From a virus (Duplodnaviria; Heunggongvirae; Uroviricota; Caudoviricetes), in IMG/VR virus record IMGVR_UViG_3300037418_003165, positions 1-64,000 of that record: a stretch of DNA of 64,000 bases; one strand, 5' to 3'. Position numbers and translations under genes: made by a program. Shown here piece after piece: positions 1 to 64,000 of the stretch. How positions within the stretch are numbered: the stretch's first letter is position 1; the number at the start of each line of letters is the position of its first letter. The notes under the pieces were generated by a model, which was not told the origin of the DNA, did no database searches, and saw nothing but the letters and a program-made list of their open reading frames with translations.

Positions 1-74
1 GGCCCGAATTCGCTGACGACGTGCTCCTGGTCGACCTGCCGCGGGCCGCCTACTACGGACTGGAGCTGCAATGA
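1..74 (+). CDS. 3' end of upstream gene (partial). Frame 3 reads ...EFADDVLLVDLPRAAYYGLELQ* and ends in an ATGA overlap with the next gene.
   Basis: Open frame with GC3 bias from the window start. Its stop TGA at 72-74 overlaps the ATG at 71. Confidence 0.4.
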   Translation, partial: PEFADDVLLVDLPRAAYYGLELQ

Positions 75-901
75 CCGAAACAGCCACCGCCGCCACCGGT
101 TCCGACCACACTGCCACCGGCCAGCCCGGGCGTGCGCTTCCGCAGACCGAGCTCGCGTTGCGCGCAGCGCGGGAATATCCGCGCAACATCGAGCGCGCCG
201 CTGAGGAAATGCGGGCGGCCTGCTCGCGGATCAGCACTGCCGAACGGGCTTTCTATCTGCGAGAAGACCGCTCGACCGGGACGACGGTCCACCTGATGCG
301 CGAGCTGGCCCGGATCTGGGGCAACGTCGACTACGGCGTCGTCGAGGTCTCCCGCGACACCGCGGCCGGCCGATCCGATATCCGCGCCTACGCCTGGGAC
401 CTCGAGTCCAATGCGTTGACCAGCCGCGGCTTCCTCGCGCCGCACCTCAAGCCGGTGACCAGCGGCCTGACCGAGAAGTCCAGCGAGCCGGCCGACATCT
501 ACGCCTCCAACCAGAACATCGGCGCCCGCGCGGTCCGCGAATGCATCGGGCATGTGCTGCCGGGCTGGTGGGTCGACGAAGCGCGCGACCTGTGCTGGAC
601 CACCCTGGACAACGGTGACGGCAGCCCGCTCGCCGAACGCCGCGACCGGATGGTCGACCGGTTCGCCGCGATCGGGGTCAAACCCGAGCAGCTGGAGAAA
701 CGCCTCGGCGACCGGCAGCGACGAAAGTGGGCGCCGATCGACCTCGCGCAACTGTCGATCCTCTACACCGCCATCACGCGCGAAGGTCGCGACAAGCACG
801 AGGAATTCCCACCGATGACGTCGGTGACCGCTAGCGACATCCAGTCCCGCCGCGGCCGCGGTCGCGGCGACACCCAGCCGTCGCGGTCACCGCGGTCATG
901 A
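71..901 (+). CDS. Hypothetical early protein, possibly a RecT-like ssDNA-annealing protein.
   Basis: 276-aa ORF with a GGAG RBS 7 nt upstream. Its C-terminal motif RAVRECIGHVLP resembles the RecT C-terminal region. No search was run. Confidence 0.6.
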   Translation: MTETATAATGSDHTATGQPGRALPQTELALRAAREYPRNIERAAEEMRAACSRISTAERAFYLREDRSTGTTVHLMRELARIWGNVDYGVVEVSRDTAAGRSDIRAYAWDLESNALTSRGFLAPHLKPVTSGLTEKSSEPADIYASNQNIGARAVRECIGHVLPGWWVDEARDLCWTTLDNGDGSPLAERRDRMVDRFAAIGVKPEQLEKRLGDRQRRKWAPIDLAQLSILYTAITREGRDKHEEFPPMTSVTASDIQSRRGRGRGDTQPSRSPRS

Positions 902-1500
902 ACATCCCATTCCGCCCGGGCGGCATACGTCGCATGCTGCCGAAACAGCAACCGCGCCAATCGAAACCGAAGAAGCCCGGTCAAACGCGCACCCGCTGGA
1001 TCGTGAAGGGCCGCGCCAACGGTCGCTGCGAGCGCTGCGGCGGGATCGGCGAAAGCATCCATCACCGCCAGAACGAAGGACAAGGCGGCCCCTGGACGCC
1101 TTCGAACTGCGTGTGGCTGTGCGGCGACGGTGTCCGCGGTTGCCACGGCTGGGCCACCAATTACCCGCTCAGCGCGTGGCTCGACGGTTACCACCTCAAG
1201 CCCAACGAAGACCCGACCAAACGCCCCATCGAGCACGCCGTGTTCGGACGCGTGCTGCTGCTCGACGACGGCAGCTACACCGCCGCCGACCGGCTCGACG
1301 CCTACGGAGAACCCTGCATGACCTGGACCCAGCCGCACTGCGCCGGCTGCTTCGAACATGAGTACCCCGGTCGCCGCCCGGCACGGGTGACCGGCGCCGA
1401 CGTCGAAACGTGCTGCCGATGCGGCAAGACCAACCGCGACGGCATCTACGCGCGCGTCGATCCGAGCACTGTCCCGTTTCCGAAAGAAGGCGACGACTGA
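898..1500 (+). CDS. HNH endonuclease.
   Basis: CxxC...HH..N...C...H motifs (GRCERCGG...IHHRQNEGQGG...CVWLCGDG..CHGW). ATGA overlap with the upstream gene. Confidence 0.75.
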   Translation: MNIPFRPGGIRRMLPKQQPRQSKPKKPGQTRTRWIVKGRANGRCERCGGIGESIHHRQNEGQGGPWTPSNCVWLCGDGVRGCHGWATNYPLSAWLDGYHLKPNEDPTKRPIEHAVFGRVLLLDDGSYTAADRLDAYGEPCMTWTQPHCAGCFEHEYPGRRPARVTGADVETCCRCGKTNRDGIYARVDPSTVPFPKEGDD

Positions 1501-2255
1501 TGATCGATGTCATACACCTGCGCGGCACCAAAGAGCCGATATCTGATCAGCACGGGATATCGCGGACGTTCCTGAATGCACTCGACCCCACACGGTTTCG
1601 GTCCCTGCTTGTCGATTGCCCGGGCGACTACGGAGACCCCATCCCGTTCGGGGTCTCCAACGACATCGGCCGCGCCCACGCCCTGGAAGTGATCGCCGGT
1701 AGCGGCAACCTTCTAGTGCTGTCCGGATACTCCGCTGGCGCGTATATCGCTGGAGACCTTGCCGCTGACATCGCCGCCAAGCGTGTGCCCGGCGTCGATC
1801 CGAATCGGCTGCTCGGTTGCGCCTTGATCGCGGACCCGAAGCGCCCCGAATTCGCGGGCGCGCCCGGGCTCGCCACACCGCCCGGGTACGGGATCGCCGG
1901 GCAGCGACCAGTGCCCGATGTCCGGACATGGTGGGGCACAGCGTCCCACGACCCGATCAGCGCGCTGCCCGCGGACAACATGCTGCGCTCACTGGCCGAC
2001 CTATCGGTCTACGCGTCGCTGGATCCGATGCGCTGGGCGATGTGGGCCCAATCGGTGGTCAGCGTGATCGCCGCGCGGAAGCTGCAGCCCTGGTGGGCGG
2101 TCTGGCGCAAGCCGCTGCCCCGTGTGATTGCCGCCGAGCAGGCCGCGCTCGGGTATCTGACCGGCCGCCATACCACCGACTACCTCACCGAAGGGATCTG
2201 CGTGGGCTTGGCGGCCGCGGTGAACAACGCGTTCCCGGCACAGGAGAGCGCATGA
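1500..2255 (+). CDS. Cutinase-family serine esterase (LysB-like).
   Basis: LRGTKEP...LSGYSAGA matches the cutinase ARGTxEP and GYSQG nucleophile-elbow motifs. ATG at 1500 shares a base with the upstream stop (TGATG). In frame with listed ORF 1410..2255. Confidence 0.65.
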   Translation: MIDVIHLRGTKEPISDQHGISRTFLNALDPTRFRSLLVDCPGDYGDPIPFGVSNDIGRAHALEVIAGSGNLLVLSGYSAGAYIAGDLAADIAAKRVPGVDPNRLLGCALIADPKRPEFAGAPGLATPPGYGIAGQRPVPDVRTWWGTASHDPISALPADNMLRSLADLSVYASLDPMRWAMWAQSVVSVIAARKLQPWWAVWRKPLPRVIAAEQAALGYLTGRHTTDYLTEGICVGLAAAVNNAFPAQESA

Positions 2256-3661
2256 CCACCGTCGACGACCGACAAACCCAGACCGGCGCGGTGTGCCGCT
2301 GCTGCATCGACATCGAAGTGGGGGTCTACCTCAATGACTATCGCGTCCTGGCCGCTCTGTGCGACGGCGGGATGGCCGAAGGAGAGCCAATGGCAAGAGA
2401 ATTCACCAAACTGTGGGGCTCCCTATTCACCGATCGCCGGTTCGTCGATCTCTGCGTATTCGACAAGATCGTGTTCGTCCAGCTCATGGGCCCGAGCGAA
2501 TGCAACCGCGCCGGTGTTGTCCGGCTGTCGCTGCGGCGCTGGCTGCGGTGGCTCGCGCCGGCATCGGAAGAGCAGTTGAAAGCCGCCCTGAATCGCCTGG
2601 AGCGCGCCGGTCTGGTGTTCATCGACCCGGACACCGAGGAAGTGTTCGTGTGCCCGTACATGGAGGAAGACGAGACCTACAAACAGCCGTGGCCGATGGT
2701 CAACGCCTTCCGCGAGATGACCCGGGTCCACAGTCCCAAGATCGCCGCGATGCTGCTCGAGGAACTCGATCGATTCGAGATCGCGCGGCCCTCGGGAACG
2801 AGCGCGACTGCAGTGAAGGTGCGCGCGGCCCTCGATGCCGCGGAACGGGATGCGCTGAAGCAGCTGAACAGCCTCGTCGACGGTGCCCCACTGAATTTCG
2901 AGCTGCCGTTCCCCGATGTTTCCATCGATGTGCACTTCGGCCCGGCGGTATCCGAATCGCCCGCTGCGCCGCTCACGCCGGCACCGACGACACGCCGGGG
3001 AGAACCCTTCTCCGAACCCTTCGGTGAACCCTTCAGCGAAGGGTTCGCGCCGCGACACGCCGCCGCGGCCGATACATCCACCCTACCTGCAGAAACCCCA
3101 GGTGAACCCTTCTCGGAAGGGTTCGAAGAAGGGTTCGAGGCACCGGGGCCGCGACACGCCGATGGAGAACCCTTCGGAGAACCCTCCGGTATAGGTGCAG
3201 GTGTTCTTGTTAACTCACCTGTTCTTTCAGGCGAGATTCAAGAATTTGGGGCTCACCTCAAGCAACCAACTCACTTGCGCGTGGCGGCATTCGACACGAG
3301 CCCCCCGATGGCCAGCTGCCCCGATCACCCGGACGGCACCAACAATCCCTGCCGCCGGTGCGAAGCCAACCGCAAGGCCCACACCCGCGAACAAGCCCGC
3401 GCCCACTCAGAACGAGTCCATCGCGACGCCGACGCCAAACGCCGCGCCTGGGAGGCCTGCCCCCTCGGCTGCCTCGAACGCCGCGGCTACACACCCGAGG
3501 GCAACCTGTGCACTCACGACCCGGAAGAGCTCACCCGCCCCATGCCCGGTCGTGACCAATACCGCGAGGTCCTGGCCGCCATCAACGACCGAGTGTCGAA
3601 CAAGCGCGCCGCCGAACCCAGCCGCGGCAACCGCGCCGACCGCCGGCGACGAAGGAAGTGA
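2252..3661 (+). CDS. Putative replication initiator-like protein with an internal iteron array and AT-rich region. Carries EPF/GEPF peptide repeats.
   Basis: 470-aa frame from ATG 2252 (ATGA overlap). The DNA encoding the EPF-repeat segment contains eight or more copies of GAACCCTTC/GAAGGGTTC, followed by an AT-rich patch. Confidence 0.5.
   Translation: MTTVDDRQTQTGAVCRCCIDIEVGVYLNDYRVLAALCDGGMAEGEPMAREFTKLWGSLFTDRRFVDLCVFDKIVFVQLMGPSECNRAGVVRLSLRRWLRWLAPASEEQLKAALNRLERAGLVFIDPDTEEVFVCPYMEEDETYKQPWPMVNAFREMTRVHSPKIAAMLLEELDRFEIARPSGTSATAVKVRAALDAAERDALKQLNSLVDGAPLNFELPFPDVSIDVHFGPAVSESPAAPLTPAPTTRRGEPFSEPFGEPFSEGFAPRHAAAADTSTLPAETPGEPFSEGFEEGFEAPGPRHADGEPFGEPSGIGAGVLVNSPVLSGEIQEFGAHLKQPTHLRVAAFDTSPPMASCPDHPDGTNNPCRRCEANRKAHTREQARAHSERVHRDADAKRRAWEACPLGCLERRGYTPEGNLCTHDPEELTRPMPGRDQYREVLAAINDRVSNKRAAEPSRGNRADRRRRRK
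2995..3190 (+). repeat. Iteron-like 9-mer array (GAACCCTTC and its complement GAAGGGTTC, at least 8 copies in both orientations).
   Basis: Read directly at 3001-3050, 3100-3140 and 3160-3185. Confidence 0.7.
3185..3275 (+). promoter_or_regulatory. AT-rich low-GC patch with inverted repeat CAGGTG...CACCTG next to the iterons. Candidate DNA-unwinding element / origin.
   Basis: ggtgcaggtgttcttgttaactcacctgttctttcaggcgagattcaagaatttgg contrasts with the 65% GC surroundings. Confidence 0.45.
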
Positions 3662-3909
3662 TCGCGATGCCTCACGACCGCACCGGCGAAGAGATCGAAC
3701 TCGACGACGAGCCGACGCCCGAGCCGCCCAGGCCCCGCTGCCGGCGCTGCGGCGGCAGCGGCTGGCTCGGCGTCGACGACGAAGAGCGACCGATCCCGTG
3801 CCCGGAATGCAAAGACCACCTGCTCGGCGGCACCGCCGTCGTCCACGACTTCTCCAACCGCCTGCCCTCCCAGCGGGCCCAGCTCGCGATCGAAAGAGAC
3901 AACCTGTGA
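3658..3909 (+). CDS. Small Cys-rich (CxxC...CxxC) protein.
   Basis: GTGA overlap start. CRRCGGSGW...CPEC zinc-ribbon pattern. Confidence 0.55.
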   Translation: MIAMPHDRTGEEIELDDEPTPEPPRPRCRRCGGSGWLGVDDEERPIPCPECKDHLLGGTAVVHDFSNRLPSQRAQLAIERDNL

Positions 3910-4313
3910 CAACACGCATTTCGCTGGAAATCGAATCTCCCTGCGGCAACATGAAAACCGACCTGACGACCGGCGAAGGCCGTGAGCACGACGGCGCCGA
4001 GGTCGAAGCAACCCGCATCATCGACACCCTCGGCTTCGCCGCGGTGATGGCGATCGGCGCCTACGGAATCGACCACCAGGACCTCATCGAGGCCATCCGC
4101 AGCGCAGCGGGCCCAACGATGACCGCCCGCCCCTCGACTCCACCCCGCCGCAACCCCGACGGCAGCACCACGATCACGGTGAAGACCTGCTGCCGCGCCT
4201 GCGGCCGGACCCTCGGCGACGCCACCCGCGAGGAACTCGACGACGCCATCGCTGGCCTCCCGTTGCCGGACCTCTCGGACGAATGCGGCTGCAAGGGAGC
4301 GCGACAGCCATGA
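3906..4313 (+). CDS. Hypothetical protein.
   Basis: GTG start overlapping the upstream stop. GC3-biased frame VTTRISLEIESPCGNMKT... within listed ORF 3195..4313. Confidence 0.5.
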   Translation: MTTRISLEIESPCGNMKTDLTTGEGREHDGAEVEATRIIDTLGFAAVMAIGAYGIDHQDLIEAIRSAAGPTMTARPSTPPRRNPDGSTTITVKTCCRACGRTLGDATREELDDAIAGLPLPDLSDECGCKGARQP

Positions 4314-4921
4314 CCCAGCCCCGCAGCAAAGACCTCCACGCTGCCCTCGCGCACGCATGTCAGCTCGCCAAACGCCATGGCGTCAGGACGATTACACCGA
4401 CGGAGTTCCTCATCAGGGGTACCGAATCCGGACGAACCCACGCGCTCTTCGTCGACGGCCACCACGTGATCAGCGTGATGATCAACCCGGCCGGCCTCGC
4501 GACCTTCGCGATGGCCGAAATGCAGTGGAAAGAGCACGACGCCTGGCGGATCGCCGCCGAGCCCCTCGCTGAACCCGCCGCCGCGGATCCCGCGCTCCGC
4601 GCACCCGCCCGCGGGCAGTGCCCCGACTGCCGAGGCGACTACCAGCTGCGCGGCGACGGCCGCCTCCGCCAACACCGCGGCCTCTACGCAGGCCAACCGC
4701 GCAGCGCGGGCCCCTACAAATGCGGCGGCGTTGGGAAACTGCCGGTCGACCATGCCACGGACGACCCCCGATGCGGCGAGTGCGGCGGCTCGGATCCCGG
4801 CGACAACGGGCTGTGCTCGGGATGCATGCAGGTCGTGTGCGTCGGCGCCGAGATACCCACCGACGGCGGCGAATTCGAATACGGCGACGAGCCGGACTAC
4901 GACAGGGGCACCGATGCCTGA
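4310..4921 (+). CDS. Hypothetical Cys-rich protein.
   Basis: ATGA overlap. MTQPRSKDL... Confidence 0.55.
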   Translation: MTQPRSKDLHAALAHACQLAKRHGVRTITPTEFLIRGTESGRTHALFVDGHHVISVMINPAGLATFAMAEMQWKEHDAWRIAAEPLAEPAAADPALRAPARGQCPDCRGDYQLRGDGRLRQHRGLYAGQPRSAGPYKCGGVGKLPVDHATDDPRCGECGGSDPGDNGLCSGCMQVVCVGAEIPTDGGEFEYGDEPDYDRGTDA

Positions 4922-5267
4922 CACGAAAACCACTTGGACTCAGCAGGAACTCGTCGACGAGGCACGCCGCCGATTCGGCGACGACCACTGGACCTGGGCT
5001 TTCCGCTGCCCGCGCTGCGGCGACATCGCAACCGCCCGCGACTTCAAAGACGCCGGGGCCGCCCCTGAACGCATCGGCCAGGAATGCATCGGTCGGCACC
5101 TCGGCGCACTGAAGGGACCGCCCACGACCGACGGCGGCCAGTCGATCGCCACCCGCGGCTGCGACTGGGCCGCCTACGGCCTCATCTCGGGTCCGTGGTC
5201 GATCGTCATGCCCGACGGCCATAAGGCCCCGTCGTTTCCGCTCGCGGAGGCGGCGCCCAATGCCTGA
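4914..5267 (+). CDS. Hypothetical protein.
   Basis: ATG 4914 overlaps the upstream end. MPDTKTTWTQQELVDE... Confidence 0.5.
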   Translation: MPDTKTTWTQQELVDEARRRFGDDHWTWAFRCPRCGDIATARDFKDAGAAPERIGQECIGRHLGALKGPPTTDGGQSIATRGCDWAAYGLISGPWSIVMPDGHKAPSFPLAEAAPNA

Positions 5268-6006
5268 CCAGAACCGGCCGACCGACGAGCAAGTGCGCGA
5301 GTGGGGCGAGCGCCTGGCCGTTATGCCGCCACGCACCCCTACCGCATGGTCGCTCGCACGAACGCTGTACGCCGAGCTCGTCGATGAGCGGGAACGCGTC
5401 GCCAACCTGGCGCATGGTCGCGATATCGAGCAGACCGCACTGCGCGGCGCCATAGCCCGCATCGCCGAACTGGAAGCGGCGCAGTCCCGTTGCCAAACGA
5501 CGACCGCTATCGCCGTGTGGGATGGAGTCGCCGACGGCCGCAGCATCTGGTGCGAACTGCCGGACGGCCACGACGGAAAGCATCGCGCCACCGTCCCGCA
5601 GCCCGGCAACGTGGACGCCACCGTCGACTGGGGCAACCCGCCGACGGAGCGGATCGGCTACGCGGTCGGCTACTGCCTCGACAGCGAATTCGTGTCGCTG
5701 GGCAGCGACACCCTCTACACGGCCCCGGCCGAGGCTGCAGACGAACTGGCCGCCGCGCAGTCGGAATCGCCGGCCACCCCGTTCCGCGTGTACGAGCTCC
5801 GTGAGGTGCGTGGCGAGGGTGCGCCGAGCGCCGCCCCGGCCGGTTATGCCGTGGTGACCCGTAATCCGGAAGGCGGCCTGCATCGTTCGGCCACGGTCTG
5901 GGACGACCTGGATCGCGCAACCGCGGCAGGGGATTTCCAGGCTAGGCACGCTGAGGGCACTGGTTGCTCTGCCGCCGTGTACGCGCTGCGGGAGGTCCAG
6001 CCGTGA
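5260..6006 (+). CDS. Hypothetical protein.
   Basis: 248-aa listed ORF that overlaps the upstream stop. Confidence 0.55.
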   Translation: MPDQNRPTDEQVREWGERLAVMPPRTPTAWSLARTLYAELVDERERVANLAHGRDIEQTALRGAIARIAELEAAQSRCQTTTAIAVWDGVADGRSIWCELPDGHDGKHRATVPQPGNVDATVDWGNPPTERIGYAVGYCLDSEFVSLGSDTLYTAPAEAADELAAAQSESPATPFRVYELREVRGEGAPSAAPAGYAVVTRNPEGGLHRSATVWDDLDRATAAGDFQARHAEGTGCSAAVYALREVQP

Positions 6007-6221
6007 CCATGATCAGAGAGAAACATCGGCACCAGTGCAGCCCGCCTCCGGCATGGCAGTTCCGCAAGGGCTCGGTGTGGCTGTGCGATGACTGCGGCCG
6101 GTTCTGGATCAAACGGCTGGGCGACCGGTTGACGTTCGGATTTCAGACCGGGCATTGGCTCCGCATACGCAATCCGCTCCGTGTCTGGAAGTTGCGACGC
6201 GAGGCGGTGGCTGCGCGATGA
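6003..6221 (+). CDS. Small hypothetical protein.
   Basis: GTGA overlap start. CxxC pair. Confidence 0.45.
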   Translation: MTMIREKHRHQCSPPPAWQFRKGSVWLCDDCGRFWIKRLGDRLTFGFQTGHWLRIRNPLRVWKLRREAVAAR

Positions 6222-6427
6222 CCGAGCCTCGATGCGACTGGAGCGATCTGCCGGTCAGCATGTGCGCCCACTGCCGGCCTGCCGAAGATGACACCCCGAG
6301 CGAAGAGGTCCACTGGCTCACCGCCCGCTACGCCGGATGCTGCGCGGACTGCGGAGGGGCGATCGAACCAGGCGACCGGATCGCATTCACCGACGACGAT
6401 TATCTGTGCGGGGAGTGTGGCGAATGA
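6218..6427 (+). CDS. Small zinc-ribbon protein.
   Basis: ATGA overlap. CAHC...CADCGG...CGECGE. Confidence 0.5.
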   Translation: MTEPRCDWSDLPVSMCAHCRPAEDDTPSEEVHWLTARYAGCCADCGGAIEPGDRIAFTDDDYLCGECGE

Positions 6428-6960
6428 GCGAAACCGCCCACGGCCCTGTCGATGAGATCGGCGCGTTCGAGCGTCAGGAATGGTTCGGCGCGAAGGCCGA
6501 ATTGCGTTGGACGAAAACGCAACTCGGCAAACTGTCCCGAGAATGTCGAGTGCTCGCGACCTACACTGTGGTGCTGGCCGCCGTGTCCGGAGTGCTCGCG
6601 GCCACCGCGATCACCAACGGATCGACTCTGTGGTGGCTGCTCACCGTCGGCTCCGCAATCAGCTGCGCACTCGTCCTGACGTATTTCGGGTTCTCGGTGT
6701 TCGACCACGGCATCGCGCGCAAACGCGTCGAGCGGGCCGCGGCCGTGCTGGATCACCTGCAGCCGCCAGGGGAACGCACTCGACTGGCCGGATTCGTGAT
6801 CGCCCGCATCGAAGAACGCAACGACGACACCGAGGCCCCCCAACTCTACGGCTTCAGCGAAGACGTCCTCACCAGTTACGAAGCCGCCGACCAGCGCCTG
6901 CAGATGGCAAACGACTGGCGCACCGGCTGGCACATGTACGCACTCAGGGAGATTCGATGA
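6424..6960 (+). CDS. Membrane protein with two TM helices.
   Basis: ATGA overlap. Hydrophobic segments VLATYTVVLAAVSGVLAATAI and WWLLTVGSAISCALVLTYFGF. Confidence 0.55.
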   Translation: MSETAHGPVDEIGAFERQEWFGAKAELRWTKTQLGKLSRECRVLATYTVVLAAVSGVLAATAITNGSTLWWLLTVGSAISCALVLTYFGFSVFDHGIARKRVERAAAVLDHLQPPGERTRLAGFVIARIEERNDDTEAPQLYGFSEDVLTSYEAADQRLQMANDWRTGWHMYALREIR

Positions 6961-7415
6961 CCCAGACAGCACGACCACTGCGACCACTGCCCGCGCCGAA
7001 GGTCAGTCTCAACGACCCACGCGCACGTGGATCCCGGACGCCGGCGTGGACGTTTGTGACCACCTTCAGCGCGCAGCGCCGACACCTGCCAAACCGGCGA
7101 AACCGGATCTACACCCTCTGCCACGCAGCAGCCTGTCAAGTCGGTGACCTCGTCCGCACCGGGCACGTCACCCAGGAAGAGATCGACGCGCTGATGCCCT
7201 GCCCCACCTGCATCAAGGCCCTCGCGCAAGGCGGCAGCCCGTGCGAGCACACCGACGCTTACGCCGGCCGCGTCGAGGCCCACAACCCTGAGCGAGGAAT
7301 CCGGAGCTCAGTCGATACCTGCCTGAGGTGCGTCGAGATCAGCCGCGCGTACGTGGCCGCCGTGGCCGGCGCCCCGGCATCCGGGTTCATCGCGTTCCAA
7401 CGCTTCATCGCCTGA
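6957..7415 (+). CDS. Hypothetical Cys-rich protein.
   Basis: ATGA overlap. Confidence 0.5.
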   Translation: MTQTARPLRPLPAPKVSLNDPRARGSRTPAWTFVTTFSAQRRHLPNRRNRIYTLCHAAACQVGDLVRTGHVTQEEIDALMPCPTCIKALAQGGSPCEHTDAYAGRVEAHNPERGIRSSVDTCLRCVEISRAYVAAVAGAPASGFIAFQRFIA

Positions 7416-7459
7416 CCCAGGCGCACCCCGAGCTCCACCGGCATCCGACACAGATTGGA

Positions 7460-8095
7460 ATGGCAGTGATCGAAAACACCAGCAGCAGAGACCCTTTCAC
7501 TCATTTTCTCGGCCTCTTGAGCGACGGCCAGGACAAGTACATCACCGGCATGGAAGCCGCAGGGCAGAGCCAGTTCGTCACCAGCGCTGCCATGCCGAAA
7601 GACAGTCCGTGGGACCAACTCGAAGCGCTCGGTTTCGTCCGTGGCGACGCCGTGGCCGGCGACGACCTGTTCGTCTCCGCCACGCTGCCCGAAGGATGGT
7701 CGAAACAGGCCACCGACCACTCGATGTGGTCCAAGATCGTCGACCAGCGCGGAATCGAACGCGTCAGCATCTTCTACAAGGCAGCGTTCTACGACCGCAA
7801 GGCGTTCTCCCACCTCGTCCATATCGGCCACCAGTTCGCCCGCAATGCGATCTGGGGAGACCAACCGGCGAAGCTGCCCGAGTCCTGGGACTTGCTTACC
7901 GACGATGAGAAGACCTCCTGCGCGGCCGCCCTCGACGAGGCGCGCGCCGACGAACTGGAGAAACGCTCCTGGATGGCGGACAACCCCGCCGGATTGGACA
8001 CCATCGCCCAACGCGTCGCGCGCATCGACGCAGCGAAGGCGCTGCTCGAATCGGCGGGTGTCGCCCGGCAGACCACCGAAGCCGCAGCCCAGTAG
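7460..8095 (+). CDS. Hypothetical protein, paralog of 9189..9698.
   Basis: Shares DDLFVSATLPEGW / DPLFVHATLPEGW and other blocks with the downstream gene. Confidence 0.6.
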   Translation: MAVIENTSSRDPFTHFLGLLSDGQDKYITGMEAAGQSQFVTSAAMPKDSPWDQLEALGFVRGDAVAGDDLFVSATLPEGWSKQATDHSMWSKIVDQRGIERVSIFYKAAFYDRKAFSHLVHIGHQFARNAIWGDQPAKLPESWDLLTDDEKTSCAAALDEARADELEKRSWMADNPAGLDTIAQRVARIDAAKALLESAGVARQTTEAAAQ

Positions 8096-8170
8096 ATCCC
8101 CGTGGTGCCAGATGCCTCACCACGGACCCGCCCCAACGCATGAAATCCACTCGACAGAAAGAGGTTTCAC

Positions 8171-9106
8171 GTGCCAGGAACATTCATCACGTTCATCGTG
8201 CTCATCAGCATCGGCCTGGTGGTGACGGCCATAGGCAGGGTCGCGCGCAAGGCTGCCGGCGACGATGACGAGCTGGCCTTCGGCGGGGCAGTCGGCACGG
8301 GAATCGGCCTGGCGGCATGCTGCCTCGCGCTGCTGTTCCTCGCGCTGTCGTGCTTCGACGTCGTCTCGACCCGCAATGTCGGCGTAGTCACGAGCTTCGG
8401 CCGCCCGGTCGCGACCCGGTCCAACGGTCTCGTGGAGCACTGGCCATGGCAGCAGATGTCGGAGCTTTCGGGAACCATCGAAACCGACAGTCAGACCGGC
8501 GGATTCGACGACAAGAACAAATGCACCGGCGGCACTACGGTCCGGCTCGGCAACAACGCCGCCGCCTGCGTGGACAACACCATCCGGTGGCGCATCGTCC
8601 CCGCAGCCGGCGACGAACTGTTCCGCGATTACCGCGACGACGCGAACATCCGCGACAGCCTCGTCACGCGCGAACTGAACGCCACCCTGAACGGCTACTT
8701 CGCCAGCTACAACCCCCTCAGCCCCGACGCGAACGCTGCGGCGCCGAGCCTCGCTGACATCTCCGATCGCGTCACGAAGGCATTGCAGGAAAACCCGAAG
8801 GTCAAGGGCCGCATCGATATCCAGAACGTGATCATCCCCATCGTGCACTTCGACACGAAGACGCAGGGACAGATCGACGCGTACCAGCAGCAGATCGCGC
8901 AGACCCGTGTCGCGCAGGAGTCCGAGAAGACCGCGGCCGCGCAGGCTGAGGCCAACCGCATCCTGGCCGACAGCATCAGCAAGGACCCCGGCGTGATCGC
9001 GTGGCGGTGCCTGGATCTCATCGACCGCGGCAAGCAATTGCAGCCCGGATTCCAGTGCCCCGGCAGCGGCGTCGCCGCACCTCAGATCATCGTCCCCGCC
9101 AAGTAG
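8171..9106 (+). CDS. SPFH/band-7 (prohibitin/HflK-like) membrane protein.
   Basis: N-terminal TM helix followed by RNVGVVTSFGRPV, typical of an SPFH domain start. Coiled-coil C-terminus. RBS AAAGAGG. Confidence 0.65.
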   Translation: MPGTFITFIVLISIGLVVTAIGRVARKAAGDDDELAFGGAVGTGIGLAACCLALLFLALSCFDVVSTRNVGVVTSFGRPVATRSNGLVEHWPWQQMSELSGTIETDSQTGGFDDKNKCTGGTTVRLGNNAAACVDNTIRWRIVPAAGDELFRDYRDDANIRDSLVTRELNATLNGYFASYNPLSPDANAAAPSLADISDRVTKALQENPKVKGRIDIQNVIIPIVHFDTKTQGQIDAYQQQIAQTRVAQESEKTAAAQAEANRILADSISKDPGVIAWRCLDLIDRGKQLQPGFQCPGSGVAAPQIIVPAK

Positions 9107-9188
9107 ACCCCGATGAGGTGGCCCGAACCGGAACCGGTTCGGGCCACCGGCGGCACCGAACCGATATCACCGATTGGAACACCACACG

Positions 9189-9698
9189 ATGACCGAAAAC
9201 ACCAGCGTCCAAACCCGGCCCGACACCAGCGCGGCCGCCGACCTGCTCCCAGCCCACGGCATGTGGAAAGAGCTGGAAGCCATCGGCATTCGACGAGGCG
9301 CACAGGCTGACGACCCGCTGTTCGTGCACGCCACGCTGCCCGAAGGCTGGGCGCTCATCGGGCTCGACAAGTCCATTTCATCCGAGGTAGTCGACGACCG
9401 CGGCGTCGTCCGCGCCGAAGTCCTCTACACCGCCGGGCCCGACGGCCCCCGCGGATTCATCTACCCGGTCCGCATCGGCGCCCGCCTGGCTCGATGGGCG
9501 GTCTACGCCAAGACCCCGGTCGCGTTGCCGCGCAGCTGGTCCACCCTCAACGCCGACGAGCGAGCCGAATTCGTCGCCGAGCTCGAGTCGGTCATGGCGG
9601 CTGTCCCGCTGCGGCCCAACGAGAACGAACAGGAAGCCGATGAGCGTGCGAAAGCGCTGTTCAATCTCGCTCTTCGCCCGGAGGTCGCCGCCCGATGA
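9189..9698 (+). CDS. Hypothetical protein, paralog of 7460..8095.
   Basis: See the paralog blocks. ATG 9189. Confidence 0.55.
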   Translation: MTENTSVQTRPDTSAAADLLPAHGMWKELEAIGIRRGAQADDPLFVHATLPEGWALIGLDKSISSEVVDDRGVVRAEVLYTAGPDGPRGFIYPVRIGARLARWAVYAKTPVALPRSWSTLNADERAEFVAELESVMAAVPLRPNENEQEADERAKALFNLALRPEVAAR

Positions 9699-9880
9699 GC
9701 GACAGCACCAGCAGCGAAGGCCTCCAGCACGTGTGGGGGCCGCGGGTGCGCCGCGGCCGAAAACGCACCCCCGTCGTGCCCTGCCTCCACTGCCCGGTCG
9801 TGTGGTGGCCCGGCCGCAAAGAACCGCAAACCTGCACCCGATCCCGCCGGCCCGCGTCGAAGGAGACCCGGAATGCCTGA
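9695..9880 (+). CDS. Small hypothetical protein.
   Basis: ATGA overlap. Confidence 0.4.
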   Translation: MSDSTSSEGLQHVWGPRVRRGRKRTPVVPCLHCPVVWWPGRKEPQTCTRSRRPASKETRNA

Positions 9881-10160
9881 CCTCGACACTCCCGCCGTTA
9901 CCGGCGCTGTCGAATACGGCTGCCGCCTGATCGAGGACGACGGCGTCGTCGCGATCGTGCAGACGCAACGGCCCGGCGACCTCGACCAGGCGGTCAGCCT
10001 GGTCGGCGCGGCCCGGCAGGCACAGCGACGCGTGGGCGGCATCGCGCATGCCCACCTCGTATGCCGACACCTCGACCGCGACGGAAGACCGGTCGACGAA
10101 TGGCAGGCCGCCCCCAACCCCACCCACACCCTCGACGAGACCTCAGGAGAGTCCACGTGA
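9873..10160 (+). CDS. Hypothetical protein.
   Basis: Listed ORF that overlaps the upstream stop. Confidence 0.45.
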   Translation: MPDLDTPAVTGAVEYGCRLIEDDGVVAIVQTQRPGDLDQAVSLVGAARQAQRRVGGIAHAHLVCRHLDRDGRPVDEWQAAPNPTHTLDETSGEST

Positions 10161-10996
10161 GCAGCGGTCAGAAAACCCGCACCCTCCAGCACTTTCCGGA
10201 CATGAACTATCGCGCCGGGCGACGCATTGCGCGCCGCTGGTCCGGTCCCAACCCTCAGCTGCCGGCCTACTATCGGGCCGCCGGTGTCGAGAATTTTCGC
10301 GCATCGGAGATCCTTCGCCGCCTCGCCGAGGCACCGATCCGGAATCGGCTGGCCGCCACCCCGTGTGACGTCGGCGCCCGCACCGATAACCCGTATTGGC
10401 GGATCGTGCGACAGATGCCGGTAGGGAGATTCCCACTCTTCGATCCGTGGCCGGTCGATTCCCTGGATCTCCTCGGCAGCCAGTCCGATGACGCCCCACG
10501 GCCTGTCCGTGATGGCCTGGTCCGCCAGTACGCTTTCGCGATCCCGTCACCATCGGATCTCGCGTGGTGCCGGCAGATACTCGGCGGCCGCGCGGTCCTG
10601 GAGATCGGTGCCGGCACCGGCTATTGGGCGTGGCAGCTGCGCCAGCTCGGCATCGATGTTCTCGCGATCGACAACGGCGACTGGTCATGGCCGATGCAGT
10701 GGACCCGCGTCGACGACAGCAACACCGCCATGGCCGTGCTGAAGAATCCCGACCGGGCTCTGATGATGATCTGGCCGCCCTACAGCGACTCGATGGCCAG
10801 CGCCGTGCTCGACTTCTACACCGGCGACCTCCTTATCTACGCCGGCGAAGAACGCTACGGATGCACCGCTGATGACGAATTCCACGAGGCCCTCGAAACA
10901 CGCTGGGAGGAAATCAGCACCGCGCCACACCATCCGACGTTCGAGGGCATCCACTGCCGCCTGCGCGCCTACCGCCGCCGGCCGGTGACACCATGA
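10157..10996 (+). CDS. Class I SAM-dependent methyltransferase.
   Basis: Motif I VLEIGAGTGYWA. GTGA overlap start. Confidence 0.6.
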   Translation: MSSGQKTRTLQHFPDMNYRAGRRIARRWSGPNPQLPAYYRAAGVENFRASEILRRLAEAPIRNRLAATPCDVGARTDNPYWRIVRQMPVGRFPLFDPWPVDSLDLLGSQSDDAPRPVRDGLVRQYAFAIPSPSDLAWCRQILGGRAVLEIGAGTGYWAWQLRQLGIDVLAIDNGDWSWPMQWTRVDDSNTAMAVLKNPDRALMMIWPPYSDSMASAVLDFYTGDLLIYAGEERYGCTADDEFHEALETRWEEISTAPHHPTFEGIHCRLRAYRRRPVTP

Positions 10997-11706
10997 CGAT
11001 CCTCGCCGTCCTCGCCATCTTCTGCATCGGCCTGGCGACCTTCAACCTCATCTGTCGCCGGCTCCAGAAGGCAGCACAGCGTCACAACGCTGCGCCATCG
11101 CCGGCGCCAGCGTCGACGCCGTTCCGCACCTTGTTGCTGGTCACCCCATCCGACGAAGCGCTCACAGACACTGCGAAGAGCGTGCTGATCGACACCTGGG
11201 GCGACCTCCCGGTGTCTGAACTGACCAGTAAGAGCGTGATCGACCTCGCATTCGAATTCCAGGCGACCTTCCCCAGCCCGCAATACGACGACCAGACACG
11301 CCTGCGGATCGCCGAGTCGGTCCACGCCGTGTTGCATGGCACTCCCACACAACCGACACCGGAGCCGAAGCCAGTAGCGAAAGCCCCAACCGCAGAAAGC
11401 ATTTCGCAAACGCGAAAAGAACTCCAGGAACTGGCGGCCCCTGTCAGACGTATCACTGGCTCCAGCGAGAACGTCTCCGGCGGCATCTACATGGACCTGT
11501 ACCTGACGGCCTGCAGCGGCAACGTGCACGACGTGATCGTCCTGCACCGCTGCGTGATCACCGGCTGCAGCGGCTCCGGACGCATTTTCACCGCGCCCGG
11601 CGTACCGGTCGCGATCGAGGGCAGCAGCGGCAGCATCAAGGTCGTGCAGATGCCGTGGTCCTATCTGGCCAAACAGGCTGAAAAGCAATGGAAGTCGCCC
11701 AGATGA
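10993..11706 (+). CDS. Membrane-anchored hypothetical protein.
   Basis: N-terminal TM ILAVLAIFCIGLATF. ATGA overlap. Confidence 0.55.
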   Translation: MTILAVLAIFCIGLATFNLICRRLQKAAQRHNAAPSPAPASTPFRTLLLVTPSDEALTDTAKSVLIDTWGDLPVSELTSKSVIDLAFEFQATFPSPQYDDQTRLRIAESVHAVLHGTPTQPTPEPKPVAKAPTAESISQTRKELQELAAPVRRITGSSENVSGGIYMDLYLTACSGNVHDVIVLHRCVITGCSGSGRIFTAPGVPVAIEGSSGSIKVVQMPWSYLAKQAEKQWKSPR

Positions 11707-12200
11707 GCGCATTCGAAATTTTCTGGTGCATCTCGATCATCGTGCTGGCCGTAGCATTCGGCTGGGCAGTCGCACCGCTGTTCCGCCGCCGGGCAACCCG
11801 ACCGGCGCCAGGGTGGCAATCCGGCGGCGCGCCGTTCGATCCGATCGCTGAACTGAGGAAACGGCTGCCCTGCGCGCCCGCGGACCACTGGTGGGAATTG
11901 ACCATCGACCGCGACGAGAACTACCGCATGATTCTCCGCGTCGCGCTGCGGACCTACCACCGAGCCACGATCGAGGACATAGCTACCCGCGGGTCACGGC
12001 TTGTCGCATACCGCCAAGTCGACCTTACTGCCCACGCCAGCAACGAATTTCGAGCACTGAACCACATGCTGCCGACGCTCATGCCTTACGTGGCGTTCGA
12101 CGAGATCGTCACCAAGAACACGGCCTGGGCGCAACAACAGGTCGAAATCTACGGAATGCCCGGCACAGACGGGCCACTACACCACGAGGTGATCATATGA
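11703..12200 (+). CDS. Hypothetical membrane protein.
   Basis: ATGA overlap. TM at FWCISIIVLAVAFGWAVAPLF. Confidence 0.5.
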   Translation: MSAFEIFWCISIIVLAVAFGWAVAPLFRRRATRPAPGWQSGGAPFDPIAELRKRLPCAPADHWWELTIDRDENYRMILRVALRTYHRATIEDIATRGSRLVAYRQVDLTAHASNEFRALNHMLPTLMPYVAFDEIVTKNTAWAQQQVEIYGMPGTDGPLHHEVII

Positions 12201-12556
12201 AGAATGAAGTCCCGCAAAACGAATCGCGGGACGAGATGGCCGAGCGGGCGCTGCGTTGGTGTCGCGCAAATGACGGCGGCCGCCTCGGGGTCTGGTGGCC
12301 CTGCGGTTCCCATCCGAGGGACCCGGCTGACACGAGCCAACCGATCATGGCTGTGATGTGGGACGGCGGCGGCACTGGTGAACTCGGCGTGTTCTACGAC
12401 AAGGCCGGTGCCGATGACATGGAAACCATCTGCGACATCTTCAATTGGGCCCTCGACCAGCTTGTCCCCAGCGTGCGGGGATACTACGGCGACCGGACAT
12501 ATCTCCTCCCGAAGTCTCCGCCGGCGGCCGCCGAGGCGGAGGAGGACCGCCCGTGA
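12197..12556 (+). CDS. Hypothetical protein.
   Basis: ATGA overlap. MKNEVPQNESRDE... Confidence 0.5.
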   Translation: MKNEVPQNESRDEMAERALRWCRANDGGRLGVWWPCGSHPRDPADTSQPIMAVMWDGGGTGELGVFYDKAGADDMETICDIFNWALDQLVPSVRGYYGDRTYLLPKSPPAAAEAEEDRP

Positions 12557-13257
12557 CGAAACTCCTTCTCGAAGGTATCGCTGGCTCGACAGCCTATGGT
12601 TTGAGCCGCCCGGGCAGCGATCTCGACTACATCGGCATCTACGTCGAACCCACCCGAAACTTTCTCGGACTCCACCCGCCCTCTCGTGAACGCGCCACCC
12701 GGAAAGGCCGCGGGGGAGCAGACGGCACCTTCCACGAGATCGGCAAGTCGATGACCCTCATGCTCGCCTGCAACCCACACGCGCTCGAAATCCTCTGGCT
12801 CGACAACTACACCCACTCAACCGGTTTCGGCTGGGAACTCATCGCCCTGCGAGACTGCTTCCTGTCAGCTCAAAACGTGCGTGACCGATACTTCGAGTAC
12901 GCCCGTGGGCAACTCAAGCGACTGGTCAATTCGGGCCGCTTCGCCGGATCGCTCGAAACGCGACGAGAGAAGCACGCCCGCCACACCATGCGGATCCTCT
13001 GGCAAGGCTACGAGCTATACACCACCGGCACTCTGCCGATCCGCGTACCTGCGCCTGAGCTCCTGTTCGAGTTCGGGCAGCGGGTTGCGCACGACCCAGA
13101 TGCCCGAGCAGCCGAAACGCTGATCGCCGAATACGAAGCGAAGTTCGACGACGCACGCACAGTCCTTCCGGCTGAGCCCACCGAAGCACCACTCGAAGAC
13201 CTTCTGCAGCGCATCCGTCGCGCTCACCTCGAGATCGCGGACGGAGGCCGATCATGA
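12553..13257 (+). CDS. Pol-beta-superfamily nucleotidyltransferase.
   Basis: GSTAYGLSRPGSDLDYIG matches the GS...SDxD nucleotidyltransferase motif. GTGA overlap start. Confidence 0.6.
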   Translation: MTKLLLEGIAGSTAYGLSRPGSDLDYIGIYVEPTRNFLGLHPPSRERATRKGRGGADGTFHEIGKSMTLMLACNPHALEILWLDNYTHSTGFGWELIALRDCFLSAQNVRDRYFEYARGQLKRLVNSGRFAGSLETRREKHARHTMRILWQGYELYTTGTLPIRVPAPELLFEFGQRVAHDPDARAAETLIAEYEAKFDDARTVLPAEPTEAPLEDLLQRIRRAHLEIADGGRS

Positions 13258-13856
13258 GCGAAATCTGGTACGTGTCAGACCTGCATATCGATCATCGCTT
13301 CGTGGCCGCCGAGCGGGGATTCGATTCGACGGCGGAGCATGACCGTGTCCTGGCCGAGAACTGGGACAGCAGAGTCGCACGGGACGACATAGTGGAGGTA
13401 CTCGGCGACATCTCGGTCGGCGGCAAGCGTGCGGAACTGAATGCATTGCAGTGGGTTTCGCGGCGCCCAGGCCGCAAGCACCTGAAAGCAGGCAACCATG
13501 ACGGCTGCCACGCAATGCGCAGCGAAGCGGCCAAGTGGCAGCGGATTTACCTCGACACCGCATTCGAATCAGTCCAGCAGTACGGGATCCGCAAGATCGC
13601 TGATCAACGGGTATTGCTATGTCACTTCCCCTTCCAGGGCAGCGATTACGGCGACCACACGCCAGAGAACCGCTTCGAGGAGTGGCGGCTCCCGTGCATC
13701 GGCGAGAACGCCGACCGATGGCTGCTGCACGGGCACACCCACAGCCCGATCAAGGTCCGCGGCCGCCAACTCCACATCGGCCTCGACGCCCACGACCTGA
13801 CCCCGGTGCCGCAGACATGGGTGCAACACATGATTGCCAACGATCCACCGTTCTGA
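13254..13856 (+). CDS. Calcineurin-like metallophosphoesterase.
   Basis: DLHIDH, GNHD and GHTH metal-binding motifs. ATGA overlap. Confidence 0.7.
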   Translation: MSEIWYVSDLHIDHRFVAAERGFDSTAEHDRVLAENWDSRVARDDIVEVLGDISVGGKRAELNALQWVSRRPGRKHLKAGNHDGCHAMRSEAAKWQRIYLDTAFESVQQYGIRKIADQRVLLCHFPFQGSDYGDHTPENRFEEWRLPCIGENADRWLLHGHTHSPIKVRGRQLHIGLDAHDLTPVPQTWVQHMIANDPPF

Positions 13857-14266
13857 TGGACCTTCTCCTCTACCTGCCAGCGATCATCGGCGGCATCGCC
13901 ACCTACGTTGCCGTCGGCCGGTTTCATCCTGACCGGCGACGCGGCCCACGCCGCCCCCATCCCGCGCTCGAGCGGGCACTGATGGAGGAGATGAATAAGC
14001 AGCTCCACGCGCATGTGATCGAGCTGGACCGCTACCGCCGAGAACTCAGTACTTTCCGCAAAACATCTACCCCTCAACACATTCCGAAGTCGCAGCCTGC
14101 ACGGCTCGAAGAGTTCACCGCGTTCTGCGACTGCCCGAAATGCAAACGCCACGCCTGCCATCCGCTCCGCGTCGCCCCGAAGACCGACGGCGCCGAGCCG
14201 GCAACAGAGATAGTCCGCACCTGCATCGAACCAGAGTGTGGGCAGGAATGGAGACAACGACGATGA
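13856..14266 (+). CDS. Hypothetical membrane/Cys-rich protein.
   Basis: ATG shares a base with the upstream stop. N-terminal TM LLLYLPAIIGGIATYVAV. Confidence 0.45.
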   Translation: MDLLLYLPAIIGGIATYVAVGRFHPDRRRGPRRPHPALERALMEEMNKQLHAHVIELDRYRRELSTFRKTSTPQHIPKSQPARLEEFTAFCDCPKCKRHACHPLRVAPKTDGAEPATEIVRTCIEPECGQEWRQRR

Positions 14267-14312
14267 GCCGCATCTACTCCCACACCCCGGCTGCCAGCGG
14301 CGAGGTCCATGC

Positions 14313-14561
14313 ATGAACTGGAGCTGCACACCCAGCGGAGGGCGCAGGGAGACCGTCGAATTCACCGTCGTAGACGTGAACCCGGCGATGTTCCGTGTGC
14401 TGTTCAACATCCCGGACGGCTTCCCGCTCTGGTACAGGACGCCGCAGCTCGCGCTGCCGGTCGGGCCACTCGGCCGGATCCAGGCACGTCTGGAAGCCGA
14501 ACTCGGCTTCTCGCTGCGCGTGACGCCGCTGGGCATCGGAGCACAACCATGTGGGTTCTGA
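14313..14561 (+). CDS. Hypothetical protein.
   Basis: ATG 14313 with GGAGG upstream. In frame with listed ORF 14238..14561. Confidence 0.4.
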   Translation: MNWSCTPSGGRRETVEFTVVDVNPAMFRVLFNIPDGFPLWYRTPQLALPVGPLGRIQARLEAELGFSLRVTPLGIGAQPCGF

Positions 14562-14701
14562 TCTTCGGCGTCGCCACCGCGAACGCCGCGTATGACGCTG
14601 TCGAGCACCATGTTCCATTCGACTGGGTATGGGCAACGTTTTGGGGGATTCTCACGCTGCTCGCGCTGATCAACCATCTTCGCGAAGGGAAGAAGCCATG
14701 A
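14549..14701 (+). CDS. Small membrane protein (50 aa).
   Basis: MWVLIFGVATANAAY...WATFWGILTLLALINHL. Overlaps the upstream stop. Confidence 0.4.
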   Translation: MWVLIFGVATANAAYDAVEHHVPFDWVWATFWGILTLLALINHLREGKKP

Positions 14702-14770
14702 CCAACCCGACCTCTACTCGAAACGATGAGCGGCTATCCCGGTGTCGCCGGGTGGCACGGATAGCCGACA

Positions 14771-15310
14771 GTGGCTGAGCAAAGACGTCACATCGGCTGG
14801 TGCAGGCCGTGCCGCAAACAACTGTTCACCAGCCGTAAGGCGGCCAAACGCGCCTGCCGCCGCCGACACCCGGCAGAACAACTCACCGCCTACCGGTGCC
14901 CTGTCGATGACGGCTGGCACGGCGGGCATCTTCCGCGCAAGGTGCGAGAGGGCAGGGTGGCGCGCTCGCAGTACTACGAGCAGCGGCCACGAAGCCGACG
15001 AAAGGACGCGACCACAGTGGACGACCGGAGCTGGCAGCCGAAGGATGCGATCGACCAGATCCTCTACGAGGTGTGGTGCAGCGCAATGGATGCCGCCTAC
15101 AGCAAGGACTTTCGGAAACGAACGCACGAGTGCTCGGTGTGCCACGAACCGCACTCGATCCTCGACGAGGACAAATACCTCGAGTATCAGAGCACAGTGC
15201 TGAACTATCGACGGCAGGCACTCGATGCCCACATTGCGCAGCAAAGCCGCCCGGTAGCTGTCCAATCTGCCAAGGAATCTTCGCCAGAGCTGCGACACGA
15301 CGTGGAATAG
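14771..15310 (+). CDS. Hypothetical Cys-rich basic protein.
   Basis: Listed 179-aa ORF with a GTG start. Confidence 0.45.
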   Translation: MAEQRRHIGWCRPCRKQLFTSRKAAKRACRRRHPAEQLTAYRCPVDDGWHGGHLPRKVREGRVARSQYYEQRPRSRRKDATTVDDRSWQPKDAIDQILYEVWCSAMDAAYSKDFRKRTHECSVCHEPHSILDEDKYLEYQSTVLNYRRQALDAHIAQQSRPVAVQSAKESSPELRHDVE

Positions 15311-15468
15311 CCTTGGCGTAGGTAGGCAATATGGCTACAGTGGCGATTACTTCCGGTGCGCTAGCTGGGGCTACTTCATCAGAATGCGGATCTGACACCG
15401 AAATGCCTCGGCGACCTTTTTTCTCGGGAGTACAAACTTCAGAGTGTGGTTGATCGCCCGGTGCGATA

Positions 15469-15577
15469 GGTGAGAGTTACTTCGCCCTCAAGCGGGGAAC
15501 GCGGGTTCGAATCCCGTCGCAGCGCTGAGCGTGCTGTGTGGTCGAGCGGCCTATGACACCTACAGTCACTTTCACCA
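15469..15577 (+). ncRNA. Y-RNA-like (YrlA-type) ncRNA candidate 1, carrying a permuted tRNA-like domain.
   Basis: T-arm gcggg-ttcgaat-cccgt (15501-15517). 3' acceptor-like cgcagcg (15518-24) pairs with tgctgtg (15532-38) across a 7-nt loop. D-arm gtcg-agcggccta-tgac (15541-57). A 13-bp closing stem forms between 15469-81 and 15565-77. Lies immediately upstream of rsr. Confidence 0.55.
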
Positions 15578-15607
15578 GGGCTTGTTTTTCTCGGGCGATC
15601 GTCGACC

Positions 15608-15771
15608 CCTTCGGGGGCGGAGCCTGGTGCGCTGGCGTGGGTTACTTCCACTGTTAATGGAGAGGTTGCAGGTTCGATTCCTGTCACACCCCCCGTAAGG
15701 ATCGGGTGTGTAGCTCAATTGGCAGAGCGCTATCACCTTCGCCGAATCTTTCTCAGGCCCCGCTCCCGAAA
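15608..15771 (+). ncRNA. Y-RNA-like (YrlA-type) ncRNA candidate 2, with a permuted tRNA-Asn-like domain.
   Basis: Hairpin ttcca-ctGTTaa-tggag. T-arm gcagg-ttcgatt-cctgt (15668-84). 3' acceptor cacaccc (15685-91) pairs perfectly with gggtgtg (15704-10) across a 12-nt loop. D-arm gctc-aattggc-agagc. A 17-bp closing stem forms between 15610-26 (ttcgggggcggagcctg) and 15753-69 (caggccccgctcccgaa). Confidence 0.6.
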
Positions 15772-15812
15772 CTCTGAATGCTTGTGCCCCCGCCATCCAC
15801 AGAAGGGCAGGC

Positions 15813-17375
15813 ATGAGCAAGTTCAACGGCAGCGCCGCGCGGGCAGTCGCCGCGGGCCCGATCCAAACCGGTTTCGCCCGCGACGCGAAATCCGAACTCT
15901 TCCTCCTCGCCATCACCAACATGGTCGGGGAGAAGACCTTCTACGAGACCGCGATCGAACGCGATTCCCGATTTGCCGGGCTCGTCCGCACCATCGCCCT
16001 CAACGACCTCGACTGGCTCACTCGCTTCGGGCGCTGGCTGCGCACCGAAGTGAACATGCGCAGCGTGTCTCTCGTGCTCGCCGCAGAAGCCGCCAAAGCC
16101 ACCAACGACGCTGGACAGCACGGTGGCCGCGAACTCGTCAACGCCGTGCTCCAGCGCGCCGACGAACCGGGGGAGATGGTCGCCTACTGGCTGTCGCACT
16201 ACGGGCGCCGACTCCCGAAACCCGTCAAGCGAGGCATAGCCGACGCCGCGGCCCGGCTCTACAACGAACGCTCAACCCTCAAGTGGGACAGCGCCGGCCA
16301 CGGCATCCGCTTCGCCGACGTCATCCAGCTCACCCACCCCGACCCCCAGGCCCTCTGGCAGTCGGAGCTGTTCAAATACCTCGTCGCCCGCCGCTGGGGC
16401 AACGACGTCGAGCCCTCGCCCCGCCTCCAGATGCTGCACGCCAACGCCCACATGCGCACCCACAGCCCCGAGCACATCAAGACGCTGGCGACGAGCGGCC
16501 ACCTGGCGGAACTGCTGCGTCTGGCCGGAATGACCTGGGAAGCGATCCCCGTCCTCGTGCAGGGACCGTGGACTGCCGAACTGTGGTCGGCGGCGATCCC
16601 GACCATGGGTTACATGGCGCTCACGCGCAACCTTCGCAATTTCGACCAGGCCCACGTCAGCGACGATATCGCCGAGCAGGTCGCTGCACGCCTCAGCGAC
16701 CCCCAGCAGGTCGCACGGTCGGGGATGCTGCCAATGCAGTTCCTGTCCGCCTACCGGGCCGCGCCCTCACTGCGCTGGGCGTACCCGCTGGAAAAGGCCC
16801 TCGATCTATCGCTGGCCAACATCCCGCAGCTCCGCGGCCGCACGCTGGTGCTGGTCGACACCTCCTCCTCGATGGATGCCGGCTTCTCCAAGGACGGCAC
16901 CCTCCGGCGCTGGGACGCGGCCGCACTCTTCGGAATCGGCCTCGCCGCCCGCTGCGAGTCAGCCGACCTCGTGTCGTTCTCCAGTACTGCCCAGTACTGG
17001 GGGCAGCCCCACAACGCCCACACCCGCGAATTCACCACCACCGCAGGCGAATCCCTACTCAAAGCCCTCGACCGGTGGAAGCAGGGCGGATGGTTCCTCG
17101 GTGGCGGCACCGCCACCGCGGCCGCGGTGCGGCGCCACTTCAACGCCCACGACCGCGTAGTGATCCTCACCGACGAGCAGGCCCAGCACGACGGCCAGGA
17201 AGTCGGCCAGGCGCTCCCGAAGCAGGTGCCGCTCTACACCTGGAACCTCGCCGGCTACAAGCGCGGCCACGCCGCCGGCGGCCCGAACCGGCACACCTTC
17301 GGAGGCCTCACCGACAAGGCCTTCACGATGATCCCGCTCCTCGAGCGCGGCCGCGACTGCGATTGGCCCTTCTAA
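15813..17375 (+). CDS. rsr: Ro60/Rsr ortholog (TROVE domain plus C-terminal vWA domain).
   Basis: 520 aa. RBS GAAGGGCAGG. MIDAS motif LVLVDTSSSM. The overall TROVE-vWA architecture is typical of Ro60. Confidence 0.75.
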   Translation: MSKFNGSAARAVAAGPIQTGFARDAKSELFLLAITNMVGEKTFYETAIERDSRFAGLVRTIALNDLDWLTRFGRWLRTEVNMRSVSLVLAAEAAKATNDAGQHGGRELVNAVLQRADEPGEMVAYWLSHYGRRLPKPVKRGIADAAARLYNERSTLKWDSAGHGIRFADVIQLTHPDPQALWQSELFKYLVARRWGNDVEPSPRLQMLHANAHMRTHSPEHIKTLATSGHLAELLRLAGMTWEAIPVLVQGPWTAELWSAAIPTMGYMALTRNLRNFDQAHVSDDIAEQVAARLSDPQQVARSGMLPMQFLSAYRAAPSLRWAYPLEKALDLSLANIPQLRGRTLVLVDTSSSMDAGFSKDGTLRRWDAAALFGIGLAARCESADLVSFSSTAQYWGQPHNAHTREFTTTAGESLLKALDRWKQGGWFLGGGTATAAAVRRHFNAHDRVVILTDEQAQHDGQEVGQALPKQVPLYTWNLAGYKRGHAAGGPNRHTFGGLTDKAFTMIPLLERGRDCDWPF

Positions 17376-18553
17376 TGCCGATGACGCAGATCAGCCCCAA
17401 ATTGCTGTCGTGGGCCGTTGAGATCGACGACAACACGATCGAACAGGCGCACCAGACCGCGAGCATGCCGTTCGTGGCCCCGCACGTCGCGCTGATGCCC
17501 GACGCGCACAGTGGGCTCGGCGCCGCGGTGGGAACCGTCATCCCCACCGACGGCGCTGTGATCCCAGCCGCGGTCGGCGTGGACATCGGCTGCGGTATGG
17601 GTGCGATCGAGACTCGCTTCACCGCAGCCGATATCGACGGCCGCGACCTGGGCCAGCTGCGCGCAGCCATCGAGGCCGCGATCCCGCTGAGCCCCGGCTT
17701 CTACAACACCGCCATCACCCGCGACCACACCGCCGAACGGATCGCCGAGCTCGAAGGACTCGCCGCGCGCAACAGCGTCGACCTCACGCATTCTCCGAAG
17801 TGGCGCGAGCAGCTCGGCTCGCTTGGCGGCGGTAACCACTTCATCGAGCTGTGCTTGGACGAACGCCAGCACGTGTGGCTGTTCCTTCACTCCGGAAGCC
17901 GGGGCGTCGGCAACAAGATCGCCCAACGTCACATCAAGATCGCCCAGCAGCTGTGCAAGCGGTGGTGGATCGACCTGCCCAGCCCAGACCTCGCTTACCT
18001 CGTCGAGGGCACACACGAGTTCGCCTTCTACATCAAGGAACTCGCGTGGGCGCAGAAATTCGCCGCGCTCAACCGCGCGGACATGCTCGACCGGTTCGCC
18101 GCCGAATTCGCGCACTGGATCGGCGCCGACGACCACGGCGAAGTCGACCGGATCATCTCCCACCACAACTACACCCGCCGCGAGAAGCACATGGGCCGAG
18201 ACGTCTGGTTGACCCGGAAGGGCGCCGTCGATGCACACGCCGGCGTGCGGTCGATGATTCCAGGCAGCATGGGCACCGCCTCCTACGTCGTGGAAGGCAA
18301 GGGCTGCGTCCCGGCGCTCTGCTCGGCACCGCACGGCGCCGGCCGACGCATGTCGCGCACGGAGGCGAAAAAGCGGTTCACCGCCGACGACCTCTCCGCC
18401 CGCATGCAGGGAATCGAGTACCGGCCGGGCGAGGAATGGGTGGACGAGATCCCGGACGCGTACAAGCCGATCGACGAAGTCATGGCCGCCGCAGAGCCAC
18501 TGGTCACGGTGCTGCACCAATTGCGGCAGGTCATGAACGTCAAGGGAACGTAG
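17375..18553 (+). CDS. rtcB: RtcB RNA 3'-phosphate/5'-OH ligase.
   Basis: ATG overlaps the rsr stop. His/Cys metal-site motifs PDAHSGLG, GCGMG, GNHFIEL, HSGSRG and HHNY are typical of RtcB. Confidence 0.8.
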   Translation: MPMTQISPKLLSWAVEIDDNTIEQAHQTASMPFVAPHVALMPDAHSGLGAAVGTVIPTDGAVIPAAVGVDIGCGMGAIETRFTAADIDGRDLGQLRAAIEAAIPLSPGFYNTAITRDHTAERIAELEGLAARNSVDLTHSPKWREQLGSLGGGNHFIELCLDERQHVWLFLHSGSRGVGNKIAQRHIKIAQQLCKRWWIDLPSPDLAYLVEGTHEFAFYIKELAWAQKFAALNRADMLDRFAAEFAHWIGADDHGEVDRIISHHNYTRREKHMGRDVWLTRKGAVDAHAGVRSMIPGSMGTASYVVEGKGCVPALCSAPHGAGRRMSRTEAKKRFTADDLSARMQGIEYRPGEEWVDEIPDAYKPIDEVMAAAEPLVTVLHQLRQVMNVKGT

Positions 18554-18621
18554 GGGAGCGATGGCATACGCCGAGTCCTGCTGTGGCGCATTCCGAACCG
18601 CGGACGAGAGGTAACACCGAC

Positions 18622-18930
18622 ATGGACGTCACACCTGTCCCGTCGGGTGCCCTGGCCAGGATGAGGAAGTCTGGCGCGAAACCGTCGCCCGGTCTGCTGG
18701 CGGCGATCGACGCCGCGGCGCGGCGCCGCAACCGGCGACAGCTGCCCGCGCGCTGGCACCCGAAAGGCCTGCGCGAACACCTCTGCCAGCAAGCGACATG
18801 CGCGCCCGACAACGAAACCAAGGCCGCCATCAATGCCCTGATCGCCGTGCTCGACCGCCACCGCCCGCTCGGGCCGGACGGCAAGCACGGCACCCAGCAC
18901 ACCCCGACCTGTGGATGCGAGGACACATGA
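18622..18930 (+). CDS. Hypothetical protein.
   Basis: RBS GAGAGG. MDVTPVPSG... Confidence 0.45.
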   Translation: MDVTPVPSGALARMRKSGAKPSPGLLAAIDAAARRRNRRQLPARWHPKGLREHLCQQATCAPDNETKAAINALIAVLDRHRPLGPDGKHGTQHTPTCGCEDT

Positions 18931-19577
18931 CCAACCCCGACAAGACCCTCATCGCCGTGCTGCTCGACCGCTCCGGATCGATGCAATCGGTGAAGGACGA
19001 CACCGAGGGCGGCTTCAACCAGTTCATCGCCGACCAGCGCGAAAAGCCCGGCACCGCAACAGTTACCCTCGCCCAGTTCGACCACGAGTACGAACTCGTC
19101 TACTCCAACGTCCCGCTGGCGAAGGTCCCGCCGCTGGAACTTTCGCCGCGGGGGTCGACCGCACTGCTCGACGGAATCGGGAAGCTCACCGTCGATATCG
19201 GCGCCGACCTCCGCGCGCTGCCCGAAGACCAGCGACCGTCCACGGTGATCGTCGTCGTGCTCACCGACGGCCACGAGAACGCATCGAAGGAATGGTCACG
19301 CGATGCAGTCCAGCGACTGATCACCCAGCAACAGGACCAGTGGAACTGGAACTACATCTTCCTCGGCGCCACCCTCGACGCGGTCGAAACCGGCGTCGAC
19401 CTCGGCGTCATGCGCGGCCACTCGATGCACTTCTCACCCAAGGCGGTCGGGGCCACCTTCGACGCACTGGCCGACGCCACCACGACCATGCGAGGCGGCG
19501 CCGCGTTCACCGGCTTCGGCGACGCCCAGCGCGCGGCCGCCGCCGGCGCACCCGCGGTCGGCACGCCAGACGCATGA
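18927..19577 (+). CDS. von Willebrand factor A (vWA) domain protein.
   Basis: MIDAS motifs DRSGSM and TDGHEN. ATGA overlap. Confidence 0.65.
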   Translation: MTNPDKTLIAVLLDRSGSMQSVKDDTEGGFNQFIADQREKPGTATVTLAQFDHEYELVYSNVPLAKVPPLELSPRGSTALLDGIGKLTVDIGADLRALPEDQRPSTVIVVVLTDGHENASKEWSRDAVQRLITQQQDQWNWNYIFLGATLDAVETGVDLGVMRGHSMHFSPKAVGATFDALADATTTMRGGAAFTGFGDAQRAAAAGAPAVGTPDA

Positions 19578-20722
19578 TGCCTGCGGCCGCCCCGGACGGC
19601 GCGGCGCCGGCCCGCGACGTCGTCGACGAGATCGACCAGCTCGTCGACGAGCAGATGCGGCGGGAACGCTCCGGCTGGGACCACAGCATCAACCAGGCAC
19701 GATGTCCGCATCCCTGGTGCAAAGAACCTTGGCACGGCCTCGCCATCACCACCCGAATGCGTCAGATGCGGGCGAAATGGCGGTCCGCCGTCGAACTCGA
19801 TGAGGAGGCCGGCGGCCGCGTCACCGACGCGGTCGTCGCCGAGCTGAACACATACCGGTACGACGAAGACGACTCACCGATCTGCTGCCCCGGCTCGAAC
19901 TTCACCGGCGAGTTCACACCCCCGGCAGCCCCGCCACCGCGCAACCTGCCCGCGGCTACCGTCTTTACCCGGCCCGCCGGAAGCTCCGGCCCTTGGCAGC
20001 CGGTAGGCCACCTCGCTCCCGAAGGCATCCGCCTGCGCCCGAATCGCGAACGGAATTGGCGCCCGCTGCATATTACCGACCCGCGTCAGCTCGCCCCTGA
20101 GCCGCAGTGGTGGCGGTGCGACGACCTCACGGCGATCATGCCCGAGATCGTCATCCCCGCATCGGCGCAAGACGTCTGCGTGGGCACCCTGGACGGCCGC
20201 ACCTGGATGGACGTCCGCGACCGCCAGCCACCGTCGGCCGGCTCTTGGTACCTACGCGACGAGACCGCAATCCTGGACCTGGCCATCGTCGAACAACTCG
20301 AACAACTGACAGTTGTCGGCACCGCCACGGGCACGACAGGGGTAGGAGCGTCCGTCGAGGTCTGGGACGGACTGGTGGCTCACGCTTTCGCGCGACAAGC
20401 CGAAGCCCGGTTCGAGCGCTTGCGCCACGCGTGGATCGACCCCAGGAACCTGCAGATGCGCCAAATCGGCCAAGACCACGGGATGATCCGGATGGAAGTC
20501 CGCTGGCGGCAACCACATTCACTTCAGGCAGAATTCCGCGGCGGCCGCGCCCACAACCGGCCCGTGCGGACTCTGGACCGCCTCGTCGACGAGATCGAAA
20601 CGCCGATCCGGGTTCCGCTCTCCGTCCACGACTTGGGCTTCAACATCGAGCGCTATCGGCGAGCCGGCTTCAACACCATCACAGGCAACTGGGTGTACCG
20701 CCCCGAAACGGAGCAGTCGTGA
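19574..20722 (+). CDS. Hypothetical protein (382 aa).
   Basis: ATGA overlap. GC3-biased frame. Confidence 0.55.
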   Translation: MMPAAAPDGAAPARDVVDEIDQLVDEQMRRERSGWDHSINQARCPHPWCKEPWHGLAITTRMRQMRAKWRSAVELDEEAGGRVTDAVVAELNTYRYDEDDSPICCPGSNFTGEFTPPAAPPPRNLPAATVFTRPAGSSGPWQPVGHLAPEGIRLRPNRERNWRPLHITDPRQLAPEPQWWRCDDLTAIMPEIVIPASAQDVCVGTLDGRTWMDVRDRQPPSAGSWYLRDETAILDLAIVEQLEQLTVVGTATGTTGVGASVEVWDGLVAHAFARQAEARFERLRHAWIDPRNLQMRQIGQDHGMIRMEVRWRQPHSLQAEFRGGRAHNRPVRTLDRLVDEIETPIRVPLSVHDLGFNIERYRRAGFNTITGNWVYRPETEQS

Positions 20723-21165
20723 GTGATTCGCCCGAGACTTACCCGAAATCGCCGGACCTCGGATGTTGCATGGCCTCGCTGCTCGGCCAGGCCTGCACCT
20801 GCTGGCGCGACGTCATCGCACCGCACCCGGCCCGGGACGTCCAGGCCGGCCCGTCACCGGTCCGCGAAGGTCGTTGCGGAGACTGCGCGTACCGGCACGA
20901 CTCCCCGGAGAGAACCGCGCTCGAGGGCGACACGCTCCCGTATAACCGCGACGTCACTTTCTACTGTCACGATGGGATGCCGAAAACAATTGCGCACGTG
21001 CATCCTTCGGGCGTGGTCGAGCTGCCCATGGGAGACGACTACCAACCGGTGATTCGTGTCGGTAGGGCGTGGCAGGCTGACGGCAGACCCGCCATCGTGT
21101 GCGCGGGCTGGGCGGCCGAAGACCGCCGATACCAGGCGACCAGGGGTGGAGGCCGAAATGGCTGA
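20719..21165 (+). CDS. Hypothetical Cys-rich protein.
   Basis: GTGA overlap. Confidence 0.45.
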   Translation: MSDSPETYPKSPDLGCCMASLLGQACTCWRDVIAPHPARDVQAGPSPVREGRCGDCAYRHDSPERTALEGDTLPYNRDVTFYCHDGMPKTIAHVHPSGVVELPMGDDYQPVIRVGRAWQADGRPAIVCAGWAAEDRRYQATRGGGRNG

Positions 21166-21370
21166 AGAGATCGACGAGGATGTCCCCACCACGGTGGCGA
21201 TCAAATGCCGCCGCTGCCCCGGCTGGCTCACCTCCGAAGAATCCAAACGGAAAGGCGTCGGCCCGACCTGTGAGCGGAAAGAGGCGGCCGAGAAGCGCGC
21301 CGCGGCTGTGGCCGGGCGTGAGCTCACCCTGTTCGAGATCCGCGAGGCCGAGGCCAAACCGGCTGCATGA
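21158..21370 (+). CDS. Small Cys-rich protein.
   Basis: MAEEIDEDVPTTVAIKCRRCPGW... Confidence 0.45.
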   Translation: MAEEIDEDVPTTVAIKCRRCPGWLTSEESKRKGVGPTCERKEAAEKRAAAVAGRELTLFEIREAEAKPAA

Positions 21371-21489
21371 ACCCGGGAAGACCCAGGAGATATGCCGAAA
21401 GCGTTGTCGTCCTGGGCTCTTCGCGTATCTGAGCAACGGATTTCCGCAATCGCGCGACGCGACTCCTGCAACACGCCAGGATCGATGGC

Positions 21490-21906
21490 ATGAGCGCAGA
21501 AGACCCCGATGACGAGCAGCTACAGCAGCACTTCGCCGACATCGACGAACACAGACTCGCCCAGCAACACGCCAGCATGCAATTCGCATTCCCCCCAGCC
21601 ACCGTCGAACCGATCATCGACATCGACCTGTACCTCCACGACGACACCGGCGTCGAATCGTGGACAGCCGAATGGGGGCTCCTGGGCGAAGAATGCGCCG
21701 GCCAAACGACCAGCGATGATTTCGCCGAAATCCTGGATGAGGTAGCGGCGTACGCAGACGTATGCGTTGCCGGGCGCGACTTTATCCGGCTGGAATGGAC
21801 CTTCCACGGGGAAGACGGCGCAGCCGTCCCCGCCCCGCCGATCCTCGTCGAACATCTCGGTGTGACCCTCCCCGACCGCTATCCGGTGCGGCCTGAGCGT
21901 GGCTAG
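21490..21906 (+). CDS. Acidic hypothetical protein.
   Basis: Listed 138-aa ORF with no overlap to its neighbours. Confidence 0.5.
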   Translation: MSAEDPDDEQLQQHFADIDEHRLAQQHASMQFAFPPATVEPIIDIDLYLHDDTGVESWTAEWGLLGEECAGQTTSDDFAEILDEVAAYADVCVAGRDFIRLEWTFHGEDGAAVPAPPILVEHLGVTLPDRYPVRPERG

Positions 21907-22231
21907 CCTTGTTCGAGGTATCCGCCGCCAGTAGACCTGTCGATGGCGGCCTGACGGGGCGTCGTCCAGATCACGCGCGACTTCGAGTATCAAAAGGCGA
22001 AGGCTGTCGGTACCGTTTCGTATGATTGTTACGGGACCGCAATATTTCGGTTCCGGATACGCTGAGGCCCTGCCAGAGGCGGCTCCAGCAGGGCCCGGGT
22101 GCGTCTTGGTCGGACGCCCATAGTCTACGCAACACCTCCGACACTCGCAGGTCGGGGGTGGCGCCTAGCGCTGTTCTTCCTGCTGGCAGGCCCCTCGACG
22201 GTCCGCACAACGCAATATCGAGGAGAACAGC

Positions 22232-23296
22232 GTGAACAACGACAACGCCGGCGCGTTCGACGAGGACAATCCGCCATCCGAGGAACTCGCGACAGCACCG
22301 TCGAGCGAATTCATCGTCTACCGCACTGAAGACGGGCGCGTCGAGGTCCAACTGCGAACGGTCGACAACACCGTCTGGCTGAGCCAGCGGCAGATGGCCG
22401 ACCTGTTCGACAAGGACGTTCGCACCATCAACGACCACCTCAAGCGGATCTACGAAGAGGGGGAGTGTGTGATGGAGGCAACTATCCGTAAATTCCGGAT
22501 AGTTCAATCCGAAGGCGAACGCATGGTCGAACGCGCCGTCGACCACTACAACCTGGACGCCGTGCTGGCGGTCGGATACCGCGTGCGGTCCGCCCGCGGC
22601 ACCCAGTTCCGGCGCTGGGCCAGCACCGTGCTGCGGGAGTACCTCGTCAAGGGCTTCGCCATGAACGACGCACGGCTGAAGGATCCGGTCGGCGCGGACT
22701 ACTTCGACGAACTCCTCGAGCGGATCCGCGACATCCGCGCGTCCGAAAAGCGCTTCTACGAGAAGGTCCGCGATGTGTTCTCGGCATCGAGCGCCGACTA
22801 CGACCCTAAGTCCAAGATCGCGACGACATTCTTCGCCACGATCCAGAACAAGCTGCTGTTCGCGGTGACCGGGCACACGGCCGCCGAGCTCGTGGTGAAG
22901 CGCTGCAACCACGAGCTGCCCAACATGGGCCTCACCAGCTGGAAGGGCGGCGTCGTCCGCAAGGGCGACGTCGGAATCGCGAAGAACTATCTCGATGAGA
23001 AGGAAGTGAAGCAGCTCAACCGCCTCACCACGCGGTTCCTCGACTTCGCCGAGGACCGCGCGGAGCGGCGCCAGCAGATGCTGATGGCCGACTGGGTGGC
23101 CCAGACCGATCGCTTCCTGGAATTCGACGAGCGCGGCATCCTCAAAGGTCCCGGGCGCGTGTCGGCCGACGAAGCGACCCGCGTGTCGTCCGAACGCTAC
23201 GCCCGATTCGACGAGCGCCGGCGCGAGCTGCAGGCGCAGGCCGCGGATGTCGCCGAACTTGAAGCGATCCAGGCGGAAATCGAGGGGCGCGAGTAG
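22232..23296 (+). CDS. RhuM-family protein.
   Basis: YRTEDGRVEVQL...VWLSQRQMADLF...HYNLDAVLAVGYRVRSARGTQFRRWA...YFDELLERIRDIRASEKRFY closely matches RhuM consensus blocks I recall. A long intergenic region lies upstream. Confidence 0.7.
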   Translation: MNNDNAGAFDEDNPPSEELATAPSSEFIVYRTEDGRVEVQLRTVDNTVWLSQRQMADLFDKDVRTINDHLKRIYEEGECVMEATIRKFRIVQSEGERMVERAVDHYNLDAVLAVGYRVRSARGTQFRRWASTVLREYLVKGFAMNDARLKDPVGADYFDELLERIRDIRASEKRFYEKVRDVFSASSADYDPKSKIATTFFATIQNKLLFAVTGHTAAELVVKRCNHELPNMGLTSWKGGVVRKGDVGIAKNYLDEKEVKQLNRLTTRFLDFAEDRAERRQQMLMADWVAQTDRFLEFDERGILKGPGRVSADEATRVSSERYARFDERRRELQAQAADVAELEAIQAEIEGRE

Positions 23297-23397
23297 CACC
23301 GCGGCGACAGGCAAGGAACCGCGGCCTGCGGCCCGCGCATCGGACTCGGTGTGCGGACCGCTGGGCCGCGGCATCCGCCCAGCCGTATTATTCGAAC

Positions 23398-23697
23398 GTG
23401 AGTTCGGAAGCTGATGGTGTTGCGCCTCGGTACGAGTTGCCCGATGGCACCGCCGTCGAGGCTGGCACGCTGTGGCAAGTCCGCGGAGGCGGTTGGATGG
23501 AAGGCCGGCCGATCGAATGCCCGAACGGTCACCGCCTGGAGGCGGGGCGCGTGCTCGTCGGCACGCGAGCGTGCACTCTCATGCCTACCGGTTGTCACCG
23601 CACTCACGAGTGCCGCGAATGTGGTGCGGTGATCTTCACCCCGCCGGTTGAGGAGTCGTGTCGGCACACTGCGTTCGACGGCCGCGCGGGTCGCTGA
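23398..23697 (+). CDS. Small Cys/His-rich hypothetical protein.
   Basis: Listed 99-aa ORF in a region of dropping GC. Confidence 0.3.
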   Translation: MSSEADGVAPRYELPDGTAVEAGTLWQVRGGGWMEGRPIECPNGHRLEAGRVLVGTRACTLMPTGCHRTHECRECGAVIFTPPVEESCRHTAFDGRAGR

Positions 23698-23721
23698 CTG
23701 ATTCGCTCCAGCGACCGTCTG

Positions 23722-23760
23722 GTCCGGTTTTCTGACCGCCGATAACGTTTGGTTATCGGA
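23722..23760. terminator. Near-perfect 16-bp inverted repeat (tctgaccGccgataac-gtttg-gttatcggAggtcaga).
   Basis: Read directly from the sequence. Preceded by a T-run and not followed by a clear U-tract. Confidence 0.45.
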
Positions 23761-24266
23761 GGTCAGAAATTCATAGGATGATCCGGTGACAGGCTGACTC
23801 GAATGCGTGGAATGTCGGAAGGTCAACTGCGCCAACATAATTCGAACATATGCGCGAGAGTGTGCGTGCAGCATGGTTCTCGGTGAATACGGGAGACAAG
23901 AGCTGCCACTCAGTTCACATCGAAGCCCCGGGATTTTCGTTGACTCTGGGGCCTCTCTATCTCGGTTGGCGCAAATCTGTTGCGCTGCAATAGTTCGCGA
24001 TCGATCAGCCGTGAATCCCAGCGGTCCGTGAATGTGAAAAGCGTTGCCGGGCAGAAGATTGCCCCTGGGCCGCCTGCTCGGCCGCTGCCATCGTTCATCA
24101 CCTCGACGGCAAAAGAAGGGGGCGGGTGATGAGCCAGGCCCCTCGGGTGGTTCCGGGCAGGCTAGCCGGTCCGCGGTGCACCACTCGCCGACGCGGTTGC
24201 CCGCCCAGGGGGACACCTACAATATCGCGCCGCCACAATCCGTACTCCGGTTGCCAGAATCGACAC

Positions 24267-24647
24267 ATGCCCTCGTCCTCAATTGCCGCGCTCGATAAGC
24301 GGAACCTCGTCGACTGCTTCTTCTACGTCCGCGAACCGGCTACCGGACACCCCGGCAAATACAGATACACCCGGACCACCCTCAACGGGCAGAACATGAA
24401 CGGCGCCTACCGCACCGCGCACCCGCCGGTGCCCGGCGACCTCATCGACCTCGCCGATACCGTCCACCGTGATCTGCGGGGCGTCTATCGAGTCATCGGC
24501 CGTCACTGGTTCCGCAACGAATTCTGCTCCGCAAACTGGCCGGCCACCGAAGAGTTGCCGACTGAACCGGCCCTGCTGTACCTCGTCGTGGAACGCGCCG
24601 AGGGATTGTTCCCGGACGAAGCGCCGTCGGATGAGGACGAGGAATGA
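24267..24647 (+). CDS. Hypothetical protein.
   Basis: ATG 24267, in frame with listed ORF 24126..24647. Preceded by a low-GC region. Confidence 0.45.
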   Translation: MPSSSIAALDKRNLVDCFFYVREPATGHPGKYRYTRTTLNGQNMNGAYRTAHPPVPGDLIDLADTVHRDLRGVYRVIGRHWFRNEFCSANWPATEELPTEPALLYLVVERAEGLFPDEAPSDEDEE

Positions 24648-25138
24648 CGTCGATCGAGAAGTGGGCGCCCCTGTTCCTGTGGCGATCACGGGACCCTGAG
24701 GGCCGCCCGGTCAGCCAGTCGAGTGAGCGGCCACCGATGAGTGCCCTATGTGAAGGCGGCAGTCTCACAGTCGACTTCCCGAAGGGACATCGTATGTGCT
24801 GGCGGGTTATCAATGGGCGCCTGGTAGACGAGTCCGAACTGCTGCCGCCGATCACTCTGCAACGCAACCCGTTCCTCGAATCCGAGCAGCAAGACGCCTC
24901 CCGCTGGGCGATCGTTCACGACCGGTGGAAAGACCCACTCGACACTCTGGAACTTCTGGCGCCGGATGAGCCATTCGTCCAGGACATGCTGGCGACGCGC
25001 GAGAATATCCGCCGTACTTACGATGAGATCACAGCCTCCGTGCCCGACGGGCTGACGCCGCGCGCGCGGGACGAATACGTCGCAGCGCAGGTCATGCAGT
25101 CGATCGCGTCCGGGATCGCTGCTAAGAGGCGCCCGTGA
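24644..25138 (+). CDS. Hypothetical protein.
   Basis: ATGA overlap. Confidence 0.5.
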   Translation: MTSIEKWAPLFLWRSRDPEGRPVSQSSERPPMSALCEGGSLTVDFPKGHRMCWRVINGRLVDESELLPPITLQRNPFLESEQQDASRWAIVHDRWKDPLDTLELLAPDEPFVQDMLATRENIRRTYDEITASVPDGLTPRARDEYVAAQVMQSIASGIAAKRRP

Positions 25139-25632
25139 CCATCGTCGAGTTCATCGAGGCCCGGCTTGCCGAGGACGAGGAAACCGCGCAATCTGCGATC
25201 GACCCCGAACGTCCTGGTACGCATTGGTGTTGGGAAGACGGCGAGAGGGATCCGTTGCAACCTGGGGTTGAGGTGGAAGGGCTGGATACCCAGGCGATTT
25301 CGCTGCGAACGGTCGAGGAGTATCCGACACGTCATGTCGGCCCGCTGCCCGCGTTCATTCTCCGCCAGGTGGAGGCGCGCCAGCAGGGCGGCCTGTGGCA
25401 CATCGCCCGCCACGACCCGGCACGGGTGCTGCAGCAGTGCGAGTTCGGCCGCGACGTGCTCGACGCATATCGCACTGCGGTCAGAGCGCGCAACTCTCGC
25501 AACGAGCACGCCACCAACGCATTCACGGCCGGCCAAGACGCAGCGGCTGTGATGTGGCTCGGGTGGATGCTGCAGAAGTTGGCCGCAATATGGTCCGATC
25601 ACCCGGACTACCGGACGGAGTGGGCCGCGTGA
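25135..25632 (+). CDS. Hypothetical protein (tandem paralog A).
   Basis: GTGA overlap. DPARVLQQCEFGRDVLDAYR resembles the next gene. Confidence 0.5.
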   Translation: MTIVEFIEARLAEDEETAQSAIDPERPGTHWCWEDGERDPLQPGVEVEGLDTQAISLRTVEEYPTRHVGPLPAFILRQVEARQQGGLWHIARHDPARVLQQCEFGRDVLDAYRTAVRARNSRNEHATNAFTAGQDAAAVMWLGWMLQKLAAIWSDHPDYRTEWAA

Positions 25633-26018
25633 CCTCCGATGACATCCTGTCTCGTCTGTCTGCTGGCCTGGACCGGGACGAGCAACTCGCCCGAGCGATC
25701 GACGACAAGCAGTTCGACAGCGGGTGGAGCATCATCTCCTATCCAGGTGCCGCCGGGAAGACGATCAGCCCGCATATCGGTCACGTCCACGAGGTCGAGG
25801 CGGCAGAGCACATCGTGCGCCAAGACCCGGCCCGCACCCTGCGGCGGGTGGAGGCGATCCGGAAGGTGATCGAACGCTATGAGTTCGTCACCAGTCACGG
25901 CCCGGCGGTCGACAACACTCGGGCGATGGACATGACCACAGGCGCTACGGCCGCGCTGCGGGACGTGCTGGAGATGCTGGCCTCCATCTACTCCGATCCC
26001 GCCGGGGAGGGTGAGTGA
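25629..26018 (+). CDS. Hypothetical protein (tandem paralog B).
   Basis: GTGA overlap. DPARTLRRVEAIRKVIERYE...LASIYSD. Confidence 0.5.
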   Translation: MTSDDILSRLSAGLDRDEQLARAIDDKQFDSGWSIISYPGAAGKTISPHIGHVHEVEAAEHIVRQDPARTLRRVEAIRKVIERYEFVTSHGPAVDNTRAMDMTTGATAALRDVLEMLASIYSDPAGEGE

Positions 26019-26230
26019 GCATCGACGACATCGGCGTGACCGCCCAACAGCTCCGTGAGATGGCCGACGCGGTCGCCGCCCGCTACCCCGCCGCGGTACT
26101 GGTGAAGAACCAGGTCGGCAACCTCTCAGTGGTGAATGCGGGCGAGTATCTGGGGTTTCTGGACCTGCGGTTCGGTGGCGTGACGTTCTTCGAGGACAAC
26201 GATTCCGCCGAGACGGGAGGGGAATCGTGA
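26015..26230 (+). CDS. Small hypothetical protein.
   Basis: GTGA overlap. Confidence 0.4.
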   Translation: MSIDDIGVTAQQLREMADAVAARYPAAVLVKNQVGNLSVVNAGEYLGFLDLRFGGVTFFEDNDSAETGGES

Positions 26231-26451
26231 GCGATCGTAAGCCCTACGAGACGTCCATCTCGCTGGAGGGCGCCCTCATCGGTTGGACAGACCGCGACGG
26301 CCAACTCCATGTGGAGCGCTGCCGGGGTGAGTGGCCCTGCCGGATCAGGTTGGTATCTGAACCCGATCTACCGCGCGCCTTGCGAAAACTCTCCGCCATT
26401 GAGGACATGGTGCGGGAGATCACCGGCGGGACAGGAGAACCGACGCCGTGA
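26227..26451 (+). CDS. Small hypothetical protein.
   Basis: GTGA overlap. Confidence 0.4.
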   Translation: MSDRKPYETSISLEGALIGWTDRDGQLHVERCRGEWPCRIRLVSEPDLPRALRKLSAIEDMVREITGGTGEPTP

Positions 26452-26738
26452 GCGCCTGGGAGCACTGGTCCAAGGCCGAGGCTCACATGGCCGAGTATCA
26501 ATTCCGCGACGCCGCCGAGCTCGCGGACGAACTGCTTGAGGCGGGCTACATCCTCGCCGCCGACCGCGACACGGTCGCGACGGAGATCGGCGTCCACGAC
26601 GCCGTCTACGTATTTGAGGACGACGCCCCGCATTGCAAGTGCGGGAAGTGGCTGGAGGACAACGAGTACGAGTGGCCGGACCATGTGGGTGATGTGCTCG
26701 ACAAGTGGATCACCGAAGCGGGGAGGGGGGACCGATGA
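26448..26738 (+). CDS. Small hypothetical protein.
   Basis: GTGA overlap. Confidence 0.4.
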   Translation: MSAWEHWSKAEAHMAEYQFRDAAELADELLEAGYILAADRDTVATEIGVHDAVYVFEDDAPHCKCGKWLEDNEYEWPDHVGDVLDKWITEAGRGDR

Positions 26739-26992
26739 GCGACTGGCGCGGAGGCTTCTACGCTGCCGTTGCCGCGTGGCTCCGCGACCGTGAACCCGCC
26801 CTCGATATCGCGCGCGTCGTGGGCGTGGACGAGAGTATCGACATCAATCCCGGCTACTCGGTGGCCGACGACACGGTCGAGGTGAACCTTGAGGTCCGGT
26901 ACATGACGTCGGAGGGTGTGGAGCAGACGCATTCGCGGCTGGGCGGCCTCGGCGAAGTCATCCGGGAGATCACCGCGGGAGCGGAGTCGTGA
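26735..26992 (+). CDS. Small hypothetical protein.
   Basis: ATGA overlap. Confidence 0.4.
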   Translation: MSDWRGGFYAAVAAWLRDREPALDIARVVGVDESIDINPGYSVADDTVEVNLEVRYMTSEGVEQTHSRLGGLGEVIREITAGAES

Positions 26993-27201
26993 GCAAGCTG
27001 TTGTGTCAGAACTGCAAGGGCGAGATGCGTTGGAACCCAAACGCCCCGGCGTACCGGTGTAGCGATCCTGGCTGTCGGTGTGAGACGGCGCAGGGATGCT
27101 ATGAGCATGTCGGCGAGGATTGCACGCTGTTCCTGTGGCTGCTCCAGGTACCTGACGACGCCGAGGCGGGAGCGCCCAAGGTGGCGGCGGGAGAGTCGTG
27201 A
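26989..27201 (+). CDS. Small zinc-ribbon protein.
   Basis: GTGA overlap. CQNCKG...CSDPGCRC. Confidence 0.4.
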   Translation: MSKLLCQNCKGEMRWNPNAPAYRCSDPGCRCETAQGCYEHVGEDCTLFLWLLQVPDDAEAGAPKVAAGES

Positions 27202-27239
27202 GCGACGAAATCGCGGACAGGCGCCGATAGGATCGCGGC

Positions 27240-27419
27240 ATGGCGTTACAGGTTGGATCGCGGGTCAAGCTCATCGAGGGCGGGGTGTCGGTGTTCCGCA
27301 TCGTGGAGATGGAGGCCGACGGTGATCCCACTCATGTGGTCGTGGAACCAGTTGAGGATGCGCCGGGCGGGTACCCATTCCCGACACCGATCCAGCACCT
27401 GGTGCTCGTCGACGAGTAA
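27240..27419 (+). CDS. Small hypothetical protein (59 aa), absent from the ORF track because it is below 60 aa.
   Basis: ATG 27240 to TAA 27417-27419. MALQVGSRVKLIEGGVSVFRIVEMEADGDPTHVVVEPVEDAPGGYPFPTPIQHLVLVDE. GC3-biased. Confidence 0.4.
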   Translation: MALQVGSRVKLIEGGVSVFRIVEMEADGDPTHVVVEPVEDAPGGYPFPTPIQHLVLVDE

Positions 27420-27481
27420 CTTGGTATCGGTTCGGATGGATGTTCCGGCCTCAGATCGCCATGACGACAGAGGAGCATCCA

Positions 27482-27727
27482 ATGCAGAACATCACGATCG
27501 GCCGATACCGGGCCAACGAGGCCACCGCCGTGCGCATCCGATGCGATGCCGGCGGGAATGAACTTGGTCGCGAAGATTTCCAGGCCCACGCTGGGTGGAT
27601 CGAAGGCGTACGCGACGACGGCAGTCGCTGGATCATGTACACGGACGCCGCCGGCTCCCCGCAGATCTTTTGGCCGCACCGAGGCGACGACGGCGCCGTG
27701 CGCGGCGTCCCGGTCGAACTGGATTGA
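27482..27727 (+). CDS. Hypothetical protein.
   Basis: GAGGAG sits 9 nt upstream of ATG 27482. In frame with listed ORF 27440..27727. Confidence 0.45.
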   Translation: MQNITIGRYRANEATAVRIRCDAGGNELGREDFQAHAGWIEGVRDDGSRWIMYTDAAGSPQIFWPHRGDDGAVRGVPVELD

Positions 27728-27795
27728 GCACAGAAACGAAATGGCCGCCCCGGCAACCGGGGCGGCCATTCTGCGTACTGGGGGACCGTCTCGCC

Positions 27796-28035
27796 CTACT
27801 GGGGGGTGGTCGGCGCGGTCGTGCCGCCGGACGCGCTGCCGCTCGTCAACGCTCGGACCACGGCGTTACCCAGGTTCGCGCTACCGCTCGTGGCGGGGTC
27901 GGGGGTTGTCGTGCCGTCGACGGCGACAGCGGCTGGCGCGGGCTCGAGAGGAATGCCGGCCTGGGCGACAGTGGCGCTGGCCCCGATCACGGCAACAGCG
28001 GAGAAAGCGATAGCGGCAAAACGGGTGATGCTCAC
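27796..28035 (-). CDS. Small secreted Ala/Thr-rich protein with a signal peptide.
   Basis: GTG start with a GGAGA RBS. N-terminus SITRFAAIAFSAVAVIGASATVAQA. Confidence 0.5.
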   Translation of the reverse strand: MSITRFAAIAFSAVAVIGASATVAQAGIPLEPAPAAVAVDGTTTPDPATSGSANLGNAVVRALTSGSASGGTTAPTTPQ

Positions 28036-28152
28036 AAATTCTCCTAGCTCGATTTGTTGTGATGACGTCCTTGCATCGTTCACAGCATGAAAAACGTTAC
28101 TACCAGCGGATTTGCGGGATTCGCTCTGAAAGACTCGCTGTCGCAGGTGGTC

Positions 28153-28434
28153 TCACGCCTCTGCTGGCGGCGTGCCGCCGCGTTGGAACACATCTCGCAG
28201 ACCGGCGTCCAGATCCAGACGACCGCGGAGGTCCTCGATGAAGTCCGCGTGTTTCGCGGCCAGCCACGCATCGATCTCCGCCGTTTCCTCGGTCAGCTCG
28301 GCGCTTGCCGCGGGATCAGCTTGCACACGTTCGAACATCTGCTGGAATTCCGTCCACAGGCGTTCCGTCGTCTTCGGGGCGACAGGTCGGAGCAGCATGC
28401 GCGCGATCTCGTCCTTGTCCTCCTGAAACGTCAT
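28153..28434 (-). CDS. Hypothetical protein.
   Basis: 93 aa. Its ATG sits 6 nt after the stop of the upstream minus-strand gene. Confidence 0.5.
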   Translation of the reverse strand: MTFQEDKDEIARMLLRPVAPKTTERLWTEFQQMFERVQADPAASAELTEETAEIDAWLAAKHADFIEDLRGRLDLDAGLRDVFQRGGTPPAEA

Positions 28435-28439
28435 GCTGA

Positions 28440-28694
28440 TCAGGCCTTGTCCTCGGGAAAGAGATGGGAGTAGTGCGTACGGATGGTGCTTCCGAGGCCG
28501 CCGCCCGGCATGTCGGTGACTTCCAGAACGATGAGGGGCTCGGCGCGGTCACGGAAGTAGAAGACGTCCCTCACGATGAAGTCGCCCTCCGGCAGGACGA
28601 TCGTCTCCGCGCGGCGCGGGAGTGGCCACTCGCCGGGCCAGTCGATGTCGAACGATTGTCCGTAATGGTTTATGTCGTGGATGCGGAGCTTCAC
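28440..28694 (-). CDS. Hypothetical protein.
   Basis: GTG start with a GAAGGG RBS. VKLRIHDINHYGQSFDIDW... Confidence 0.45.
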   Translation of the reverse strand: MKLRIHDINHYGQSFDIDWPGEWPLPRRAETIVLPEGDFIVRDVFYFRDRAEPLIVLEVTDMPGGGLGSTIRTHYSHLFPEDKA

Positions 28695-28906
28695 GATTCG
28701 ATAGCCCTTCCGGGACGGTTGGCAGTCAGTGACGATTTCTCGCGGTGGAGCAGGTCTCGAATGTAGGGGGGCAGCCCGTGGGGGAGACGCCATTGTCTCC
28801 CCGCTCGGATGCTTGCGGGTTGGATCCGCGGACTGCTCGGGTGGATATCGGTGACCGGTCGTGTCCCGGCCCGGAGTCGAACCGGGCCGCGCACCATGCG
28901 GGACGA

Positions 28907-29209
28907 TCAGGCTTCGCGCGCCTCTTCGGCGTCGTCGAGCGATGCGCCGAGCGCGTTGATCGCGGCGCGGAAGTGGGGGTGCCGCGAGGAGTGCTTGTCG
29001 GGGCGTTCGAGGAAGTAGACGATCTCGCCGATGCTCTGCGAGCGGAGCCGGCCGAGGTATTCACCGTCGCGGTCGCGGGTGATGCGCTGCCACCCGTCCT
29101 CGTCGTAGCGGTCGAGCAGGATCGTTTCGGCGATGTAGGGCCCGCGGTGGCGCAGCATGGCCGCGCGGACCGGGTAGAGGTCGGTCGTACCGGCTTCGAT
29201 ATCAGACAT
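28907..29209 (-). CDS. Hypothetical protein.
   Basis: CAGGAGAA RBS 5 nt upstream of the ATG. Confidence 0.55.
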   Translation of the reverse strand: MSDIEAGTTDLYPVRAAMLRHRGPYIAETILLDRYDEDGWQRITRDRDGEYLGRLRSQSIGEIVYFLERPDKHSSRHPHFRAAINALGASLDDAEEAREA

Positions 29210-29235
29210 CGGGTTCTCCTGAGAGGGAATGGGTT

Positions 29236-29481
29236 TCAGACTGCGACGGGGGCGGTGACGGTGACGTCCTGCCAGTTGCCGTGGCGGGTCGAGGCCCGGA
29301 TGATCTCGCCGTCGGCGTTCAGGCGGAGCAACAGCACCACTTCCTGCCCGCGGTCGTTGCGCGTCCGGGCGAGCGACGCGAACTCGTACTCGGGGCCTTC
29401 GGTGATCGTGTAGCGGCGGCCGCCGTAGTGGATGACCTGGCCGACGTAGTGGTCCGCGGGCTTGAGATCCGGCTTCGTCAT
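29236..29481 (-). CDS. Hypothetical protein. First gene of the minus-strand operon.
   Basis: GAAGGAGG RBS, then ATG (MTKPDLK...). Confidence 0.55.
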   Translation of the reverse strand: MTKPDLKPADHYVGQVIHYGGRRYTITEGPEYEFASLARTRNDRGQEVVLLLRLNADGEIIRASTRHGNWQDVTVTAPVAV

Positions 29482-29498
29482 GTGCGCCTCCTTCATCG

Positions 29499-29580
29499 GG
29501 TGTACGTACACCTTAGCGTTGGGTGTACGTACACCGCAAGCTTGATAGGCTACCAATTTGTACGTACACCCCAGCGGCCG
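29499..29580. promoter_or_regulatory. Three copies of palindromic operator GGTGTACGTACACC in the divergent intergenic region.
   Basis: Copies at 29499-29512 and 29522-29535 are exact. The copy at 29567-29580 (tTTGTACGTACACC) deviates in its left flank. Confidence 0.7.
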
Positions 29581-29591
29581 AAGGAACACTC

Positions 29592-29789
29592 ATGCCGGAC
29601 CAACCCAAAACGCAGCACCGCTCGGTGCGCGTGCCGGATGACGATTGGATAGACCTCGAAACAGCTTCCGCCAGTGCGGGTTCCGACCGCGCCAAAGTGA
29701 TCAACTTGTTGATTCGCTGGTATTTGCGGCGGCCCGGCGCGAAGCTTCCGCCGCGTCCGCCAGCGGGCAATCGTGAAGGCGGCGGGTGA
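29592..29789 (+). CDS. Ribbon-helix-helix (Arc/CopG-like) DNA-binding protein, the likely operator-binding regulator.
   Basis: N-terminal RSVRVPDDDWIDLE beta-strand followed by helices. GAAGGA RBS. Confidence 0.6.
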   Translation: MPDQPKTQHRSVRVPDDDWIDLETASASAGSDRAKVINLLIRWYLRRPGAKLPPRPPAGNREGGG

Positions 29790-30277
29790 CGGCCGTGCGC
29801 GCCGCTCATGCCAAGCCGCGAGGGAGGCCATGTGCCCACCGGCGCTATCGGCTGACCTGTGAGGAATACGAGCAACTTCGACGGTGGTCTGGCGATTGCT
29901 GCCAACTGTGCGGAATCGCGCCGCAGGACACGTCTCATGGCTTCTTATCGATCGACCACGACGATCGGTGGGGCAGTTGGGCCGTCCGCGGGCTGCTGTG
30001 CTGCTCGTGCAATACCTGGACCGTTCCGTGTGATGGACAATCGCCCGAGGTGCGCCGATACCTCCGGAATGCGTGGTACTTGAAGATGCTGGCGGAAAGG
30101 GGGCTCGCGGTTGCGGTCCCGCCCGAGCCGCGCGAGGGCGCGACGGTCGTATGGGGCAGAAGGCGTTGGACCCGGAGGCGAGCCAGCTGGATCGCTCACG
30201 ACAGGTTGGCCGGCGGCCGGACAACCTGGGCCGGTCTGTACCGGCGATATGGCCCCTGCGAATTGGAGATTCTGTGA
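29786..30277 (+). CDS. Endonuclease VII-like / HNH-family nuclease.
   Basis: CQLCG...IDHDDRWGSWAVRGLLCCSCN fits the Endonuclease_7 motif pattern. Confidence 0.6.
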   Translation: MTAVRAAHAKPRGRPCAHRRYRLTCEEYEQLRRWSGDCCQLCGIAPQDTSHGFLSIDHDDRWGSWAVRGLLCCSCNTWTVPCDGQSPEVRRYLRNAWYLKMLAERGLAVAVPPEPREGATVVWGRRRWTRRRASWIAHDRLAGGRTTWAGLYRRYGPCELEIL

Positions 30278-30528
30278 TGACGGATAACGCCTATGCAGCC
30301 GAGCGTGTGCAGGTTCGGTGCGTACTGGTCTTCGGCAGTGGGCCGGATGCGCGAGCGGAGCTGGAGACGCCGTGGCATCCGGTGCGGGACCCGATGGCGG
30401 TGCGCGCCGGTGATATCGCCGACCAGGCCGGCCTTCCGGTGGGGGAGTTGCCGGGGCGGCGGTTCTGGGCGGTGGGCAACGCCGAGGGTTTGAGTGGGTT
30501 TGAACTGGTGGACGATCCGCGAAAATAG
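30277..30528 (+). CDS. Hypothetical protein.
   Basis: ATGA overlap. Confidence 0.45.
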   Translation: MTDNAYAAERVQVRCVLVFGSGPDARAELETPWHPVRDPMAVRAGDIADQAGLPVGELPGRRFWAVGNAEGLSGFELVDDPRK

Positions 30529-30529
30529 A

Positions 30530-30618
30530 TGTTGCAAAACATGTGCCGTGTGTTGTAAAGTATGAAGTGTCGGAAGGGGGTCGGACCCCGACCGGCAGCA
30601 GTTTGACAACACAACAAT
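30530..30618 (+). promoter_or_regulatory. Repeated promoter-leader element, copy A.
   Basis: -35 TTGCAA, 18-nt spacer, -10 TAAAGT, then a GC-rich structured leader. About 89 bp, identical to copy B except in the spacer. Confidence 0.5.
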
Positions 30619-30633
30619 GAAAGGAAGCTCACG

Positions 30634-31014
30634 ATGAGCGAACGTTGGGACATGTTCAGCGCCGGACTCATTACGAATCTGGCGGGAATCGTGAAAGTCC
30701 TTGGGATGCTCCCCATTCCGATCGAAGTCAAGATCGAACCAGGTGGCGGAGACGAGATCGCGGACCTGGTCCGAGCTCAGAAGCTCCTCCAGGAAATCCC
30801 GATGCACGACATCCTGCGGGCCGCCTGCAACACGGCGATCCTGGACTGGATGACCGGCGTCACCCTCGGCTCGTTCGCTGACAGGCTCAGCGAGGATGAC
30901 GAGGATTGGGACTGGATGGTCGCCAGCGGCATCATCCAGATGCACCGGTGCCGAGACGAAATCGAGCTGGCGCTCGGAATTCTCTCCGGCAAGGTGGAGA
31001 TCGAGGAGGAGTGA
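30634..31014 (+). CDS. Hypothetical protein (paralog of 31698..32066).
   Basis: AAAGGAAG RBS. Similarity blocks with 31698..32066 (LPIPIEVKIEPGG vs PPIALPVFEPG). Confidence 0.55.
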   Translation: MSERWDMFSAGLITNLAGIVKVLGMLPIPIEVKIEPGGGDEIADLVRAQKLLQEIPMHDILRAACNTAILDWMTGVTLGSFADRLSEDDEDWDWMVASGIIQMHRCRDEIELALGILSGKVEIEEE

Positions 31015-31022
31015 CAAACACC

Positions 31023-31052
31023 GAGGGCCCGGCGAACACTCGCCGGGCCCTC
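31023..31052 (+). terminator. Perfect 12-bp GC hairpin (gagggcccggcg-aacact-cgccgggccctc).
   Basis: Lies immediately after the stop at 31014. Confidence 0.55.
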
Positions 31053-31171
31053 GGCCTCTCGGGTGGGCGTAACGCCCCCATGTGAAGTCTGGGGCCGGAA
31101 GGGCGGGCCGAAGCCCAAAGTCGGAACCCCACCGGCCAGCAGTTTGACCAACTCGAAAGGAGGTCGCCGAC

Positions 31172-31582
31172 ATGGTAGCGCGATCGAAGAACGAAACGCC
31201 AGGGCGCGTCATCGCGCCGGAAATTGCTGAGCGGTACGGCCGCGAGCTTTCGACCGTTCAGCGGCAGTGGATGGCCAGCAGCGTGTGGCCTGCAGCGGTC
31301 GGCAAACGTGGTCGCTGGAACGTGTTCGACGCCGACGCGGTCGATCGCATCGTGCGCGAGCACTTCATTCGCCCCACCGCGACAGCCGGCCGTCCGGACG
31401 ACCTCCTGACAGTGGCCGAAATTGCCGAGTACACGGGGCTGAGCGCATCGACGATCCGCTCGGACATCTCGCGCGGGCGTATCCAGCGCGACCCAGACGA
31501 CGAGTCCGACGGGGTGAAGCGGTGGAGGCGCGCGACGATCGATGCGGCGATGGCCGGACGTCAGCGGTACAGGCACCGCTGA
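31172..31582 (+). CDS. Helix-turn-helix DNA-binding protein (excisionase/MerR-like).
   Basis: LLTVAEIAEYTGLSASTIRSDISRG. AAAGGAGG RBS. Confidence 0.55.
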   Translation: MVARSKNETPGRVIAPEIAERYGRELSTVQRQWMASSVWPAAVGKRGRWNVFDADAVDRIVREHFIRPTATAGRPDDLLTVAEIAEYTGLSASTIRSDISRGRIQRDPDDESDGVKRWRRATIDAAMAGRQRYRHR

Positions 31583-31600
31583 AAATTCTCCCCAAAGAAG

Positions 31601-31688
31601 TGTTGCAAAACATGTCTCCAATGTTGTAAAGTATGAAGTGTCGGAAGGGGGTCGGACCCCGACCGGCAGCAGTTTGACAACACAACAA
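31601..31688 (+). promoter_or_regulatory. Repeated promoter-leader element, copy B.
   Basis: Identical to copy A except for the 8-nt -35/-10 spacer. Confidence 0.5.
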
Positions 31689-31697
31689 AGGAGCATC

Positions 31698-32066
31698 ATG
31701 AACCATGATGAGAGGCGCCGCGAGATCGGCAAGCGCATCACCTACGGGTGGGTGCTGATGTGCAAGATCTTCGCTTTGCTCACCCCGCCGATCGCCCTTC
31801 CGGTATTCGAGCCGGGCAACCTGCCCCAGCTCGAGGAGGCCGCGGTTCGGGCCCGGGCCCTGGTCAAGGACCTTCCGCTGGACGCGGAAACCACCGGCCT
31901 GCTCGACCTGGGGCTACTCGAATGGCTCACAGCGGTCGCGCTGTGCAAGTTCGAGTCCTACGGGCCGTACGAGCATCTGCTGGACGCGGCGACGCACTCG
32001 CTGATCCGGCACTCGCTGATCATGCAGGACGTGGGCGAGAAGTTCGATTGGTTCCCCGAGAGCTGA
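31698..32066 (+). CDS. Hypothetical protein (paralog of 30634..31014).
   Basis: AAGGAG RBS. Confidence 0.5.
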   Translation: MNHDERRREIGKRITYGWVLMCKIFALLTPPIALPVFEPGNLPQLEEAAVRARALVKDLPLDAETTGLLDLGLLEWLTAVALCKFESYGPYEHLLDAATHSLIRHSLIMQDVGEKFDWFPES

Positions 32067-32260
32067 TCTAACGCCAGGGGGTCGCTGGCCAGCGCGAAGC
32101 TGGTCAGCGACCCCCGTTCTCGTTCACCGGCCGATACGGAAACCCCAGGTCGCAGCACGCACCGCTTGACGCGGTGGCCGATTGGATGGTGGATTGCTGC
32201 GTGTAACCGACAGATGATCTTGACCGAGCGCGGAAGCGCAGATGGAATGGTGATGTCGAC

Positions 32261-33040
32261 ATGCCGCAAGATTCCAGACCTCTGAGATTCACCAGCGCCG
32301 CCGACGCGCTCACCGGTGACCGCGTGATCTGCGGCGAAGCCCGCGACATCATGGCCCGGCTGCCGTCCGGATCATTCGATGCCCTGATCACCGACCCGCC
32401 CTACTGCTCCGGCGGCACCACGACCAGCGAACGCACCACCCGCAGCGCGGTCGAGAAATACGTCTCCTCCGACTCGGTGAGCGGCAAGGCCATGCCCGAC
32501 TTCCCGGACCAGCGCGACCAGCGCGCATTCACCCTCTGGTCGTCGTTCTGGCTGACCGACGCCCTACGCCTCGTCCGCCCCGGCGGCCAGGCGCTCGTTT
32601 TCACCGACTGGCGGCAGCTACCTGCATTGAGCGACGCGCTGCAGGTCGCCGGGTGGCGCTGGCGCGGAATCGTAGTGTGGCGCAAGCCCGCCGCCCGCCC
32701 GCAGCCCGGCTTCAAGAACGAATCGGAATACATCCTGTGGGCGTCCAACGGGCAGCTGGACGCCGACCACAAGCCGCCATGCCTCCCTGGCGTCTACAGC
32801 TACTCCGCGCCGAAAGGCCGCAAGCGCCAGCACATCACGGCCAAGCCGGTCGAGCTGATGCGCGACCTCGTGCGCACCGTCCAGCCCGACGGCCTGATCC
32901 TGGACCCGTTCGCCGGCTCCGGCACCACCGGCGTCGCAGCGCGCGCCGAAGGCCGGCGGTTCCTGTGCATCGAAGGCACACCGGAATACAGCCAGATATC
33001 GGCCGTGCGACTCGCCGATCCCGACTCCGCCGCCGCGTAG
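32261..33040 (+). CDS. DNA methyltransferase (N6-adenine/N4-cytosine, beta-class).
   Basis: DPPY motif (ITDPPYCSGG) precedes the FxGxG motif (DPFAGSGTT). Confidence 0.75.
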   Translation: MPQDSRPLRFTSAADALTGDRVICGEARDIMARLPSGSFDALITDPPYCSGGTTTSERTTRSAVEKYVSSDSVSGKAMPDFPDQRDQRAFTLWSSFWLTDALRLVRPGGQALVFTDWRQLPALSDALQVAGWRWRGIVVWRKPAARPQPGFKNESEYILWASNGQLDADHKPPCLPGVYSYSAPKGRKRQHITAKPVELMRDLVRTVQPDGLILDPFAGSGTTGVAARAEGRRFLCIEGTPEYSQISAVRLADPDSAAA

Positions 33041-33138
33041 CCGCGACCGGGATAAACTGAGCACGCTTTCTCAACAGGTATTGCTGCCGCAAGAACTGCT
33101 GTGAGCATCCGGCCTCCCCCCCGCTGGATGAACACAGC

Positions 33139-33178
33139 CAACGAGCCCCGGGCGCGTCACCGCTCCCGGGGCTCGTTG
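33139..33178 (+). terminator. 14-bp perfect hairpin (caacgagccccggg...cccggggctcgttg).
   Basis: Read directly in the 500-bp intergenic region after the methyltransferase gene. Confidence 0.5.
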
Positions 33179-33235
33179 CTGCGATACCCTGAGATCCTCC
33201 TTACGGGGAGAGCGCGGAACGGGTGAGTCGATCCG

Positions 33236-33288
33236 TATCCCGTGGCCGTTGCCTCGGATCCAGTCTCGATCGGCGGCCACGGGATACG
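33236..33288. repeat. 14-bp perfect inverted repeat (gtatcccgtggccg...cggccacgggatac) with a 24-nt spacer.
   Basis: Read directly. Confidence 0.45.
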
Positions 33289-33539
33289 CCGCCCGACATC
33301 CCTATCCGGCCCACTTCCGGTCGACATTTCCAGCTTCTCTGCAGCGATATCGTCGGGTGCGCCGTCCGGCGTTTACCCGTCTTGATTCGTACTCTGTGAA
33401 TCATGGGCAATTCGGTCGAAATACTCGGTGTCGCAAGGCGGCTCACGGCTCTCCGCTCTACCCGTCGGCGCTCCACCTTCGTCGGCGCGGCCGCGCGACC
33501 GATGGGAGCGGACACACCGCCGGGCCCGGCGGGGGCACG

Positions 33540-34184
33540 ATGACGGCCCGTCCCTGCGTCTACCCGAAATGCGGTGCGCCGAACGGTGATCCGGAACTCA
33601 CCAGCGACGGCGTATGCCAGTCCTGCCAGCGACGATTCACCAGGCTTCTCGGATGGCTCGTGATGGACTGGGTCAACATCCACGCCACCCTGCCGACACC
33701 GGCACGCCGGAACCAGCAGGAACGCCGCAACGTCCAGCAGAGCTTCGGGCACCCTGCCGAATGGGCATCCGACACCGCCGCCGATATCGCCGCGGTGCTG
33801 AACGAAGCCCACGACGGCCTCGCCGATCACCTACGGGAATCGCCGGCACCGAATCCCGCTGTCGCCGAGCAATACCGCGTTCGGGCCGCGTGGAACTACC
33901 TCGAGTGCCGGATCCCGGAACTGTCGCGGACCGACTTCGCCTACGACATCGCCGCCGAAATGCTCGACCTGCACGGCCGCATCCGCAGCCGGCTCGGCCT
34001 CACCCGCCCCCGGCAGATCCTGCCCACACCGTGCCCCGCATGCGAATTGCGGACGCTCTACCGCACGATCGATATCCGGCGCGACTACATCGAATGCGGT
34101 AGCTGCGGGCACGTAATCCGCGAGGAGCACTATCCCTTCTACACGCGAATGGTGCTCGATTTGATCATCGACGACGCCGCGTGA
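33540..34184 (+). CDS. Hypothetical zinc-finger protein.
   Basis: ATG 33540 in frame with listed ORF 33249..34184. Two CxxC pairs. Confidence 0.5.
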   Translation: MTARPCVYPKCGAPNGDPELTSDGVCQSCQRRFTRLLGWLVMDWVNIHATLPTPARRNQQERRNVQQSFGHPAEWASDTAADIAAVLNEAHDGLADHLRESPAPNPAVAEQYRVRAAWNYLECRIPELSRTDFAYDIAAEMLDLHGRIRSRLGLTRPRQILPTPCPACELRTLYRTIDIRRDYIECGSCGHVIREEHYPFYTRMVLDLIIDDAA

Positions 34185-34245
34185 CAGCTCTACCAGCGCG
34201 AAACATGTTACGTTGGTGCCAGTAGCACATTTGTGCCCCGATCCA

Positions 34246-34272
34246 GCCCCGGCAAATTCACCAATTGCCGGG
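34246..34272 (+). terminator. 9-bp hairpin (ccccggcaa-attcaccaa-ttgccgggg).
   Basis: Lies between the genes at 33540 and 34300. Confidence 0.35.
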
Positions 34273-34299
34273 GCTTCGCTGTGAAAGGGGTAGGTATTC

Positions 34300-34533
34300 A
34301 TGGCAGGCAAAGCCCTCAACGGCGTAGACGGGATCGAATCCCTCATCACCGCCACCCAAGCCGCCGAACTCTGCGGAGTCACCACCCAGTGCATCAGCAA
34401 CTGGGTCGCGCGCGGGATCCTCACCCAAGCCGGACTCGATGAGCGCGGCCGCAAGGTGTACAAGCTGATCGACGTCGCGAAAGCAGAACGCGCCACCCGC
34501 GATCACCCCGCCGCGCGCAGCCGCTGCGCCTGA
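34300..34533 (+). CDS. HTH DNA-binding protein (excisionase/AlpA-like).
   Basis: ITATQAAELCGVTTQCISNWVARGIL. AAAGGGG RBS. Confidence 0.55.
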   Translation: MAGKALNGVDGIESLITATQAAELCGVTTQCISNWVARGILTQAGLDERGRKVYKLIDVAKAERATRDHPAARSRCA

Positions 34534-34606
34534 CCATTCGGCGCACGTCCTCAACTAATCCGGACATCGCCCCAACTATCGCCAAATTCAGCCAAATTTT
34601 GGCGCA

Positions 34607-34897
34607 GTGGAGCGGCCCTCGCCGAGACCGGATAAGCACCCACCGAAAGGCACGGAAACGAGCGTGTCCTACTCCGATCCCTCCAGCGCCGCCGACCTCG
34701 AAAACCGGTTCGCCTACCACCCGGCGGCTACCCCCGAGCGCGGCGAAGCCCACCAGGCCGTCCGCGACGCCTGCCTCGGCCTCGCGCACTACCTCGATGA
34801 CGTCATCCCGCCCGGCCGCGAAAAGGCGCTCGCCTTGACCAACCTGGAACAGGTCATGTTCTGGGCCAACGGCGCAATCGCCCGCCAACCGGTATGA
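34607..34897 (+). CDS. Hypothetical protein.
   Basis: Listed ORF. The start may be the downstream GTG at 34664. Confidence 0.4.
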   Translation: MERPSPRPDKHPPKGTETSVSYSDPSSAADLENRFAYHPAATPERGEAHQAVRDACLGLAHYLDDVIPPGREKALALTNLEQVMFWANGAIARQPV

Positions 34898-35295
34898 CCC
34901 AAGTCGTCATCGGAGGAGGAGGCGGCGGGGGCGGCATCTCTGCCAGCCAGGCGGAATCGTTCTCCACCTGGATCCTCACCGGCAGCGCGATCGGCGCTGA
35001 GGGCATACAGCTGACGACCCCACCCGATACCCACATCCGCACGATGTGGGAAGTGCTCGACCAGAACGGTGACCTCTTCCACACCAGCTACAAGCCCACC
35101 GCGGCTGAAGCGGTCATCGAAGCGCGCGGAGCCCTCGAGGAACTGCGCGAGGGATGGGACCTGATCGAACGCCACGGCCACCGCTCCGGCCGTCACTATG
35201 TCCGTCTCACCGCGGTCCGCCGACGCACGATCACCACCACCACGGCCGTCGACGAAATGCAGCGAGTGTCCGACATTGACGGCAGCGCCCGATGA
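34894..35295 (+). CDS. Hypothetical protein with an N-terminal Gly8 run.
   Basis: ATGA overlap. GGA/GGC codon repeat at 34912-34935. Confidence 0.45.
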   Translation: MTQVVIGGGGGGGGISASQAESFSTWILTGSAIGAEGIQLTTPPDTHIRTMWEVLDQNGDLFHTSYKPTAAEAVIEARGALEELREGWDLIERHGHRSGRHYVRLTAVRRRTITTTTAVDEMQRVSDIDGSAR

Positions 35296-35537
35296 TCCTG
35301 CGCGAGCTGCTCGAGCTGCGCGACCGCGCGCACCTCTTCGCGATGCGGATCCTGATCCGCTACCTCGGCCTCTAGCGCTCACCGCGCGGCCGCCGAACCC
35401 ACCTTCACCACAATCACACCGGAGGCACCGATGGGCGCCCTGCTCGAACTGCTCCTCACCGCGGCATGGACCGGCAGCTCCGCCGGCGACTTCGCCATCC
35501 CGCGCGCGATGTTCCATCTCCTGGAGAGCCAGTCCGC

Positions 35538-35924
35538 GTGACGGGACTACTCGGAGACCTCGCCGAATCGGCGAAGGGCCCGAAAGCTCGAATCTGGGAT
35601 CCCTACTGCTCGCTGCTGTTCACCCTCGACGGCGTCGAAGTAGACGCGCCGTCGCCGTCGCGTCGTCTCGTGACCCTGCCGATCGCCCACCCGGTGGCCA
35701 AGTGGGCCCTCGAACTGGGGAACCGGCCGTCAGGCGCGGCGTTCCTGACCGTCGACGGTGAGTATCCCGACCGCTGGCTGGGGCCGCTCAAGGAATTTCG
35801 AACAGCCCGCGGGGCCGCGCACACATGCCCGACCTGCAACCAGGACAGCGCAGGCACCGTGCTCCAGCTGATCTGGGAACTACCGTCGTTCGCTCCCGGC
35901 TGGTGGCCGTGGATCCGACGCTGA
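35538..35924 (+). CDS. Hypothetical protein.
   Basis: GTG start in frame with listed ORF 35466..35924. Confidence 0.4.
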   Translation: MTGLLGDLAESAKGPKARIWDPYCSLLFTLDGVEVDAPSPSRRLVTLPIAHPVAKWALELGNRPSGAAFLTVDGEYPDRWLGPLKEFRTARGAAHTCPTCNQDSAGTVLQLIWELPSFAPGWWPWIRR

Positions 35925-36000
35925 ACCTGCTCACCATCGTCGCCAACCTCGCGGCACTCGTCGCGCTCCTTCTCGGCACCTGGTAAGGGAGACAACAACT

Positions 36001-36612
36001 TTGACCGTCATCGCGGCGATCGCGACCCCCGACCGGGTCATCATGGGCTCCGACACCGCCTGCGACTATGGCGGCACCACGATCTACCGGGCGAACGGAA
36101 AAATTCGCGAGCTGCGCACCAGCGACGAAGCCGAAGGCGAACGCGTCCTGCTCGGCTCCGCCGGCAACTCGGGAATCGGCCCATGCGCCGCGCGCACCGT
36201 CCACATCAAGTCCCTGCCCTCGGATCCGGACGACATCGTTGCCGTGGACGATTGGGCCGAAGCGATCGCCGAAGCGATCGCGGGTGCCCTGGCCGACGCC
36301 AACCCGCCGCTGACGCGCGCGGGCGACACCCACAGCAGCGCCGCGGCCGATGGTGTGATGCTCCTGGCCTGGCGCCAGCATCTGTGGACCATCACCGCGC
36401 ACTCGGCGATCCGGCCGGCGAACGGCATCGCCGCCATCGGATGCGGATGTGACCTCGCGCTCGGCGTCATGCTCAGCGGCGAGTACTTCGAGGCCGATCC
36501 CGGCGACTCCGTTGCGCTGGCGGTGAAACTGGCCAGCCGCTACATCGACGGCTGCCGCCTCGACCACCGCGGCCCGCTCATGCACGAGACCACCCCGGCC
36601 GGTGCCCGATGA
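36001..36612 (+). CDS. Ntn-hydrolase/HslV-like peptidase-fold protein.
   Basis: TTG start with an AAGGGAG RBS. N-terminal MT..VIAAIATPDRVIMGSDTA has Thr at position 2, like proteasome-type Ntn nucleophiles. Confidence 0.4.
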   Translation: MTVIAAIATPDRVIMGSDTACDYGGTTIYRANGKIRELRTSDEAEGERVLLGSAGNSGIGPCAARTVHIKSLPSDPDDIVAVDDWAEAIAEAIAGALADANPPLTRAGDTHSSAAADGVMLLAWRQHLWTITAHSAIRPANGIAAIGCGCDLALGVMLSGEYFEADPGDSVALAVKLASRYIDGCRLDHRGPLMHETTPAGAR

Positions 36613-37538
36613 TCATCGCGTTCCTCGGCAACTTCGGCGTCGACTACACCTCCGAGACCCACCACGCTGCCAGCCTCGAAGCCCTGGGCCACACCGTGAT
36701 CCGCCTGCAGGAGACGAAAGCCACCGCCGACGACATCGTCACCGCGGGCGTCGACGCCGACCTGTTCGTCTGGGTACACACGCACGGCTGGGACACCCCC
36801 GACATCGGCATCGCGCTGACCATCCTCCGCGACGCCGGCACCGTCCTGCTGTCCTATCACCTGGACCGCTGGATCGGACTGCGCCGCCAGGCCGATATGC
36901 GCGCCGACGCACCCTACTGGCAGCTCGACCACTTCTTCACCGTCGACCGCGTCCAAGCCGACTGGCTCAACACGCACACCAGCATGCGCGGCCACTACAT
37001 CCCCGCCGGCGTCTACGGCCCCGAGTGCTACATGGCCACCCCGCGCACCCGCTTCGACGTCGCATTCGTCGGCAGCAAGGGCTACCACCCGGAGTATCCC
37101 TACCGGCCGCGCCTCGTCGAGTGGCTCGCCGACACCTACGGCGACCGGTTCCGGCACTACGGTGGCGGAGGCCTGCCCACCGTGCGCGGCGCCGAGCTGA
37201 ACGGCGTCTACGCGGATGCGAAAGTCGTTGTCGGAGACAGCCTCTGCCTCGACCCGCAATACGCCGGGCACTACTGGTCCGACCGAATCTACGAGACCAC
37301 CGGCCGCGGCGGATTCATCATCCACCCGCGTCTGGCCGGCCTCGACAGCCAGTTCATCGACGGCGAGCACGCGGTCTTCTACGACCACGGCAACCTCGAC
37401 CAGCTGCGCGAGCTCATCGACCACTACCTGGCCGCTGATGACGAACGTGAAGCGATCCGCCGCGCCGGCCACGAGCACACCCGCGCCACCCACACCTACG
37501 CGCACCGGTGGGCCGAGATCCTGGAGACCATCGCGTGA
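36609..37538 (+). CDS. Glycosyltransferase (CgeB/YkvP-like GT1-fold).
   Basis: ATGA overlap. The C-terminal half resembles the CgeB-like GT domain as I recall it. Confidence 0.5.
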   Translation: MIIAFLGNFGVDYTSETHHAASLEALGHTVIRLQETKATADDIVTAGVDADLFVWVHTHGWDTPDIGIALTILRDAGTVLLSYHLDRWIGLRRQADMRADAPYWQLDHFFTVDRVQADWLNTHTSMRGHYIPAGVYGPECYMATPRTRFDVAFVGSKGYHPEYPYRPRLVEWLADTYGDRFRHYGGGGLPTVRGAELNGVYADAKVVVGDSLCLDPQYAGHYWSDRIYETTGRGGFIIHPRLAGLDSQFIDGEHAVFYDHGNLDQLRELIDHYLAADDEREAIRRAGHEHTRATHTYAHRWAEILETIA

Positions 37539-38251
37539 CCGAGATGGTCGAAACGCTGATCAACGGCCGCTGGACGCTGAAGCTCCCCGAGCACCGCGCG
37601 GCGCGGCCCGAATGGGACCTCCACAACGGCGGCTGGGAGCGGGCCCGCCTCGACCACATGCACTCCACCACCAGGCCCGGTGACCGCGTGCTGTACATCG
37701 GCGCCGAAGAGGGCGACATGTGCGCGCTGCTGCGGAGCTGGGGCGCGCGCCTGATGCTCGTCGAGCCGAACGAGGCCGTCTGGCCGAACATCAAGGCCAT
37801 CTGGAACGCCAACGGCTTCGACGAAGTGCCGTGGACATTCGTCGGCTTCGCCGGCCGGGAGCGCCGCGACGACGAATGGGGCTGGGAAACCCGCGAATGG
37901 CCTCCCTGCGCGGACGGCCCGGTCATCGGTGACCACGGATTCAAGGAACTCCGCGATCCGGGCGACCGGCCGATCATCACGATCGACGAAATCACCCGGA
38001 GCGGCTTCGTTCCCGACACGATCTCGATGGACATCGAGGGCGCCGAATGGGAAGCCCTGCAGGGCGCCGAGCAGACGCTCACCGACCACCGGCCGCGGAT
38101 CTACCTGAGCCTGCACCCGGAATTCCTGATCGACCAGTACGGCAAGTACTCCTACGAGGTACGCCGGTGGATCATCGACCACGGCTACCGGGAAACCCTG
38201 CTGGACTACCAGCACGAAGCGCACTTCGTCTACGAACGGACCGTGGCGTGA
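37535..38251 (+). CDS. FkbM-family SAM-dependent methyltransferase.
   Basis: MDIEGAEWEAL matches the characteristic FkbM motif. GTGA overlap. Confidence 0.65.
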   Translation: MTEMVETLINGRWTLKLPEHRAARPEWDLHNGGWERARLDHMHSTTRPGDRVLYIGAEEGDMCALLRSWGARLMLVEPNEAVWPNIKAIWNANGFDEVPWTFVGFAGRERRDDEWGWETREWPPCADGPVIGDHGFKELRDPGDRPIITIDEITRSGFVPDTISMDIEGAEWEALQGAEQTLTDHRPRIYLSLHPEFLIDQYGKYSYEVRRWIIDHGYRETLLDYQHEAHFVYERTVA

Positions 38252-38592
38252 GCGCGGGAATGCCAGCCAGCATCTGGCTCGTCAAGTTCGGCGAGCTGGT
38301 GCGCGACTACTTCGGTGAAGCGCCCTACCAAGTCGGATCATCGTTGTTTTCCAAGAGCTTTCGCGATGTCGACGTCCGGCTGATCCTCGACGACGAGGAC
38401 TTCGAACAGCGGTTCGGCGCCATACGAAGCGCGGAACTCAACCCGAAATTGGCGGCGATCACCTTGGCGTTCTGCGCGCTCGGTCGTGAAATGACCGGCC
38501 TGCCGATCGACTTCCAGATCCAGCCCGTGTCGTGGGCAAACGAGAAGTACCCGACCAACCGGAGTCCCTTGAGCTCGATCGAGCACGTATGA
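38248..38592 (+). CDS. Small nucleotidyltransferase-fold-like protein.
   Basis: VGSSLFSKSFRDVDVRLIL resembles a minimal nucleotidyltransferase GS...D.D motif. Alternative ATG at 38260. Confidence 0.35.
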   Translation: MSAGMPASIWLVKFGELVRDYFGEAPYQVGSSLFSKSFRDVDVRLILDDEDFEQRFGAIRSAELNPKLAAITLAFCALGREMTGLPIDFQIQPVSWANEKYPTNRSPLSSIEHV

Positions 38593-38831
38593 CCGCCGAA
38601 TGGCCGCTGATGACCATCACATTCACCCCGGACACCCGGGACGAATGGATCCTGGCCCTTCGCCACGCTCCGTACGGCACAGTACTGGCCGACTGCGACG
38701 GTGACATCTGGACAAAGCTGGGCGGCCCAGACGGGTATAACTGGCTGCGCACGCACGGCGGATGGGCGAGCGCCGAGGAAGTGGCCGACTACGCCCCGTT
38801 CCGCGAGCCTCCGATCGGGTCGTGTCCGTGA
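38589..38831 (+). CDS. Small hypothetical protein.
   Basis: ATGA overlap. Confidence 0.4.
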   Translation: MTAEWPLMTITFTPDTRDEWILALRHAPYGTVLADCDGDIWTKLGGPDGYNWLRTHGGWASAEEVADYAPFREPPIGSCP

Positions 38832-40432
38832 TCCCGGTCGTGCGCCTAGCCCCCGGTGATCAGTGGGACCAGAACATGCTCCGTCTGCTGCTCGCCGACC
38901 GCCTCTACCCGCACGGCCTGGACCTTGAGGAAGTCGAAGGGTGGCCCGACGCTGCCGGCATCGTGCTCGTCATCCCGGGCCGCTACTGGCACAACCGCAC
39001 GGCCGAGATCAGCGCCGCGATCGCGCGCTACGCATGGGTGCTGGCCATCCGGACCTCGGATGAGGAAGCGCTCCTCGACATCAGCGCGATCGCACACCCG
39101 AACATTCTGTGGTGGGTGCAGACTCCGCGCACCGACAGCGACCACACCGCGGTGCGCTACCTGCCCCTCGGCTTCCCGCCGCACTTCAACGGCCTGCCGC
39201 GCATGGGCCCGAAGCGCGTCGATGTCTTCCTGTCCGCGCAGAACACCCACGAGCGCCGCCGCGAATGCTTCGACGCGCTCACCCAGGTCGACCGCAGCAA
39301 GACCGTGCACGAGACCCCCGGCTTCACTCAAGGCCTGCCCGTGCACGACTACGCCGGCCGCATGCGCGCCACCCGCGTCGCGCCGTGCCCGTCCGGAGCG
39401 GTCAGCCCGGACAGCTTCCGCGTCTATGAAGCCCTCGAGTCGCACGCCATCCCGATCGCTGACGACATCTCGCCGGTCGACCCGAGCCAGGGCTACTGGG
39501 CCGCGATGTTCCCGGACGCGCCCTGGCCGACGATCAGCCGCTACAGCGACCTGCCCGGCTATATCGGCGACAGCCTCATGCACTACCCACGGCTGGCCAA
39601 TCGGACGGCCGCCTGGTGGATCGCGCAGAAACGGCGCATGGGGGAGCGGCTAATCCGTGATCTGGACGCGCTCGGCGCCGCACCGGCGCCGCGGCGGCCG
39701 CCGATCACCGTGCTGATATCGAGCAGCCCGATCCCGTCGCACCCGAGCACCGCGGTGCTCGAGGAGACCGTCGAATCGGTGCGCGACCGGCTACCCGACG
39801 CCGAGATCGTGCTCATGCTCGACGGCGTGCGCGCCGAACAGGAGCACGCCCGCACCGACTACGAGCGCTATATCCAGCGCGTGCTAGAGCTCGCAGACCA
39901 CCAGTGGCACAACGTGTTACCGCTGATCTTCGACGAGCACCTGCACCAGGGCGAATGCACCAAACGAGCCCTCGAATACGTCCGCACGCCGCTAATCCTG
40001 TTCGTCGAGCACGACACCCCGCTGGCCGGCGGTATCCCGTTCGACGACATGGCGGCCGCCGTCACCAGCGGCAGCGCCAACGTCATCCGCCTGCACCACG
40101 AAACCAGGATCCTCGACGAGCACCGCTATCTGATGCTCGACGACGGCCCGCGCGTCGTCGACGGCGTGCCGATGCAGCGAACGATCCAGTGGAGCCAGCG
40201 CCCACACCTGGCATCGGTCGCCTGGTACCGCGGCCTCCTCGATCGCGCCTTCCCACACGGAGAGCGCGACTTCATCGAGGACAAGGCGTACGGGCTGCTG
40301 ATCAACGACCACCGGCGCGACGGCCACATGGGCTGGCTCGGCTGGCGCACCTGGATCTACACCCCCGACGGCAACGTACTGCGCAGCTACCACACCGACG
40401 GCCGGAACGGAGCAGACAAATATGTCGGGTGA
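38828..40432 (+). CDS. Two-domain glycosyltransferase (C-terminal GT-A/GT2-like).
   Basis: ITVLISSSP...LMLDGV...FVEHDTPL is GT-A-like, with a DxD-type ED motif. GTG overlap start. Confidence 0.55.
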   Translation: MIPVVRLAPGDQWDQNMLRLLLADRLYPHGLDLEEVEGWPDAAGIVLVIPGRYWHNRTAEISAAIARYAWVLAIRTSDEEALLDISAIAHPNILWWVQTPRTDSDHTAVRYLPLGFPPHFNGLPRMGPKRVDVFLSAQNTHERRRECFDALTQVDRSKTVHETPGFTQGLPVHDYAGRMRATRVAPCPSGAVSPDSFRVYEALESHAIPIADDISPVDPSQGYWAAMFPDAPWPTISRYSDLPGYIGDSLMHYPRLANRTAAWWIAQKRRMGERLIRDLDALGAAPAPRRPPITVLISSSPIPSHPSTAVLEETVESVRDRLPDAEIVLMLDGVRAEQEHARTDYERYIQRVLELADHQWHNVLPLIFDEHLHQGECTKRALEYVRTPLILFVEHDTPLAGGIPFDDMAAAVTSGSANVIRLHHETRILDEHRYLMLDDGPRVVDGVPMQRTIQWSQRPHLASVAWYRGLLDRAFPHGERDFIEDKAYGLLINDHRRDGHMGWLGWRTWIYTPDGNVLRSYHTDGRNGADKYVG

Positions 40433-40604
40433 CATCACCGACGAGGAACAGCAGCTGGTGGCCGGCATGCCGAAGCATGTGGCCGCCGGCTATATCCGCG
40501 CCAAGCGCGCTGCTGAACAGAAGCGAGCGAAACGCGCTCCCGGCGAATGGGATTGGGACGCCGTCGCGGAGGCTATCGCCGCCATGGGAGACCTCGCCCG
40601 ATGA
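40422..40604 (+). CDS. Small hypothetical protein.
   Basis: Listed ORF overlapping the upstream stop. Confidence 0.35.
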   Translation: MSGDITDEEQQLVAGMPKHVAAGYIRAKRAAEQKRAKRAPGEWDWDAVAEAIAAMGDLAR

Positions 40605-41644
40605 CCCTCGGCCTGATCGCGCGCGCGGACGACACCGGCCTGGGGATCCAGACCTGGGAATTCGCCCGCCACATGCACCCGGACCGCGTGATGGTCATCG
40701 ACATCTCGCACCTCAAACGCAACACCCTGCACCCCGACCGGTTCCCGGGCGCGACGATCGTCCACGGCTTCCCCGACGCCACCGACATCGAATACTTCCT
40801 CGACGGCCTGGACGTCGCGTTCACCGCCGAGAGCACCTACGGGCCGCTGCTGCTGCCCACGGCCGAACGCGCGGGCGTGCGCACCGTCGTCCAGTACAAC
40901 TACGAATTCCTCGACGAGCGGCCCGAACACGGCACCGCGGCAACAGTTCTGGCCGCGCCGAGCAGCTGGCACTACGACGACGTCGAGCACCCGGGCAAGA
41001 TCATGCTGCCGGTGCCGATCGCCACCAGCCGATTCCCGAAGCGCGAGACCACAGACCGGGCCCGGCGATTCCTGCACGTAATCGGCCGGCCCGCTATCCA
41101 CGACCGCAACGGCACCGCCGACCTCGTCCAGGCCCTGCGGTTCGTCCGCGCCGATATCGAGGTCGTCTTCGCGTGCCAGGACCGCCGCTACATCAGCGAC
41201 TTCACCGCCGAGGTGAACTTCCCGCCGAACATCAAACTCACCTGCCTCAGCGAGCAGGCGAACTACTGGGACCTCTACCGCGACATCGACGCGCTGATCA
41301 TGCCCCGCAAGTTCGGCGGCCTGTGCCTGCCCGTCCAGGAAGCGCTCGGCGCCGGAATCCCGGTGATCATGCCCGACATCGCGCCGAACAACACCTGGCT
41401 GCCCAAGGACTGGCTCGTGCCCGCGACGCGCACCGGCGAATTCAAGGCGCGCCGAATGATCGACCTGCACATGGTCGACCACATCGCCCTCGCGGCCCGA
41501 ATCGACCTGCTCGCCGGTGACAGCGACTTCTACTGCGGCGCGGTCGAATCCGCGCACCAACTCGCCGATGCCCTCAGCTGGGACGCCATGCGCCCCCAGT
41601 ATGAGCAAGCCCTCGCCGGCCGACCCGCAAGGAGCGCCGCGTGA
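40601..41644 (+). CDS. GT-B glycosyltransferase (GT4-like).
   Basis: PVQEALGAGIPVI corresponds to the EX7E region of retaining GT4 enzymes. ATGA overlap. Confidence 0.6.
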   Translation: MTLGLIARADDTGLGIQTWEFARHMHPDRVMVIDISHLKRNTLHPDRFPGATIVHGFPDATDIEYFLDGLDVAFTAESTYGPLLLPTAERAGVRTVVQYNYEFLDERPEHGTAATVLAAPSSWHYDDVEHPGKIMLPVPIATSRFPKRETTDRARRFLHVIGRPAIHDRNGTADLVQALRFVRADIEVVFACQDRRYISDFTAEVNFPPNIKLTCLSEQANYWDLYRDIDALIMPRKFGGLCLPVQEALGAGIPVIMPDIAPNNTWLPKDWLVPATRTGEFKARRMIDLHMVDHIALAARIDLLAGDSDFYCGAVESAHQLADALSWDAMRPQYEQALAGRPARSAA

Positions 41645-42093
41645 CCACCGACCACGACATCGACGCCGACCGAATCTTCAACGCCGGCCACGGCACCACC
41701 TGGCAGCCCAGCCGCACCGCCGCGGTCCTGCCTTCCGGCGCACACCTCGAATACGGCGGCGCCGGCGCACGCGGCGCGGTCCTCGCCCGCTTCGCCGGTG
41801 ACCTGCTCTGCGTCGCCACCCGCACCATCACCTCGCACCTGCAGATCGCCTCGCAGGAGAAGTGGTGCGAACGCGCGAGCAGTCCATATCGCGTCGTCAC
41901 CGACCGGATCGTCCGGTTTCGGTGCGACTGTGGCCGCGGATTCGAGATCCGACCACAGGGTGGCCTCGACGCGGACTACCGGATCCTCGAAACCTATCGG
42001 GAAGCCGGGATCGGCATGGAACACGCCCTTACCTATGTGCGCGCCGGCGAGATCGAGCGCCCCTGCGAACACTGGCTCCCGATCGCCCTGTGA
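41641..42093 (+). CDS. Hypothetical protein.
   Basis: GTGA overlap. Confidence 0.45.
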   Translation: MTTDHDIDADRIFNAGHGTTWQPSRTAAVLPSGAHLEYGGAGARGAVLARFAGDLLCVATRTITSHLQIASQEKWCERASSPYRVVTDRIVRFRCDCGRGFEIRPQGGLDADYRILETYREAGIGMEHALTYVRAGEIERPCEHWLPIAL

Positions 42094-42728
42094 GCCCCAC
42101 GGTCAGCAGCGCGGTCGTCGCGCACACCGACCGCCTCGGCGCCGCCACAGAACTCGCTGCGCTCGTCGACGCACAGATCAGCGTCGATGACGGCTCGCTC
42201 GGCGCCGAAACCAACCACCTGCGCGCATGGGCCATGACCCGCAACCGCGACACGGACTGGGCGCTCGTCCTCGAAGACGACGCCCAACCCGTCGCCGGCT
42301 TCACCGAGCAGCTGCACGCCGCGCTTCGGACGGCGCCGGCGCCGATCGTGTCGCTGTACCTCGGCCGCTCGAAGCCACGCACCTGGCAGCACCGCATCGC
42401 GCAGGCACTCGACCACGCGGACATGCTCAACGCCCACTGGATCACCACCCACCACCTACTCCACGCGGTCGCGGTCGCCATGCGCACCGAGCTGCGGGAC
42501 GACTGGATCGAATGGGCCGCCAGCAACGAGCTCCCCATCGATGAGCGCCTCGGCGCCTGGGCCCGGGCCCGCGAGCACCGCATCACCTACGCCGTGCCAT
42601 CGCTCGTCGAGCACGCCGACTGGCCGACCCTCATCCGCCACCGCGACGGCCAACCGCGAGGCCAGGGCCGCATCGCATGGCGCACCGGCACCCGCGACGC
42701 ATGGACCAGCCGATCCGTATTCATCTGA
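42090..42728 (+). CDS. Hypothetical protein, possibly glycosyltransferase-related.
   Basis: GTG overlap start. In frame with listed ORF 41862..42728. Confidence 0.4.
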   Translation: MSPTVSSAVVAHTDRLGAATELAALVDAQISVDDGSLGAETNHLRAWAMTRNRDTDWALVLEDDAQPVAGFTEQLHAALRTAPAPIVSLYLGRSKPRTWQHRIAQALDHADMLNAHWITTHHLLHAVAVAMRTELRDDWIEWAASNELPIDERLGAWARAREHRITYAVPSLVEHADWPTLIRHRDGQPRGQGRIAWRTGTRDAWTSRSVFI

Positions 42729-42735
42729 GTCGGAG

Positions 42736-43281
42736 GTGGTGGACATCAGCAGCGACCGCCGCGGCATCGGTGGCCACCAGTCGGCGCGCGCCGGTTCGAA
42801 TGTGTGGCTGACGCCCTTGCGCCTCATCCAGGCACTGGGACCGTTCGACCTCGACCCGTGCTCGCTTCAGCACCGCCCATGGGACACAGCCCGCCATCAC
42901 ATCGCACCACCCGATGACGGCCTCACCGCTCCGTGGTGGGGGCGCGTATGGCTCAACCCGCCATATAGCGATGTCGCTCGCTGGATCGCGCGACTGGCCG
43001 ACCACGGCACCGGCACCGGAATCGTGTTCGCGCGCACCGAGACACGGTGGTTTCACGAGTCCATCTGGTCCCGCGCGAGCGCGCTCCTATTCCCTGCAGG
43101 GCGCATCACCTTCTGCCTGCCAGACGGGGCGGAGCCACAGAGCAACTCGGGAGCTCCGAGCGTGCTGGTCGCCTACGGCCAAGGCGACGCAGATCTACTC
43201 CAGCAGCAAACCGCGCTGCCGGGCGCATTCATCCGCCTGACGAATGGAGAACAGGATGGTCGACCGCTCAGGCGGCGTTGA
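42736..43281 (+). CDS. Dam-family DNA N6-adenine methyltransferase.
   Basis: WLTPLRL...WLNPPYS (NPPY catalytic motif). GTG start next to GGAGG. Confidence 0.65.
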   Translation: MVDISSDRRGIGGHQSARAGSNVWLTPLRLIQALGPFDLDPCSLQHRPWDTARHHIAPPDDGLTAPWWGRVWLNPPYSDVARWIARLADHGTGTGIVFARTETRWFHESIWSRASALLFPAGRITFCLPDGAEPQSNSGAPSVLVAYGQGDADLLQQQTALPGAFIRLTNGEQDGRPLRRR

Positions 43282-44044
43282 AAGCACGTGCGTGTTCTGC
43301 GAGATCATCGGCGGTGAAGCGCCGGCAACGATCATCGAGGAATGGCCGGACGCCCTCGCGATCGTTCCGCTCGGGCCGGTTGTCGACGGGCATGTGCTGG
43401 TCATCCCGCGCGAGCATGTGCGAGACGTATCGACCTCGCCGGAAGTGAGCGCAGCGACCATGGCCCGGGCCGCCGAATACGCAGCGCGCCATGACGCGGT
43501 GAACATCATCACGAGCCAGGGCGCGGCCGCGACGCAGAGCGTCCCGCACCTGCACCTTCATGTCGTGCCGCGCACCGTCGACGACGGCCTCATGACACCG
43601 TGGGGCACGGTGTATGGCGACGATCCGCGTGCGCAGCACTGGTGCCGCACCGCGCAGCAGCTGCAGGACCGGCTCGATCGGATGACAGCCATCGCCGCGG
43701 TGCCGGTCGACGCGGGGGTGCGAAGCGCCATCGGCACGCTCGGGATGGGGGCGCTGGCCTTGCGAGGTGAAGCCTTGGATGCGCTCGTCGACGAATGCTC
43801 CAAGATCCTCATGCCCCACTATCCCGACGTGCTGATGCGGATCACTGGGGATGCTGCCAGCCCAGTGCTCCCCAGCCTGGACCGCCAGCGCCTGGACATG
43901 GCGCGCGTGGCGCTCATCGGCACCGGCTACTTCACCGAGGACCAGGTGGGCGACGATATCGCGCCGCGGATCACCGAGATGGCATCCGACCTGGGCTATC
44001 GGATCGAGGAGCTCGAACAGCGTCTGGCTTCCGCCGCTCACTGA
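43256..44044 (+). CDS. HIT (histidine triad) family nucleotide hydrolase/transferase with a C-terminal extension.
   Basis: HLHLHVVPR histidine triad. GGAGAA RBS. Confidence 0.7.
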   Translation: MVDRSGGVESTCVFCEIIGGEAPATIIEEWPDALAIVPLGPVVDGHVLVIPREHVRDVSTSPEVSAATMARAAEYAARHDAVNIITSQGAAATQSVPHLHLHVVPRTVDDGLMTPWGTVYGDDPRAQHWCRTAQQLQDRLDRMTAIAAVPVDAGVRSAIGTLGMGALALRGEALDALVDECSKILMPHYPDVLMRITGDAASPVLPSLDRQRLDMARVALIGTGYFTEDQVGDDIAPRITEMASDLGYRIEELEQRLASAAH

Positions 44045-44054
44045 AGGTGGTCTG

Positions 44055-44255
44055 ATGCGCTATGTGATCGAGGCGAGCGTATTCGCTGGCCTGGTCGGAC
44101 CATTCGACTCCAGGGATGCGGCCGAGCAGTGGCTCGCCGACTGGCTGCGAGACAACCCGCCAGACGGCATCGTCGAATCCTCCGTGGTCCCGCTGCATCC
44201 ACCTTCGCCGAATGCGGGCCGCCGCTACCACACAGCGGCCCGCTGCTCGACCTGA
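44055..44255 (+). CDS. Small hypothetical protein.
   Basis: AAGGTGG RBS. MRYVIEASVFAGL... Confidence 0.45.
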   Translation: MRYVIEASVFAGLVGPFDSRDAAEQWLADWLRDNPPDGIVESSVVPLHPPSPNAGRRYHTAARCST

Positions 44256-44351
44256 GGGAGCGTCCTGAGTCAACCCGTCTGACCGCTGGGTTGCACGTCC
44301 GCGACGTCCTGGGATTGTCCGGAATCTGCGGTCCCAGTGAGACGGCCACCA

Positions 44352-44423
44352 TCCCGGTTGGTGTAGTCGGCAGCACAGCGGACTTTGGTTCCGCGAGTCC
44401 AGGTTCGAGCCCTGGGCCGGGAG
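44352..44423 (+). tRNA. tRNA-Gln (anticodon TTG).
   Basis: Manual cloverleaf. Acceptor tcccggt/gccggga. D-arm gtgt-agtcggca-gcac. Anticodon arm gcgga-ctTTGgt-tccgc. Variable loop gagt. T-arm ccagg-ttcgagc-cctgg. Discriminator g. No encoded CCA. Confidence 0.7.
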
Positions 44424-44511
44424 CTTGCCATCAAGAGCACTTGAACTCGCGGGCCCGCAATCAAGTTTGGGCGCCCGTCCTTGAGTCCGTCGCGATCCTG
44501 CGAGGAGGTCG

Positions 44512-44793
44512 ATGCCCATGGTCGCAGGGCAGGAAGCAACGCCGGGTGACGCTCGCAGTACCGAGCGGCTCATGAAGTACTGGGCCGAAGGGCCCGGCGC
44601 GGTGAAGATCCAGTGGGGCACGCCGGGCGATTGGTACCGCTGCGTCGCGCAGCTCGGCAAGTACGTGCCCGACGGGGAAGTGAAGGGACTGTGCGAGAAC
44701 CTGCACAAGCGGGCCACGGGCATGACCACCGCCGAGCACACGAAGATGATCAACGCGGCCAAGGCGAAGAAGCACGGTCACGCCGATGCATAA
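44512..44793 (+). CDS. Hypothetical protein.
   Basis: GAGGAGG RBS. Confidence 0.5.
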   Translation: MPMVAGQEATPGDARSTERLMKYWAEGPGAVKIQWGTPGDWYRCVAQLGKYVPDGEVKGLCENLHKRATGMTTAEHTKMINAAKAKKHGHADA

Positions 44794-45007
44794 CCCGATC
44801 GCCCGCTGGCGGGCCGCGCGTCGCTTCCGCCGGCACTGCCCGCATTCCCGCCTCTCCGCCATCTACGGCGACCGGATCCGCATGACCCGCGCGTGCTGGC
44901 GGCTGCGGTGCCGGGACTGCGGCCAGTTCGTCGACGGGCCCACCGCGCTCGCCGATACGCGCCGCCGCGCCGAGGGCGAGCTGATGGAGCGGCAGCTCGC
45001 CGGATGA
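44786..45007 (+). CDS. Small basic Cys-rich protein.
   Basis: Listed ORF overlapping the upstream stop. Confidence 0.4.
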   Translation: MHNPIARWRAARRFRRHCPHSRLSAIYGDRIRMTRACWRLRCRDCGQFVDGPTALADTRRRAEGELMERQLAG

Positions 45008-45165
45008 GCACCGACACCAACCGCGGCCTCGTGTACGAAGCCCTGCTCGACTGCATCGACGAGGACGTCCCGGTGACCGACGAGACGATCAAGGGCTGGA
45101 GTCGCGCGGTCACCGAGTACCTGGACCGCAAGGGTTACGTGGTCCAGCACAAGCGACGCCGCTGA
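45004..45165 (+). CDS. Small hypothetical protein.
   Basis: ATGA overlap. Confidence 0.4.
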   Translation: MSTDTNRGLVYEALLDCIDEDVPVTDETIKGWSRAVTEYLDRKGYVVQHKRRR

Positions 45166-45623
45166 TGCCGCGCGCGCCACGCAAGTGCCCGCGCGAGGGC
45201 TGCGAGACCCGCATCACCCGCGGCCCGTACTGCCCGGAGCACACCCAGGCATGGGCCGGCAGCACCCGCGGTGCCGACGACACCGAGTGGAAGAAGCTGC
45301 GGCTGACCATCCTCGACCGCGACCGCCGGCGCTGCTGGATGTGCCGCGGCCCGGGCGCCGACACGGTCGACCACCTGAAGCCGAAGGCCTACGGCGGCAC
45401 CGACAGCCCGGACAACCTCGCGGCGATCCATGACCGAACCTTCCCGCACTGCCACCGCCGCAAGACCGCCGTGGACCGCCTCGCAGCCAACCGCAACTGG
45501 TCCCCGGACAGGTACCGGGCGGTCATCGAAGAAATATGCGCTGACCTGCGGAAACGGCTGGTCGAGCGGGCTGCGGACGGGGTGTGGGGACCCCCTGCCC
45601 CCGGCATCAGCCCCCGGAGGTAG
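45165..45623 (+). CDS. HNH endonuclease (terminase-associated position).
   Basis: CWMCRG...DHLKPKAYGGTDSPDNLAAIH...HCHRRK. Confidence 0.7.
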   Translation: MPRAPRKCPREGCETRITRGPYCPEHTQAWAGSTRGADDTEWKKLRLTILDRDRRRCWMCRGPGADTVDHLKPKAYGGTDSPDNLAAIHDRTFPHCHRRKTAVDRLAANRNWSPDRYRAVIEEICADLRKRLVERAADGVWGPPAPGISPRR

Positions 45624-45790
45624 ATGCTGCAGATGGGGAGCCGTACGGTTCCCCCAGTTTCCAGGTTTGCGCAGGTCAGCGGCTCGCGGTCGGATTCTCG
45701 GCGCGGCGGCTGCCGGCGGTCCGAGGATCGCGCTCGGAATGCCCCCAGTTCAGGGCGAGATAACGTTACACATCCGCTAGGCTTGGTGGC

Positions 45791-46357
45791 ATGAGCAGCG
45801 TGGTCTTCGAGTGCCAGCAGTGTGGCGAGAAGCTGGACATCCAGCGGTCGCGCCGCCCTGCGCTGTACTGCTCGGGACGCTGCCGCACCGCCGCCTGCCG
45901 GGCGCGGAAAGTCCGCATCCCGAAGGAGCTGCGTACGCGGCCGCGCTGGGTGCGCTGGACCACCGGCAAGCGGCCGATCCAGGCCGACGGTTCCCCAGCC
46001 TCAACCGGCGTGCCCGCCACCTGGGCGCCCCACGCGCGGGTGCGCGAGCACTCGCAGATCGGGTTCGTGCTCGGCGAGGGGATCGGCTGCATCGACCTCG
46101 ACCACTGCCTGACCAGTACCGGCGAACTCACCACGGTGGCGGAGCAGTTCCTCGAGCGGATGCCGTCGACCTGGATCGAAGTGTCCCCATCCGGCCACGG
46201 CCTGCACATCTGGGGCTACTTGCCCGAGGCCGTCGGCACTCGACGCGTCGTAGACGGCCTGCATATCGAGACCTACTCGCGCGGCCGCTACATCACGATC
46301 ACCGGCAAGCGCTTCCGCAACGCGCCCTGCCGACTGGCAGCTCTCCCGACCAGCTGA
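45791..46357 (+). CDS. Zinc-finger plus primase-polymerase (AEP/PrimPol)-like domain protein.
   Basis: IGCIDLDHC and SPSGHGLHIWG resemble PrimPol catalytic motifs. N-terminal CQQCG...CSGRC. Confidence 0.4.
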   Translation: MSSVVFECQQCGEKLDIQRSRRPALYCSGRCRTAACRARKVRIPKELRTRPRWVRWTTGKRPIQADGSPASTGVPATWAPHARVREHSQIGFVLGEGIGCIDLDHCLTSTGELTTVAEQFLERMPSTWIEVSPSGHGLHIWGYLPEAVGTRRVVDGLHIETYSRGRYITITGKRFRNAPCRLAALPTS

Positions 46358-46445
46358 CCCCTCCCCGCGGGTGAGGTGAGGCACGCCGGGCGCGCGCCAA
46401 CCATCCCCCGAAACGGGAGGGTGGCTCTTCATCTCCCGAAACGGG

Positions 46446-46901
46446 GTGGCCATGCCTCAGCGCAAGAAGCACCCGGGCACGCGAGCCCGCAGAAACACTG
46501 CCTCCACCGCCGCGACCCTCAGCGGTGACGGGCCGGCCGCGGTGATCCGCCCAGAGCTCCCGGACCACGAAGGCGACGGCTGGCATCCGCAGACCATCGC
46601 CTGGTGGAACGACATGTGGGCCTCGCCCATGGCGGCGGAGTACATCGACGCCGACAAACACGCGCTCTACATGCTCGCCGTGCTGATCGACGAGTTCTGG
46701 TGTGAACCCAGCCAGAAGCTCGCCGCGGAGATCCGGCTCCAGCGCGCGGCGTTCGGCCTCACGCCGTACGACCGCCGCCGCCTCGAATGGACGATCGAGA
46801 CCACCGAGGAGGCCAAGGACCGCGGCGACCGTCGACGGCAGAACGCCGGCGTCCCGCAGCCGACCGCGGCCGTCGACCCGCGCCTGGCCCTCGTGAAGTA
46901 G
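46446..46901 (+). CDS. Terminase small subunit.
   Basis: Position immediately upstream of the large terminase. WWNDMWASPMAAEY...LAVLIDEFW resembles actinophage TerS. Confidence 0.6.
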   Translation: MAMPQRKKHPGTRARRNTASTAATLSGDGPAAVIRPELPDHEGDGWHPQTIAWWNDMWASPMAAEYIDADKHALYMLAVLIDEFWCEPSQKLAAEIRLQRAAFGLTPYDRRRLEWTIETTEEAKDRGDRRRQNAGVPQPTAAVDPRLALVK

Positions 46902-46908
46902 ACCGCCG

Positions 46909-48555
46909 GTGGCGGTACTCATCGTCCCGCCCCTCGACCTGACCTACCCGACCCTCGGACCCGACCTCGCGGACTTCATCGAGGAACGGTTCACGTTCGG
47001 GCCAGGATCGCTGGCGGGAGAGCCGGCGGTCCTCGACGACGAGAAGCGCGCCGCGCTGTACCGGCTGTACGAGGTGTACCCGCAGGGGCACCCGCTGGCC
47101 GGGCGGCGCCGCTTCAACCAGGGCGCCATCGAGTGGCGTAAGGGCCTGGCCAAGACGGAGTTCGCGGCGTGGGTGTGCGGCCTCGAGCTGCACCCGGAGG
47201 CGCCGGTTCGCTGCGACGGCTTCAACGCCGCGGGCGAACCGGTCGGCCGGCCGGTGAAATTCCCGTACATCCCGATGATGGCGGTCACCGAGGAACAGGT
47301 GAGCGAGCTCGCCTATGGCGTGCTCTGCTACGTCCTCGAGCACAGCCCCGACGCCGACCTGTTCGACATCGGCGCAGACCGGATCATCCGGCTCGGCCGC
47401 AACGGCGCGCCGGACGGCCGCGCGGTGCCGGTATCGAACGCCCCGGGCAGCCGCGACGGTGCGCTGACCACCTTCCAGCACTTCGACGAGCCGCACCGGC
47501 TGTACCTGCCGTCGCAGGTCGGCGCGCACGAAACGATGATGCAGAACCTGTCGAAGCGGGCGCTGGAAGATCCGTGGAGCTTCTACACCAGCACCGCGGG
47601 CAAGCCTGGACAGAAGAGCATCCAGGAGAGCCTTCGTCGCGGCGCCGAACGCATCGAACGTGGTGAGGTCGAGAAGCCGAAGATGTTCTTCTTCGGCCGC
47701 TGGGCTGGACCCGCACACGACGATCTCAGCACCGTCGAGAAGCGCATCGCAGCGATCGCGGAGGCCACCGGCCCGGCCGGTGAATACGGCCCTGGGCAGT
47801 TCCAGTCCATCGCCGAGGACTACGACCGCGAAGGCTGCGACCGGGCCTACTGGGAGCGCGTCTACCTCAACCGGTGGCGCGCCGGCGGAAACCAGGCCTT
47901 CAACATCACCAAGATCGTCGCCAACCTCGTTCGGCCCGCCGGGACCGTCATCCCGGCGGGCGCGTTCGTCGCCGGCGGCTTCGACGGCGCACGGATGCGG
48001 GACTCGACCGGTCTGGTGCTCACCGATATCCAGACCGGCCTGCAGCAGTGCGTGGCTCACTGGCAGCGGCCCGAGGGCGTCGAGGAGTGGGAGGTCGACG
48101 AGGCCGAGGTGACTGCGGCCTTCGAAGACGCCATGGACCGCTACGAGGTGTGGAAGATCTACGCCGATCCGCCGCACTGGACTGCGACGCTCGGTGATTT
48201 CTCGGTGCGATGGCCGGAGCGGATCGAGGAATGGTGGACCCACCGGCAGAAGCCGATGGCCTATGCGCTGCGCGAGTACATCGAGGGCCAGGACGCCGGC
48301 CTCGTTTCCTACGGCGGCACCGAGAAGCAGCTCGACGTCATGATCGACCACCTCGGCAACGCCGAACGCAAGGAACTGCGGATGTACGACGACCAGGGAT
48401 TTCCGCTGTACATCCTGCAGAAACCCGATGGCCGGCAGGACTGCAAGATCGACCTCTCCGTCTGCGGAGTCCTGTCCTGGAAAGCAACCCTCGACGCCCG
48501 CAAATCGGGCGCGAAACCCCGCCCGAAAGCCCGCGCCCCCCGGCGCCTGTATTGA
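46909..48555 (+). CDS. Terminase large subunit.
   Basis: 548 aa. The N-terminal ATPase region is followed by a nuclease half. Position before the portal gene. Confidence 0.75.
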   Translation: MAVLIVPPLDLTYPTLGPDLADFIEERFTFGPGSLAGEPAVLDDEKRAALYRLYEVYPQGHPLAGRRRFNQGAIEWRKGLAKTEFAAWVCGLELHPEAPVRCDGFNAAGEPVGRPVKFPYIPMMAVTEEQVSELAYGVLCYVLEHSPDADLFDIGADRIIRLGRNGAPDGRAVPVSNAPGSRDGALTTFQHFDEPHRLYLPSQVGAHETMMQNLSKRALEDPWSFYTSTAGKPGQKSIQESLRRGAERIERGEVEKPKMFFFGRWAGPAHDDLSTVEKRIAAIAEATGPAGEYGPGQFQSIAEDYDREGCDRAYWERVYLNRWRAGGNQAFNITKIVANLVRPAGTVIPAGAFVAGGFDGARMRDSTGLVLTDIQTGLQQCVAHWQRPEGVEEWEVDEAEVTAAFEDAMDRYEVWKIYADPPHWTATLGDFSVRWPERIEEWWTHRQKPMAYALREYIEGQDAGLVSYGGTEKQLDVMIDHLGNAERKELRMYDDQGFPLYILQKPDGRQDCKIDLSVCGVLSWKATLDARKSGAKPRPKARAPRRLY

Positions 48556-48573
48556 GCGTGAGGAGGGAGCGCG

Positions 48574-50007
48574 ATGCTGGATTCTCCGCCGCAGACACCG
48601 GCCCAATGGCTCCCGATCCTGACCCGCCGTCTGGACCTCGACATGCCGCGCATGCGGCTGCTCGAGCGTTACGTCGAAGGTGATGCGCCACTGCCGGAAG
48701 CCGCACGCAACATGCGGGCCTCCTGGCAGAAGTTTCAGCGCGAGTCGCGCACCAACTGGGCGGAACTCATCGTCGAATCGGCCGGCGATCGGATCATCCC
48801 GAACGGCATCGAGGTCAGCGGAAGTACCGACAGCCCCGAAGCCAAACAGGCCCAACGGATTTGGCTGAACAACCGGCTGGATCTCGTGTTCGGTGACGCA
48901 GTGCGCGACATGCTGATCTACGACACCGGGATCATGACCGCGTGGGTCGGCCCAGACAAGAAGGCCGTCATCACCGCCAGCAGCCCGCTGACGACCTACG
49001 CCGCAACCGACCCGATGCAGCCCTGGCGAGTTCGCGCGGCGTTCAAGTGGTGGCGTGACCTCGACCTCGGCGTCGACCGGTCGATCGTATGGTTCCAGGG
49101 CGGCTACCAGGTCTTCAAGCGCCCCTGCTACACCGACCAGCAGACGCCGCGCCGGAAGCTGTTCACCACGGCCTCCGGCGGATGGAGCGAAGATGGCGAT
49201 CCGGTGCAAACCGGCAAAGAGCCGCCAGTCGTGCTGCTGCAAAACCCGCGCGGCGCAGGCGAATTCGAAACCCACGTCGACCTGATCAACCGCATCAACC
49301 GCGGGATCCTGCACCGACTCCACATCTCGGCGATGCAGGCATACAAGCAGCGGGCCCTGAAATCCAAGGAAGGCAGCGACGGACTGCCCGACAAGGACGA
49401 CAAGGGCAACGACATCGACTACGCCCGGCTGTTCGAACCGGCCCCCGGCGCGCTGTGGGATCTGCCCCCGGGGATCGACATCTGGGAGTCGGCCGCCACC
49501 GACATTCGCCCGCTGCTGGAGGGATCGATGCAGGACATCCGGCAGCTGGCCGGTGTGACCCGCACGCCGGTGTCGGTGCTCATCCCGGACGCAGCGAACC
49601 AGAGCGCGCAGGGCGCCACCTTGACCAAGGAGGGCTTGATCACCAAGTGCGGCAAGCTCGTTTCGGTCGCCTCGGTGTCGGCATCGGCGATTTTGGTGAA
49701 GGGCCTCGATATCGAGGGCATCACCCTCTCCGACGAGCAGCCGCTGAAGGTGCTGTTCAAACCGCCCGACCAGGTCTCGCTCACCGAGCGCTACGCGGCC
49801 GCGATGCAAGCGCGCAATGCCGGCGAGTCCTGGGCGTCGATCGCGCGCAACATCCTCGGCTACAGCCCCGAACAGATCGCCCAGGACGCGCTGGACCGCG
49901 CGCAGGAACAACTCGCGCAGGCGATGTTCACGCCCGTGACGCCGCCGCAACTCCCGCCGGCGCAGCCGCGGCAACTCCCCGCTGGAAATGACGTCCCCGC
50001 AGCCTGA
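48574..50007 (+). CDS. Portal protein.
   Basis: 477 aa downstream of the terminase. GGAGGGAG RBS. Confidence 0.75.
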   Translation: MLDSPPQTPAQWLPILTRRLDLDMPRMRLLERYVEGDAPLPEAARNMRASWQKFQRESRTNWAELIVESAGDRIIPNGIEVSGSTDSPEAKQAQRIWLNNRLDLVFGDAVRDMLIYDTGIMTAWVGPDKKAVITASSPLTTYAATDPMQPWRVRAAFKWWRDLDLGVDRSIVWFQGGYQVFKRPCYTDQQTPRRKLFTTASGGWSEDGDPVQTGKEPPVVLLQNPRGAGEFETHVDLINRINRGILHRLHISAMQAYKQRALKSKEGSDGLPDKDDKGNDIDYARLFEPAPGALWDLPPGIDIWESAATDIRPLLEGSMQDIRQLAGVTRTPVSVLIPDAANQSAQGATLTKEGLITKCGKLVSVASVSASAILVKGLDIEGITLSDEQPLKVLFKPPDQVSLTERYAAAMQARNAGESWASIARNILGYSPEQIAQDALDRAQEQLAQAMFTPVTPPQLPPAQPRQLPAGNDVPAA

Positions 50008-50923
50008 TCAGTCCGCGGCCTACCAAGACGCCAGCGCCCGCACGCGCGCGCAGCTGCTCGCTTACGCGGCCGCGGCATGGGCAGCGATGCCCGACTACCG
50101 CGACACGAACATGGACCGGCTCATCGCGGCGCTCGTGCCGAGAGTGCTTGCCGGACAACTCGCGATCGCGAATCTCACCTCGGTGCACCTGGCGCAACTC
50201 GCGCACCGGTCCGGGCAGGCCGGGCAACTGACGGCAGGCCAGCCGTTGCAGCTCGCCCCGGCGGCGGCCCGGCCCGGGCAGCTCGCGCCGACAGCGGGGC
50301 AGACACCGCAACTGGCAGCTGTGGCCGAACGTCGGGCGCCGCAACTGGCGCGCGCGGCCGCGCATCCGGTGCATCCGGCGCCAGTGGATTCGACGGTGGT
50401 CCAGGGCGGCCGCGGGGTGCCGCCGGAGCAGGTCTATCGGCGGCCGGCCGTCGAGCTGTACACCGCGCTGTCAAAGGGCGTGCAGTTCGACGAGGCGGTC
50501 AAGCGAGGGCAAACCCGCCTGGAATCGCTGGTCGCGACCGATCTGCAGATGGCCAAGGTGCGCCAGGCCGACGCCAGTTTGAAGGCCTCCGGGGCGAAGT
50601 ACTTCCGGCGGGTGCTCAAGGGGGAGCACAACTGCGCGCTGTGCATCATCGCGTCCACCCAGCGCTACAAGGTCGGGAATCTGCTGCCGATCCATCCCGG
50701 GTGTGACTGCGATGTGGAGCCGCTGGAAGGGCGCCGCGTCCCTAACATTCTCGATCGCGCGCTGCTGGAACAAACCCATCAGATGGTCAAGGAATTCAAA
50801 GGCCAATCCGACCGCAGCGCCGCCGGATATCGAGACCTCATCGTCACCCATGAACACGGCGAAATCGGGCCGGTAATGGCGTGGCGGAAACAGAAATTCA
50901 CAGGCCCTTCGGACCTGCACTGA
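49988..50923 (+). CDS. MuF-like minor head / head morphogenesis protein.
   Basis: C-terminal HNCALCII...HPGCDCDVEP motif and gene-order context. Confidence 0.65.
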   Translation: MTSPQPDQSAAYQDASARTRAQLLAYAAAAWAAMPDYRDTNMDRLIAALVPRVLAGQLAIANLTSVHLAQLAHRSGQAGQLTAGQPLQLAPAAARPGQLAPTAGQTPQLAAVAERRAPQLARAAAHPVHPAPVDSTVVQGGRGVPPEQVYRRPAVELYTALSKGVQFDEAVKRGQTRLESLVATDLQMAKVRQADASLKASGAKYFRRVLKGEHNCALCIIASTQRYKVGNLLPIHPGCDCDVEPLEGRRVPNILDRALLEQTHQMVKEFKGQSDRSAAGYRDLIVTHEHGEIGPVMAWRKQKFTGPSDLH

Positions 50924-50995
50924 CTTTCTGCCCTATTCGGGGCGGAATTCGCGCGGAACGCGCACAACTCACACGAAACGTAGGAGTTATCTCGC

Positions 50996-51667
50996 ATGAC
51001 TAATCCTGCTGTCCCTTCGCAGACCGAAACCGCAAACCCGGCCGAGACGGCACCGGCACCGGAACCGGCGCCCGTGACCGAACCGGCGCCGACGGCCGAA
51101 CCCGCAGCCCCGGCCGAGCCGGCTCCCGCCGCACCGTCAGATCCGAGCGCTCCCGCAACGGGATCGGATCCGCTGGCCGAGGTCGCCAAGTGGCAGGCCG
51201 AAGCCACCAAGTGGCAGGCCCTGAGCAGGAAAAACGAGGCCCGCGCGAAGGAGAACGCGGAGAAGGCCGCGAAGTACACCGAGATCGAGGAAGCCAACAA
51301 GACCGAGTTTCAACGGCTCACCGACCGCGCGCAGAAGGCCGAAACGGAGCTGCAGCAGGCGCGGACGCTGGCGTTGCGAGCTGAGAAATCGGCTTCCACG
51401 GGTGTGCCGATGGCCCTCATTCCGGCGGGCTCGGAAGAGGAAATGGACGCCGCTGTCGCGGCGTACCAGGGCGCTCTTTCCGCGGCTCTGAATAGTCGTG
51501 CCGCTCAGACCCCGGCAGCTGCTCCGGCGCAGCTTGTGACCGCTCCGGCGGATTCCACAAAGGTTACGCAGCTGACTCGGGCCGATCTTCAATCCATGTC
51601 TCCCCAGGAAATCATTCAGGCGCAGCGCGACGGGCGTCTCAACGACCTGATGGGGAAATCCACTTAA
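50996..51667 (+). CDS. Scaffolding protein.
   Basis: Pro/Ala-rich N-terminus and coiled-coil middle. Position before the major capsid gene. Confidence 0.65.
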   Translation: MTNPAVPSQTETANPAETAPAPEPAPVTEPAPTAEPAAPAEPAPAAPSDPSAPATGSDPLAEVAKWQAEATKWQALSRKNEARAKENAEKAAKYTEIEEANKTEFQRLTDRAQKAETELQQARTLALRAEKSASTGVPMALIPAGSEEEMDAAVAAYQGALSAALNSRAAQTPAAAPAQLVTAPADSTKVTQLTRADLQSMSPQEIIQAQRDGRLNDLMGKST

Positions 51668-51677
51668 GGAGTGAGAA

Positions 51678-52499
51678 ATGTCTGTAGAGCATTTCATCCC
51701 CGAACTTTGGGCAGCCCAGATGCTCGAGCGCTGGAATGCCATGACCATTTTCGCGAATCTCGTGAATCGCGAATATGAGGGCACTGCCGCGAAGGGCAAC
51801 ACGGTGCACATCACCGGTGTTGTGCAGCCCGAGGTGAAGGACTACAAGGCGAACAACCGGACGACTTCGGCGGACGCCATCAGCGACACCGGGATCGACC
51901 TGCTCATCGACCAGGAGAAGAACTTCGACTTCTACGTCGACGACATCGACCGCGTCCAGGCGGCCGGCTCGCTGCAGCCCTACACCGACGCCGCCGGCAA
52001 CGGCTTGGTGCAGGATTCCGACCAGTTCCTCGCTCAGATGATGGTCGACCACGGCACCGCCCTGCCGGGCACCGCGCCGACCACCGGCGACGACGCGTTC
52101 AACCTGGTCCGCGACGCCCGCAAGAAGCTGAACAAGAACAACGCGCCCTCCGACGGCCGCGTCCTCGCCGTAAACGCCGAGTTCGAAGGCCTTCTGCTGG
52201 GCGCGAATTCGAAGCTGACCGCGTTCGACACCTCGGGTGACGCGCAGGGCCTGCGTCAGGGCACCATCGGCTCTCTGCTCGGTTTCCGGGTGGTGACCTC
52301 CAACAACCTGCCCGACGTCGACAGCCCGCAGTTCGTCGCGTTCCACCCGCTGGCGGCCGCCTACGTGTCGCAGATCGACACCGTGGAAGCGCTGCGGGCG
52401 GAGAACAAGTTCGCCGACCGCGTGCGTGGCCTGCACGTCTACGGCGGCAAGGTCGTGCGCCCGGAGGGCGTGGTCGTTTACAACCCGGCGGGCAGCTGA
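51678..52499 (+). CDS. Major capsid protein.
   Basis: Gene order. 273 aa. Strong AAGGAGTGAG RBS. Confidence 0.7.
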   Translation: MSVEHFIPELWAAQMLERWNAMTIFANLVNREYEGTAAKGNTVHITGVVQPEVKDYKANNRTTSADAISDTGIDLLIDQEKNFDFYVDDIDRVQAAGSLQPYTDAAGNGLVQDSDQFLAQMMVDHGTALPGTAPTTGDDAFNLVRDARKKLNKNNAPSDGRVLAVNAEFEGLLLGANSKLTAFDTSGDAQGLRQGTIGSLLGFRVVTSNNLPDVDSPQFVAFHPLAAAYVSQIDTVEALRAENKFADRVRGLHVYGGKVVRPEGVVVYNPAGS

Positions 52500-52502
52500 C
52501 CG

Positions 52503-53081
52503 ATGGATCCGCTGGCCAGCAGCGAGGATGTCGCGACGCAGCTCGGTCGGGCCCTGACCGAAACGGAACAGGCCCGCGTGTCCGGCATCCTCGCCAAGGC
52601 CTCGGATCTGTTCCGGCGCAAGGCCCGCCAGGACTTCACCCCCGGCTCGTCGACGGTGCGCCTGAAGTCCAACGGTGGCCAGATCCGGCTCGAACAGGAG
52701 CCGGTCACCGCGGTGGCCAGTGTGGTCGACGACTGCGGCGACGCGGTCGACCACCGGTGGAGTGGGCAGCTGCTGTGGGTCAGCCGAAACGGCTGCCCAC
52801 TGGCCTCCCACGAATTCGTGACGGTCACCTACAGCCACGGCGGCGAAGTGCCGGATCTCGTGCGCCAGACCATCGCCGAAGTCGTCGCCCGCGTGCTGAA
52901 CGTCGACGCGCGGGCGCTCTCAGGCGTCGTCACCGCGACCGACACCACCGGCCCGTTCAGCGAAACGCTGACCTTCGCCGGCTGGGCCGTGGGCGGCCAG
53001 ACGATGCTGTCGCCCGCCGACGAAGCTGTCGCGCTGTCGTACCGATACCCAGGCGGTCAGACCATTGTCTGTCAACCCTGA
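52503..53081 (+). CDS. Head-to-tail connector/adaptor.
   Basis: Gene order. Confidence 0.55.
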   Translation: MDPLASSEDVATQLGRALTETEQARVSGILAKASDLFRRKARQDFTPGSSTVRLKSNGGQIRLEQEPVTAVASVVDDCGDAVDHRWSGQLLWVSRNGCPLASHEFVTVTYSHGGEVPDLVRQTIAEVVARVLNVDARALSGVVTATDTTGPFSETLTFAGWAVGGQTMLSPADEAVALSYRYPGGQTIVCQP

Positions 53082-53088
53082 TGTGGGC

Positions 53089-53415
53089 ATGAACTTCCAA
53101 TTCGGTGAAACCGTAACGGTTTACAGGCCCGCAAAGGGCGACCGAACCGGAGATCCAGCCACCGCACCGGCGCCGCACGATATCCAGAACTGCGCGATCG
53201 GCTGGGGCAACACGACCGAGAACCACGAGCAGCGGGAGACCGTGCTCGCGTGGGTCCAAATGTATTGCCCGCCAGGGTCGGACATCAAAAACAGCGACCG
53301 CGTGAAGCTGCCCAACGGCCGCACCTACACCGTCGACGGCGACCCGGTCACCTGGCGCAGCCCCTACACCGGCAAGCAACCCGGCATGGTCGTGCGCCTG
53401 AAGGGGGTGTTCTGA
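53089..53415 (+). CDS. Head-tail joining protein. Start uncertain: TTG 53065, GTG 53083 or ATG 53089.
   Basis: Gene order. Confidence 0.5.
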   Translation: MNFQFGETVTVYRPAKGDRTGDPATAPAPHDIQNCAIGWGNTTENHEQRETVLAWVQMYCPPGSDIKNSDRVKLPNGRTYTVDGDPVTWRSPYTGKQPGMVVRLKGVF

Positions 53416-53416
53416 C

Positions 53417-53728
53417 GTGGAAGACGTCTACATCGAGGACAAGTTCTTCCAGCTGTACGAGAAGGGCCCGGAGTGCCGAGCCATGATCTGGCTGTCGCTG
53501 GAGCTGTACGAGGCGCTGTATCGGGAGGTCGTCGCGAAACGCACCGGCCGCCTCGCCGCCTCGACCCGCATCTTCACCGAACTCGAGCAGGGCCGGTGGA
53601 TGGGCACGCTGGCGGTCACCGCGCCCTACGCGGCAAGCCATGAATTCGGCACCGACGACGGCGATGAGCGGATCATCGCTGGCCACCACGACCTGAACAA
53701 GGTTCTCAACATCATGGCGCGCGTATGA
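53417..53728 (+). CDS. Tail completion / head-tail protein.
   Basis: Gene order. GTG start just after the upstream stop. Confidence 0.5.
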   Translation: MEDVYIEDKFFQLYEKGPECRAMIWLSLELYEALYREVVAKRTGRLAASTRIFTELEQGRWMGTLAVTAPYAASHEFGTDDGDERIIAGHHDLNKVLNIMARV

Positions 53729-54279
53729 GCAGCCTCCGGTTCCCGAACTGGTGGAAGGGCGGCTTCCCGGACCGCGAGCTCGTCGTGATGGATGCCCTGC
53801 AGCCCGTGCTCAACCTCGTCGACGTGCTCGACGACGACGGAAACCAGGTGTACGACGACGGCGATGCCCGCCGCCCGTACGCCTGCACATGGCTGCCGAG
53901 CGACTACCGCGACCGGCTGCCGGTGATCCGTGTGTACCGCGGCGGCGGCGCTACCGATGTCGGTTCGCTGCGCGACCCGGCCTCGGTCCAGGTCGCGGTG
54001 ATCGCCGCGACCAGGGCGGCGTCGTGGGAGCTGATGGAGTACTGCCGGCAGTGGCTGCTGTCGTATCAGTCCGGCGGCACCGTTTACCGCGCCGACGGGA
54101 GCAAGACGCTGATCGACACGGTCGAGGAAATGGTGGGGCCGCAGCAGCTTCCGGAACTGAACCCCGACGACCGGATGGTGCCGCTGACCTTCCGCGTCAT
54201 CTGCCGGCGCCAACGCGGGCTGCCGGACTACCAGAAGATCCGGGAGTCTCTGCAGCGCATGTGGGCGCTGGCCAGCTGA
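53725..54279 (+). CDS. Tail terminator / minor tail component.
   Basis: Gene order. ATGA overlap. Confidence 0.5.
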   Translation: MSSLRFPNWWKGGFPDRELVVMDALQPVLNLVDVLDDDGNQVYDDGDARRPYACTWLPSDYRDRLPVIRVYRGGGATDVGSLRDPASVQVAVIAATRAASWELMEYCRQWLLSYQSGGTVYRADGSKTLIDTVEEMVGPQQLPELNPDDRMVPLTFRVICRRQRGLPDYQKIRESLQRMWALAS

Positions 54280-54289
54280 CCCGGCGCGG

Positions 54290-54766
54290 TCACTGGACCA
54301 GGTTCACCGTCGCGTAGCCCTCGTCGTAGTCGGAGTTCAACGCCGACGCAGGGTGCTGCCCGACGCGGACCTGCGCACCGGAGACATGCTTCGGCGCCTT
54401 GTCGATCGTCCAGTGCAGCGTGCACCGGCTCTTGTTGTCCGGGCCAAGGGTTTCCTGCGATCCGGCGACTTTTCCGGTGGCGATCGACGCTCCGGACCCG
54501 TCCAGCAGGGTGACGACGGCGTTTTCGGTGACGTCCTGGAAGGTGCCGATTCCGGTGCACGTCCAGCCGAACGTATTTGCGTCGGAGGCGAGTTCGGCCG
54601 GGCGGATCAGCTGTCCCTTGTCGTCGCGGTAGGCCCAGCTCGACGACAGAACGAAATCGCCGTACACGGTCGCGGTCGGTCGCGGCGAGTCACCGCACGC
54701 AGCGGTGCCGGCGCATACAGCTGCGGCGAGCAGAGCTGCAGGTATCAGGCGAAACGCGGTGCCCAT
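54290..54766 (-). CDS. Reverse-oriented lipoprotein/secreted protein (moron). An alternative start extends to 54802.
   Basis: Signal peptide FRLIPAALLAAAVCAGTAACGD with a lipobox-like Cys. Lies on the opposite strand inside the tail operon. Confidence 0.55.
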   Translation of the reverse strand: MGTAFRLIPAALLAAAVCAGTAACGDSPRPTATVYGDFVLSSSWAYRDDKGQLIRPAELASDANTFGWTCTGIGTFQDVTENAVVTLLDGSGASIATGKVAGSQETLGPDNKSRCTLHWTIDKAPKHVSGAQVRVGQHPASALNSDYDEGYATVNLVQ

Positions 54767-54904
54767 AGCGGTGCCCCCAAGAGCTGAGACGGATCGGCGC
54801 ACGGCCGAAAAACCCGCTCAGTGTAGCCACCCCTTTCCCTCCCCGCACCAGATTGCTGGTGCGCGGATTCACGCCCATGTCACGGGCGGAAGGAGCGCAA
54901 GACC

Positions 54905-55567
54905 ATGAGTGATTTCGCGACCGATGTCCGGCAGGGCAATCCCGATCTCGAACTTGCCGTTCTCGACTGGGCCATCTACCTGGCCCCGAAGAACACGGCG
55001 ATCCCGGTGGCCTTCACCGACGCCGCCGGCGTGATCCTGCCGCTGCCCGAGATCTACGTTCCGGTCGGCAACTTGGACAAGAAGGCCGGCACCAAGATCG
55101 CCACGGCGATCAACAGCACCCCCGTCGAAACTTACGGCGAGCAGGGCCCGACGCGGATCATCCGCAAGTCCCGCGACACCACCGTGGACTTCACGATGCA
55201 GCAGACCTCGGCGGTGTCTCTCGGCGCGTTCTGGGGGCAGGACTTCACCAACGAGAAGTCCAATCCTTCCTCGGGTGAGGTGAACCTCGAGATCAGCGAG
55301 TCCGCGTTCAACATCGAGTACTCGCTGATCATGATCGGCTTCGACGGCGAGGAAGACCACGAGATCTACACGATCCTCGACTCCGGCCGGGCGACGCTGC
55401 AGAAGTCGGGCGACATCACCTACAACGATGACGGCATCGCGCTGTACCCGGTCACGTTGCAGCTGCTCAAGCACAAGACCCTCGGCTACGCGACCCGCAT
55501 CAGCTACGCGGGCAAGGGCTGGAAGCCGCTGGCAGTCGCCGCGGGCTTCGAAGCCGACGCCAGCTGA
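54905..55567 (+). CDS. Major tail protein.
   Basis: Gene order, immediately before the G/GT chaperone pair. GAAGGAG RBS. Confidence 0.65.
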   Translation: MSDFATDVRQGNPDLELAVLDWAIYLAPKNTAIPVAFTDAAGVILPLPEIYVPVGNLDKKAGTKIATAINSTPVETYGEQGPTRIIRKSRDTTVDFTMQQTSAVSLGAFWGQDFTNEKSNPSSGEVNLEISESAFNIEYSLIMIGFDGEEDHEIYTILDSGRATLQKSGDITYNDDGIALYPVTLQLLKHKTLGYATRISYAGKGWKPLAVAAGFEADAS

Positions 55568-55652
55568 CAGACGCCGTCTGCACCCCGCACCCCGGCCGGG
55601 GTGCAGGCGGCTCTGATCAGCCGGGGAAATCGATTGCCGAGGAGGCATTCTC

Positions 55653-55979
55653 ATGGCTACACAACGCACGCGTGCCAACGCGCCCAAGATCGGCCGCTTC
55701 TACGACCTCAAGGAGGAAGTGCCGCCGATCGAGGACTACATCCTCACCGAGAAGATCCGGATCAAGGAACCCACCCGCAAACAGATGCAGGCCTTCTGGG
55801 CCGCACCCGCAGGCGAAGAGGCCGACCGGGCGCTGCTCGGCGACGCCGCCGACGCGGTGTTCGCGCTGTACGCGGAGCTGCCGAACAAGCAGTACATCGC
55901 CATGACCCGCGATGTGTGGCGCCACTTCTTCCCGGGAACCGGCGATGACGAGGGAAAATCCGAAGAGTCTTCGAACTAG
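55653..55979 (+). CDS. Tail assembly chaperone (G-like).
   Basis: Position before the tape measure gene. GAGGAGG RBS. Confidence 0.65.
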   Translation: MATQRTRANAPKIGRFYDLKEEVPPIEDYILTEKIRIKEPTRKQMQAFWAAPAGEEADRALLGDAADAVFALYAELPNKQYIAMTRDVWRHFFPGTGDDEGKSEESSN

Positions 55980-56404
55980 TCGAAGACTATTGGGTCCCAC
56001 TCGAATTCGACTTCGCCCACGAGTGCACCTGGGACGCACTGGACTGGATCGCCGGCAAACGCAGCTGGGCGCAGTTCCTGCGCTTCGCTGACAAATTCGC
56101 CGAGCAGCCGGGCACGGCCTACAACACCGCGATCCTGCTGGATCCGCGACTGGCCGAGAAGCGGAAGAAGCTCAAGAAGGCGAAGAACCCGCCGCTGTTC
56201 GGGTGGACGGCGCAGATGAGCCTGCTCGCCGATATCGCCGATCTGCTCTACAAGCAGACCACCCACGACGGCTCCGCACGTCTGCCGCGGCCACTGACCG
56301 CAATCGAGTTCGTGAAGGTCGCGAAGCGGCAGGACCGCATGAATCGCCTTGTCGCGCAATTCAGCCCGACGCACATCGATCTCACACCGCAACTGGATCC
56401 CTGA
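55653..56404 (+). CDS. Tail assembly chaperone -1 frameshift product (GT-like).
   Basis: Slippery heptamer G_GGA_AAA at 55953-55959. The -1 frame is open from there to TGA 56402-56404 and contains listed ORF 56216..56404. Confidence 0.55.
55953..55959 (+). promoter_or_regulatory. Programmed -1 ribosomal frameshift slippery site (GGGAAAA).
   Basis: Canonical X_XXY_YYZ heptamer near the end of the G ORF. Confidence 0.55.
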
Positions 56405-56422
56405 CGCCGGAAGGAGGGGCGA

Positions 56423-59400
56423 ATGCCTACATATGACGCCGGTACCGCGGCTATTCGGGTACGGCCCTCCTTCAAGAACTTCGTCAACGAGGCGAAGGCC
56501 GAACTCGAGTCCATGGGGCTGGAGGCCAACGTCCGGTTCGACGCCGACACCAAGGCCGCCGAAGCCGAGGTCGAAGGCTTCCGCGCCGAGGCGGAGCGCG
56601 GCATCAACGTCACCGTCGACGCTGACGTCGAGGCGGCGGAAGCGGCGATCAAGGAAGTCAAGGAAGAGGCCGCGCGCGGAGTCCGGGTCGACGTCGACGC
56701 GGACACTTCCTCCGCCGAGGCCGCGGTCACCGGCTTCCGGGAGGAAGCCGAACGCGACGTCGACGTCAAGGTCGATGCCGACACCGCCGCGGCGGAATCC
56801 AAGACCGAAGGGTTCCGGCAGACCCAGGAGAAGCGGCCGGTCAAGGTGCCGGTGAAGGCGGACCTGGATACCGGCAAGCTGAAGTCCGATCTGTCGTCGA
56901 TAGCGAAAGATCTGGCATCCGCCGGCAGCGTGACGCTGAAGATCGCCGGCGTGATCGGTGCGGCCGGCGCGATCTCGGATCTGCTGGCCATTGCCGACGC
57001 CGCCGGTGTCGCCGCGCACGCGGTCGCGCTCATCCCGGCAGTCGGCTTCGCTGGTCTCGCTGGAATCGCATCAGCCGCAGTCGGTTTGAAGGGTATCCCG
57101 GCTGTCTTCAAGGAGATGAAGAAGCAGTCCGACTCCGCTTCGGAGTCGGCGAAGAAGCAGTCCGACAGCCTGTTCGACGTCTCCGAAGCCCAGTACCGGG
57201 TGGGTCAGGCGGAGCAATCGGCCGCCGACGCCAGCCGGACCACCCTGCGTAGTCAGCAGGATCTGAACGACGCCTACCGCGATGGCGCGCGGTCGCTGCG
57301 CGACATGAACGACCAGCTCGAAGACCAGAAACTGGCCACCGAGGATGCGTCGATCGGCGTCGAGGAAGCAGCCAGGCGGCTGCAGCAAGTGCAGTTCGAT
57401 CCCAGCGCCGATTCGATCACTCGGCGCCGCGCCCTGCTGAACTACAACGAATCGGTCCAGCGGCTCAAGGAGCAGCAGAACAAGACTCAGGACCTGGCGC
57501 AGGACACCGCCGAGGCCAACGCCAAGGGCGTCGAGGGCAGCAAGGAAGTCGTCGCCGGCAAGGACAAGGTCACGGCGGCCGCCAAGGCGCAAGCCGCCGC
57601 AGAGCACGAAATCGTCACCGCTACTGAGCAATTGCGCCGTGCGCAGCGCGATTCTAACGAGGCGGCGGCCGGTGGAAGCAAGCTCGCCGACGAGATGGCG
57701 AAGCTGTCGCCCAACGCGGCGCAGCTGGTGCGCGACATCCACTCGCTCGGCCCGGCGTGGAAAGACGTCGGCAAGGCCGGCCAGGACACGCTCACCGCCC
57801 ACCTCGGCCCGGACATTCAATACCTTGCTGACCAGCAACTGCCGAACGCCAAGAACGGCATCATCGGGATCAACACCGCGCTGAACACCGGGTTGCGCGG
57901 CGTCCTGGACTCGCTGTCGTCGCAGCAGAACAAGCTCGACTTCAAAACCACCCTGGATAACACCGCGTCCGGCTTCGCCAACGCCGCCATCGGTGCGCGC
58001 CCGTTCACCGACGCCATGACGAAGCTGGTAACCGTCGGGTCCGACTTCCTGCCCGAGATGGGCATTTCAGTCGCACAGCTGTCGATCAAGTTCGACGCAC
58101 TCATCCAGCGCACCGCCACCGACGGCTCGCTGAAGCGGTGGATCCAGGACGGCATCGACTCCGGCCGCGAACTGCTGAAGATCACCGAGCACATCGGGTC
58201 CGCGATCGCGTCAGTTTTCCGCGCCGCCGGAGGAGACGGGCAGACGCTGCGCTCGCTCGACGAACTCACAGGCCGGATGGCGGCGTTCCTGAAATCCACT
58301 GACGGCCAATCGGATATGCGCCGGTTCTTCGATGACGCGCGGACGGAGGCAGCCAAACTCAAGCCGATCCTCGAGGATCTGCCTCGCATCCTGCAGGGCG
58401 TCGTCAGCGGCATGCACACCTGGTCGGAAATCGCGCTGCCGTTCCTCAACGCGCTGACCAGCCTGCTGTCGGCCCACCCCGGCCTCGTGGAGGCCGCGGT
58501 CGTCGCCTACGCCGGTTTCAAAACCATCGGGCCCATCGTCGACGGCGCGAAACTCGCCATCAGCGGCCTCGCCTCGGTAGCTGGAGACGCCGGCTCCGAA
58601 ACCAAGGGCGTCGGCAAACTCAAGGCCGCCGGTTCCGGCCTGCTGAGCATCCTCGGAAACCCCTGGACCACAGCATTTGTGGTCGCTGGCTCCGTCGTCG
58701 CCGGCTTCGTCGACGAGGCGGACAAGGGCAGCGCCGCGATGGCCCGGTTCAAGCAGCAGACCGATGACGCCGTCGCCGCGGACCGCGCCCTGCAGAAGGC
58801 CCTGAGCCTGTCACACGGCGTCACCGACGCCGCTGTACTCGACCAAGAAGCCGACAGCGTCAAGCGACTTCGCGACGCATGGGCGACCAACGCCGCCGAC
58901 ATCCCGACCTGGCGCGACAAGTTCAAGCTCGCCCCGGCGGTCTATGGGCGGCTGGTGGGTGTCGGCCAGGGAACGATCGACAAAGAGAAGACCCGCGAGA
59001 CTGACGACCGCCTCGACAAGTCGTCGCGGGACGCGCTCGATCAGCTCGGCCTGGCCAACGACCAACTCGCAGCGAAGATCACCGGCGCCAAGCCGGAATT
59101 CGACGCGATGATCGACAAGCTCAGCGGCATGGGCACCGGCGGCCGCGAAGCTGCCCACCAACTGACCTTGCTGCGCGATGAATGGGCGCTGGACGCGACG
59201 GCCGCGACACCGGTCGCCAAGGCCATCGGGGATCTGGGCGACAAGAACAAGGACGCCGCGAACAGCATCGACGCCGCCACCCAAGCGCTGGAACGGCAGC
59301 GTAAGGGCGGACTCACCTTCGAGGACGCCCAGCAGAAGGTCAACGCGGCACTGCGAGCCTTCGCTACCGATGCCGACACTGCGACCGGTGCGGTGATCCG

Positions 59401-61711
59401 CGCGGACGGCAGCATCGACACCACCACCGCCAAGGGCGACGCACTCAAGAACCTGTTGGACAGCCAGCTCGCGCCAGCGTGGGAGCAAGTTACTTCCGCC
59501 GCGTACCGCGATGCGATCCAGCACGGCCAGACCGCGGATCAGGCCAAGGCCGCTGCGGAGCAGATGTCGAACGACATCCGCAATTCCGCTCTGGCACAGA
59601 TCGAATCGATGGGTTACACCCAGCAGCAGGCCGACAGCCTCCTCAAGCACTACATCCCGCTTAGCGGCGAGTTCAAGGCCGTCTTCACCGCCAACACCGA
59701 CCAGGCGAGCCTCGCGATCGCGAAGTATGAGGACTTCCTCAACGGTGTGATCGCCAAGCAGGGCCAGCTGCCGGTGTGGATGCAGCTGCAGACCCTCGGC
59801 ATCACCGGCACCGAGCACACGCCCGGCCTGTCGTATCAGGGCAACCCGAACGCTGCACCTCCGCCGTCCTGGTACCAGTACCTCAACACCCCTGGCCATG
59901 CCGCCGGCGGCAAGCTACCCACGCGCGGGCCCGGCACCGAGCGCCGCGACGGCTTCCTGGCGGTCAACGCGGCCGGCATGCCGGTGGCGCGGGTCGACGG
60001 CGGGGAGTGGGTGATCGACCGCCACAACTCGCAAAAGTACGACCGCGAGCTCACGGCGATCCACGCCGGCACCTTCCCGAAGCTGCCCGGCTACGAAGAC
60101 GGCGGCAAGATCGGCGGCCAGCAGCCCGACAAGCAGGCCGCGGCCGCCGCCCTGGATCAGTTCGCGCAATCACGGTCCGGGCAGCCCTACGGCGGCGACG
60201 AGGACTGCTCGGGCTTCATCTCCGAGCTGGCCAACATCGCGACCGGGCTGCCGCCGAAGTCCGGCCGCATGGGCACCGCCAACGAGGGCCCCTGGCTCGG
60301 TGCGCACGGATTCCAAAGCGGCGCAGGCGGTTACGGAGACTTCCGCGTCGGCTGGATCAACGATCCGTCGATGCCCGAGGGCGGCCACACCGCCGGCACA
60401 CTGCCGTCCGGTGTCAACGTGGAGAGCGGCGGGGCGACCAACACGGTCATGTACGGCGGCGCGGCGGTCGGCGCGAATCACCCCATGTTCACCGAGCACG
60501 CCTATTTGCCGATGATCTCCGGCGGTGCGCAGACCAGCGGTGTCGGTGGTCTCGCCGGCAGCTCGCCCGGGGTGACTTCGACGCCGACGCTCTACCCGCA
60601 GGCGCCGCTGCCGGGCCGGGTGTCGGACAAGCAGCTGCAGAAGGCCCAGAACCAGGCCGCCGTCGACGCCGCCAACAGCGAACGCAACCGTATCTACGCC
60701 GACCCGAACTCGACCGCGGCCGACAAGCAGGCCGCGGACTTCAAATACATCCAGGCGCAGAACACGCTGGCCAACGGCGACAAGCAGGACACCGACGCGC
60801 TGTCGCTGCAAGGGATCTTCTCCAAGGCCGGCGGCATCCTGGCGAACGGACTGCTATCGGCGTTCGGGCTGGAAAACAGCATCTTGTCGTCGAACAACGT
60901 CTACAACCGCGACCTGAACACCGTGGTGAATTTCTACTCGCAGAACGGCCAGCTCGGCGGGTACGCCTACACGCCGAAGAACCTGCCGTCGCTGGCCACC
61001 ACCTTCACCCCGCAATCCTCCGCGCCCACCACCGGCGACACCTCCGGCCAGAACGCCGCCACCGGGGCCGCTCAATCCGGTGTCGGCGCTGGTGGAGTTG
61101 TCGACACGGTGAAACAGGTTGTGCGCGACCAGGGTTGGGACGTGGGCGCCGAGTGGGCCGCACTCGATCAGCTGGTTTCGCACGAATCGTCGTGGAACCC
61201 GACCGCGCAGAACCCGGAGAGCACCGCCTACGGGCTGTTCCAGTTTCTCGACCAAACCTGGGCCACGGTGGGCGGGACGAAGACCTCCGACCCGAAGCTG
61301 CAGGCCGTCTACGGCGAGCGCTACATCCAGCAGCGCTACGGCGATCCGGCCAGCGCGTGGAGCTTCTGGCAGGCCCAGTCGCCGCACTGGTACGACGACG
61401 GCGGAATAGCCAGCGGCTTCGGATTCCTCGCGAAGAACATCCTGCGCCCGGAACGGGTGCTCAGCCCGCACCAGACCGAGACCTTCGATTCCGCGATCCC
61501 GCTGCTGGAGTCGATCAATTCCTCGGCCTGGTCTCCGGACCGCATCAACCCGGCCGCCTTCGCCAACAGCAGCGCACCGGTCGCGGCCGGTCGTGGATCG
61601 ACGTATTCGCCGACGATCAACGCCCGCGTCGCCAGCGTCAACGACCTCGCCGACCTCGTCGAACGGGAGGCCTCCAAGCATGCAATCGGACTCATGGCGG
61701 CTCTGGGATGA
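56423..61711 (+). CDS. Tape measure protein with a C-terminal lytic transglycosylase-like motif and a putative peptidase-like segment.
   Basis: 1762 aa. Tandem repeats in the N-terminus. ESSWNPTAQNPESTAYGLFQF resembles a transglycosylase motif. Confidence 0.8.
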   Translation: MPTYDAGTAAIRVRPSFKNFVNEAKAELESMGLEANVRFDADTKAAEAEVEGFRAEAERGINVTVDADVEAAEAAIKEVKEEAARGVRVDVDADTSSAEAAVTGFREEAERDVDVKVDADTAAAESKTEGFRQTQEKRPVKVPVKADLDTGKLKSDLSSIAKDLASAGSVTLKIAGVIGAAGAISDLLAIADAAGVAAHAVALIPAVGFAGLAGIASAAVGLKGIPAVFKEMKKQSDSASESAKKQSDSLFDVSEAQYRVGQAEQSAADASRTTLRSQQDLNDAYRDGARSLRDMNDQLEDQKLATEDASIGVEEAARRLQQVQFDPSADSITRRRALLNYNESVQRLKEQQNKTQDLAQDTAEANAKGVEGSKEVVAGKDKVTAAAKAQAAAEHEIVTATEQLRRAQRDSNEAAAGGSKLADEMAKLSPNAAQLVRDIHSLGPAWKDVGKAGQDTLTAHLGPDIQYLADQQLPNAKNGIIGINTALNTGLRGVLDSLSSQQNKLDFKTTLDNTASGFANAAIGARPFTDAMTKLVTVGSDFLPEMGISVAQLSIKFDALIQRTATDGSLKRWIQDGIDSGRELLKITEHIGSAIASVFRAAGGDGQTLRSLDELTGRMAAFLKSTDGQSDMRRFFDDARTEAAKLKPILEDLPRILQGVVSGMHTWSEIALPFLNALTSLLSAHPGLVEAAVVAYAGFKTIGPIVDGAKLAISGLASVAGDAGSETKGVGKLKAAGSGLLSILGNPWTTAFVVAGSVVAGFVDEADKGSAAMARFKQQTDDAVAADRALQKALSLSHGVTDAAVLDQEADSVKRLRDAWATNAADIPTWRDKFKLAPAVYGRLVGVGQGTIDKEKTRETDDRLDKSSRDALDQLGLANDQLAAKITGAKPEFDAMIDKLSGMGTGGREAAHQLTLLRDEWALDATAATPVAKAIGDLGDKNKDAANSIDAATQALERQRKGGLTFEDAQQKVNAALRAFATDADTATGAVIRADGSIDTTTAKGDALKNLLDSQLAPAWEQVTSAAYRDAIQHGQTADQAKAAAEQMSNDIRNSALAQIESMGYTQQQADSLLKHYIPLSGEFKAVFTANTDQASLAIAKYEDFLNGVIAKQGQLPVWMQLQTLGITGTEHTPGLSYQGNPNAAPPPSWYQYLNTPGHAAGGKLPTRGPGTERRDGFLAVNAAGMPVARVDGGEWVIDRHNSQKYDRELTAIHAGTFPKLPGYEDGGKIGGQQPDKQAAAAALDQFAQSRSGQPYGGDEDCSGFISELANIATGLPPKSGRMGTANEGPWLGAHGFQSGAGGYGDFRVGWINDPSMPEGGHTAGTLPSGVNVESGGATNTVMYGGAAVGANHPMFTEHAYLPMISGGAQTSGVGGLAGSSPGVTSTPTLYPQAPLPGRVSDKQLQKAQNQAAVDAANSERNRIYADPNSTAADKQAADFKYIQAQNTLANGDKQDTDALSLQGIFSKAGGILANGLLSAFGLENSILSSNNVYNRDLNTVVNFYSQNGQLGGYAYTPKNLPSLATTFTPQSSAPTTGDTSGQNAATGAAQSGVGAGGVVDTVKQVVRDQGWDVGAEWAALDQLVSHESSWNPTAQNPESTAYGLFQFLDQTWATVGGTKTSDPKLQAVYGERYIQQRYGDPASAWSFWQAQSPHWYDDGGIASGFGFLAKNILRPERVLSPHQTETFDSAIPLLESINSSAWSPDRINPAAFANSSAPVAAGRGSTYSPTINARVASVNDLADLVEREASKHAIGLMAALG

Positions 61712-62625
61712 GTGATTTCCTGGCGCTGGCCCTCATCGCACCATCGGGCCGGCGCTGGGACATCTCCGGCCCGGACCAGGGCGCCCAAGGCGTGGAACTG
61801 ATGCCCAAGCCGAAACAGTTCTACGACTCCCCGGCGGAGACGTTCTGGATCAAATCCGGTGGCTCCCTTCAGAAATACCAGGGATACAGCTTCAAACGCC
61901 GGGATCCGCTGTTCGGTCTGGTCATCTCCGGAGACGACCCCGAAGACGACATCTACATCGCCGACCAGGTCCGCATGGACCTCGGCATGTACGACCAGAC
62001 GTTCATGCTCGAGGCCACCTCGAAATACGGCACCCGCCGCCTGCAGATGCGGCTACTCGAGGACCCGAAGGCCTTCGAGTCCGGCGAGTGGGAAGGCGGC
62101 GACCCGCACAACCACGAAGCGAACACGATCATGGTGTCGGCGGCCGCGGAAATGCCGCACTGGTACTCCGCCCCAGTCACCGAATCGTGGACCGTCACCG
62201 CCGGCGGCACCGCCACCAACTCACACTTCATGCACCCGGGCAATCCCGGCGACGTCCCGATCTTCCCGCGGTGGACGCTGAACGCCCCGGCGACCAAGTG
62301 GACGATCCCTGATCCCTCGCTCGGGCAGGAACTGGACTTCCAGCGCGACCCGGGCGAGGACACCGACCTCACCTTCGACGTGGTGCAGCTGCTGGCCGGT
62401 GAGGACGTCGAGCTCGACACCAACCCGGATAAGCCGTTCATGCTCACCATCGCCGGCGGATTCGGGCCGTGGATGCGTTCCAGCGGCCGCGAGCTGATCT
62501 ACCCGGTCAAGGCACAGACGCCGCCGTTCGAGACCACAGTCTCAGTGGTCGGCGCGGCCCCCGGCGCCACCGCGACGATCGAGTGCGACCGCTGGTACTC
62601 GCGGCCTTTCGGGGTGACGCTGTGA
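61708..62625 (+). CDS. Minor tail protein (distal tail-like).
   Basis: ATGA overlap after the tape measure gene. Confidence 0.6.
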   Translation: MSDFLALALIAPSGRRWDISGPDQGAQGVELMPKPKQFYDSPAETFWIKSGGSLQKYQGYSFKRRDPLFGLVISGDDPEDDIYIADQVRMDLGMYDQTFMLEATSKYGTRRLQMRLLEDPKAFESGEWEGGDPHNHEANTIMVSAAAEMPHWYSAPVTESWTVTAGGTATNSHFMHPGNPGDVPIFPRWTLNAPATKWTIPDPSLGQELDFQRDPGEDTDLTFDVVQLLAGEDVELDTNPDKPFMLTIAGGFGPWMRSSGRELIYPVKAQTPPFETTVSVVGAAPGATATIECDRWYSRPFGVTL

Positions 62626-64000
62626 CCACCACGCTGCCCACCCACGCCGAGATCCACGCCGGCGCCCAGGCGCGCCGCGACGCCCTCGAGGCGATGCGCC
62701 GCGCCCGTCCGCTGCCGCGGATGTGGACCAACCGGCCCGACGGATCGGCCGGGCTGATCCTGATGGGTGCCGCGACAGACTCGATCGCGGGCGGATTCCA
62801 GTTCAAGCGCAACCAATTCGGCACCACCGGCACTCTGCGGCTGCGCCTGGACCACTACCTCGCGAAATGGGTCATCGGCATCCCCGACGACCCAGACGCG
62901 AAGAAGAACGTGGTCCTGACCGTCGACCACTACGGCGGCAAGGTCCGCTGGTCCGGGCTGATGAAGTACTTCAAGGCCATCAAAAAGAATGGCCTGTGGT
63001 ACCTGGAGATCACATTCATCGACGACCTCCAATATCTGCAATTCCTGCTCGGTGCACCGAACCCGCTTTTGCCCATCACGCTGTTCCAATTTCCGCGTGT
63101 ACTCCCGGTGTTCGGCCCGGCGAAATGGGCAATTTCTATCCTAATTCTGCTGAATCTTATTCGTACAGAGGGAAATCCGTTCAATCTGCCCGACGATCCA
63201 TTCGCGGTCGATTCCTTTGGCACATTGTTCGATTGGAGCAATTGGCAAGTCCTGATCAAAGCGAACCCCATCGACCTGGACGACAGCTCGGTGTGGACGC
63301 TGCTGGCGACCCGGATGAACCGCATGGATCAGGTCATCCAAAACGCGCTCGACGACGCCCAGCTGACCATGCGCTACCGGCGGATCCTCACCGTCGACGG
63401 CGAGGTGTCCGATGTACCCGGCGTGCCCGAGGTCGCCAATGGCGCACTGGTTCTGGAGGTTGTCGATACCTCCGGCTACTACTCGCCCGATGGCGTGGCC
63501 ACCGGCGGTGGCCTGGCCGGCGGCTTCTCTCGCACCGTCCAGGGTTGGGCCGATGGGTTCGTCGAAGATACCCAGACCATCGCCGGTGATGTCGAGACCT
63601 GGCCGCCCAGCTACTACGACGAAGGCTACGTCGGCCCAGGCGATCCGACGCGAACGTGGATCGTCATACGCGACAGCAAATATTCGAATGTCGAAACGTC
63701 GGAATGGACGTGGGGGCCAGCCTCGGCGGTGCGCGCGATCGTGGGCGGCGACAACCCGCTGGTCGATCAGCTCACGCAATTGACGATCGAAAGTATCGGC
63801 GCCCTCATCGGATATTTCTTGCTGGGCGGCTTCTCCGGCCTGGGTTCGATTATCGCCGACGTCGTGATGCCATTCCTGGTCGGCACGATTTTCGCCTGGC
63901 TGGAATGGCAGAACCACTCGCGCGCACACAATCTCGGCTGGGTCCACCTGCTGGAGGTCTTCGGCCAGGGCGCCGAGAACAACGCGTGGAGCCTGGGCGC
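62622..64000 (+). CDS. Minor tail protein (5' partial, continues beyond the window).
   Basis: GTGA overlap start. Open GC3-biased frame to the window end. Not in the ORF track because it has no stop. Confidence 0.55.
   Translation, partial: MTTTLPTHAEIHAGAQARRDALEAMRRARPLPRMWTNRPDGSAGLILMGAATDSIAGGFQFKRNQFGTTGTLRLRLDHYLAKWVIGIPDDPDAKKNVVLTVDHYGGKVRWSGLMKYFKAIKKNGLWYLEITFIDDLQYLQFLLGAPNPLLPITLFQFPRVLPVFGPAKWAISILILLNLIRTEGNPFNLPDDPFAVDSFGTLFDWSNWQVLIKANPIDLDDSSVWTLLATRMNRMDQVIQNALDDAQLTMRYRRILTVDGEVSDVPGVPEVANGALVLEVVDTSGYYSPDGVATGGGLAGGFSRTVQGWADGFVEDTQTIAGDVETWPPSYYDEGYVGPGDPTRTWIVIRDSKYSNVETSEWTWGPASAVRAIVGGDNPLVDQLTQLTIESIGALIGYFLLGGFSGLGSIIADVVMPFLVGTIFAWLEWQNHSRAHNLGWVHLLEVFGQGAENNAWSLG

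What the first reader, a model, noticed from the sequence alone, without database searches (positions are those of the whole stretch)
15608..15771. Circularly permuted tRNA-Asn-like domain closed by a 17-bp terminal stem (Y RNA candidate 2)
From 5' to 3' the region has an anticodon-type hairpin with GTT in a 7-nt loop, then a T-arm, then a 3' acceptor strand cacaccc. A 12-nt loop follows, then the exactly complementary 5' acceptor strand gggtgtg and a canonical D-arm (tagctcaattggcagagc). This is a tRNA whose acceptor stem is capped by a loop and whose ends are opened at the anticodon side. Flanking 17-mers (15610-15626 and 15753-15769) pair with one mismatch to close the whole RNA. This is the topology expected of bacterial YrlA-type Y RNAs, in which a tRNA-like module sits opposite a Ro60-binding stem.
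Basis: seen in the sequence. Interest (0 to 1): 0.85.

Follow-up and report, generated by a model that had tools for sequence, protein, structure and literature searches.

The report
Phage YrlA-type Y RNA, permuted tRNA
This is a real small RNA gene of a known kind: a Y RNA whose middle folds like a rearranged transfer RNA, lying just upstream of the gene for its likely partner protein Ro60 in a phage RNA-repair gene cluster. It is a new example, not a new type.

Summary
The described anatomy is in the sequence. Only the closing-stem coordinates need a 1-nt correction: 15610-15627 pairs with 15753-15770, giving 17 pairs and one A/C mismatch.

The RNA (15610-15770, + strand) ends 43 nt before a Ro60/Rsr gene (15813-17375), which is followed by rtcB.

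- A covariance model built only from units upstream of rsr in 15 other loci hits it end to end: 108 bits, E=4e-21.
- In that family, 28 of 35 consensus pairs show compensatory changes.
- Rfam YrlA is the best Rfam match, but only locally and below its gathering score (36 vs 69 bits).
- Moving the 5' acceptor strand and D arm in front of the hairpin, T arm and 3' acceptor strand gives a perfect tRNA-Asn(GUU) cloverleaf.

The RNA is the third of three tandem Y RNAs (15349-15431, 15453-15600, 15610-15770).

All of this is already published: the YrlA family, its presence in phages and the "circularly permuted tRNA" description. The instance is therefore a new member of a known kind.

One twist is modestly new. 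The published "V arm" here is a full anticodon-arm mimic. Its central triplet is the variable spot among relatives, and tRNA finders mis-call it as a tRNA in GenBank phage records.

The parts
15610..15770 (+). Y RNA unit 3, the finding: a YrlA-class Y RNA of 161 nt counting the extended closing stem. The family-typical core is 15619-15762.
   Evidence: CM R1, built without window sequences, hits 15619-15762 at 108 bits, E=3.7e-21, model positions 1-140. Fold.
15610..15627 (+). Closing stem P1, 5' strand. It pairs with 15753-15770 (11 bp, A/C mismatch, 6 bp). The outer 9 bp go beyond the family norm.
   Evidence: P1 pairs covary in the family alignment. Closing-stem lengths in the other units are 5-12 bp.
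15626..15635 (+). GGUGCGCUGG, the clade's version of the 5' Ro60-recognition motif. The clade consensus is GGUGCG(C/A)AGG; the published motif is GNCGAAN0-1G.
   Evidence: GGUG and the second G of the CG are invariant, and its C nearly so, in 24 units. Motif definition from Chen 2014. Assigning it to Ro60 binding is an inference.
15633..15642 (+). Inner stem P2, 5' strand (UGGCG, GGGU). It pairs with 15735-15744.
   Evidence: P2 pairs covary (columns 30-37 with 141-148).
15642..15645 (+). UUAC, the conserved YUAY element that precedes the V arm in YrlA RNAs.
   Evidence: near-invariant; described in Chen 2014.
15646..15662 (+). V arm, an anticodon-arm mimic: 5-bp stem UUCCA/UGGAG and 7-nt loop C-U-GUU-A-A.
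   Evidence: Two of the five stem pairs show compensatory changes in 13 units.
15663..15667 (+). AGGUU, a 5-nt linker equivalent to a class I variable loop. U15667 can form the Levitt pair with A15 of the D loop.
   Evidence: cloverleaf. Levitt-pair logic from Chen 2014.
15668..15684 (+). T arm (GCAGG UUCGAUU CCUGU).
15685..15710 (+). Acceptor-like stem-loop (AS): CACACCC, a 12-nt loop (CCCGUAAGGAUC), then GGGUGUG. The stem is 7 bp. Predicted RNase P cleavage is 5' of G15704.
   Evidence: The AS pairs are the most strongly covarying in the family. The RNase P and CCA precedent is M. smegmatis YrlA. Cleavage here is an inference.
15711..15728 (+). U8-A9 equivalents plus the D arm (GCUC AAUUGGCA GAGC).
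15735..15770 (+). 3' strands of P2 (15735-15744) and P1 (15753-15770), flanking the internal-loop strand AAUCUUUC (15745-15752). The clade consensus for that region is CGACUUGAUCUC.
15453..15600 (+). Y RNA unit 2. It is also tRNA-like: T arm, AS stem and a class II-type D arm.
   Evidence: R1 hit at 77.9 bits, E=8.6e-15. Weak Rfam YrlA hit of 16 bits.
15349..15431 (+). Y RNA unit 1. It is short and has no tRNA module.
   Evidence: CM R2, built from 16 short units of other loci, hits it at 33.5 bits, E=3.2e-5.
15313..15341 (+). Candidate SigA-type promoter: TTGGCG, 17-nt spacer, TACAGT. It ends 7 nt before unit 1.
   Evidence: Read by eye. A TA(C/G)NNT box sits 6-17 nt before the first unit in most related loci. 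The consensus scan found no promoter-like site in 14700-16000; by hand this site matches 8 of 12, below the scan's 9. Inference only.
15813..17375 (+). rsr, a Ro60 homologue (TROVE plus vWA, 520 aa).
   Evidence: Pfam TROVE E=1e-11. Thermus phage phiLo Ro60 structures 9KOP and 9L5Y, E=6e-27. Actinophage "Ro-like RNA binding protein" genes at 37-45% identity.
17372..18553 (+). rtcB RNA ligase. Its start codon overlaps the rsr stop codon.
   Evidence: Pfam RtcB E=6e-111. Matches phage RtcB genes.
12445..13856 (+). Upstream RNA-repair genes: RlaP nucleotidyltransferase (12445-13257) and a metallophosphoesterase (13254-13856).
   Evidence: Pfam PF10127 E=4.5e-20 and PF00149 E=1.5e-6.

Best explanation
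Window 15610-15770 (+) encodes a YrlA-class Y RNA of an actinobacteriophage or prophage. It is the last of three tandem Y RNA units. These are probably transcribed from a promoter at about 15313-15341 together with rsr (Ro60) and rtcB, and cut out of that precursor.

The RNA has two modules.
1. A long closing stem with an internal loop carrying GGUGCGCUGG on the 5' strand. By homology this is the Ro60-binding site.
2. A complete tRNA-shaped domain in permuted order: anticodon-like V arm, 5-nt variable loop, T arm, loop-capped 7-bp acceptor stem, U8-A9, D arm.

By analogy with characterised Y RNAs, the RNA binds the Ro60 ring through the stem. It presents the tRNA mimic to tRNA-recognising proteins such as modification enzymes, RNase P, the CCA-adding enzyme, and an as yet unknown effector. 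This would tether or gate Ro60 during RNA quality control and repair in infection. Like M. smegmatis YrlA, it probably gets cut by RNase P 5' of G15704 and CCA-tailed, giving two base-paired halves of about 85 and 67 nt.

Shown here: the anatomy, family membership by homology and covariation, and the synteny. Inferred: Ro60 binding, processing, expression and function.
For: - Synteny: the RNA ends 43 nt before rsr on the same strand; rtcB follows, and RlaP and a phosphoesterase lie upstream.
- Rfam: YrlA RF02553 is the best match (36.1 bits, E=3e-6, T/AS/D core). It is also the best family for units in related loci, at 33-48 bits.
- Relatives: the 18 of 19 related rsr loci that hold upstream sequence carry 1-5 tandem units with the same architecture.
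- Independent model: CM R1, built without the window, scores 108 bits, E=3.7e-21, end to end. Apart from unit 2 nothing else in the 64 kb scores below E=0.4.
- Covariation: in RNAalifold on 24 units, 28 of 35 pairs have compensatory changes, covering P1, P2, T, AS and D.
- Isolated phages: R1 also hits next to Ro-like genes in Gordonia VanLee and Rabbitrun, Arthrobacter Atuin and Streptomyces LuckySocke.
- Re-permutation: it gives a perfect tRNA-Asn cloverleaf carrying U8, A14, A15:U48, G18G19, U54U55C56 and A58. The re-permuted sequence aligns end to end with real phage tRNA-Lys and tRNA-Asn genes at 77-80% identity.
- Link to a validated RNA: the probes for M. smegmatis YrlA and YrlB are complementary to the same motifs. 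That YrlA is Rsr-bound, cleaved by RNase P and CCA-tailed.
Against: - There are no expression or binding data for this locus.
- The Rfam match is local and well below the gathering score (36 vs 69 bits). Neither the window nor any related locus reached it.
- The literal GNCGAAN0-1G motif is absent. The clade has GUGCG(C/A)AGG, and the window has U in place of A.
- The 3' internal-loop strand (AAUCUUUC) departs from the clade consensus (CUUGAUC).
- The V hairpin is not in the MFE and has a pair probability of about 0.25.
- A competing CCCC-UUCG-GGGG hairpin (15606-15617, read by eye and not folded) could block the outer part of the closing stem.
- The effector and the biological role of YrlA RNAs are unknown even in model organisms.
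Confidence: 0.86

Rival explanations
1. It is a degenerate or unusual canonical tRNA-Asn gene (ARAGORN's call at 15625-15694), perhaps a pseudogene.
For: ARAGORN calls tRNA-Asn(gtt) at 15625-15694. The Rfam tRNA model gives 25.5 bits over 15613-15692.
Against: - The score is below the tRNA gathering score of 29.
- ARAGORN's native call has two acceptor mismatches and a poor 3-bp D arm.
- A perfect 7-bp acceptor partner and a canonical D arm lie downstream instead.
- The permuted order and the closing stem are conserved with covariation in many loci.
- Equivalent ARAGORN or GenBank tRNA calls in relatives overlap Y RNA units.
Confidence: 0.02
2. The region holds two tRNA fragments left by recombination or integration (an attP/attB-type 3' half followed by a 5' half) and makes no functional RNA.
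For: A 3' tRNA half followed by a 5' half is what a tandem or partial tRNA duplication would leave. The window is phage DNA.
Against: - The arrangement is conserved next to rsr across loci whose Rsr proteins are only 44-63% identical to the window's.
- Compensatory changes keep the AS, P1 and P2 helices intact.
- The units occur in arrays of up to 5.
- Scars under no selection would not covary.
Confidence: 0.02
3. It acts only in cis, as a structured 5' leader of the rsr-rtcB mRNA (stability, processing or translational control), and is not released as a stable trans-acting RNA bound by Ro60.
For: - No terminator-like site was found between the units and rsr.
- The units lie inside the probable 5' UTR.
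- A conserved hairpin covering the Shine-Dalgarno-like GAAGGG sits just before the ATG.
Against: - In M. smegmatis the homologous upstream RNAs are processed from one precursor and co-immunoprecipitate with Rsr.
- In phage Atuin the units lie downstream of the Ro-like gene, not in its leader.
- Conservation of tRNA tertiary-contact nucleotides is not explained by a leader role.
Confidence: 0.06

Closest known systems
M. smegmatis YrlA (Chen et al. 2014, PMC4201824)
   Same: - It lies upstream of rsr, on the same strand, in a multi-Y-RNA precursor.
- It is about 147 nt long and has a 7-bp acceptor-like stem.
- It has YUAC followed by a hairpin with loop CUUCUAA (probe complement TTACCACTTCTAATGGAATGGTC).
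- It has T and D arms.
   Different: - The window RNA has a longer closing stem (17 bp), a 12-nt AS loop and GUU instead of UCU in the V loop.
- It is phage-borne, with rtcB and RlaP in the cluster.
[quoted passage not shown]
S. Typhimurium YrlA (Rfam RF02553; crystal structure 6CU1, Wang et al. 2018)
   Same: - Same order of T arm, loop-capped acceptor stem and D arm.
- The same tertiary-contact nucleotides.
- Part of an rsr-rtcB operon.
- Already described in print as resembling a circularly permuted tRNA.
   Different: - Salmonella YrlA has a 6-bp AS stem, no V hairpin and "lacks the anticodon loop". Its Ro stem continues directly from the D stem as the anticodon stem, giving a four-way junction.
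- Here a 6-nt linker follows the D arm and an extra anticodon-like hairpin is present, giving a five-way junction.
- The Rfam model matches only positions 24-84.
M. smegmatis YrlB and other short Y RNAs; Thermus phage phiLo Yrl1 and Yrl2 (PMC12135203)
   Same: - They are companion Y RNAs encoded in tandem upstream of Ro60.
- phiLo shows that a phage Ro60 binds phage-encoded Y-like RNAs.
- Window units 1 and 2 play the companion role here.
   Different: In the passages read, the phiLo Yrls are not described as having a tRNA-like module (a search of the paper for 'tRNA-like' found nothing). phiLo Ro60 matches the window Rsr only distantly (E=6e-27).
D. radiodurans Yrn1 and the RYPER complex
   Same: It has a Ro60-binding stem plus a partly tRNA-like effector module. 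It is the mechanistic paradigm: the Y RNA tethers Ro60 to PNPase.
   Different: The order of the T- and D-like elements is opposite, and both strands of the Ro helix are metazoan-like. The authors judge it to have evolved independently.
Circularly permuted tRNA genes of Cyanidioschyzon merolae and some archaea
   Same: The 3' tRNA half is encoded before the 5' half, and the two acceptor strands are joined by a short linker.
   Different: From my own knowledge: those genes are processed through a circular intermediate into ordinary tRNAs used in translation. Here the break point carries a long Ro60-type stem, the unit sits in a Y RNA array next to rsr, and the anticodon triplet is not conserved among homologous units.

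Membership tests
YrlA Y RNA (Chen 2014; Rfam RF02553) | Encoded within 4 kb of a Ro60/Rsr (TROVE) gene, on the same strand | tested here: met
   The RNA ends at 15770 and rsr starts at 15813, on the same strand.
YrlA Y RNA (Chen 2014; Rfam RF02553) | Nearly invariant T-like stem-loop (GGUUCGAnUCC) | tested here: met
   15668-15684, GCAGGUUCGAUUCCUGU. It is aligned to the YrlA model and to R1.
YrlA Y RNA (Chen 2014; Rfam RF02553) | Nearly invariant D-like stem-loop preceded by UA, located 3' of the T arm | tested here: met
   15711-15728, UA GCUCAAUUGGCAGAGC.
YrlA Y RNA (Chen 2014; Rfam RF02553) | Acceptor-like stem-loop (AS) between the T and D arms, conserved in structure but not in sequence | tested here: met
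   A 7-bp stem, 15685-15691 with 15704-15710. The 8 AS pairs show 7-14 double changes each across 24 units, except the pair next to the T stem, which has one.
YrlA Y RNA (Chen 2014; Rfam RF02553) | V region upstream of the T arm, beginning with the conserved YUAY | tested here: met
   UUAC at 15642-15645, then the hairpin 15646-15662.
YrlA Y RNA (Chen 2014; Rfam RF02553) | GNCGAAN0-1G motif near the 5' end (proposed Ro60 contact) | tested here: inconclusive
   The window has GGUGCGCUGG and the clade consensus is GGUGCG(C/A)AGG. Low-GC relatives have GACGAAG or GUCGAAG, which fit the motif. The actinobacterial form lacks the N, and the window has U where A is expected.
YrlA Y RNA (Chen 2014; Rfam RF02553) | Nucleotides for tRNA tertiary contacts, including a 15:48 Levitt pair | tested here: met
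   U8, A14, A15:U48, G18, G19, U54, U55, C56 and A58 are all present in the re-permuted cloverleaf. This is shown by sequence only.
YrlA Y RNA (Chen 2014; Rfam RF02553) | Score at or above the Rfam gathering threshold (69 bits) | tested here: not met
   36.1 bits, local match to model positions 24-84. No hit at gathering score in the window. Units in related loci score 33-48 bits. The V hairpin, the linker and the divergent stems are not in the model.
YrlA Y RNA (Chen 2014; Rfam RF02553) | Bound by Rsr; modified by TruB and DusA; in the M. smegmatis type, cleaved by RNase P and CCA-tailed | not testable with these tools
   Only the prerequisites can be seen: a 7-bp acceptor stem, then C-CC after the 3' strand, and G at +1.
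   108 bits, E=3.7e-21, model positions 1-140.
Canonical tRNA (RF00005) | Contiguous order of 5' acceptor strand, D arm, anticodon arm, T arm and 3' acceptor strand, scoring above threshold | tested here: not met
   25.5 bits against a gathering score of 29. ARAGORN's native call has a defective acceptor stem and D arm. The cloverleaf is perfect only after permutation.
Metazoan-type Y RNA (Rfam Y_RNA) | Match to the Y_RNA model (conserved bulged Ro helix) | tested here: not met
   No Y_RNA hit at E up to 10 in 15250-15850.

The most novel reading that the evidence does not exclude
In this actinophage subclass the "V arm" is a true anticodon stem-loop mimic: a 5-bp stem, a loop reading C32-U33-NNN-A37-A38, and a 5-nt variable loop. 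[quoted passage not shown]

The phage could use it as bait, competitive inhibitor or sensor for host anticodon nucleases or other tRNA-targeting defences. The neighbouring RlaP, phosphoesterase and RtcB would repair it or the real tRNAs. The fast-changing triplet would reflect retargeting in an arms race.

Observations that fit this reading:
- All 36 parsed units of this type pass as class I tRNAs after re-permutation.
- The triplet is the variable spot inside an otherwise conserved 5' 45 nt.
- Two phage loci with 99% identical rsr differ at 4 of 7 V-loop bases.

Observations that do not fit:
- The hairpin is absent, short or not anticodon-like in most long units of the unselected loci (20 of 33). 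The likely ortholog in L007 has a UUCG-type tetraloop.
- Similar hairpins occur in short units that have no tRNA body.
- Plain lack of constraint on three looped-out bases explains the variability.
Probability: 0.12. Interest if true: 0.8.

Novelty: new member of a known kind. Interest (0 to 1): 0.35.

Why it matters
The finding adds a well-supported Y RNA array (three units) to an uncharacterised actinophage RNA-repair cassette of RlaP, phosphoesterase, Y RNAs, Ro60 and RtcB.

It shows that the curated Rfam YrlA model misses this whole clade at its gathering score. As a result, tRNA finders and GenBank phage annotations report the 5' parts of these RNAs as tRNA genes, or cover them with small ORFs.

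It gives a clean example in which every arm of a tRNA, including an anticodon-like arm, survives in permuted order. This fits the published idea that YrlA RNAs arose from dimeric tRNA transcripts.

The 7-bp acceptor stem, the single-stranded 12-nt loop and the anticodon-like loop make this RNA a good test case. It could show whether some Y RNAs are processed into two-piece tRNA mimics that interact with anticodon-directed enzymes.

Tried and rejected
- blastn of 15400-15800 against the phage collection found nothing. Megablast of 15300-18600 matched only rtcB. Nucleotide similarity alone therefore does not identify the RNA.
- The Rfam gathering-threshold scan of the window reported only tRNA-Gln at 44352.
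- The sigma-70 and terminator consensus scan found no promoter or + strand terminator around the array. The promoter I propose was read by eye and by comparison across loci.
- My first parse of the units used a pairing register one base off and mis-set the boundaries. This was corrected.
- My hand-drawn P2 coordinates were wrong (non-pairs listed). I used the constrained fold instead.
- The supplementary alignments of Chen 2014 and the 2020 Annual Review on bacterial Ro60 are not held. I linked to M. smegmatis YrlA through the probe sequences in the Methods instead.
- The source contig is an unannotated Logan assembly (SRR35144446). The host, and hence the host tRNA-Asn, could not be identified. 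I compared the re-permuted RNA with phage tRNAs instead.
- Rejected readings: canonical or degraded tRNA, integration scar, and a meaningful "Asn" identity for the RNA. Units with GCU, UCU or GGU triplets share the same class I body.
Full report
**1. Observation.**
- an anticodon-type hairpin, 15646-15662 (UUCCA / CUGUUAA / UGGAG)
- a 5-nt linker AGGUU
- a T arm, 15668-15684
- the strand CACACCC, 15685-15691
- a 12-nt loop
- the exact complement GGGUGUG, 15704-15710
- UA
- a canonical D arm, 15713-15728

The closing helix is real, but its register is 15610-15627 with 15753-15770: 11 bp, an A15621/C15759 mismatch, then 6 bp. With the coordinates as quoted, only 10 positions pair.

The MFE fold of 15600-15780 keeps the closing stem, the T arm, the acceptor-like stem and the D arm. 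The energy is -72.9 kcal/mol with z = -2.27. In the ensemble these helices have probabilities of 0.67-1.0. The anticodon-like hairpin has about 0.25 and costs 1.1 kcal/mol to enforce.

**2. Context.**
The RNA ends 43 nt upstream of a 520-aa ORF (15813-17375) on the same strand.
- The ORF has a TROVE domain and a weak vWA match.
- It matches the solved Ro60 of Thermus phage phiLo at E=6e-27.
- It is 37-45% identical to the "Ro-like RNA binding protein" of many actinophages.
- Its stop codon overlaps the start of an RtcB RNA ligase gene (Pfam E=6e-111).
- An RlaP nucleotidyltransferase and a metallophosphoesterase lie 2-3 kb upstream.

The window is actinophage-like. GC content is 62-70%. A large-terminase gene at about 46973-47880 resembles those of Mycobacterium phages. 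The Rsr protein was found on a single 38-kb contig of an unannotated Logan assembly.

RlaP, RtcB and Ro60 (ROT/TROVE) proteins are all described as components of phage RNA-repair systems, and RlaP's distribution mirrors that of the RNA ligases. RlaP has recently been shown to add 1-2 nucleotides to damaged RNA ends.

**3. What the databases say.**
- At the gathering threshold, Rfam reports only a tRNA-Gln elsewhere in the window.
- With permissive thresholds the best match for the region is YrlA (RF02553). It scores 36.1 bits, E=3e-6, against a gathering score of 69, and covers only model positions 24-84, the T/AS/D core.
- The tRNA model scores 25.5 bits, below its threshold of 29.
- ARAGORN calls a tRNA-Asn(gtt) at 15625-15694. 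That call has two acceptor-stem mismatches and a defective D arm.

**4. Relatives.**
Nineteen loci encode Rsr proteins 44-63% identical to the window's. Eleven come from actinobacterial genomes and eight from IMG/VR viral contigs.

The 18 loci that hold sequence upstream of rsr carry 1 to 5 tandem units there, with a common plan:
- 5' NNNCCGGUGCG(C/A)AGG
- an inner stem
- G(G/A)UUACUUC
- an optional hairpin
- T arm
- acceptor-like hairpin
- UA plus D arm
- a linker
- the inner-stem 3' strand
- CGACUUGAUCUCGGGNNN 3'

Some units are short (70-88 nt) and lack the tRNA module.

An RNAalifold consensus of 24 long units has 35 pairs. Of these, 28 have compensatory double changes, spread over the closing stem, the inner stem, and the T, AS and D helices.

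I built covariance model R1 from 22 units, none from the window.
- It hits 15619-15762 end to end at 108 bits, E=3.7e-21.
- It hits a second unit at 15453-15600 at 77.9 bits.
- No other hit in the 64 kb scores below E=0.4.

A second model, built from 16 short units of other loci, finds a third unit at 15349-15431 (33.5 bits, E=3e-5). The finding is therefore the last of three tandem Y RNAs.

R1 also hits next to the Ro-like genes of isolated phages: Gordonia VanLee and Rabbitrun, Arthrobacter Atuin and Streptomyces LuckySocke. For units in related loci, Rfam YrlA is again the best family, at 33-48 bits, and is sometimes matched over its full length.

**5. Link to experimentally characterised RNAs.**
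Chen et al. 2014 define YrlA RNAs by these features:
- a 5' GNCGAAN0-1G motif
- a less conserved V stem-loop beginning at a conserved YUAY
- nearly invariant T and D stem-loops
- an acceptor-like stem-loop between them
- location within 4 kb of rsr on the same strand

They report such RNAs in 254 bacteria and 22 phages.

M. smegmatis YrlA is about 147 nt long and co-immunoprecipitates with Rsr. Because it has a 7-bp acceptor stem, it is cut by RNase P and then CCA-tailed. Its Northern probes are given in the Methods.
- The YrlA-5' probe is complementary to TTACCACTTCTAATGGAATGGTC. That is the same YUAC element followed by a hairpin with loop CUUCUAA.
- The YrlB probe is complementary to ...GACTTCAAGGTTCGACT. 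This resembles the 111-nt units of L009 and L011, in which the T arm follows ACUUC directly.

Wang et al. 2018 solved the Salmonella YrlA tRNA-like domain. [quoted passage not shown] They cite the model that these RNAs derive from dimeric tRNA transcripts. A phage Ro60 has been shown to bind phage-encoded Y-like RNAs.

**6. The permuted tRNA.**
Joining 15704-15729 (5' acceptor strand, U8-A9, D arm, G26) to 15646-15692 (hairpin, AGGUU, T arm, 3' acceptor strand, discriminator C) gives a sequence that ARAGORN draws as a flawless class I tRNA-Asn(GUU).

That sequence aligns over 96-99% of its length, at 77-80% identity, with genuine phage tRNA-Lys and tRNA-Asn genes.

In the native RNA the break is not in the anticodon loop. 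The Ro-type stem enters between the D arm (plus a 6-nt linker) and the intact hairpin, so the core is a five-way junction. Salmonella YrlA has a four-way junction, and its Ro stem takes the place of the anticodon stem.

**7. The hairpin in relatives.**
In 13 of 33 distinct long units from the unselected loci, the V hairpin has a 5-bp stem, a 7-nt loop with U at position 2 and a purine at position 6, and 4-5 nt before the T stem in 12 of the 13. In the other units it is shorter, different or absent. The stem shows compensatory changes at two of its five pairs. That set was chosen for pairing, so the percentage paired is biased.

A scan of viral contigs for TTACTTCCACTNNNAATGG returned 80 loci (84 matching stretches). 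Twenty-eight of the R1-positive units in them, 24 of them distinct, carry the pattern; their GC content runs from 36 to 66%. The NNN was GCU, GUU, UCU, GGU, UAU, ACU, CAC, UGU or CUU.

All 36 units that could be parsed become canonical class I tRNAs for ARAGORN after re-permutation, whatever the triplet. The "Asn" label therefore carries no identity information.

Within the strongly conserved 5' 45 nt of related units, the triplet is the variable spot. Two loci with 99% identical rsr differ at 4 of 7 bases in one V loop and 2 of 7 in another.

These observations have three possible explanations, which I could not separate:
- lack of constraint on looped-out bases
- a single conversion event
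- selection on an anticodon mimic

Hughes et al. 2020 had already suggested that the YrlA tRNA-like domain might competitively inhibit an anticodon nuclease.

**8. Mechanism.**

*Shown here:* the anatomy, homology to the clade, covariation and synteny.

*From the literature on homologues:* Rsr binds these RNAs. TruB and DusA modify them. [quoted passage not shown] In D. radiodurans, the Y RNA tethers Ro60 to PNPase.

*Inferred for this locus:*
- Transcription starts from a promoter TTGGCG-17-TACAGT (15313-15341). Its -10-like box recurs before the first unit in most relatives. The consensus scan found no promoter-like site in the region.
- The three units are processed from an rsr-rtcB precursor.
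- Rsr binds at the GGUGCGCUGG internal loop.
- The tRNA mimic is presented to tRNA-binding factors.
- RNase P probably cleaves 5' of G15704, which would give halves of about 85 and 67 nt.

The effector and the physiological role remain unknown even for the model YrlA RNAs.

**9. Rivals.**
- *A degraded tRNA.* This is contradicted by the sub-threshold score, the defective native cloverleaf and the conserved permuted order.
- *An integration scar.* This is contradicted by the covariation and the conserved synteny.
- *A purely cis-acting leader.* This is possible only in part. The units are probably co-transcribed with rsr. In phage Atuin, however, they lie downstream of the Ro gene, and the M. 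smegmatis homologues are released and bound by Rsr.

**10. Verdict.**
It belongs to a known family, so it is a new member, not a new kind.

Three modest additions come out of this work:
- The curated Rfam model misses this clade at its gathering score.
- The units form arrays.
- In this subclass the V arm completes a full permuted tRNA, with a freely varying "anticodon".

These RNAs are also mis-annotated in public phage records. "tRNA-Arg(tct)" in VanLee and "tRNA-Ser(gct)" in LuckySocke both lie inside Y RNA units.

Noticed in passing
window 15349-15431 (+): A third, short Y RNA unit with no tRNA module, upstream of the two tRNA-like units. It has the same 5' CCGGUGCG and 3' CUCGGG closing-stem signature and GCUACUUC.
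   Followed up: yes
It has a T arm, an acceptor-like stem and a class II-type D arm (GGUCGAGCGGCCUAUGAC). R1 scores it at 77.9 bits.
   Followed up: partly
window 15313-15341 (+); first units of L001-L019: A SigA-like promoter (TTGGCG, 17-nt spacer, TACAGT) ends 7 nt before unit 1. A G(C/T)TA(C/G)NNT box recurs 6-17 nt before the first Y RNA unit in most related loci.
   Followed up: partly
window 15433-15444 and 15774-15779; spacers in L002-L019: Conserved spacer motifs that may be processing sites. (C)ACAACUUCAGAG occurs between units; the window has CAAACUUCAGAG. CUGAA(C/U) follows the last unit.
   Followed up: no
window 15785-15809 (+): A hairpin (UGCCC...GGGCA) just before the rsr ATG encloses the Shine-Dalgarno-like GAAGGG. 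Stronger equivalents (GGCUCCCUCC...GGAAGGAGCC) precede rsr in L002, L003, L008, L015 and L016. It may control translation.
   Followed up: no
L020 2204-2275 (Gordonia phage VanLee); L023 2274-2347 (Streptomyces phage LuckySocke); L021 1825-2182 (Rabbitrun): The GenBank features "tRNA-Arg(tct)" and "tRNA-Ser(gct)" lie inside Y RNA units (R1 107.9 and 76.5 bits). They appear to be mis-calls of the V arm, T arm and 3' acceptor part. Rabbitrun's small hypothetical CDS gp93 and gp94 overlap R1 hits. ARAGORN makes similar calls in L001, L007, L011 and L012.
   Followed up: partly
L001 2188-2570 vs L014 2429-2806: These two loci have 99% identical rsr. They differ at 4 of 7 bases in one V loop (CUGUUAA vs AUCGCAA) and 2 of 7 in another. 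The rest of the array is about 97-98% identical. The substitution hotspot is unexplained.
   Followed up: partly
L011 2425-2504, L015 2638-2710 and other short units: Some short Y RNA units with no T or D arm also carry a hairpin with an anticodon-like loop right after YUAC (CUGUUAA in L011, CUGCUAA in L015). The hairpin is therefore not tied to the tRNA body.
   Followed up: no
window 15606-15617 (+): CCCC-UUCG-GGGG could form a small stable hairpin in the spacer between units 2 and 3. It overlaps the first 8 nt of the extended closing stem and might compete with it during transcription.
   Followed up: no
L004 2724-2961: One unit carries an insertion of about 100 nt in the acceptor-like stem-loop, making the unit 238 nt. 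This echoes the long AS stems reported for cyanobacterial YrlA RNAs.
   Followed up: no
window 18798-19577 (+): The ORF downstream of rtcB has a DRSGSM (MIDAS-like, vWA-type) motif but no Pfam hit at E up to 0.001. It may be a further member of the cassette.
   Followed up: no

Follow-up and report, generated by a model that had tools for sequence, protein, structure and literature searches.

The five small minus-strand genes analysed here (g1-g5) appear to form a leftward unit of accessory genes that is repressible by an Arc-like regulator and belongs to a compact bidirectional switch, a reading to which we give somewhat better than even chances. The operators of the switch and the adjoining Arc-like gene were observed together at many other loci, in which the leftward genes are different, and the slot occupied by g1-g5 is variable cargo. 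All positions refer to the window, the whole stretch of 64,000 nucleotides that was analysed.

A leftward cassette closed by a terminator

All five minus-strand ORFs that the sequence-only reading had placed in this island were found, without mutual overlap and in the leftward order g5, g4, g3, g2, g1 (Table 1). Identical five products are present in an independent public gene call on a Logan contig (L001) that is 100% identical to window positions 25668-30580, and this contig is also the only copy of g1-g5 beyond the present record. Spacers of 26 nt and 5 nt separate g5 from g4 and g3 from g2, respectively, and gaps of 212 nt and 117 nt precede g3 and g1. Since g2 starts only 5 nt after the stop codon of g3, the two genes are probably translationally coupled. 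The bracketing of the island was as had been described: a genuine divergent region is located at 29482-29591, and convergent plus-strand genes face the island at its opposite end. The statement that the genome is otherwise unidirectional was nearly right: among the 85 genes called by the codon-model caller, only g2-g5 and one additional gene, located between the tail terminator and major tail protein genes, are on the minus strand.

Table 1 Features of the island, its switch and the further minus-strand gene (coordinates of g1-g5 include the stop codon).
Feature	Coordinates	Strand	Details
Intrinsic terminator closing the leftward unit	27739-27771	minus	15-bp stem, 11 G-C pairs, then CGTTTCTG
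g1	27796-28035	minus	79 aa; GTG start; RBS AGGAG 5 nt 5' of GTG
g2	28153-28434	minus	93 aa; start 5 nt past g3 stop
g3	28440-28694	minus	84 aa; GTG start; weaker RBS GGAAGGG
Second hairpin of the g4-g3 gap	28781-28802	minus	GGGGAGAC-AAUGGC-GUCUCCCC
tRNA-like minihelix	28858-28905	minus	48 nt; begins 2 nt past g4 stop
g4	28907-29209	minus	100 aa; RBS AGGAG
g5	29236-29481	minus	81 aa; RBS AAGGAGG 6 nt 5' of ATG
Operator O1	29499-29512		GGTGTACGTACACC; over the putative start site of the leftward promoter
Putative leftward promoter P_L	29510-29539	minus	-35 TTGCGG 29539-29534; 18-nt spacer; -10 TAAGGT 29515-29510
Operator O2	29522-29535		GGTGTACGTACACC; in the spacer of the putative leftward promoter
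Operator O3	29558-29571		TTGTACGTACACCC; one mismatch in 12-bp core
Arc-like regulator gene	29592-29789	plus	65 aa; first rightward gene
Additional minus-strand gene	54290-54667	minus	between tail terminator and major tail protein

Coding capacity was assessed with a model of codon usage derived from 11 long window genes, for which in-frame training windows scored 0.57 +/- 0.12 bits/codon and the off-frame 95th percentile was 0.01. The scores of g2-g5, 0.37-0.65 bits/codon (0.64 for g4, 0.41 for g3, 0.37 for g2), are within the range of bona fide genes and thus far beyond those of chance ORFs, and every antisense or overlapping alternative frame at the island scored 0.08 bits/codon or less. 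A 99-nt upstream extension of the g3 ORF scored -0.86. GC-rich DNA yields many long spurious ORFs (81 ORFs were listed in 6.5 kb) and g1 scores near zero, as would be seen if some or all of the island ORFs were chance open frames, but the scores of g2-g5, the absence of overlap, the RBSs, the identical call by an independent pipeline, and the real homologs and confident predicted fold of g5 make that explanation extremely improbable. The score of g1, 0.04 bits/codon, is the top of its six frames yet weak, so that its coding status rests on its RBS, its GC3 trend and the independent gene call; this status appears weak, and the least secure of the five.

The leftward unit ends in an intrinsic terminator that forms a perfect 14-nt inverted repeat where the convergent genes meet. 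A generic promoter scan recognised no internal promoter ahead of g3 or of g1, and the 212-nt gap contains a structured tRNA-like element (see below); the genes may form one operon or two. Alternatively, g1 alone might be a classical moron, transcribed from a separate promoter within the AT-richer 117-nt gap and served by its own terminator, and its expression would then not depend on that of g5-g2, as for instance in a prophage. The separate gap, the good RBS, the strong terminator directly downstream and a codon usage unlike the rest of the genome would suit such a gene, but the gap is unstructured and contains no convincing -35/-10 pair, either by the scan or by eye, and the atypical codon usage is not specific to g1, since the Arc-like and endonuclease VII genes are atypical as well. 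We consider an independent g1 unit rather unlikely.

Operators, a putative promoter and an Arc-like gene in the divergent region

The divergent region of 110 bp contains three copies of the palindrome GGTGTACGTACACC, of which O3 is imperfect, and within the 64-kb window the three copies are confined to this region. O1 and O2 are associated with the putative leftward promoter P_L, and O3 lies between a -10-like sequence, TGATAGGCT (29543-29551), and the Arc-like gene, an arrangement that suggests a relation to a rightward promoter. The match of P_L to the consensus is only moderate, and the generic promoter scan did not pick it up. The elements of P_L are conserved: 27 of 29 switch regions retain a -35-like TTG(C/T)(G/C) next to O2, and in 28 of 29 a -10-like element between O2 and O1 begins with TA (positions 1-2), with TAnnGT in about 20.

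The Arc-like gene shares 4 nt with the endonuclease VII gene that follows it (29786-30277). Its product matched phrog_6506, annotated 'Arc-like repressor', with E = 1.2e-6 (8e-7 when trimmed), as did 21 of 27 homologs. Matches to Pfam RHH_1 were obtained for 4 of the 27 family members at a best E of 0.008, below the cut-off, PDB profile matches were weak (CopG, E = 0.34; ParG, E = 0.82), and alignment to Arc and CopG sequences with hhalign was not significant. The conserved blocks HRSVRI, DDDWxDL and DRxxVIxxLxxWYL fit by eye the ribbon-helix-helix (RHH) pattern, in which a beta-strand at the N-terminus precedes two helices. The protein is probably a ribbon-helix-helix protein, an assignment that rests on one PHROG profile.

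To place the switch in context, IMG/VR was searched with a pattern of two operators, which returned 30 loci. An Arc-like homolog with 33-73% protein identity adjoins the operators at a fixed distance in 28 of them, and across loci the operators are located at about -87, -64 and -29 from the start codon of the Arc-like gene. Judged from these comparisons, it is the Arc-like protein, and not the product of any island gene, whose occurrence goes along with that of the operators. The leftward genes beside the switch in the relatives (82 ORFs in 68 clusters) included none like g1-g5; the leftward cargo elsewhere includes DUF6011/SWIM and WYL genes, followed in several loci by terminases. The genes g1-g5 are absent from the 28 switch-sharing loci, and also from 11 loci that share the upstream gene. 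The operator and Arc-like module was not represented in the cultured-phage collection searched, and the literature held nothing relevant on the operator sequence or on RHH regulators in actinobacteriophages.

In all 28 relatives, the leftward promoter feeds the main gene direction and the Arc-like gene is the lone opposite-strand gene. Because it drives the main gene direction there, P_L would be one of the major regulated promoters rather than a promoter private to a moron. The polarity of the relatives is thus reversed; the regulator there rather resembles a repressor of a prophage or of late genes, and the timing proposed below may not transfer.

The preferred reading can be laid out as follows. 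A sigma-A-type P_L would fire leftward through all five genes, from g5 to g1, and stop at the terminator. This promoter would carry two of the 14-bp palindromic operators, one in its spacer and one over its start, and the third would sit on the rightward promoter. The Arc-like protein would be the cognate operator binder and, once accumulated, would shut P_L and damp its own promoter, so that the cassette would be expressed whenever little or no regulator is present, in the simplest case during the first minutes of infection. The products would be non-essential accessory proteins gained piecemeal, four cytoplasmic orphans and one exported Thr/Pro-rich peptide, and would act on the host, with no part in virion assembly or replication.

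A divergent promoter pair with three operators also recalls lambda O_R, and the same region could be read as a lysogeny or immunity cassette in which an island protein, most likely g5, is the prophage repressor acting on O1-O3, P_L is the equivalent of lambda P_RM and the Arc-like protein that of Cro. An excisionase/MerR-like gene is located nearby (31172-31582), and a plasmid-type replication initiator (2252-3661) could support non-integrative lysogeny. However, the near-invariant operators of the 28 loci are paired with unrelated leftward genes and always with an Arc-like gene, which is not the behaviour of a CI-type repressor, and no DNA-binding family, domain or fold was found in g1-g5. 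Neither an integrase nor a partition gene was found among the roughly 50 proteins scanned in the 64-kb window (26 kb of the 90.5-kb source contig lies outside it), so that a lysogen in which a moron could act is not established. We regard a prophage repressor encoded in the island as very unlikely.

The proposed Arc-repressible unit accommodates part of the earlier suggestion that the island is a moron, immunity or superinfection-exclusion cassette. The island is indeed a leftward set of small genes without recognizable domains, and g1-g5 show the variable presence among related phages that is typical of morons; they also have a terminator, but the promoter appears to be the shared and conserved promoter of the switch, which drives core genes in the relatives, and not one of their own. 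Nothing points to immunity or superinfection exclusion, and g1-g5 match no DNA-binding or defence family.

Orphan proteins and a tRNA-like minihelix

Domain, family and PDB sequence searches agreed with the view that the island products lack recognizable domains. No match to g1-g5 was obtained in Pfam, PHROGs, NCBIfam, PADLOC, PDB sequences, cultured phages or plasmids: PADLOC, Pfam and NCBIfam gave no relevant match at E up to 0.1-1, PDB sequence searches gave nothing meaningful, and tblastn against cultured phages and against plasmids returned zero matches. In near and distant nucleotide searches against cultured phages, a neighbouring plus-strand gene was the sole match, and IMG/VR scans with g5, g4, g3 and g2 found no relatives. 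Among 5.8 billion proteins, g4 and g3 each matched only themselves, g4 being without a family match and g3 without a family or PDB match, and g2 is a singleton 90% cluster with no family, PDB, IMG/VR, phage or plasmid match. The g4 protein is acidic (pI 5.3), and its single-sequence AF2 model (pLDDT 62) was unusable and was left out of the fold search. Short DNA repeats had prompted the idea that g3 and g4 are paralogs, which was rejected because BLASTP shows no similarity between them.

Five distant relatives were found for g5, all in unrelated contexts. Its confidently predicted fold is a small all-beta, generic SH3/Tudor/KOW-like barrel. One homolog (P0006) is likewise promoter-proximal, in an early-looking operon with a DUF6011 gene. 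The g1 protein starts with MSITRF-AAIAFSAVAVIGASATV-AQA/G (the slash marking the cleavage site) and has a single hydrophobic segment, with a Kyte-Doolittle maximum of 2.05 over residues 6-24; of the 53-aa tail behind the cleavage site, 72% is Ala, Thr, Pro, Gly or Ser. With a positive n-region, a hydrophobic h-region, an AxA cleavage motif and no lipobox Cys, it has the features of a Sec signal and is predicted to be a secreted protein with a signal peptide, which fits the earlier description of a secreted Ala/Thr-rich peptide.

These properties could also be arranged as two toxin-antitoxin or abortive-infection-like pairs (g5-g4 and g3-g2) with an exported exclusion peptide, that is, a defence unit benefiting a lysogen. 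The genes are indeed paired at spacings of 26 nt and 5 nt and encode 80-100 aa each, g2 is very acidic (pI 4.5, net charge -9) like many antitoxins and DNA mimics, and g1 carries a predicted signal peptide. No partner from a known toxin, antitoxin or defence family was found among g1-g5 in PADLOC, Pfam, NCBIfam or PDB sequences, and we judge the arrangement improbable.

The most unusual item of the island is a tRNA-like minihelix in the gap between g4 and g3. An acceptor-like stem, GUCCCG/CGGGAC, is stacked on a T-arm, GCCCGG-UUCGACU-CCGGGC, and an 11-nt linker takes the place of the D and anticodon arms. The gap contains a second hairpin (Table 1), and the folding stability of its 212 nt as a whole is unremarkable (z = -0.98). 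Over its 48 nt, the minihelix is 100% identical to an intergenic element that is repeated in Nocardia sp. NPDC049220, with at least five copies within 8 kb; a tblastx comparison of the Nocardia locus with the window gave noise only. More copies were found in L037, L053 and L050, with the compensatory stem-1 variants GCCCCG/CGGGGC and UCCCCG/CGGGGA, and other genomes likewise have the element behind stop codons. The identity with a Nocardia genome hints at the host and at an RNA-level mechanism.

Having an acceptor-like stem and a T-arm only, the minihelix was not called a tRNA by ARAGORN or by Rfam (RF00005). Neither the minihelix nor a YrlA RNA (RF02553) was among the Rfam matches at 27600-29800 up to E = 10, and the Ro-binding motif GNCGAAN0-1G was not seen in the minihelix by eye. 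Elsewhere in the window there is a Ro60-like gene with a partial YrlA-like match upstream of it, at 15661-15731. The minihelix was also considered as an attP relic, the 3' end of a tRNA; this was dropped, since the 5' strand of the acceptor stem persists 11 nt upstream, copies in other genomes also follow stop codons, and no integrase was found.

Within the proposed leftward unit, the minihelix would probably be a point of RNA processing or attenuation that uncouples the two halves of the transcript. A broader and rather doubtful idea is that phages of mycolic-acid actinobacteria carry, in such minihelices, an undescribed class of intercistronic tRNA mimics, which recruit tRNA-processing enzymes to cut or mark polycistronic mRNAs. 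If so, minihelices after stop codons would recruit RNase P, RNase Z, the CCA-adding enzyme or TruB, the one described here would split the island transcript into g5-g4 and g3-g2-g1 with different fates, and the elements would be a bacterial-virus counterpart to organellar tRNA punctuation and t-elements. Bacterial and mycobacteriophage Y RNAs (YrlA/YrlB; PMC4201824) and plant mitochondrial t-elements (PMC1920247) likewise carry, outside a real tRNA, an acceptor-like stem on which a T-arm with a canonical T-loop is stacked. YrlA of M. smegmatis is cleaved by RNase P and receives CCA (PMC4201824), and t-elements set mRNA ends in plant mitochondria (PMC1920247). In contrast to both, the island minihelix is only 48 nt long, is without a D arm, and is intercistronic.

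Comparison with known phage switches and cassettes

The island is a real but fairly ordinary phage accessory cassette. Genes 82-94 of Gordonia phage YungMoney are likewise small, mostly hypothetical leftward genes that form an orphan-rich mosaic cargo, and this block comes after a gene homologous to the last plus-strand gene ahead of the island (27440-27727). The two blocks share no sequence similarity, and that of YungMoney is located at the genome end, without the Arc-like and operator module. The value of the island itself is modest, as it adds one more to the many known orphan-rich actinobacteriophage cassettes and a functional lead is absent for four of its five proteins.

In the immI region of Salmonella phage P22, arc-ant and mnt are served by overlapping divergent promoters and operators. 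A tiny Arc-type regulator is, as here, the first gene at one of two back-to-back promoters, palindromic operators lie over both promoters, and negative autoregulation would be expected. P22 has distinct Arc and Mnt operators, whereas in the present region a single 14-bp palindrome occurs three times, neither an antirepressor nor a Mnt homolog is encoded, five orphan genes lie leftward, and the host belongs to the high-GC actinobacteria; similarity to Arc itself is undetectable. The lambda O_R region, with P_RM and P_R and three operators, likewise combines three spaced operators common to divergent promoters with a small regulator as the first rightward gene; here, however, no CI-like repressor is encoded leftward, and the leftward cargo of the relatives is unrelated or structural.

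What is new here, as far as sequence comparison indicates, is the three-operator divergent region with its conserved putative leftward promoter and Arc-like gene. The Arc-like gene and the three GGTGTACGTACACC operators make up a portable module, observed in at least 29 uncultured or prophage genomes of high-GC actinobacteria. The module is combined with different cargo in either polarity, and it could serve as a repressible promoter in high-GC actinobacterial hosts.

Gene layout, coding evidence and genome setting

The island contained five small minus-strand genes without overlap, named g5 to g1 in leftward order and separated by 26, 212, 5 and 117 nt. All five genes that the sequence-only reading had described were present, and an independent pipeline gave the identical five products on a public copy. 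The good ribosome-binding sites it had assigned to them were found for g5, g4 and g1, but the site of g3 was weaker, and g2 was probably translationally coupled to g3. In a codon-usage model trained on 11 long genes of the window (true genes, 0.57 +/- 0.12 bits/codon; 95th percentile of wrong frames, 0.01), g2-g5 scored 0.37-0.65 bits/codon, and every alternative ORF overlapping the island scored 0.08 or less. An artefact is excluded for g2-g5. With a score of just 0.04 bits/codon, g1 is the least certain of the five. The Arc-like and endonuclease VII genes to the right, which are real by homology, likewise scored poorly, so low codon scores in this region may mark recently acquired DNA.

Features of the window and of the compared contigs
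Feature	Position	Strand	Remark
endolysin	~1.4-2.3 kb		lysis
replication-initiator-like gene	2252-3661	+	phrog_3171, E = 2e-47; directly after lysis genes
RlaP-family gene	12445-13257		near Ro60-like/RtcB
sequence before Ro60-like gene	15613-15731		
Ro60-like gene	15813-17375		
RtcB ligase	17375-18553		after Ro60-like gene
RhuM	22232-23296		
last gene upstream of island	27440-27727	+	
terminator	27771-27739	-	15-bp stem, T-rich tail; closes island
g1	28035-27796	-	79 aa, strong Shine-Dalgarno
g2	28434-28153	-	93 aa
g3	28694-28440	-	84 aa, weaker Shine-Dalgarno
minihelix	28858-28905	-	48 nt
g4	29209-28907	-	100 aa, strong Shine-Dalgarno
g5	29481-29236	-	81 aa, strong Shine-Dalgarno
O1	29499-29512		
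putative leftward -10	29515-29510	-	TAAGGT
O2	29522-29535		
putative leftward -35	29539-29534	-	TTGCGG
O3	29558-29571		one core mismatch
Arc-like gene	29592-29789	+	65 aa
endonuclease VII gene	29786-30277	+	
88-nt repeat, copy 1	30530-30617	+	just upstream of gene 30634-31014
88-nt repeat, copy 2	31601-31688	+	just upstream of gene 31698-32066
terminase	46909-48555		then portal, major tail protein
tail terminator	53725-54279		
further minus-strand ORF	54290-54667	-	125 aa, 0.47 bits/codon
major tail protein	54905-55567		
tape measure	56423-61711		
minihelix copies, contig L036	1-34, 2252-2306, 5681-5734, 6003-6057, 6361-6414		
minihelix copy, contig L037	2048-2100		
minihelix copy, contig L053	4278-4328		
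minihelix copy, contig L050	1310-1357		
divergent region, contig L054	1462-1577		before g5 homolog

The window (G+C ~66%) reads as a siphovirus-type actinobacteriophage genome in permuted order, whose large terminase shares no more than 63% identity with Mycobacterium abscessus prophage counterparts. A run of small plus-strand genes lies upstream of the island, the last of them facing the island terminator with its 3' end; past the island follow the Arc-like gene, endonuclease VII, an excisionase/MerR-like gene, methyltransferases and glycosyltransferases. The caller built on the codon model gave 85 genes, and its minus strand comprised g2-g5 and one further gene, flanked by those for the tail terminator and the major tail protein, whose product had no match in Pfam or PHROG. 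The genome, previously described as otherwise unidirectional, is thus almost but not strictly so. No integrase or partition gene was found within the 64-kb window, and, given this and the initiator-like protein, the phage might be maintained like a plasmid or be strictly lytic. The island region had no nucleotide match among cultured phages; identical (100%) DNA is contained in a Logan assembly, and the proteins of the same DNA are on record from a 90.5-kb JGI contig.

Elsewhere in the window, an RNA-repair style module (Ro60-like, RtcB and a nearby RlaP-family gene) is similar to Ro/Y RNA modules described for mycobacteriophages (PMC4201824); the sequence before its Ro60-like gene was called tRNA-Asn by ARAGORN and gave a partial YrlA Y RNA match in Rfam (36 bits, below threshold).

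The divergent control region and its relatives

The divergent regulatory region noted earlier was borne out: g5 and the first rightward gene are separated by 110 bp, with three copies of the palindrome GGTGTACGTACACC (operators O1-O3) that occurred nowhere else in the window. A pattern search of IMG/VR that required the 12-bp core twice within 35 nt returned 30 loci, and 28 of these (L003-L032 minus L004 and L012, both without the gene) encoded a homolog of the 65-aa rightward protein, starting 81-121 nt after O1 and always at 66-72% G+C. The 28 carriers of the Arc-like gene and three operators were uncultured or prophage contigs of high-GC actinobacteria, and no match to the Arc-like protein came from a translated search of the cultured-phage collection. 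The protein matched phrog_6506 'Arc-like repressor', as did 21 of 27 homologs (33-73% identical in an alignment of 27 sequences). Given this match, and weak matches or none to Pfam RHH_1, to PDB profiles (CopG, ParG) and with hhalign, we call it a probable ribbon-helix-helix protein; it is the likely binder of the operators because its pairing with them is constant.

The three operators recurred in all 29 aligned switch regions, their starts 21-25 and ~34-36 nt apart. On the minus strand, a -35-like TTG(C/T)(G/C) abutted O2 in 27 of the 29, and a -10-like hexamer starting with TA lay between O2 and O1 in 28 (TAnnGT in ~20). The leftward promoter of the window would accordingly combine TTGCGG, an 18-nt spacer holding O2, and TAAGGT; O1 would cover the expected start site, with the g5 ribosome-binding site ~15 nt further on. 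On the rightward side, the transcript of most relatives would be leaderless, as a TAnnnT hexamer precedes the start codon by 6-7 nt and O3 falls in the spacer. A leader with a ribosome-binding site was found instead in the window and in its closest relatives, and the window has an extended -10-like motif, TGATAGGCT, just upstream of O3 as part of a candidate rightward promoter.

Two neighbouring features were also observed. The endonuclease VII gene (Pfam E = 3.6e-10; poor codon fit, -0.40 bits/codon) was absent from the public gene calls for the identical contig, and in L031, one of the switch loci, its homolog lay across the switch, on the other side than in the window. Further right, an 88-nt direct repeat (94% identity) carried a near-consensus promoter-like TTGCAA-18 nt-TAAAGT and a short GGUCGG/CCGACC hairpin; a public 4.9-kb contig breaks at its first copy.

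The leftward cargo was varied. The 28 relatives had 82 ORFs in 68 clusters on the left of the switch, none of them resembling g1-g5 even at E = 1. The first leftward gene encoded a DUF6011 protein (common to four loci, with a C-terminal CxC...CxH motif, SWIM-like by eye), a WYL protein or something unknown, and in several loci small and large terminase-like ORFs, judged by eye from translations, lay within 1.5-4 kb leftward. In all relatives whose contigs extended far enough, no more than two co-directional genes came after the Arc-like gene before leftward genes set in; there it is the Arc-like gene that forms the 'island' on the opposite strand, and the leftward promoter serves the genome's main gene direction. 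The polarity of the window is inverse: the Arc-like gene heads a long rightward run, and the leftward promoter serves five orphan genes and a terminator. The regulator of the relatives has the look of a main-operon repressor, so the Arc-like/operator module may work in different programmes from one genome to another. Loci with a homolog of the last upstream gene carried neither island nor switch, and in Gordonia phage YungMoney this homolog precedes a different leftward block. These absences, and the unrelated cargo at switch loci, indicate a mosaic joint at either end of the island.

It is unlikely that the island is an immunity cassette encoding its own repressor: the operators are constant across loci whose leftward genes differ, and neither a DNA-binding domain in the island products nor an integrase in the window was found. 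On balance we lean towards the island being an Arc-repressible leftward unit of a bidirectional switch. Such a unit would be transcribed while the Arc-like regulator is absent or scarce and would then be shut off by it, and its products would be dispensable accessory proteins acting on the host, one of them exported. Both the immediate-early timing and the accessory role are what we infer, and the reversed polarity of the relatives calls for caution here.

Island products and the tRNA-like minihelix

The absence of recognizable domains held at permissive thresholds for all five products in Pfam, PHROGs, NCBIfam and PADLOC. Comparison of g2-g5 with PDB sequences gave nothing meaningful, translated searches of cultured phages (g1-g5) and plasmids (g2-g5) were empty, and scans of IMG/VR with g5, g4, g3 and g2 found no relatives. 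Among 5.8 billion proteins g4 and g3 matched only themselves; g2, strongly acidic (pI 4.5), is a singleton cluster, and g4 modelled alone gave a poor fold. An exhaustive HMMER search (1.84 billion representatives) returned, besides spurious repeat proteins, five genuine small homologs of g5 (36-51% identity in alignment) that share the motif GRRYTITEGPE...NxRGxE...DGxI...W.DV. They lay on other high-GC contigs among small hypothetical genes, with neither the other island genes nor the operators. In one of these contigs, L054, the g5 homolog is again the first gene past a divergent promoter and shares its operon with a DUF6011 gene. The divergent region there differs, with palindrome ACCCCTAGGGGT and -10-like motif TGGTATGAT, and faces a 73-aa, HTH-like gene.

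The secreted Ala/Thr-rich peptide of the sequence-only reading corresponds to g1, in which a typical predicted signal peptide is joined to a tail of 53 residues, 72% of them Ala/Thr/Pro/Gly/Ser; it is possible that g1 is an independent moron. Toxin-antitoxin or defence pairs are a possible reading of the gene layout, with homology support absent.

In the g4-g3 gap, two nt past the g4 stop codon, a tRNA-like minihelix begins, which reads GUCCCG-CAUGGUGCGCG-GCCCGG-UUCGACU-CCGGGC-CGGGAC-A on the minus strand. It has a 6-bp acceptor-like stem on which a canonical T-arm (G53, UUCGANU loop, C61) is stacked, with an 11-nt linker in place of the D and anticodon arms; neither ARAGORN nor Rfam called it as a tRNA. 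Its 22-nt core matched a single genome in GTDB (one genome per species), Nocardia sp. NPDC049220, which has a 48-nt stretch 100% identical to the minihelix and at least five copies, all on the same strand, in an 8-kb segment with small genes and two tRNA genes; three of the copies begin directly after a stop codon. This identity hints at Nocardia as the host group. One further copy lay between a stop codon and the ribosome-binding site of a signal-peptide gene on a soil metagenome contig, and IMG/VR held more divergent ones.

Stem 1 was fully paired in three versions (GUCCCG/CGGGAC, GCCCCG/CGGGGC, UCCCCG/CGGGGA), each improbable by chance at its position (0.013-0.039 vs random 6-mers), and one decayed copy kept pairing through G-U. 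Other copies had lost the 5' strand, which makes the compensatory support partial. An attP or tRNA-end relic is countered by the retained 5' strand. M. smegmatis YrlA is cleaved by RNase P and receives CCA (PMC4201824), and by likeness to YrlA and to plant mitochondrial t-elements (PMC1920247) we suggest that the minihelix may be an RNA processing or marking signal.

Comparison with known systems

In outline the window switch is like P22 immI and lambda O_R, membership in either not being demonstrable, and its cargo is new. The island is an orphan-rich, opposite-strand accessory block of a kind commonplace in actinobacteriophages. The main interest lies in the conserved Arc-like/operator module and the minihelix rather than in the five island proteins.

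What the first reader, a model, noticed from the sequence alone, without database searches (positions are those of the whole stretch)
29499..29789. Three palindromic operators (GGTGTACGTACACC) between divergent genes, adjacent to a ribbon-helix-helix regulator
Two exact copies and one near copy of a 14-bp palindrome are spaced 23 and 45 bp apart. They overlap the RBS/promoter regions of the leftward operon (start 29481) and the rightward RHH gene (start 29592). This resembles a lambda OR-type tripartite operator that could act as a genetic switch controlling the minus-strand island versus the rightward nuclease/HTH genes.
Basis: seen in the sequence. Interest (0 to 1): 0.7.

Follow-up and report, generated by a model that had tools for sequence, protein, structure and literature searches.

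The report
Phage ribbon-helix-helix repressor with three operators
Three copies of a short palindrome between two back-to-back promoters are almost certainly the binding sites of the small ribbon-helix-helix (RHH) repressor encoded next to them. The same three-site cassette, with the palindrome and the protein's DNA-reading residues changing together, recurs in dozens of uncharacterised phages and prophages of Streptomyces and related actinobacteria.

Summary
GGTGTACGTACACC occurs exactly at 29499-29512 and 29522-29535. A 12/14 copy lies at 29557-29570. The 10-bp core TGTACGTACA occurs three times here and nowhere else in 64 kb.

The adjacent 65-aa gene (29592-29789) encodes an Arc-like RHH protein. 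I fetched 85 loci that encode homologues. In 62 of them, two to four copies of a 10-bp palindrome lie upstream at the same offsets. The palindrome falls into at least six classes. RHH beta-strand residues 8, 9 and 11 co-vary with the class, while R10, R13 and the C-terminal WYLRRPGA motif never change. The leftward neighbour genes are unrelated from locus to locus.

A leftward promoter motif (TTGnnn, 17-18 bp spacer, TAnnnT) sits in a fixed register in 57 of 64 loci. O2 lies in its spacer and O1 covers its predicted start site.

Best reading: RHH dimers bind O1 and O2 and repress the leftward five-gene operon. The weaker O3 gives negative autoregulation.

A lambda-type two-repressor switch is not supported, because no second regulator was found. 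This is a new member of a known kind, of moderate interest.

The parts
29499..29512 (.). O1: perfect 14-bp palindrome GGTGTACGTACACC. It overlaps the 3' end of the leftward -10 element and covers the predicted leftward transcription start.
   Evidence: GG..CC flanks are present in 19/19 distinct relatives of this operator class.
29522..29535 (.). O2: perfect 14-bp palindrome. It fills the 18-bp spacer between the -35 and -10 elements of the leftward promoter.
   Evidence: GG..CC flanks are present in 18/19 relatives.
29557..29570 (.). O3: 12/14 copy TTTGTACGTACACC (core 29559-29568 is exact). It is predicted to be the weaker, autoregulatory site at the start of the rightward transcript.
   Evidence: The left flank is GG in only 3/19 relatives and variable in the rest.
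29510..29539 (-). Predicted leftward promoter P_L: -35 TTGCGG (29539 to 29534), 18-bp spacer, -10 TAAGGT (29515 to 29510).
   Evidence: The same motif sits in the same register in 57/64 loci on the minus strand. It occurs 0 times on the plus strand and 0.82 times on average in shuffles. No transcription start site has been measured.
29543..29551 (+). Candidate rightward promoter P_R: extended -10 element TGATAGGCT, 7 nt upstream of the O3 core. The alternative is -35 TTGATA (29542-29547) with -10 TACACC (29565-29570).
   Evidence: TTGATAG(G/A)CT is conserved in the 89%-identical relative L090, while the flanking bases differ. This is an inference only; the E. coli-type promoter scan found nothing.
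29592..29789 (+). 65-aa ribbon-helix-helix repressor. Predicted beta-strand about residues 8-14 (QHRSVRV), helices 16-28 and 33-45, then an invariant tail WYLRRPGAKLPxRP.
29786..30277 (+). Endonuclease VII / HNH-type gene. Its start overlaps the RHH stop codon by 4 nt, so it is probably co-transcribed.
   Evidence: Pfam PF02945 at E=3.6e-10. Only residues 1-24 and 135-163 of this protein are retained in relative L090.
27796..29481 (-). Leftward five-gene operon, the regulated cargo: 29236-29481, 28907-29209, 28440-28793, 28153-28434 and 27796-28083. All five are small proteins with no family match.
   Evidence: GC3 frame analysis. An independent gene call on an identical contig agrees. No family matches and no homologues in the other loci. 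One search covered the 81-aa product alone and found only an identical copy.
27739..27771 (-). Intrinsic-terminator-like hairpin (15-bp stem followed by a T-rich tail) that ends the leftward operon.
   Evidence: inverted repeat I15.

Best explanation
The 65-aa protein is an Arc/MetJ-type ribbon-helix-helix repressor. One dimer is proposed to bind each palindrome by placing its two-stranded beta-sheet in the major groove. Invariant Arg13 would read the conserved outer TG/CA, and residues 9 and 11 (His, Ser) the central ACGT.

O2 lies in the spacer of the leftward promoter P_L and O1 covers its -10 edge and start site. Occupying these two perfect sites would shut off the five-gene leftward operon. 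O3 lacks the GG flank, so it should bind less tightly. It lies at the start of the RHH transcript and would give negative autoregulation at higher repressor levels.

The expected behaviour is a burst of both promoters when the DNA enters a cell without repressor. P_L is then shut off and P_R settles to a set level.

Shown here: the sites, their statistics, the conserved geometry, the protein-operator co-variation and the promoter motifs. Inferred: binding, stoichiometry, affinity order, transcription start sites and timing.
For: - **Clustering.** The core occurs three times in a 70-bp stretch and nowhere else in 64 kb. In related loci, 87 core copies lie upstream of the RHH gene and 3 lie elsewhere in 287 kb.
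- **Conserved layout.** 62 of 85 homologue loci carry two to four palindromes at the same offsets. Spacing is 22-26 bp and then 33-37 bp.
- **Specificity classes.** TGTACGTACA goes with TQHRSVR. TGTAGCTACA goes with P(A/P)RQ(M/I/V)R. TGCATATGCA goes with TNRV(V/I)R. TGTGGCCACA goes with Arg or Lys at position 11. TGTCATGACA goes with PRRTVR.
- **Co-variation.** Mutual information with operator class is 1.39, 1.68 and 1.87 bits (of 1.99 possible) for residues 8, 9 and 11. The highest value in any shuffle was 0.69. R10 and R13 are invariant.
- **Not just shared ancestry.** Some proteins are 78-81% identical outside the strand yet have different strands and different operators: L017 versus L071, and L066 versus L084. 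Conversely, proteins of the TGTACGTACA class keep TQHRSVR although the rest of the sequence clearly diverges.
- **No other candidate binder.** The leftward first gene belongs to at least 17 unrelated families within one operator class. The same DUF6011/SWIM or WYL family also occurs with different operator classes.
- **Promoter motif.** The P_L motif is present in 57/64 loci against 0.82 expected.
- **Own promoter.** In the 31 loci where a TAnnnT was found close upstream of the RHH gene, it ends 6-7 nt before the start codon in 29. That places O3 in the promoter spacer of a leaderless transcript.
- **Affinity order.** O1 and O2 have GG..CC flanks in 19/19 and 18/19 relatives. O3 has them in only 3/19.
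- **Fold.** PHROG Arc-like repressor E=8e-7, the AlphaFold model, and RHH proteins dominating the weak PDB and Foldseek matches.
Against: - There is no binding or expression data of any kind.
- The PDB and Foldseek matches are individually not significant (E of 0.07 or worse).
- One relative (L083) has the same 10-bp core with a different strand (TTARPVR), though its flanks are CG..CG. The residue-to-base code is therefore not strict.
- Helix-B positions also show mutual information of 1.0-1.4 bits, so part of the signal reflects shared ancestry.
- The rightward promoter in this window is unresolved. The window lacks the TAnnnT just before the start codon that most relatives have.
- The E. coli-type promoter scan found nothing.
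- The role in the life cycle is unknown. No integrase was found among the window ORFs that I scanned.
Confidence: 0.75

Rival explanations
1. A lambda O_R-type bistable switch. A leftward-encoded repressor and the rightward RHH ('Cro') would compete for the same three operators, and the outcome would decide between the minus-strand island and the rightward genes.
For: There are three sites between divergent promoters, two strong ones on one promoter and one weak one on the other. In TGCATATGCA-class relatives the leftward gene is itself a small RHH protein, so a two-regulator version may exist elsewhere in the family.
Against: None of the five leftward products in the window has a DNA-binding or any other family match. 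None has a homologue in the 90 other loci. Across relatives the leftward gene is replaceable, with at least 17 families, while the operators stay the same. The rightward HTH and other genes have their own promoter-like 95-nt repeats.
Confidence: 0.15
2. The palindromes are not RHH sites. They could instead be targets of another protein (a host factor, the HTH_17 protein at 31172-31582, or a restriction-modification enzyme), or hairpins in the RNA leaders.
For: The cores contain restriction-type palindromes (GTAC, TACGTA). A methylase gene lies 2.7 kb away. Any palindrome can fold as a hairpin in RNA.
Against: The centre of the site changes between classes but stays self-complementary (ACGT, AGCT, GGCC, ATAT, CATG). 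A twofold-symmetric dimer on DNA requires that; an RNA loop does not. The RHH gene is the only constantly linked gene and its strand co-varies with the site. The window's HTH_17, methylase and nuclease have no conserved homologues next to the cassette, apart from one distant methylase match and the nuclease in three loci. No Rfam family matches the region.
Confidence: 0.06
3. The RHH protein is a type II antitoxin, with the overlapping HNH gene as its toxin, or a ParG/omega-type centromere-binding protein. The repeats would then serve toxin-antitoxin autoregulation or plasmid partition.
For: RHH antitoxins and ParG are the best, though weak, PDB matches. The downstream gene overlaps the RHH stop codon.
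Against: The downstream gene differs in most relatives. In L087, L088 and L089 the RHH gene is alone or nearly alone on its strand. The HNH gene is largely missing in the closest relative, L090. No ParA-type ATPase appears in the neighbours scanned. The sites coincide with promoter elements of a divergent operon.
Confidence: 0.04

Closest known systems
Phage P22 immI region: Arc and Mnt repressors (established knowledge; PHROG 6506 is named 'Arc-like repressor')
   Same: A small phage RHH protein that represses its own transcript and an overlapping divergent promoter. The beta-strand residues line up with Arc Q9, N11 and R13 (here H9, S11, R13). Some relatives carry a second, divergent RHH gene, as mnt is to arc.
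   Different: Arc binds a single 21-bp operator as two dimers whose centres are 11 bp apart. Here there are three separate 14-bp palindromes 23 and 35 bp apart. No antirepressor gene lies downstream. Sequence similarity is detectable only through the PHROG profile. The invariant Pro/Arg-rich tail is absent from Arc.
MetJ and met boxes (established knowledge)
   Same: One RHH dimer per short palindrome with an ACGT centre (met box AGACGTCT), and repeated boxes on one promoter.
   Different: Met boxes are directly abutting 8-bp repeats. MetJ needs S-adenosylmethionine as co-repressor and is a host metabolic regulator.
Lambda CI/Cro at O_R (established knowledge)
   Same: Three operators lie between back-to-back promoters. 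Two strong sites repress one promoter and a weaker third site lies on the regulator's own promoter. The 23-bp spacing of the first pair is similar.
   Different: Lambda uses helix-turn-helix proteins, two antagonistic regulators and positive autoregulation by CI. None of these is evident here.
Reg576 of plasmid p576 (PMC6294495)
   Same: An RHH repressor that regulates its own gene and the promoters of accessory 'establishment' genes. This gives transient de-repression after the DNA enters a new cell.
   Different: The Reg576 operator is a dual TTATCCC heptamer bound by two dimers. It controls four dispersed promoters on a conjugative plasmid of Bacillus.

Membership tests
Ribbon-helix-helix (Arc/MetJ/CopG) DNA-binding superfamily | Strand-helix-helix fold with an N-terminal strand of alternating polar and hydrophobic residues | tested here: met
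   The AlphaFold model has an extended N-terminus and helices 16-28 and 33-45, with pLDDT above 90 for residues 11-50. The strand is unpaired in the model because a monomer was predicted.
Ribbon-helix-helix (Arc/MetJ/CopG) DNA-binding superfamily | Significant profile match to a curated RHH family | tested here: inconclusive
   PHROG 6506 Arc-like repressor matches at E=8e-7. There is no Pfam or NCBIfam match. PDB profile: ParG at E=0.07. The top Foldseek matches are RHH proteins, but all have E above 0.3.
Ribbon-helix-helix (Arc/MetJ/CopG) DNA-binding superfamily | Dimer that binds repeated or palindromic DNA through the strand | not testable with these tools
   The only evidence is indirect: strand residues 8, 9 and 11 co-vary with the operator core.
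Lambda-type CI/Cro bistable switch | Three operators between divergent promoters | tested here: met
Lambda-type CI/Cro bistable switch | Two divergently encoded, antagonistic DNA-binding regulators that share the operators | tested here: not met
   The leftward products have no DNA-binding family match and are not conserved among relatives.
P22 immI (Arc/Mnt/Ant) | An antirepressor gene co-transcribed downstream of the RHH gene | tested here: not met
   The downstream gene is an endonuclease VII / HNH type. No ANT or Bro domain was found in the window genes scanned.
Type II toxin-antitoxin with an RHH antitoxin | A conserved cognate toxin gene in the same operon | tested here: not met
   The downstream gene varies between relatives or is absent.
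ParG/omega-type partition system | An adjacent ParA/ParF-type ATPase | tested here: not met
   None appears among the neighbours in the window or in the four 14-20 kb loci (L086-L089) that carry Pfam annotation.

The most novel reading that the evidence does not exclude
The RHH-plus-three-operator cassette could be the primary immunity (lysogeny-maintenance) module of a large, unstudied group of temperate phages of Streptomyces and related actinobacteria. In several prophage-like contigs the RHH gene is the only gene, or nearly so, that faces against long gene arrays. The six or more operator classes would then be natural heteroimmunity groups set by two or three beta-strand residues. That would amount to a readable RHH recognition code and a ready set of orthogonal repressors.
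Probability: 0.3. Interest if true: 0.7.

Novelty: new member of a known kind. Interest (0 to 1): 0.5.

Why it matters
RHH repressors that regulate their own genes are common, so the window's feature is not surprising in itself. What the comparison adds is a widespread protein family that Pfam and NCBIfam do not name. Its operator layout is fixed while its specificity has changed repeatedly through a few strand residues. That gives a natural experiment for how RHH proteins read DNA. It could also supply candidate orthogonal repressor-operator pairs for high-GC hosts such as Streptomyces and Mycobacterium. Finally, it gives a handle on the early regulation of a large group of uncharacterised actinobacterial prophages.

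Tried and rejected
- **Phage collection.** DNA searches (near and distant) and a protein search found nothing for the region or the RHH protein. No annotated relative could therefore be used.
- **Promoter scan.** The E. coli-type scan found no promoter. I used the actinobacterial TTGnnn / TAnnnT pattern with a shuffle control instead.
- **Family libraries.** Pfam, NCBIfam and PADLOC gave nothing for the RHH protein or the five leftward proteins.
- **First neighbour clustering.** My GC3 filter was too strict and dropped the RHH gene and the window's genes. I redid the analysis with anchored gene picking.
- **Leftward 81-aa product.** The homologue search found only an identical 86-aa protein on a 90.5-kb JGI contig. 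Its contig could not be retrieved, so I ran no structure prediction for it.
- **Structure matches.** Foldseek and PDB profile matches pointed to RHH proteins but were not significant.
- **Literature.** Searches for the operator sequence and for RHH regulators of actinobacteriophages or Streptomyces prophages found no description of this system.
- **RNA families.** Rfam gave no match in the operator region.
- **Life style.** I looked for an integrase to settle temperate versus lytic. None was found among about 40 window ORFs scanned. The window is only part of a longer genome.

Full report
**1. The observation**

The region reads GGTGTACGTACACC (29499-29512), a 9-bp gap, GGTGTACGTACACC (29522-29535), a 21-bp gap, then TTTGTACGTACACC (29557-29570). 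The 10-bp core TGTACGTACA occurs exactly three times in the window, all within this 70-bp stretch. Allowing one mismatch adds no further copy. The expected count is 0.27, and none of 100 dinucleotide-preserving shuffles reached three.

To the left, a minus-strand gene starts at ATG 29481 behind a strong Shine-Dalgarno sequence (AAGGAGG, 29487-29493). To the right, the RHH gene starts at ATG 29592 behind GAAGGA (29580-29585). The palindromes do not overlap either ribosome-binding site.

**2. Setting**

The window is actinobacteriophage-like DNA with about 66% G+C. It contains:
- a large terminase (46909-48555), 63% identical to those of Mycobacterium abscessus prophages;
- a 1762-aa ORF (56423-61711) that I take to be a tape-measure gene from its size alone;
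- a replication initiator (1817-3661);
- a methylase, glycosyltransferases and other genes.

Nearly all genes are on the plus strand. The exception is a five-gene minus-strand island (27796-29481), seen in the GC3 frame analysis. An independent gene call on a 100%-identical metagenome contig agrees with it. The island ends at a 15-bp-stem terminator-like hairpin (27739-27771).

No DNA or protein relative of the region exists in the annotated phage collection.

**3. The protein**

The 65-aa product matches PHROG 6506 'Arc-like repressor' (E=8e-7). It matches no Pfam or NCBIfam model. A 69-sequence alignment gave an AlphaFold model with an extended N-terminus, helices 16-28 and 33-45, and pLDDT above 90 for residues 11-50.

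The profile search against PDB sequences puts ParG second at E=0.07, behind a spurious antibody light-chain match, followed by RHH antitoxins. The Foldseek list is dominated by RHH proteins: DinJ, PutA, Arc, AtaR, AmrZ and NikA. None of those matches is significant on its own.

Aligned on the conserved Pro15, residues H9, S11 and R13 correspond to the base-contacting Q9, N11 and R13 of Arc. That correspondence comes from established knowledge of Arc and is an inference here.

**4. Comparative evidence**

The large protein database holds 68 homologues. I fetched 43 viral contigs and 42 genome loci that encode a relative. Most genome loci are from Streptomyces, Kitasatospora and Actinomadura.

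In 62 of the 85 loci, the 200 bp upstream of the gene carries two to four copies of a perfect or near-perfect 10-bp palindrome. The offsets match those in the window: 22-26 bp, then 33-37 bp, and sometimes a fourth site 34-36 bp further on.

The palindrome differs between groups of loci:

| Operator core | Loci |
|---|---|
| TGTACGTACA | 26, plus the window |
| TGCATATGCA | 16 |
| TGTAGCTACA | 11 |
| TGTGGCCACA | 7 |
| TGTCATGACA | 1 |
| CGTACGTACG | 1 |

Further loci carry imperfect variants such as GGTGGTTGACCACC. The outer TG...CA is almost constant. The centre changes between classes but is always self-complementary.

**5. Which protein reads the sites**

Each operator class goes with its own strand sequence.

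| Operator core | RHH strand |
|---|---|
| TGTACGTACA | TQHRSVR |
| TGTAGCTACA | P(A/P)RQ(M/I/V)R |
| TGCATATGCA | TNRV(V/I)R |
| TGTGGCCACA | Arg or Lys at position 11 |
| TGTCATGACA | PRRTVR |

In 51 non-redundant proteins, mutual information with operator class is 1.39, 1.68 and 1.87 bits for positions 8, 9 and 11. The class entropy is 1.99 bits and the highest value in any shuffle was 0.69. R10, R13 and the motif WYLRRPGA are invariant.

Shared ancestry alone does not explain this. L017 and L071 are 81% identical outside the strand, and L066 and L084 are 78% identical, yet each pair has different strands and different operators. In the other direction, proteins of the TGTACGTACA class keep TQHRSVR although their helices clearly diverge.

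No other gene is a constant partner:
- Within the TGTACGTACA class, the first leftward gene belongs to at least 17 unrelated families.
- The same DUF6011/SWIM or WYL family appears with different operator classes.
- The downstream gene also varies.
- The window's own neighbours have essentially no homologues in the other 90 loci.

One exception weakens a strict code. L083 has the same core, with CG..CG flanks, but the strand TTARPVR.

**6. Promoters**

On the minus strand, the pattern TTGnnn, a 17-18 bp spacer and TAnnnT occurs in one fixed register in 57 of 64 loci. That count covers all operator classes and includes the window. The pattern occurs 0 times on the plus strand and 0.82 times on average in shuffles.

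In the window this is -35 TTGCGG (29539 to 29534) and -10 TAAGGT (29515 to 29510). O2 fills the spacer. O1 overlaps the end of the -10 element and the predicted start near 29503. Apart from the operators, the only near-invariant intergenic bases are the 'TA' between O1 and O2 and the 'CAA' after O2. These are the cores of the -10 and -35 elements.

A TAnnnT was found close upstream of the RHH gene in 31 loci. In 29 of them it ends 6-7 nt before the start codon. That implies a leaderless transcript with the last operator in the promoter spacer.

The window and its 89%-identical relative L090 are different. Both have a Shine-Dalgarno leader and a conserved TTGATAG(G/A)CT ending 7 nt before the O3 core. 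I read this as an extended -10 promoter (TGnTAnnnT) whose start site lies in O3. This step is inferred, and the alternative is TTGATA-17-TACACC.

O1 and O2 carry GG..CC flanks in 19/19 and 18/19 distinct relatives of this class. O3 has GG on the left in only 3/19. This suggests a built-in order of affinity.

**7. Mechanism proposed**

RHH dimers occupy O1 and O2 first and block the leftward promoter. At higher concentration they occupy O3 and limit their own synthesis.

The rightward unit probably comprises only three genes: the RHH gene, the endonuclease VII/HNH gene that overlaps its stop codon, and an 83-aa gene. The reason is that a 95-nt repeat with its own promoter-like TTGCAA-18-TAAAGT follows at 30523-30617 and again at 31594-31688.

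The circuit resembles Reg576 of plasmid p576. There, an autoregulated RHH repressor lets accessory genes fire briefly after DNA entry (PMC6294495).

Whether the cassette serves prophage immunity is open. In L087, L088 and L089 the RHH gene is alone or nearly alone on its strand inside long opposite-strand arrays. That is the position of a maintenance repressor. In L086 it precedes an HTH_17 gene at a prophage edge. In the window it heads a rightward unit and controls only five leftward genes of unknown function.

**8. Rivals**

- **Lambda-type two-regulator switch.** This lacks its second regulator.
- **RNA hairpins or restriction sites.** These do not explain why the variable centre stays palindromic, or why it tracks the RHH strand.
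- **Toxin-antitoxin or partition roles.** These fail because the required partner gene is not conserved.

**9. Verdict**

The 'genetic switch' reading goes beyond what the sequence shows.

The feature is a new, unannotated member of the phage RHH repressor kind. Its family-wide pattern of operator and protein co-variation makes it moderately interesting.

Noticed in passing
window 15613-15731 and 15813-17375; also 12445-13856: The 'tRNA-Asn' called by ARAGORN (15625-15694) scores below the Rfam tRNA threshold (25.5 bits against 29). It overlaps a YrlA (Y RNA-like) match at 15661-15731 (36 bits, E=3e-6, below the gathering score). Directly downstream lies a TROVE/Ro60-like + VWA gene. An RlaP nucleotidyltransferase and a metallophosphoesterase lie upstream. 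Together these look like a phage-borne Ro / Y-RNA / RNA-repair module.
   Followed up: partly
window 30523-30617 and 31594-31688; partial third copy at 31126-31148: A 95-nt direct repeat (92% identical), unusually AT-rich for this genome. It carries TTGCAA-18-TAAAGT and a GC hairpin. It lies just upstream of two paralogous genes (30634-31014 and the ORF ending at 32066, both PHROG 33636). It is probably a repeated promoter or leader cassette.
   Followed up: partly
window 29786-30277 compared with L090 672-832: The endonuclease VII/HNH gene that overlaps the RHH stop codon is reduced to its first 24 and last 29 codons in the closest relative (RHH 89% identical). This looks like gain or loss of a mobile HNH gene.
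   Followed up: partly
TGCATATGCA-class loci in which the gene was picked up: L019, L027, L028, L041, L043, L080 (about -280 to -50 from the RHH match start): In this operator class the leftward gene is itself a small RHH-like protein of 46-77 aa (for example MSAPPKPIIERRVIGGVTLYPEQIAKLGAYAKAHNLSRAAAIRKLIDLHA). That makes a divergent pair of RHH genes, reminiscent of P22 Arc and Mnt.
   Followed up: no
RHH residues 43-56 (window 29718-29759): The tail WYLRRPGAKLPxRP is the most conserved part of the whole family. W43, L45, G49, A50 and P53 are invariant in 69 sequences, and Y44, R46, R47, P48, L52, R55 and P56 are conserved in at least 90%. It lies beyond the second helix, in a region where model confidence falls. 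Its role is unexplained; cooperativity, minor-groove contact or a host partner are possibilities.
   Followed up: no
L057, about -808 and -785 from the RHH match start: A second pair of TGTACGTACA cores, spaced 23 bp apart, lies about 720 bp to the left of the main cassette. This suggests a second regulated promoter in that prophage.
   Followed up: no
window 26592-30580: This stretch is 100% identical to a 4.9-kb contig assembled from run SRR35144446. The 81-aa leftward protein is identical to part of an 86-aa protein on a 90.5-kb JGI contig that could not be retrieved. The full genome is therefore probably about 90 kb.
   Followed up: partly
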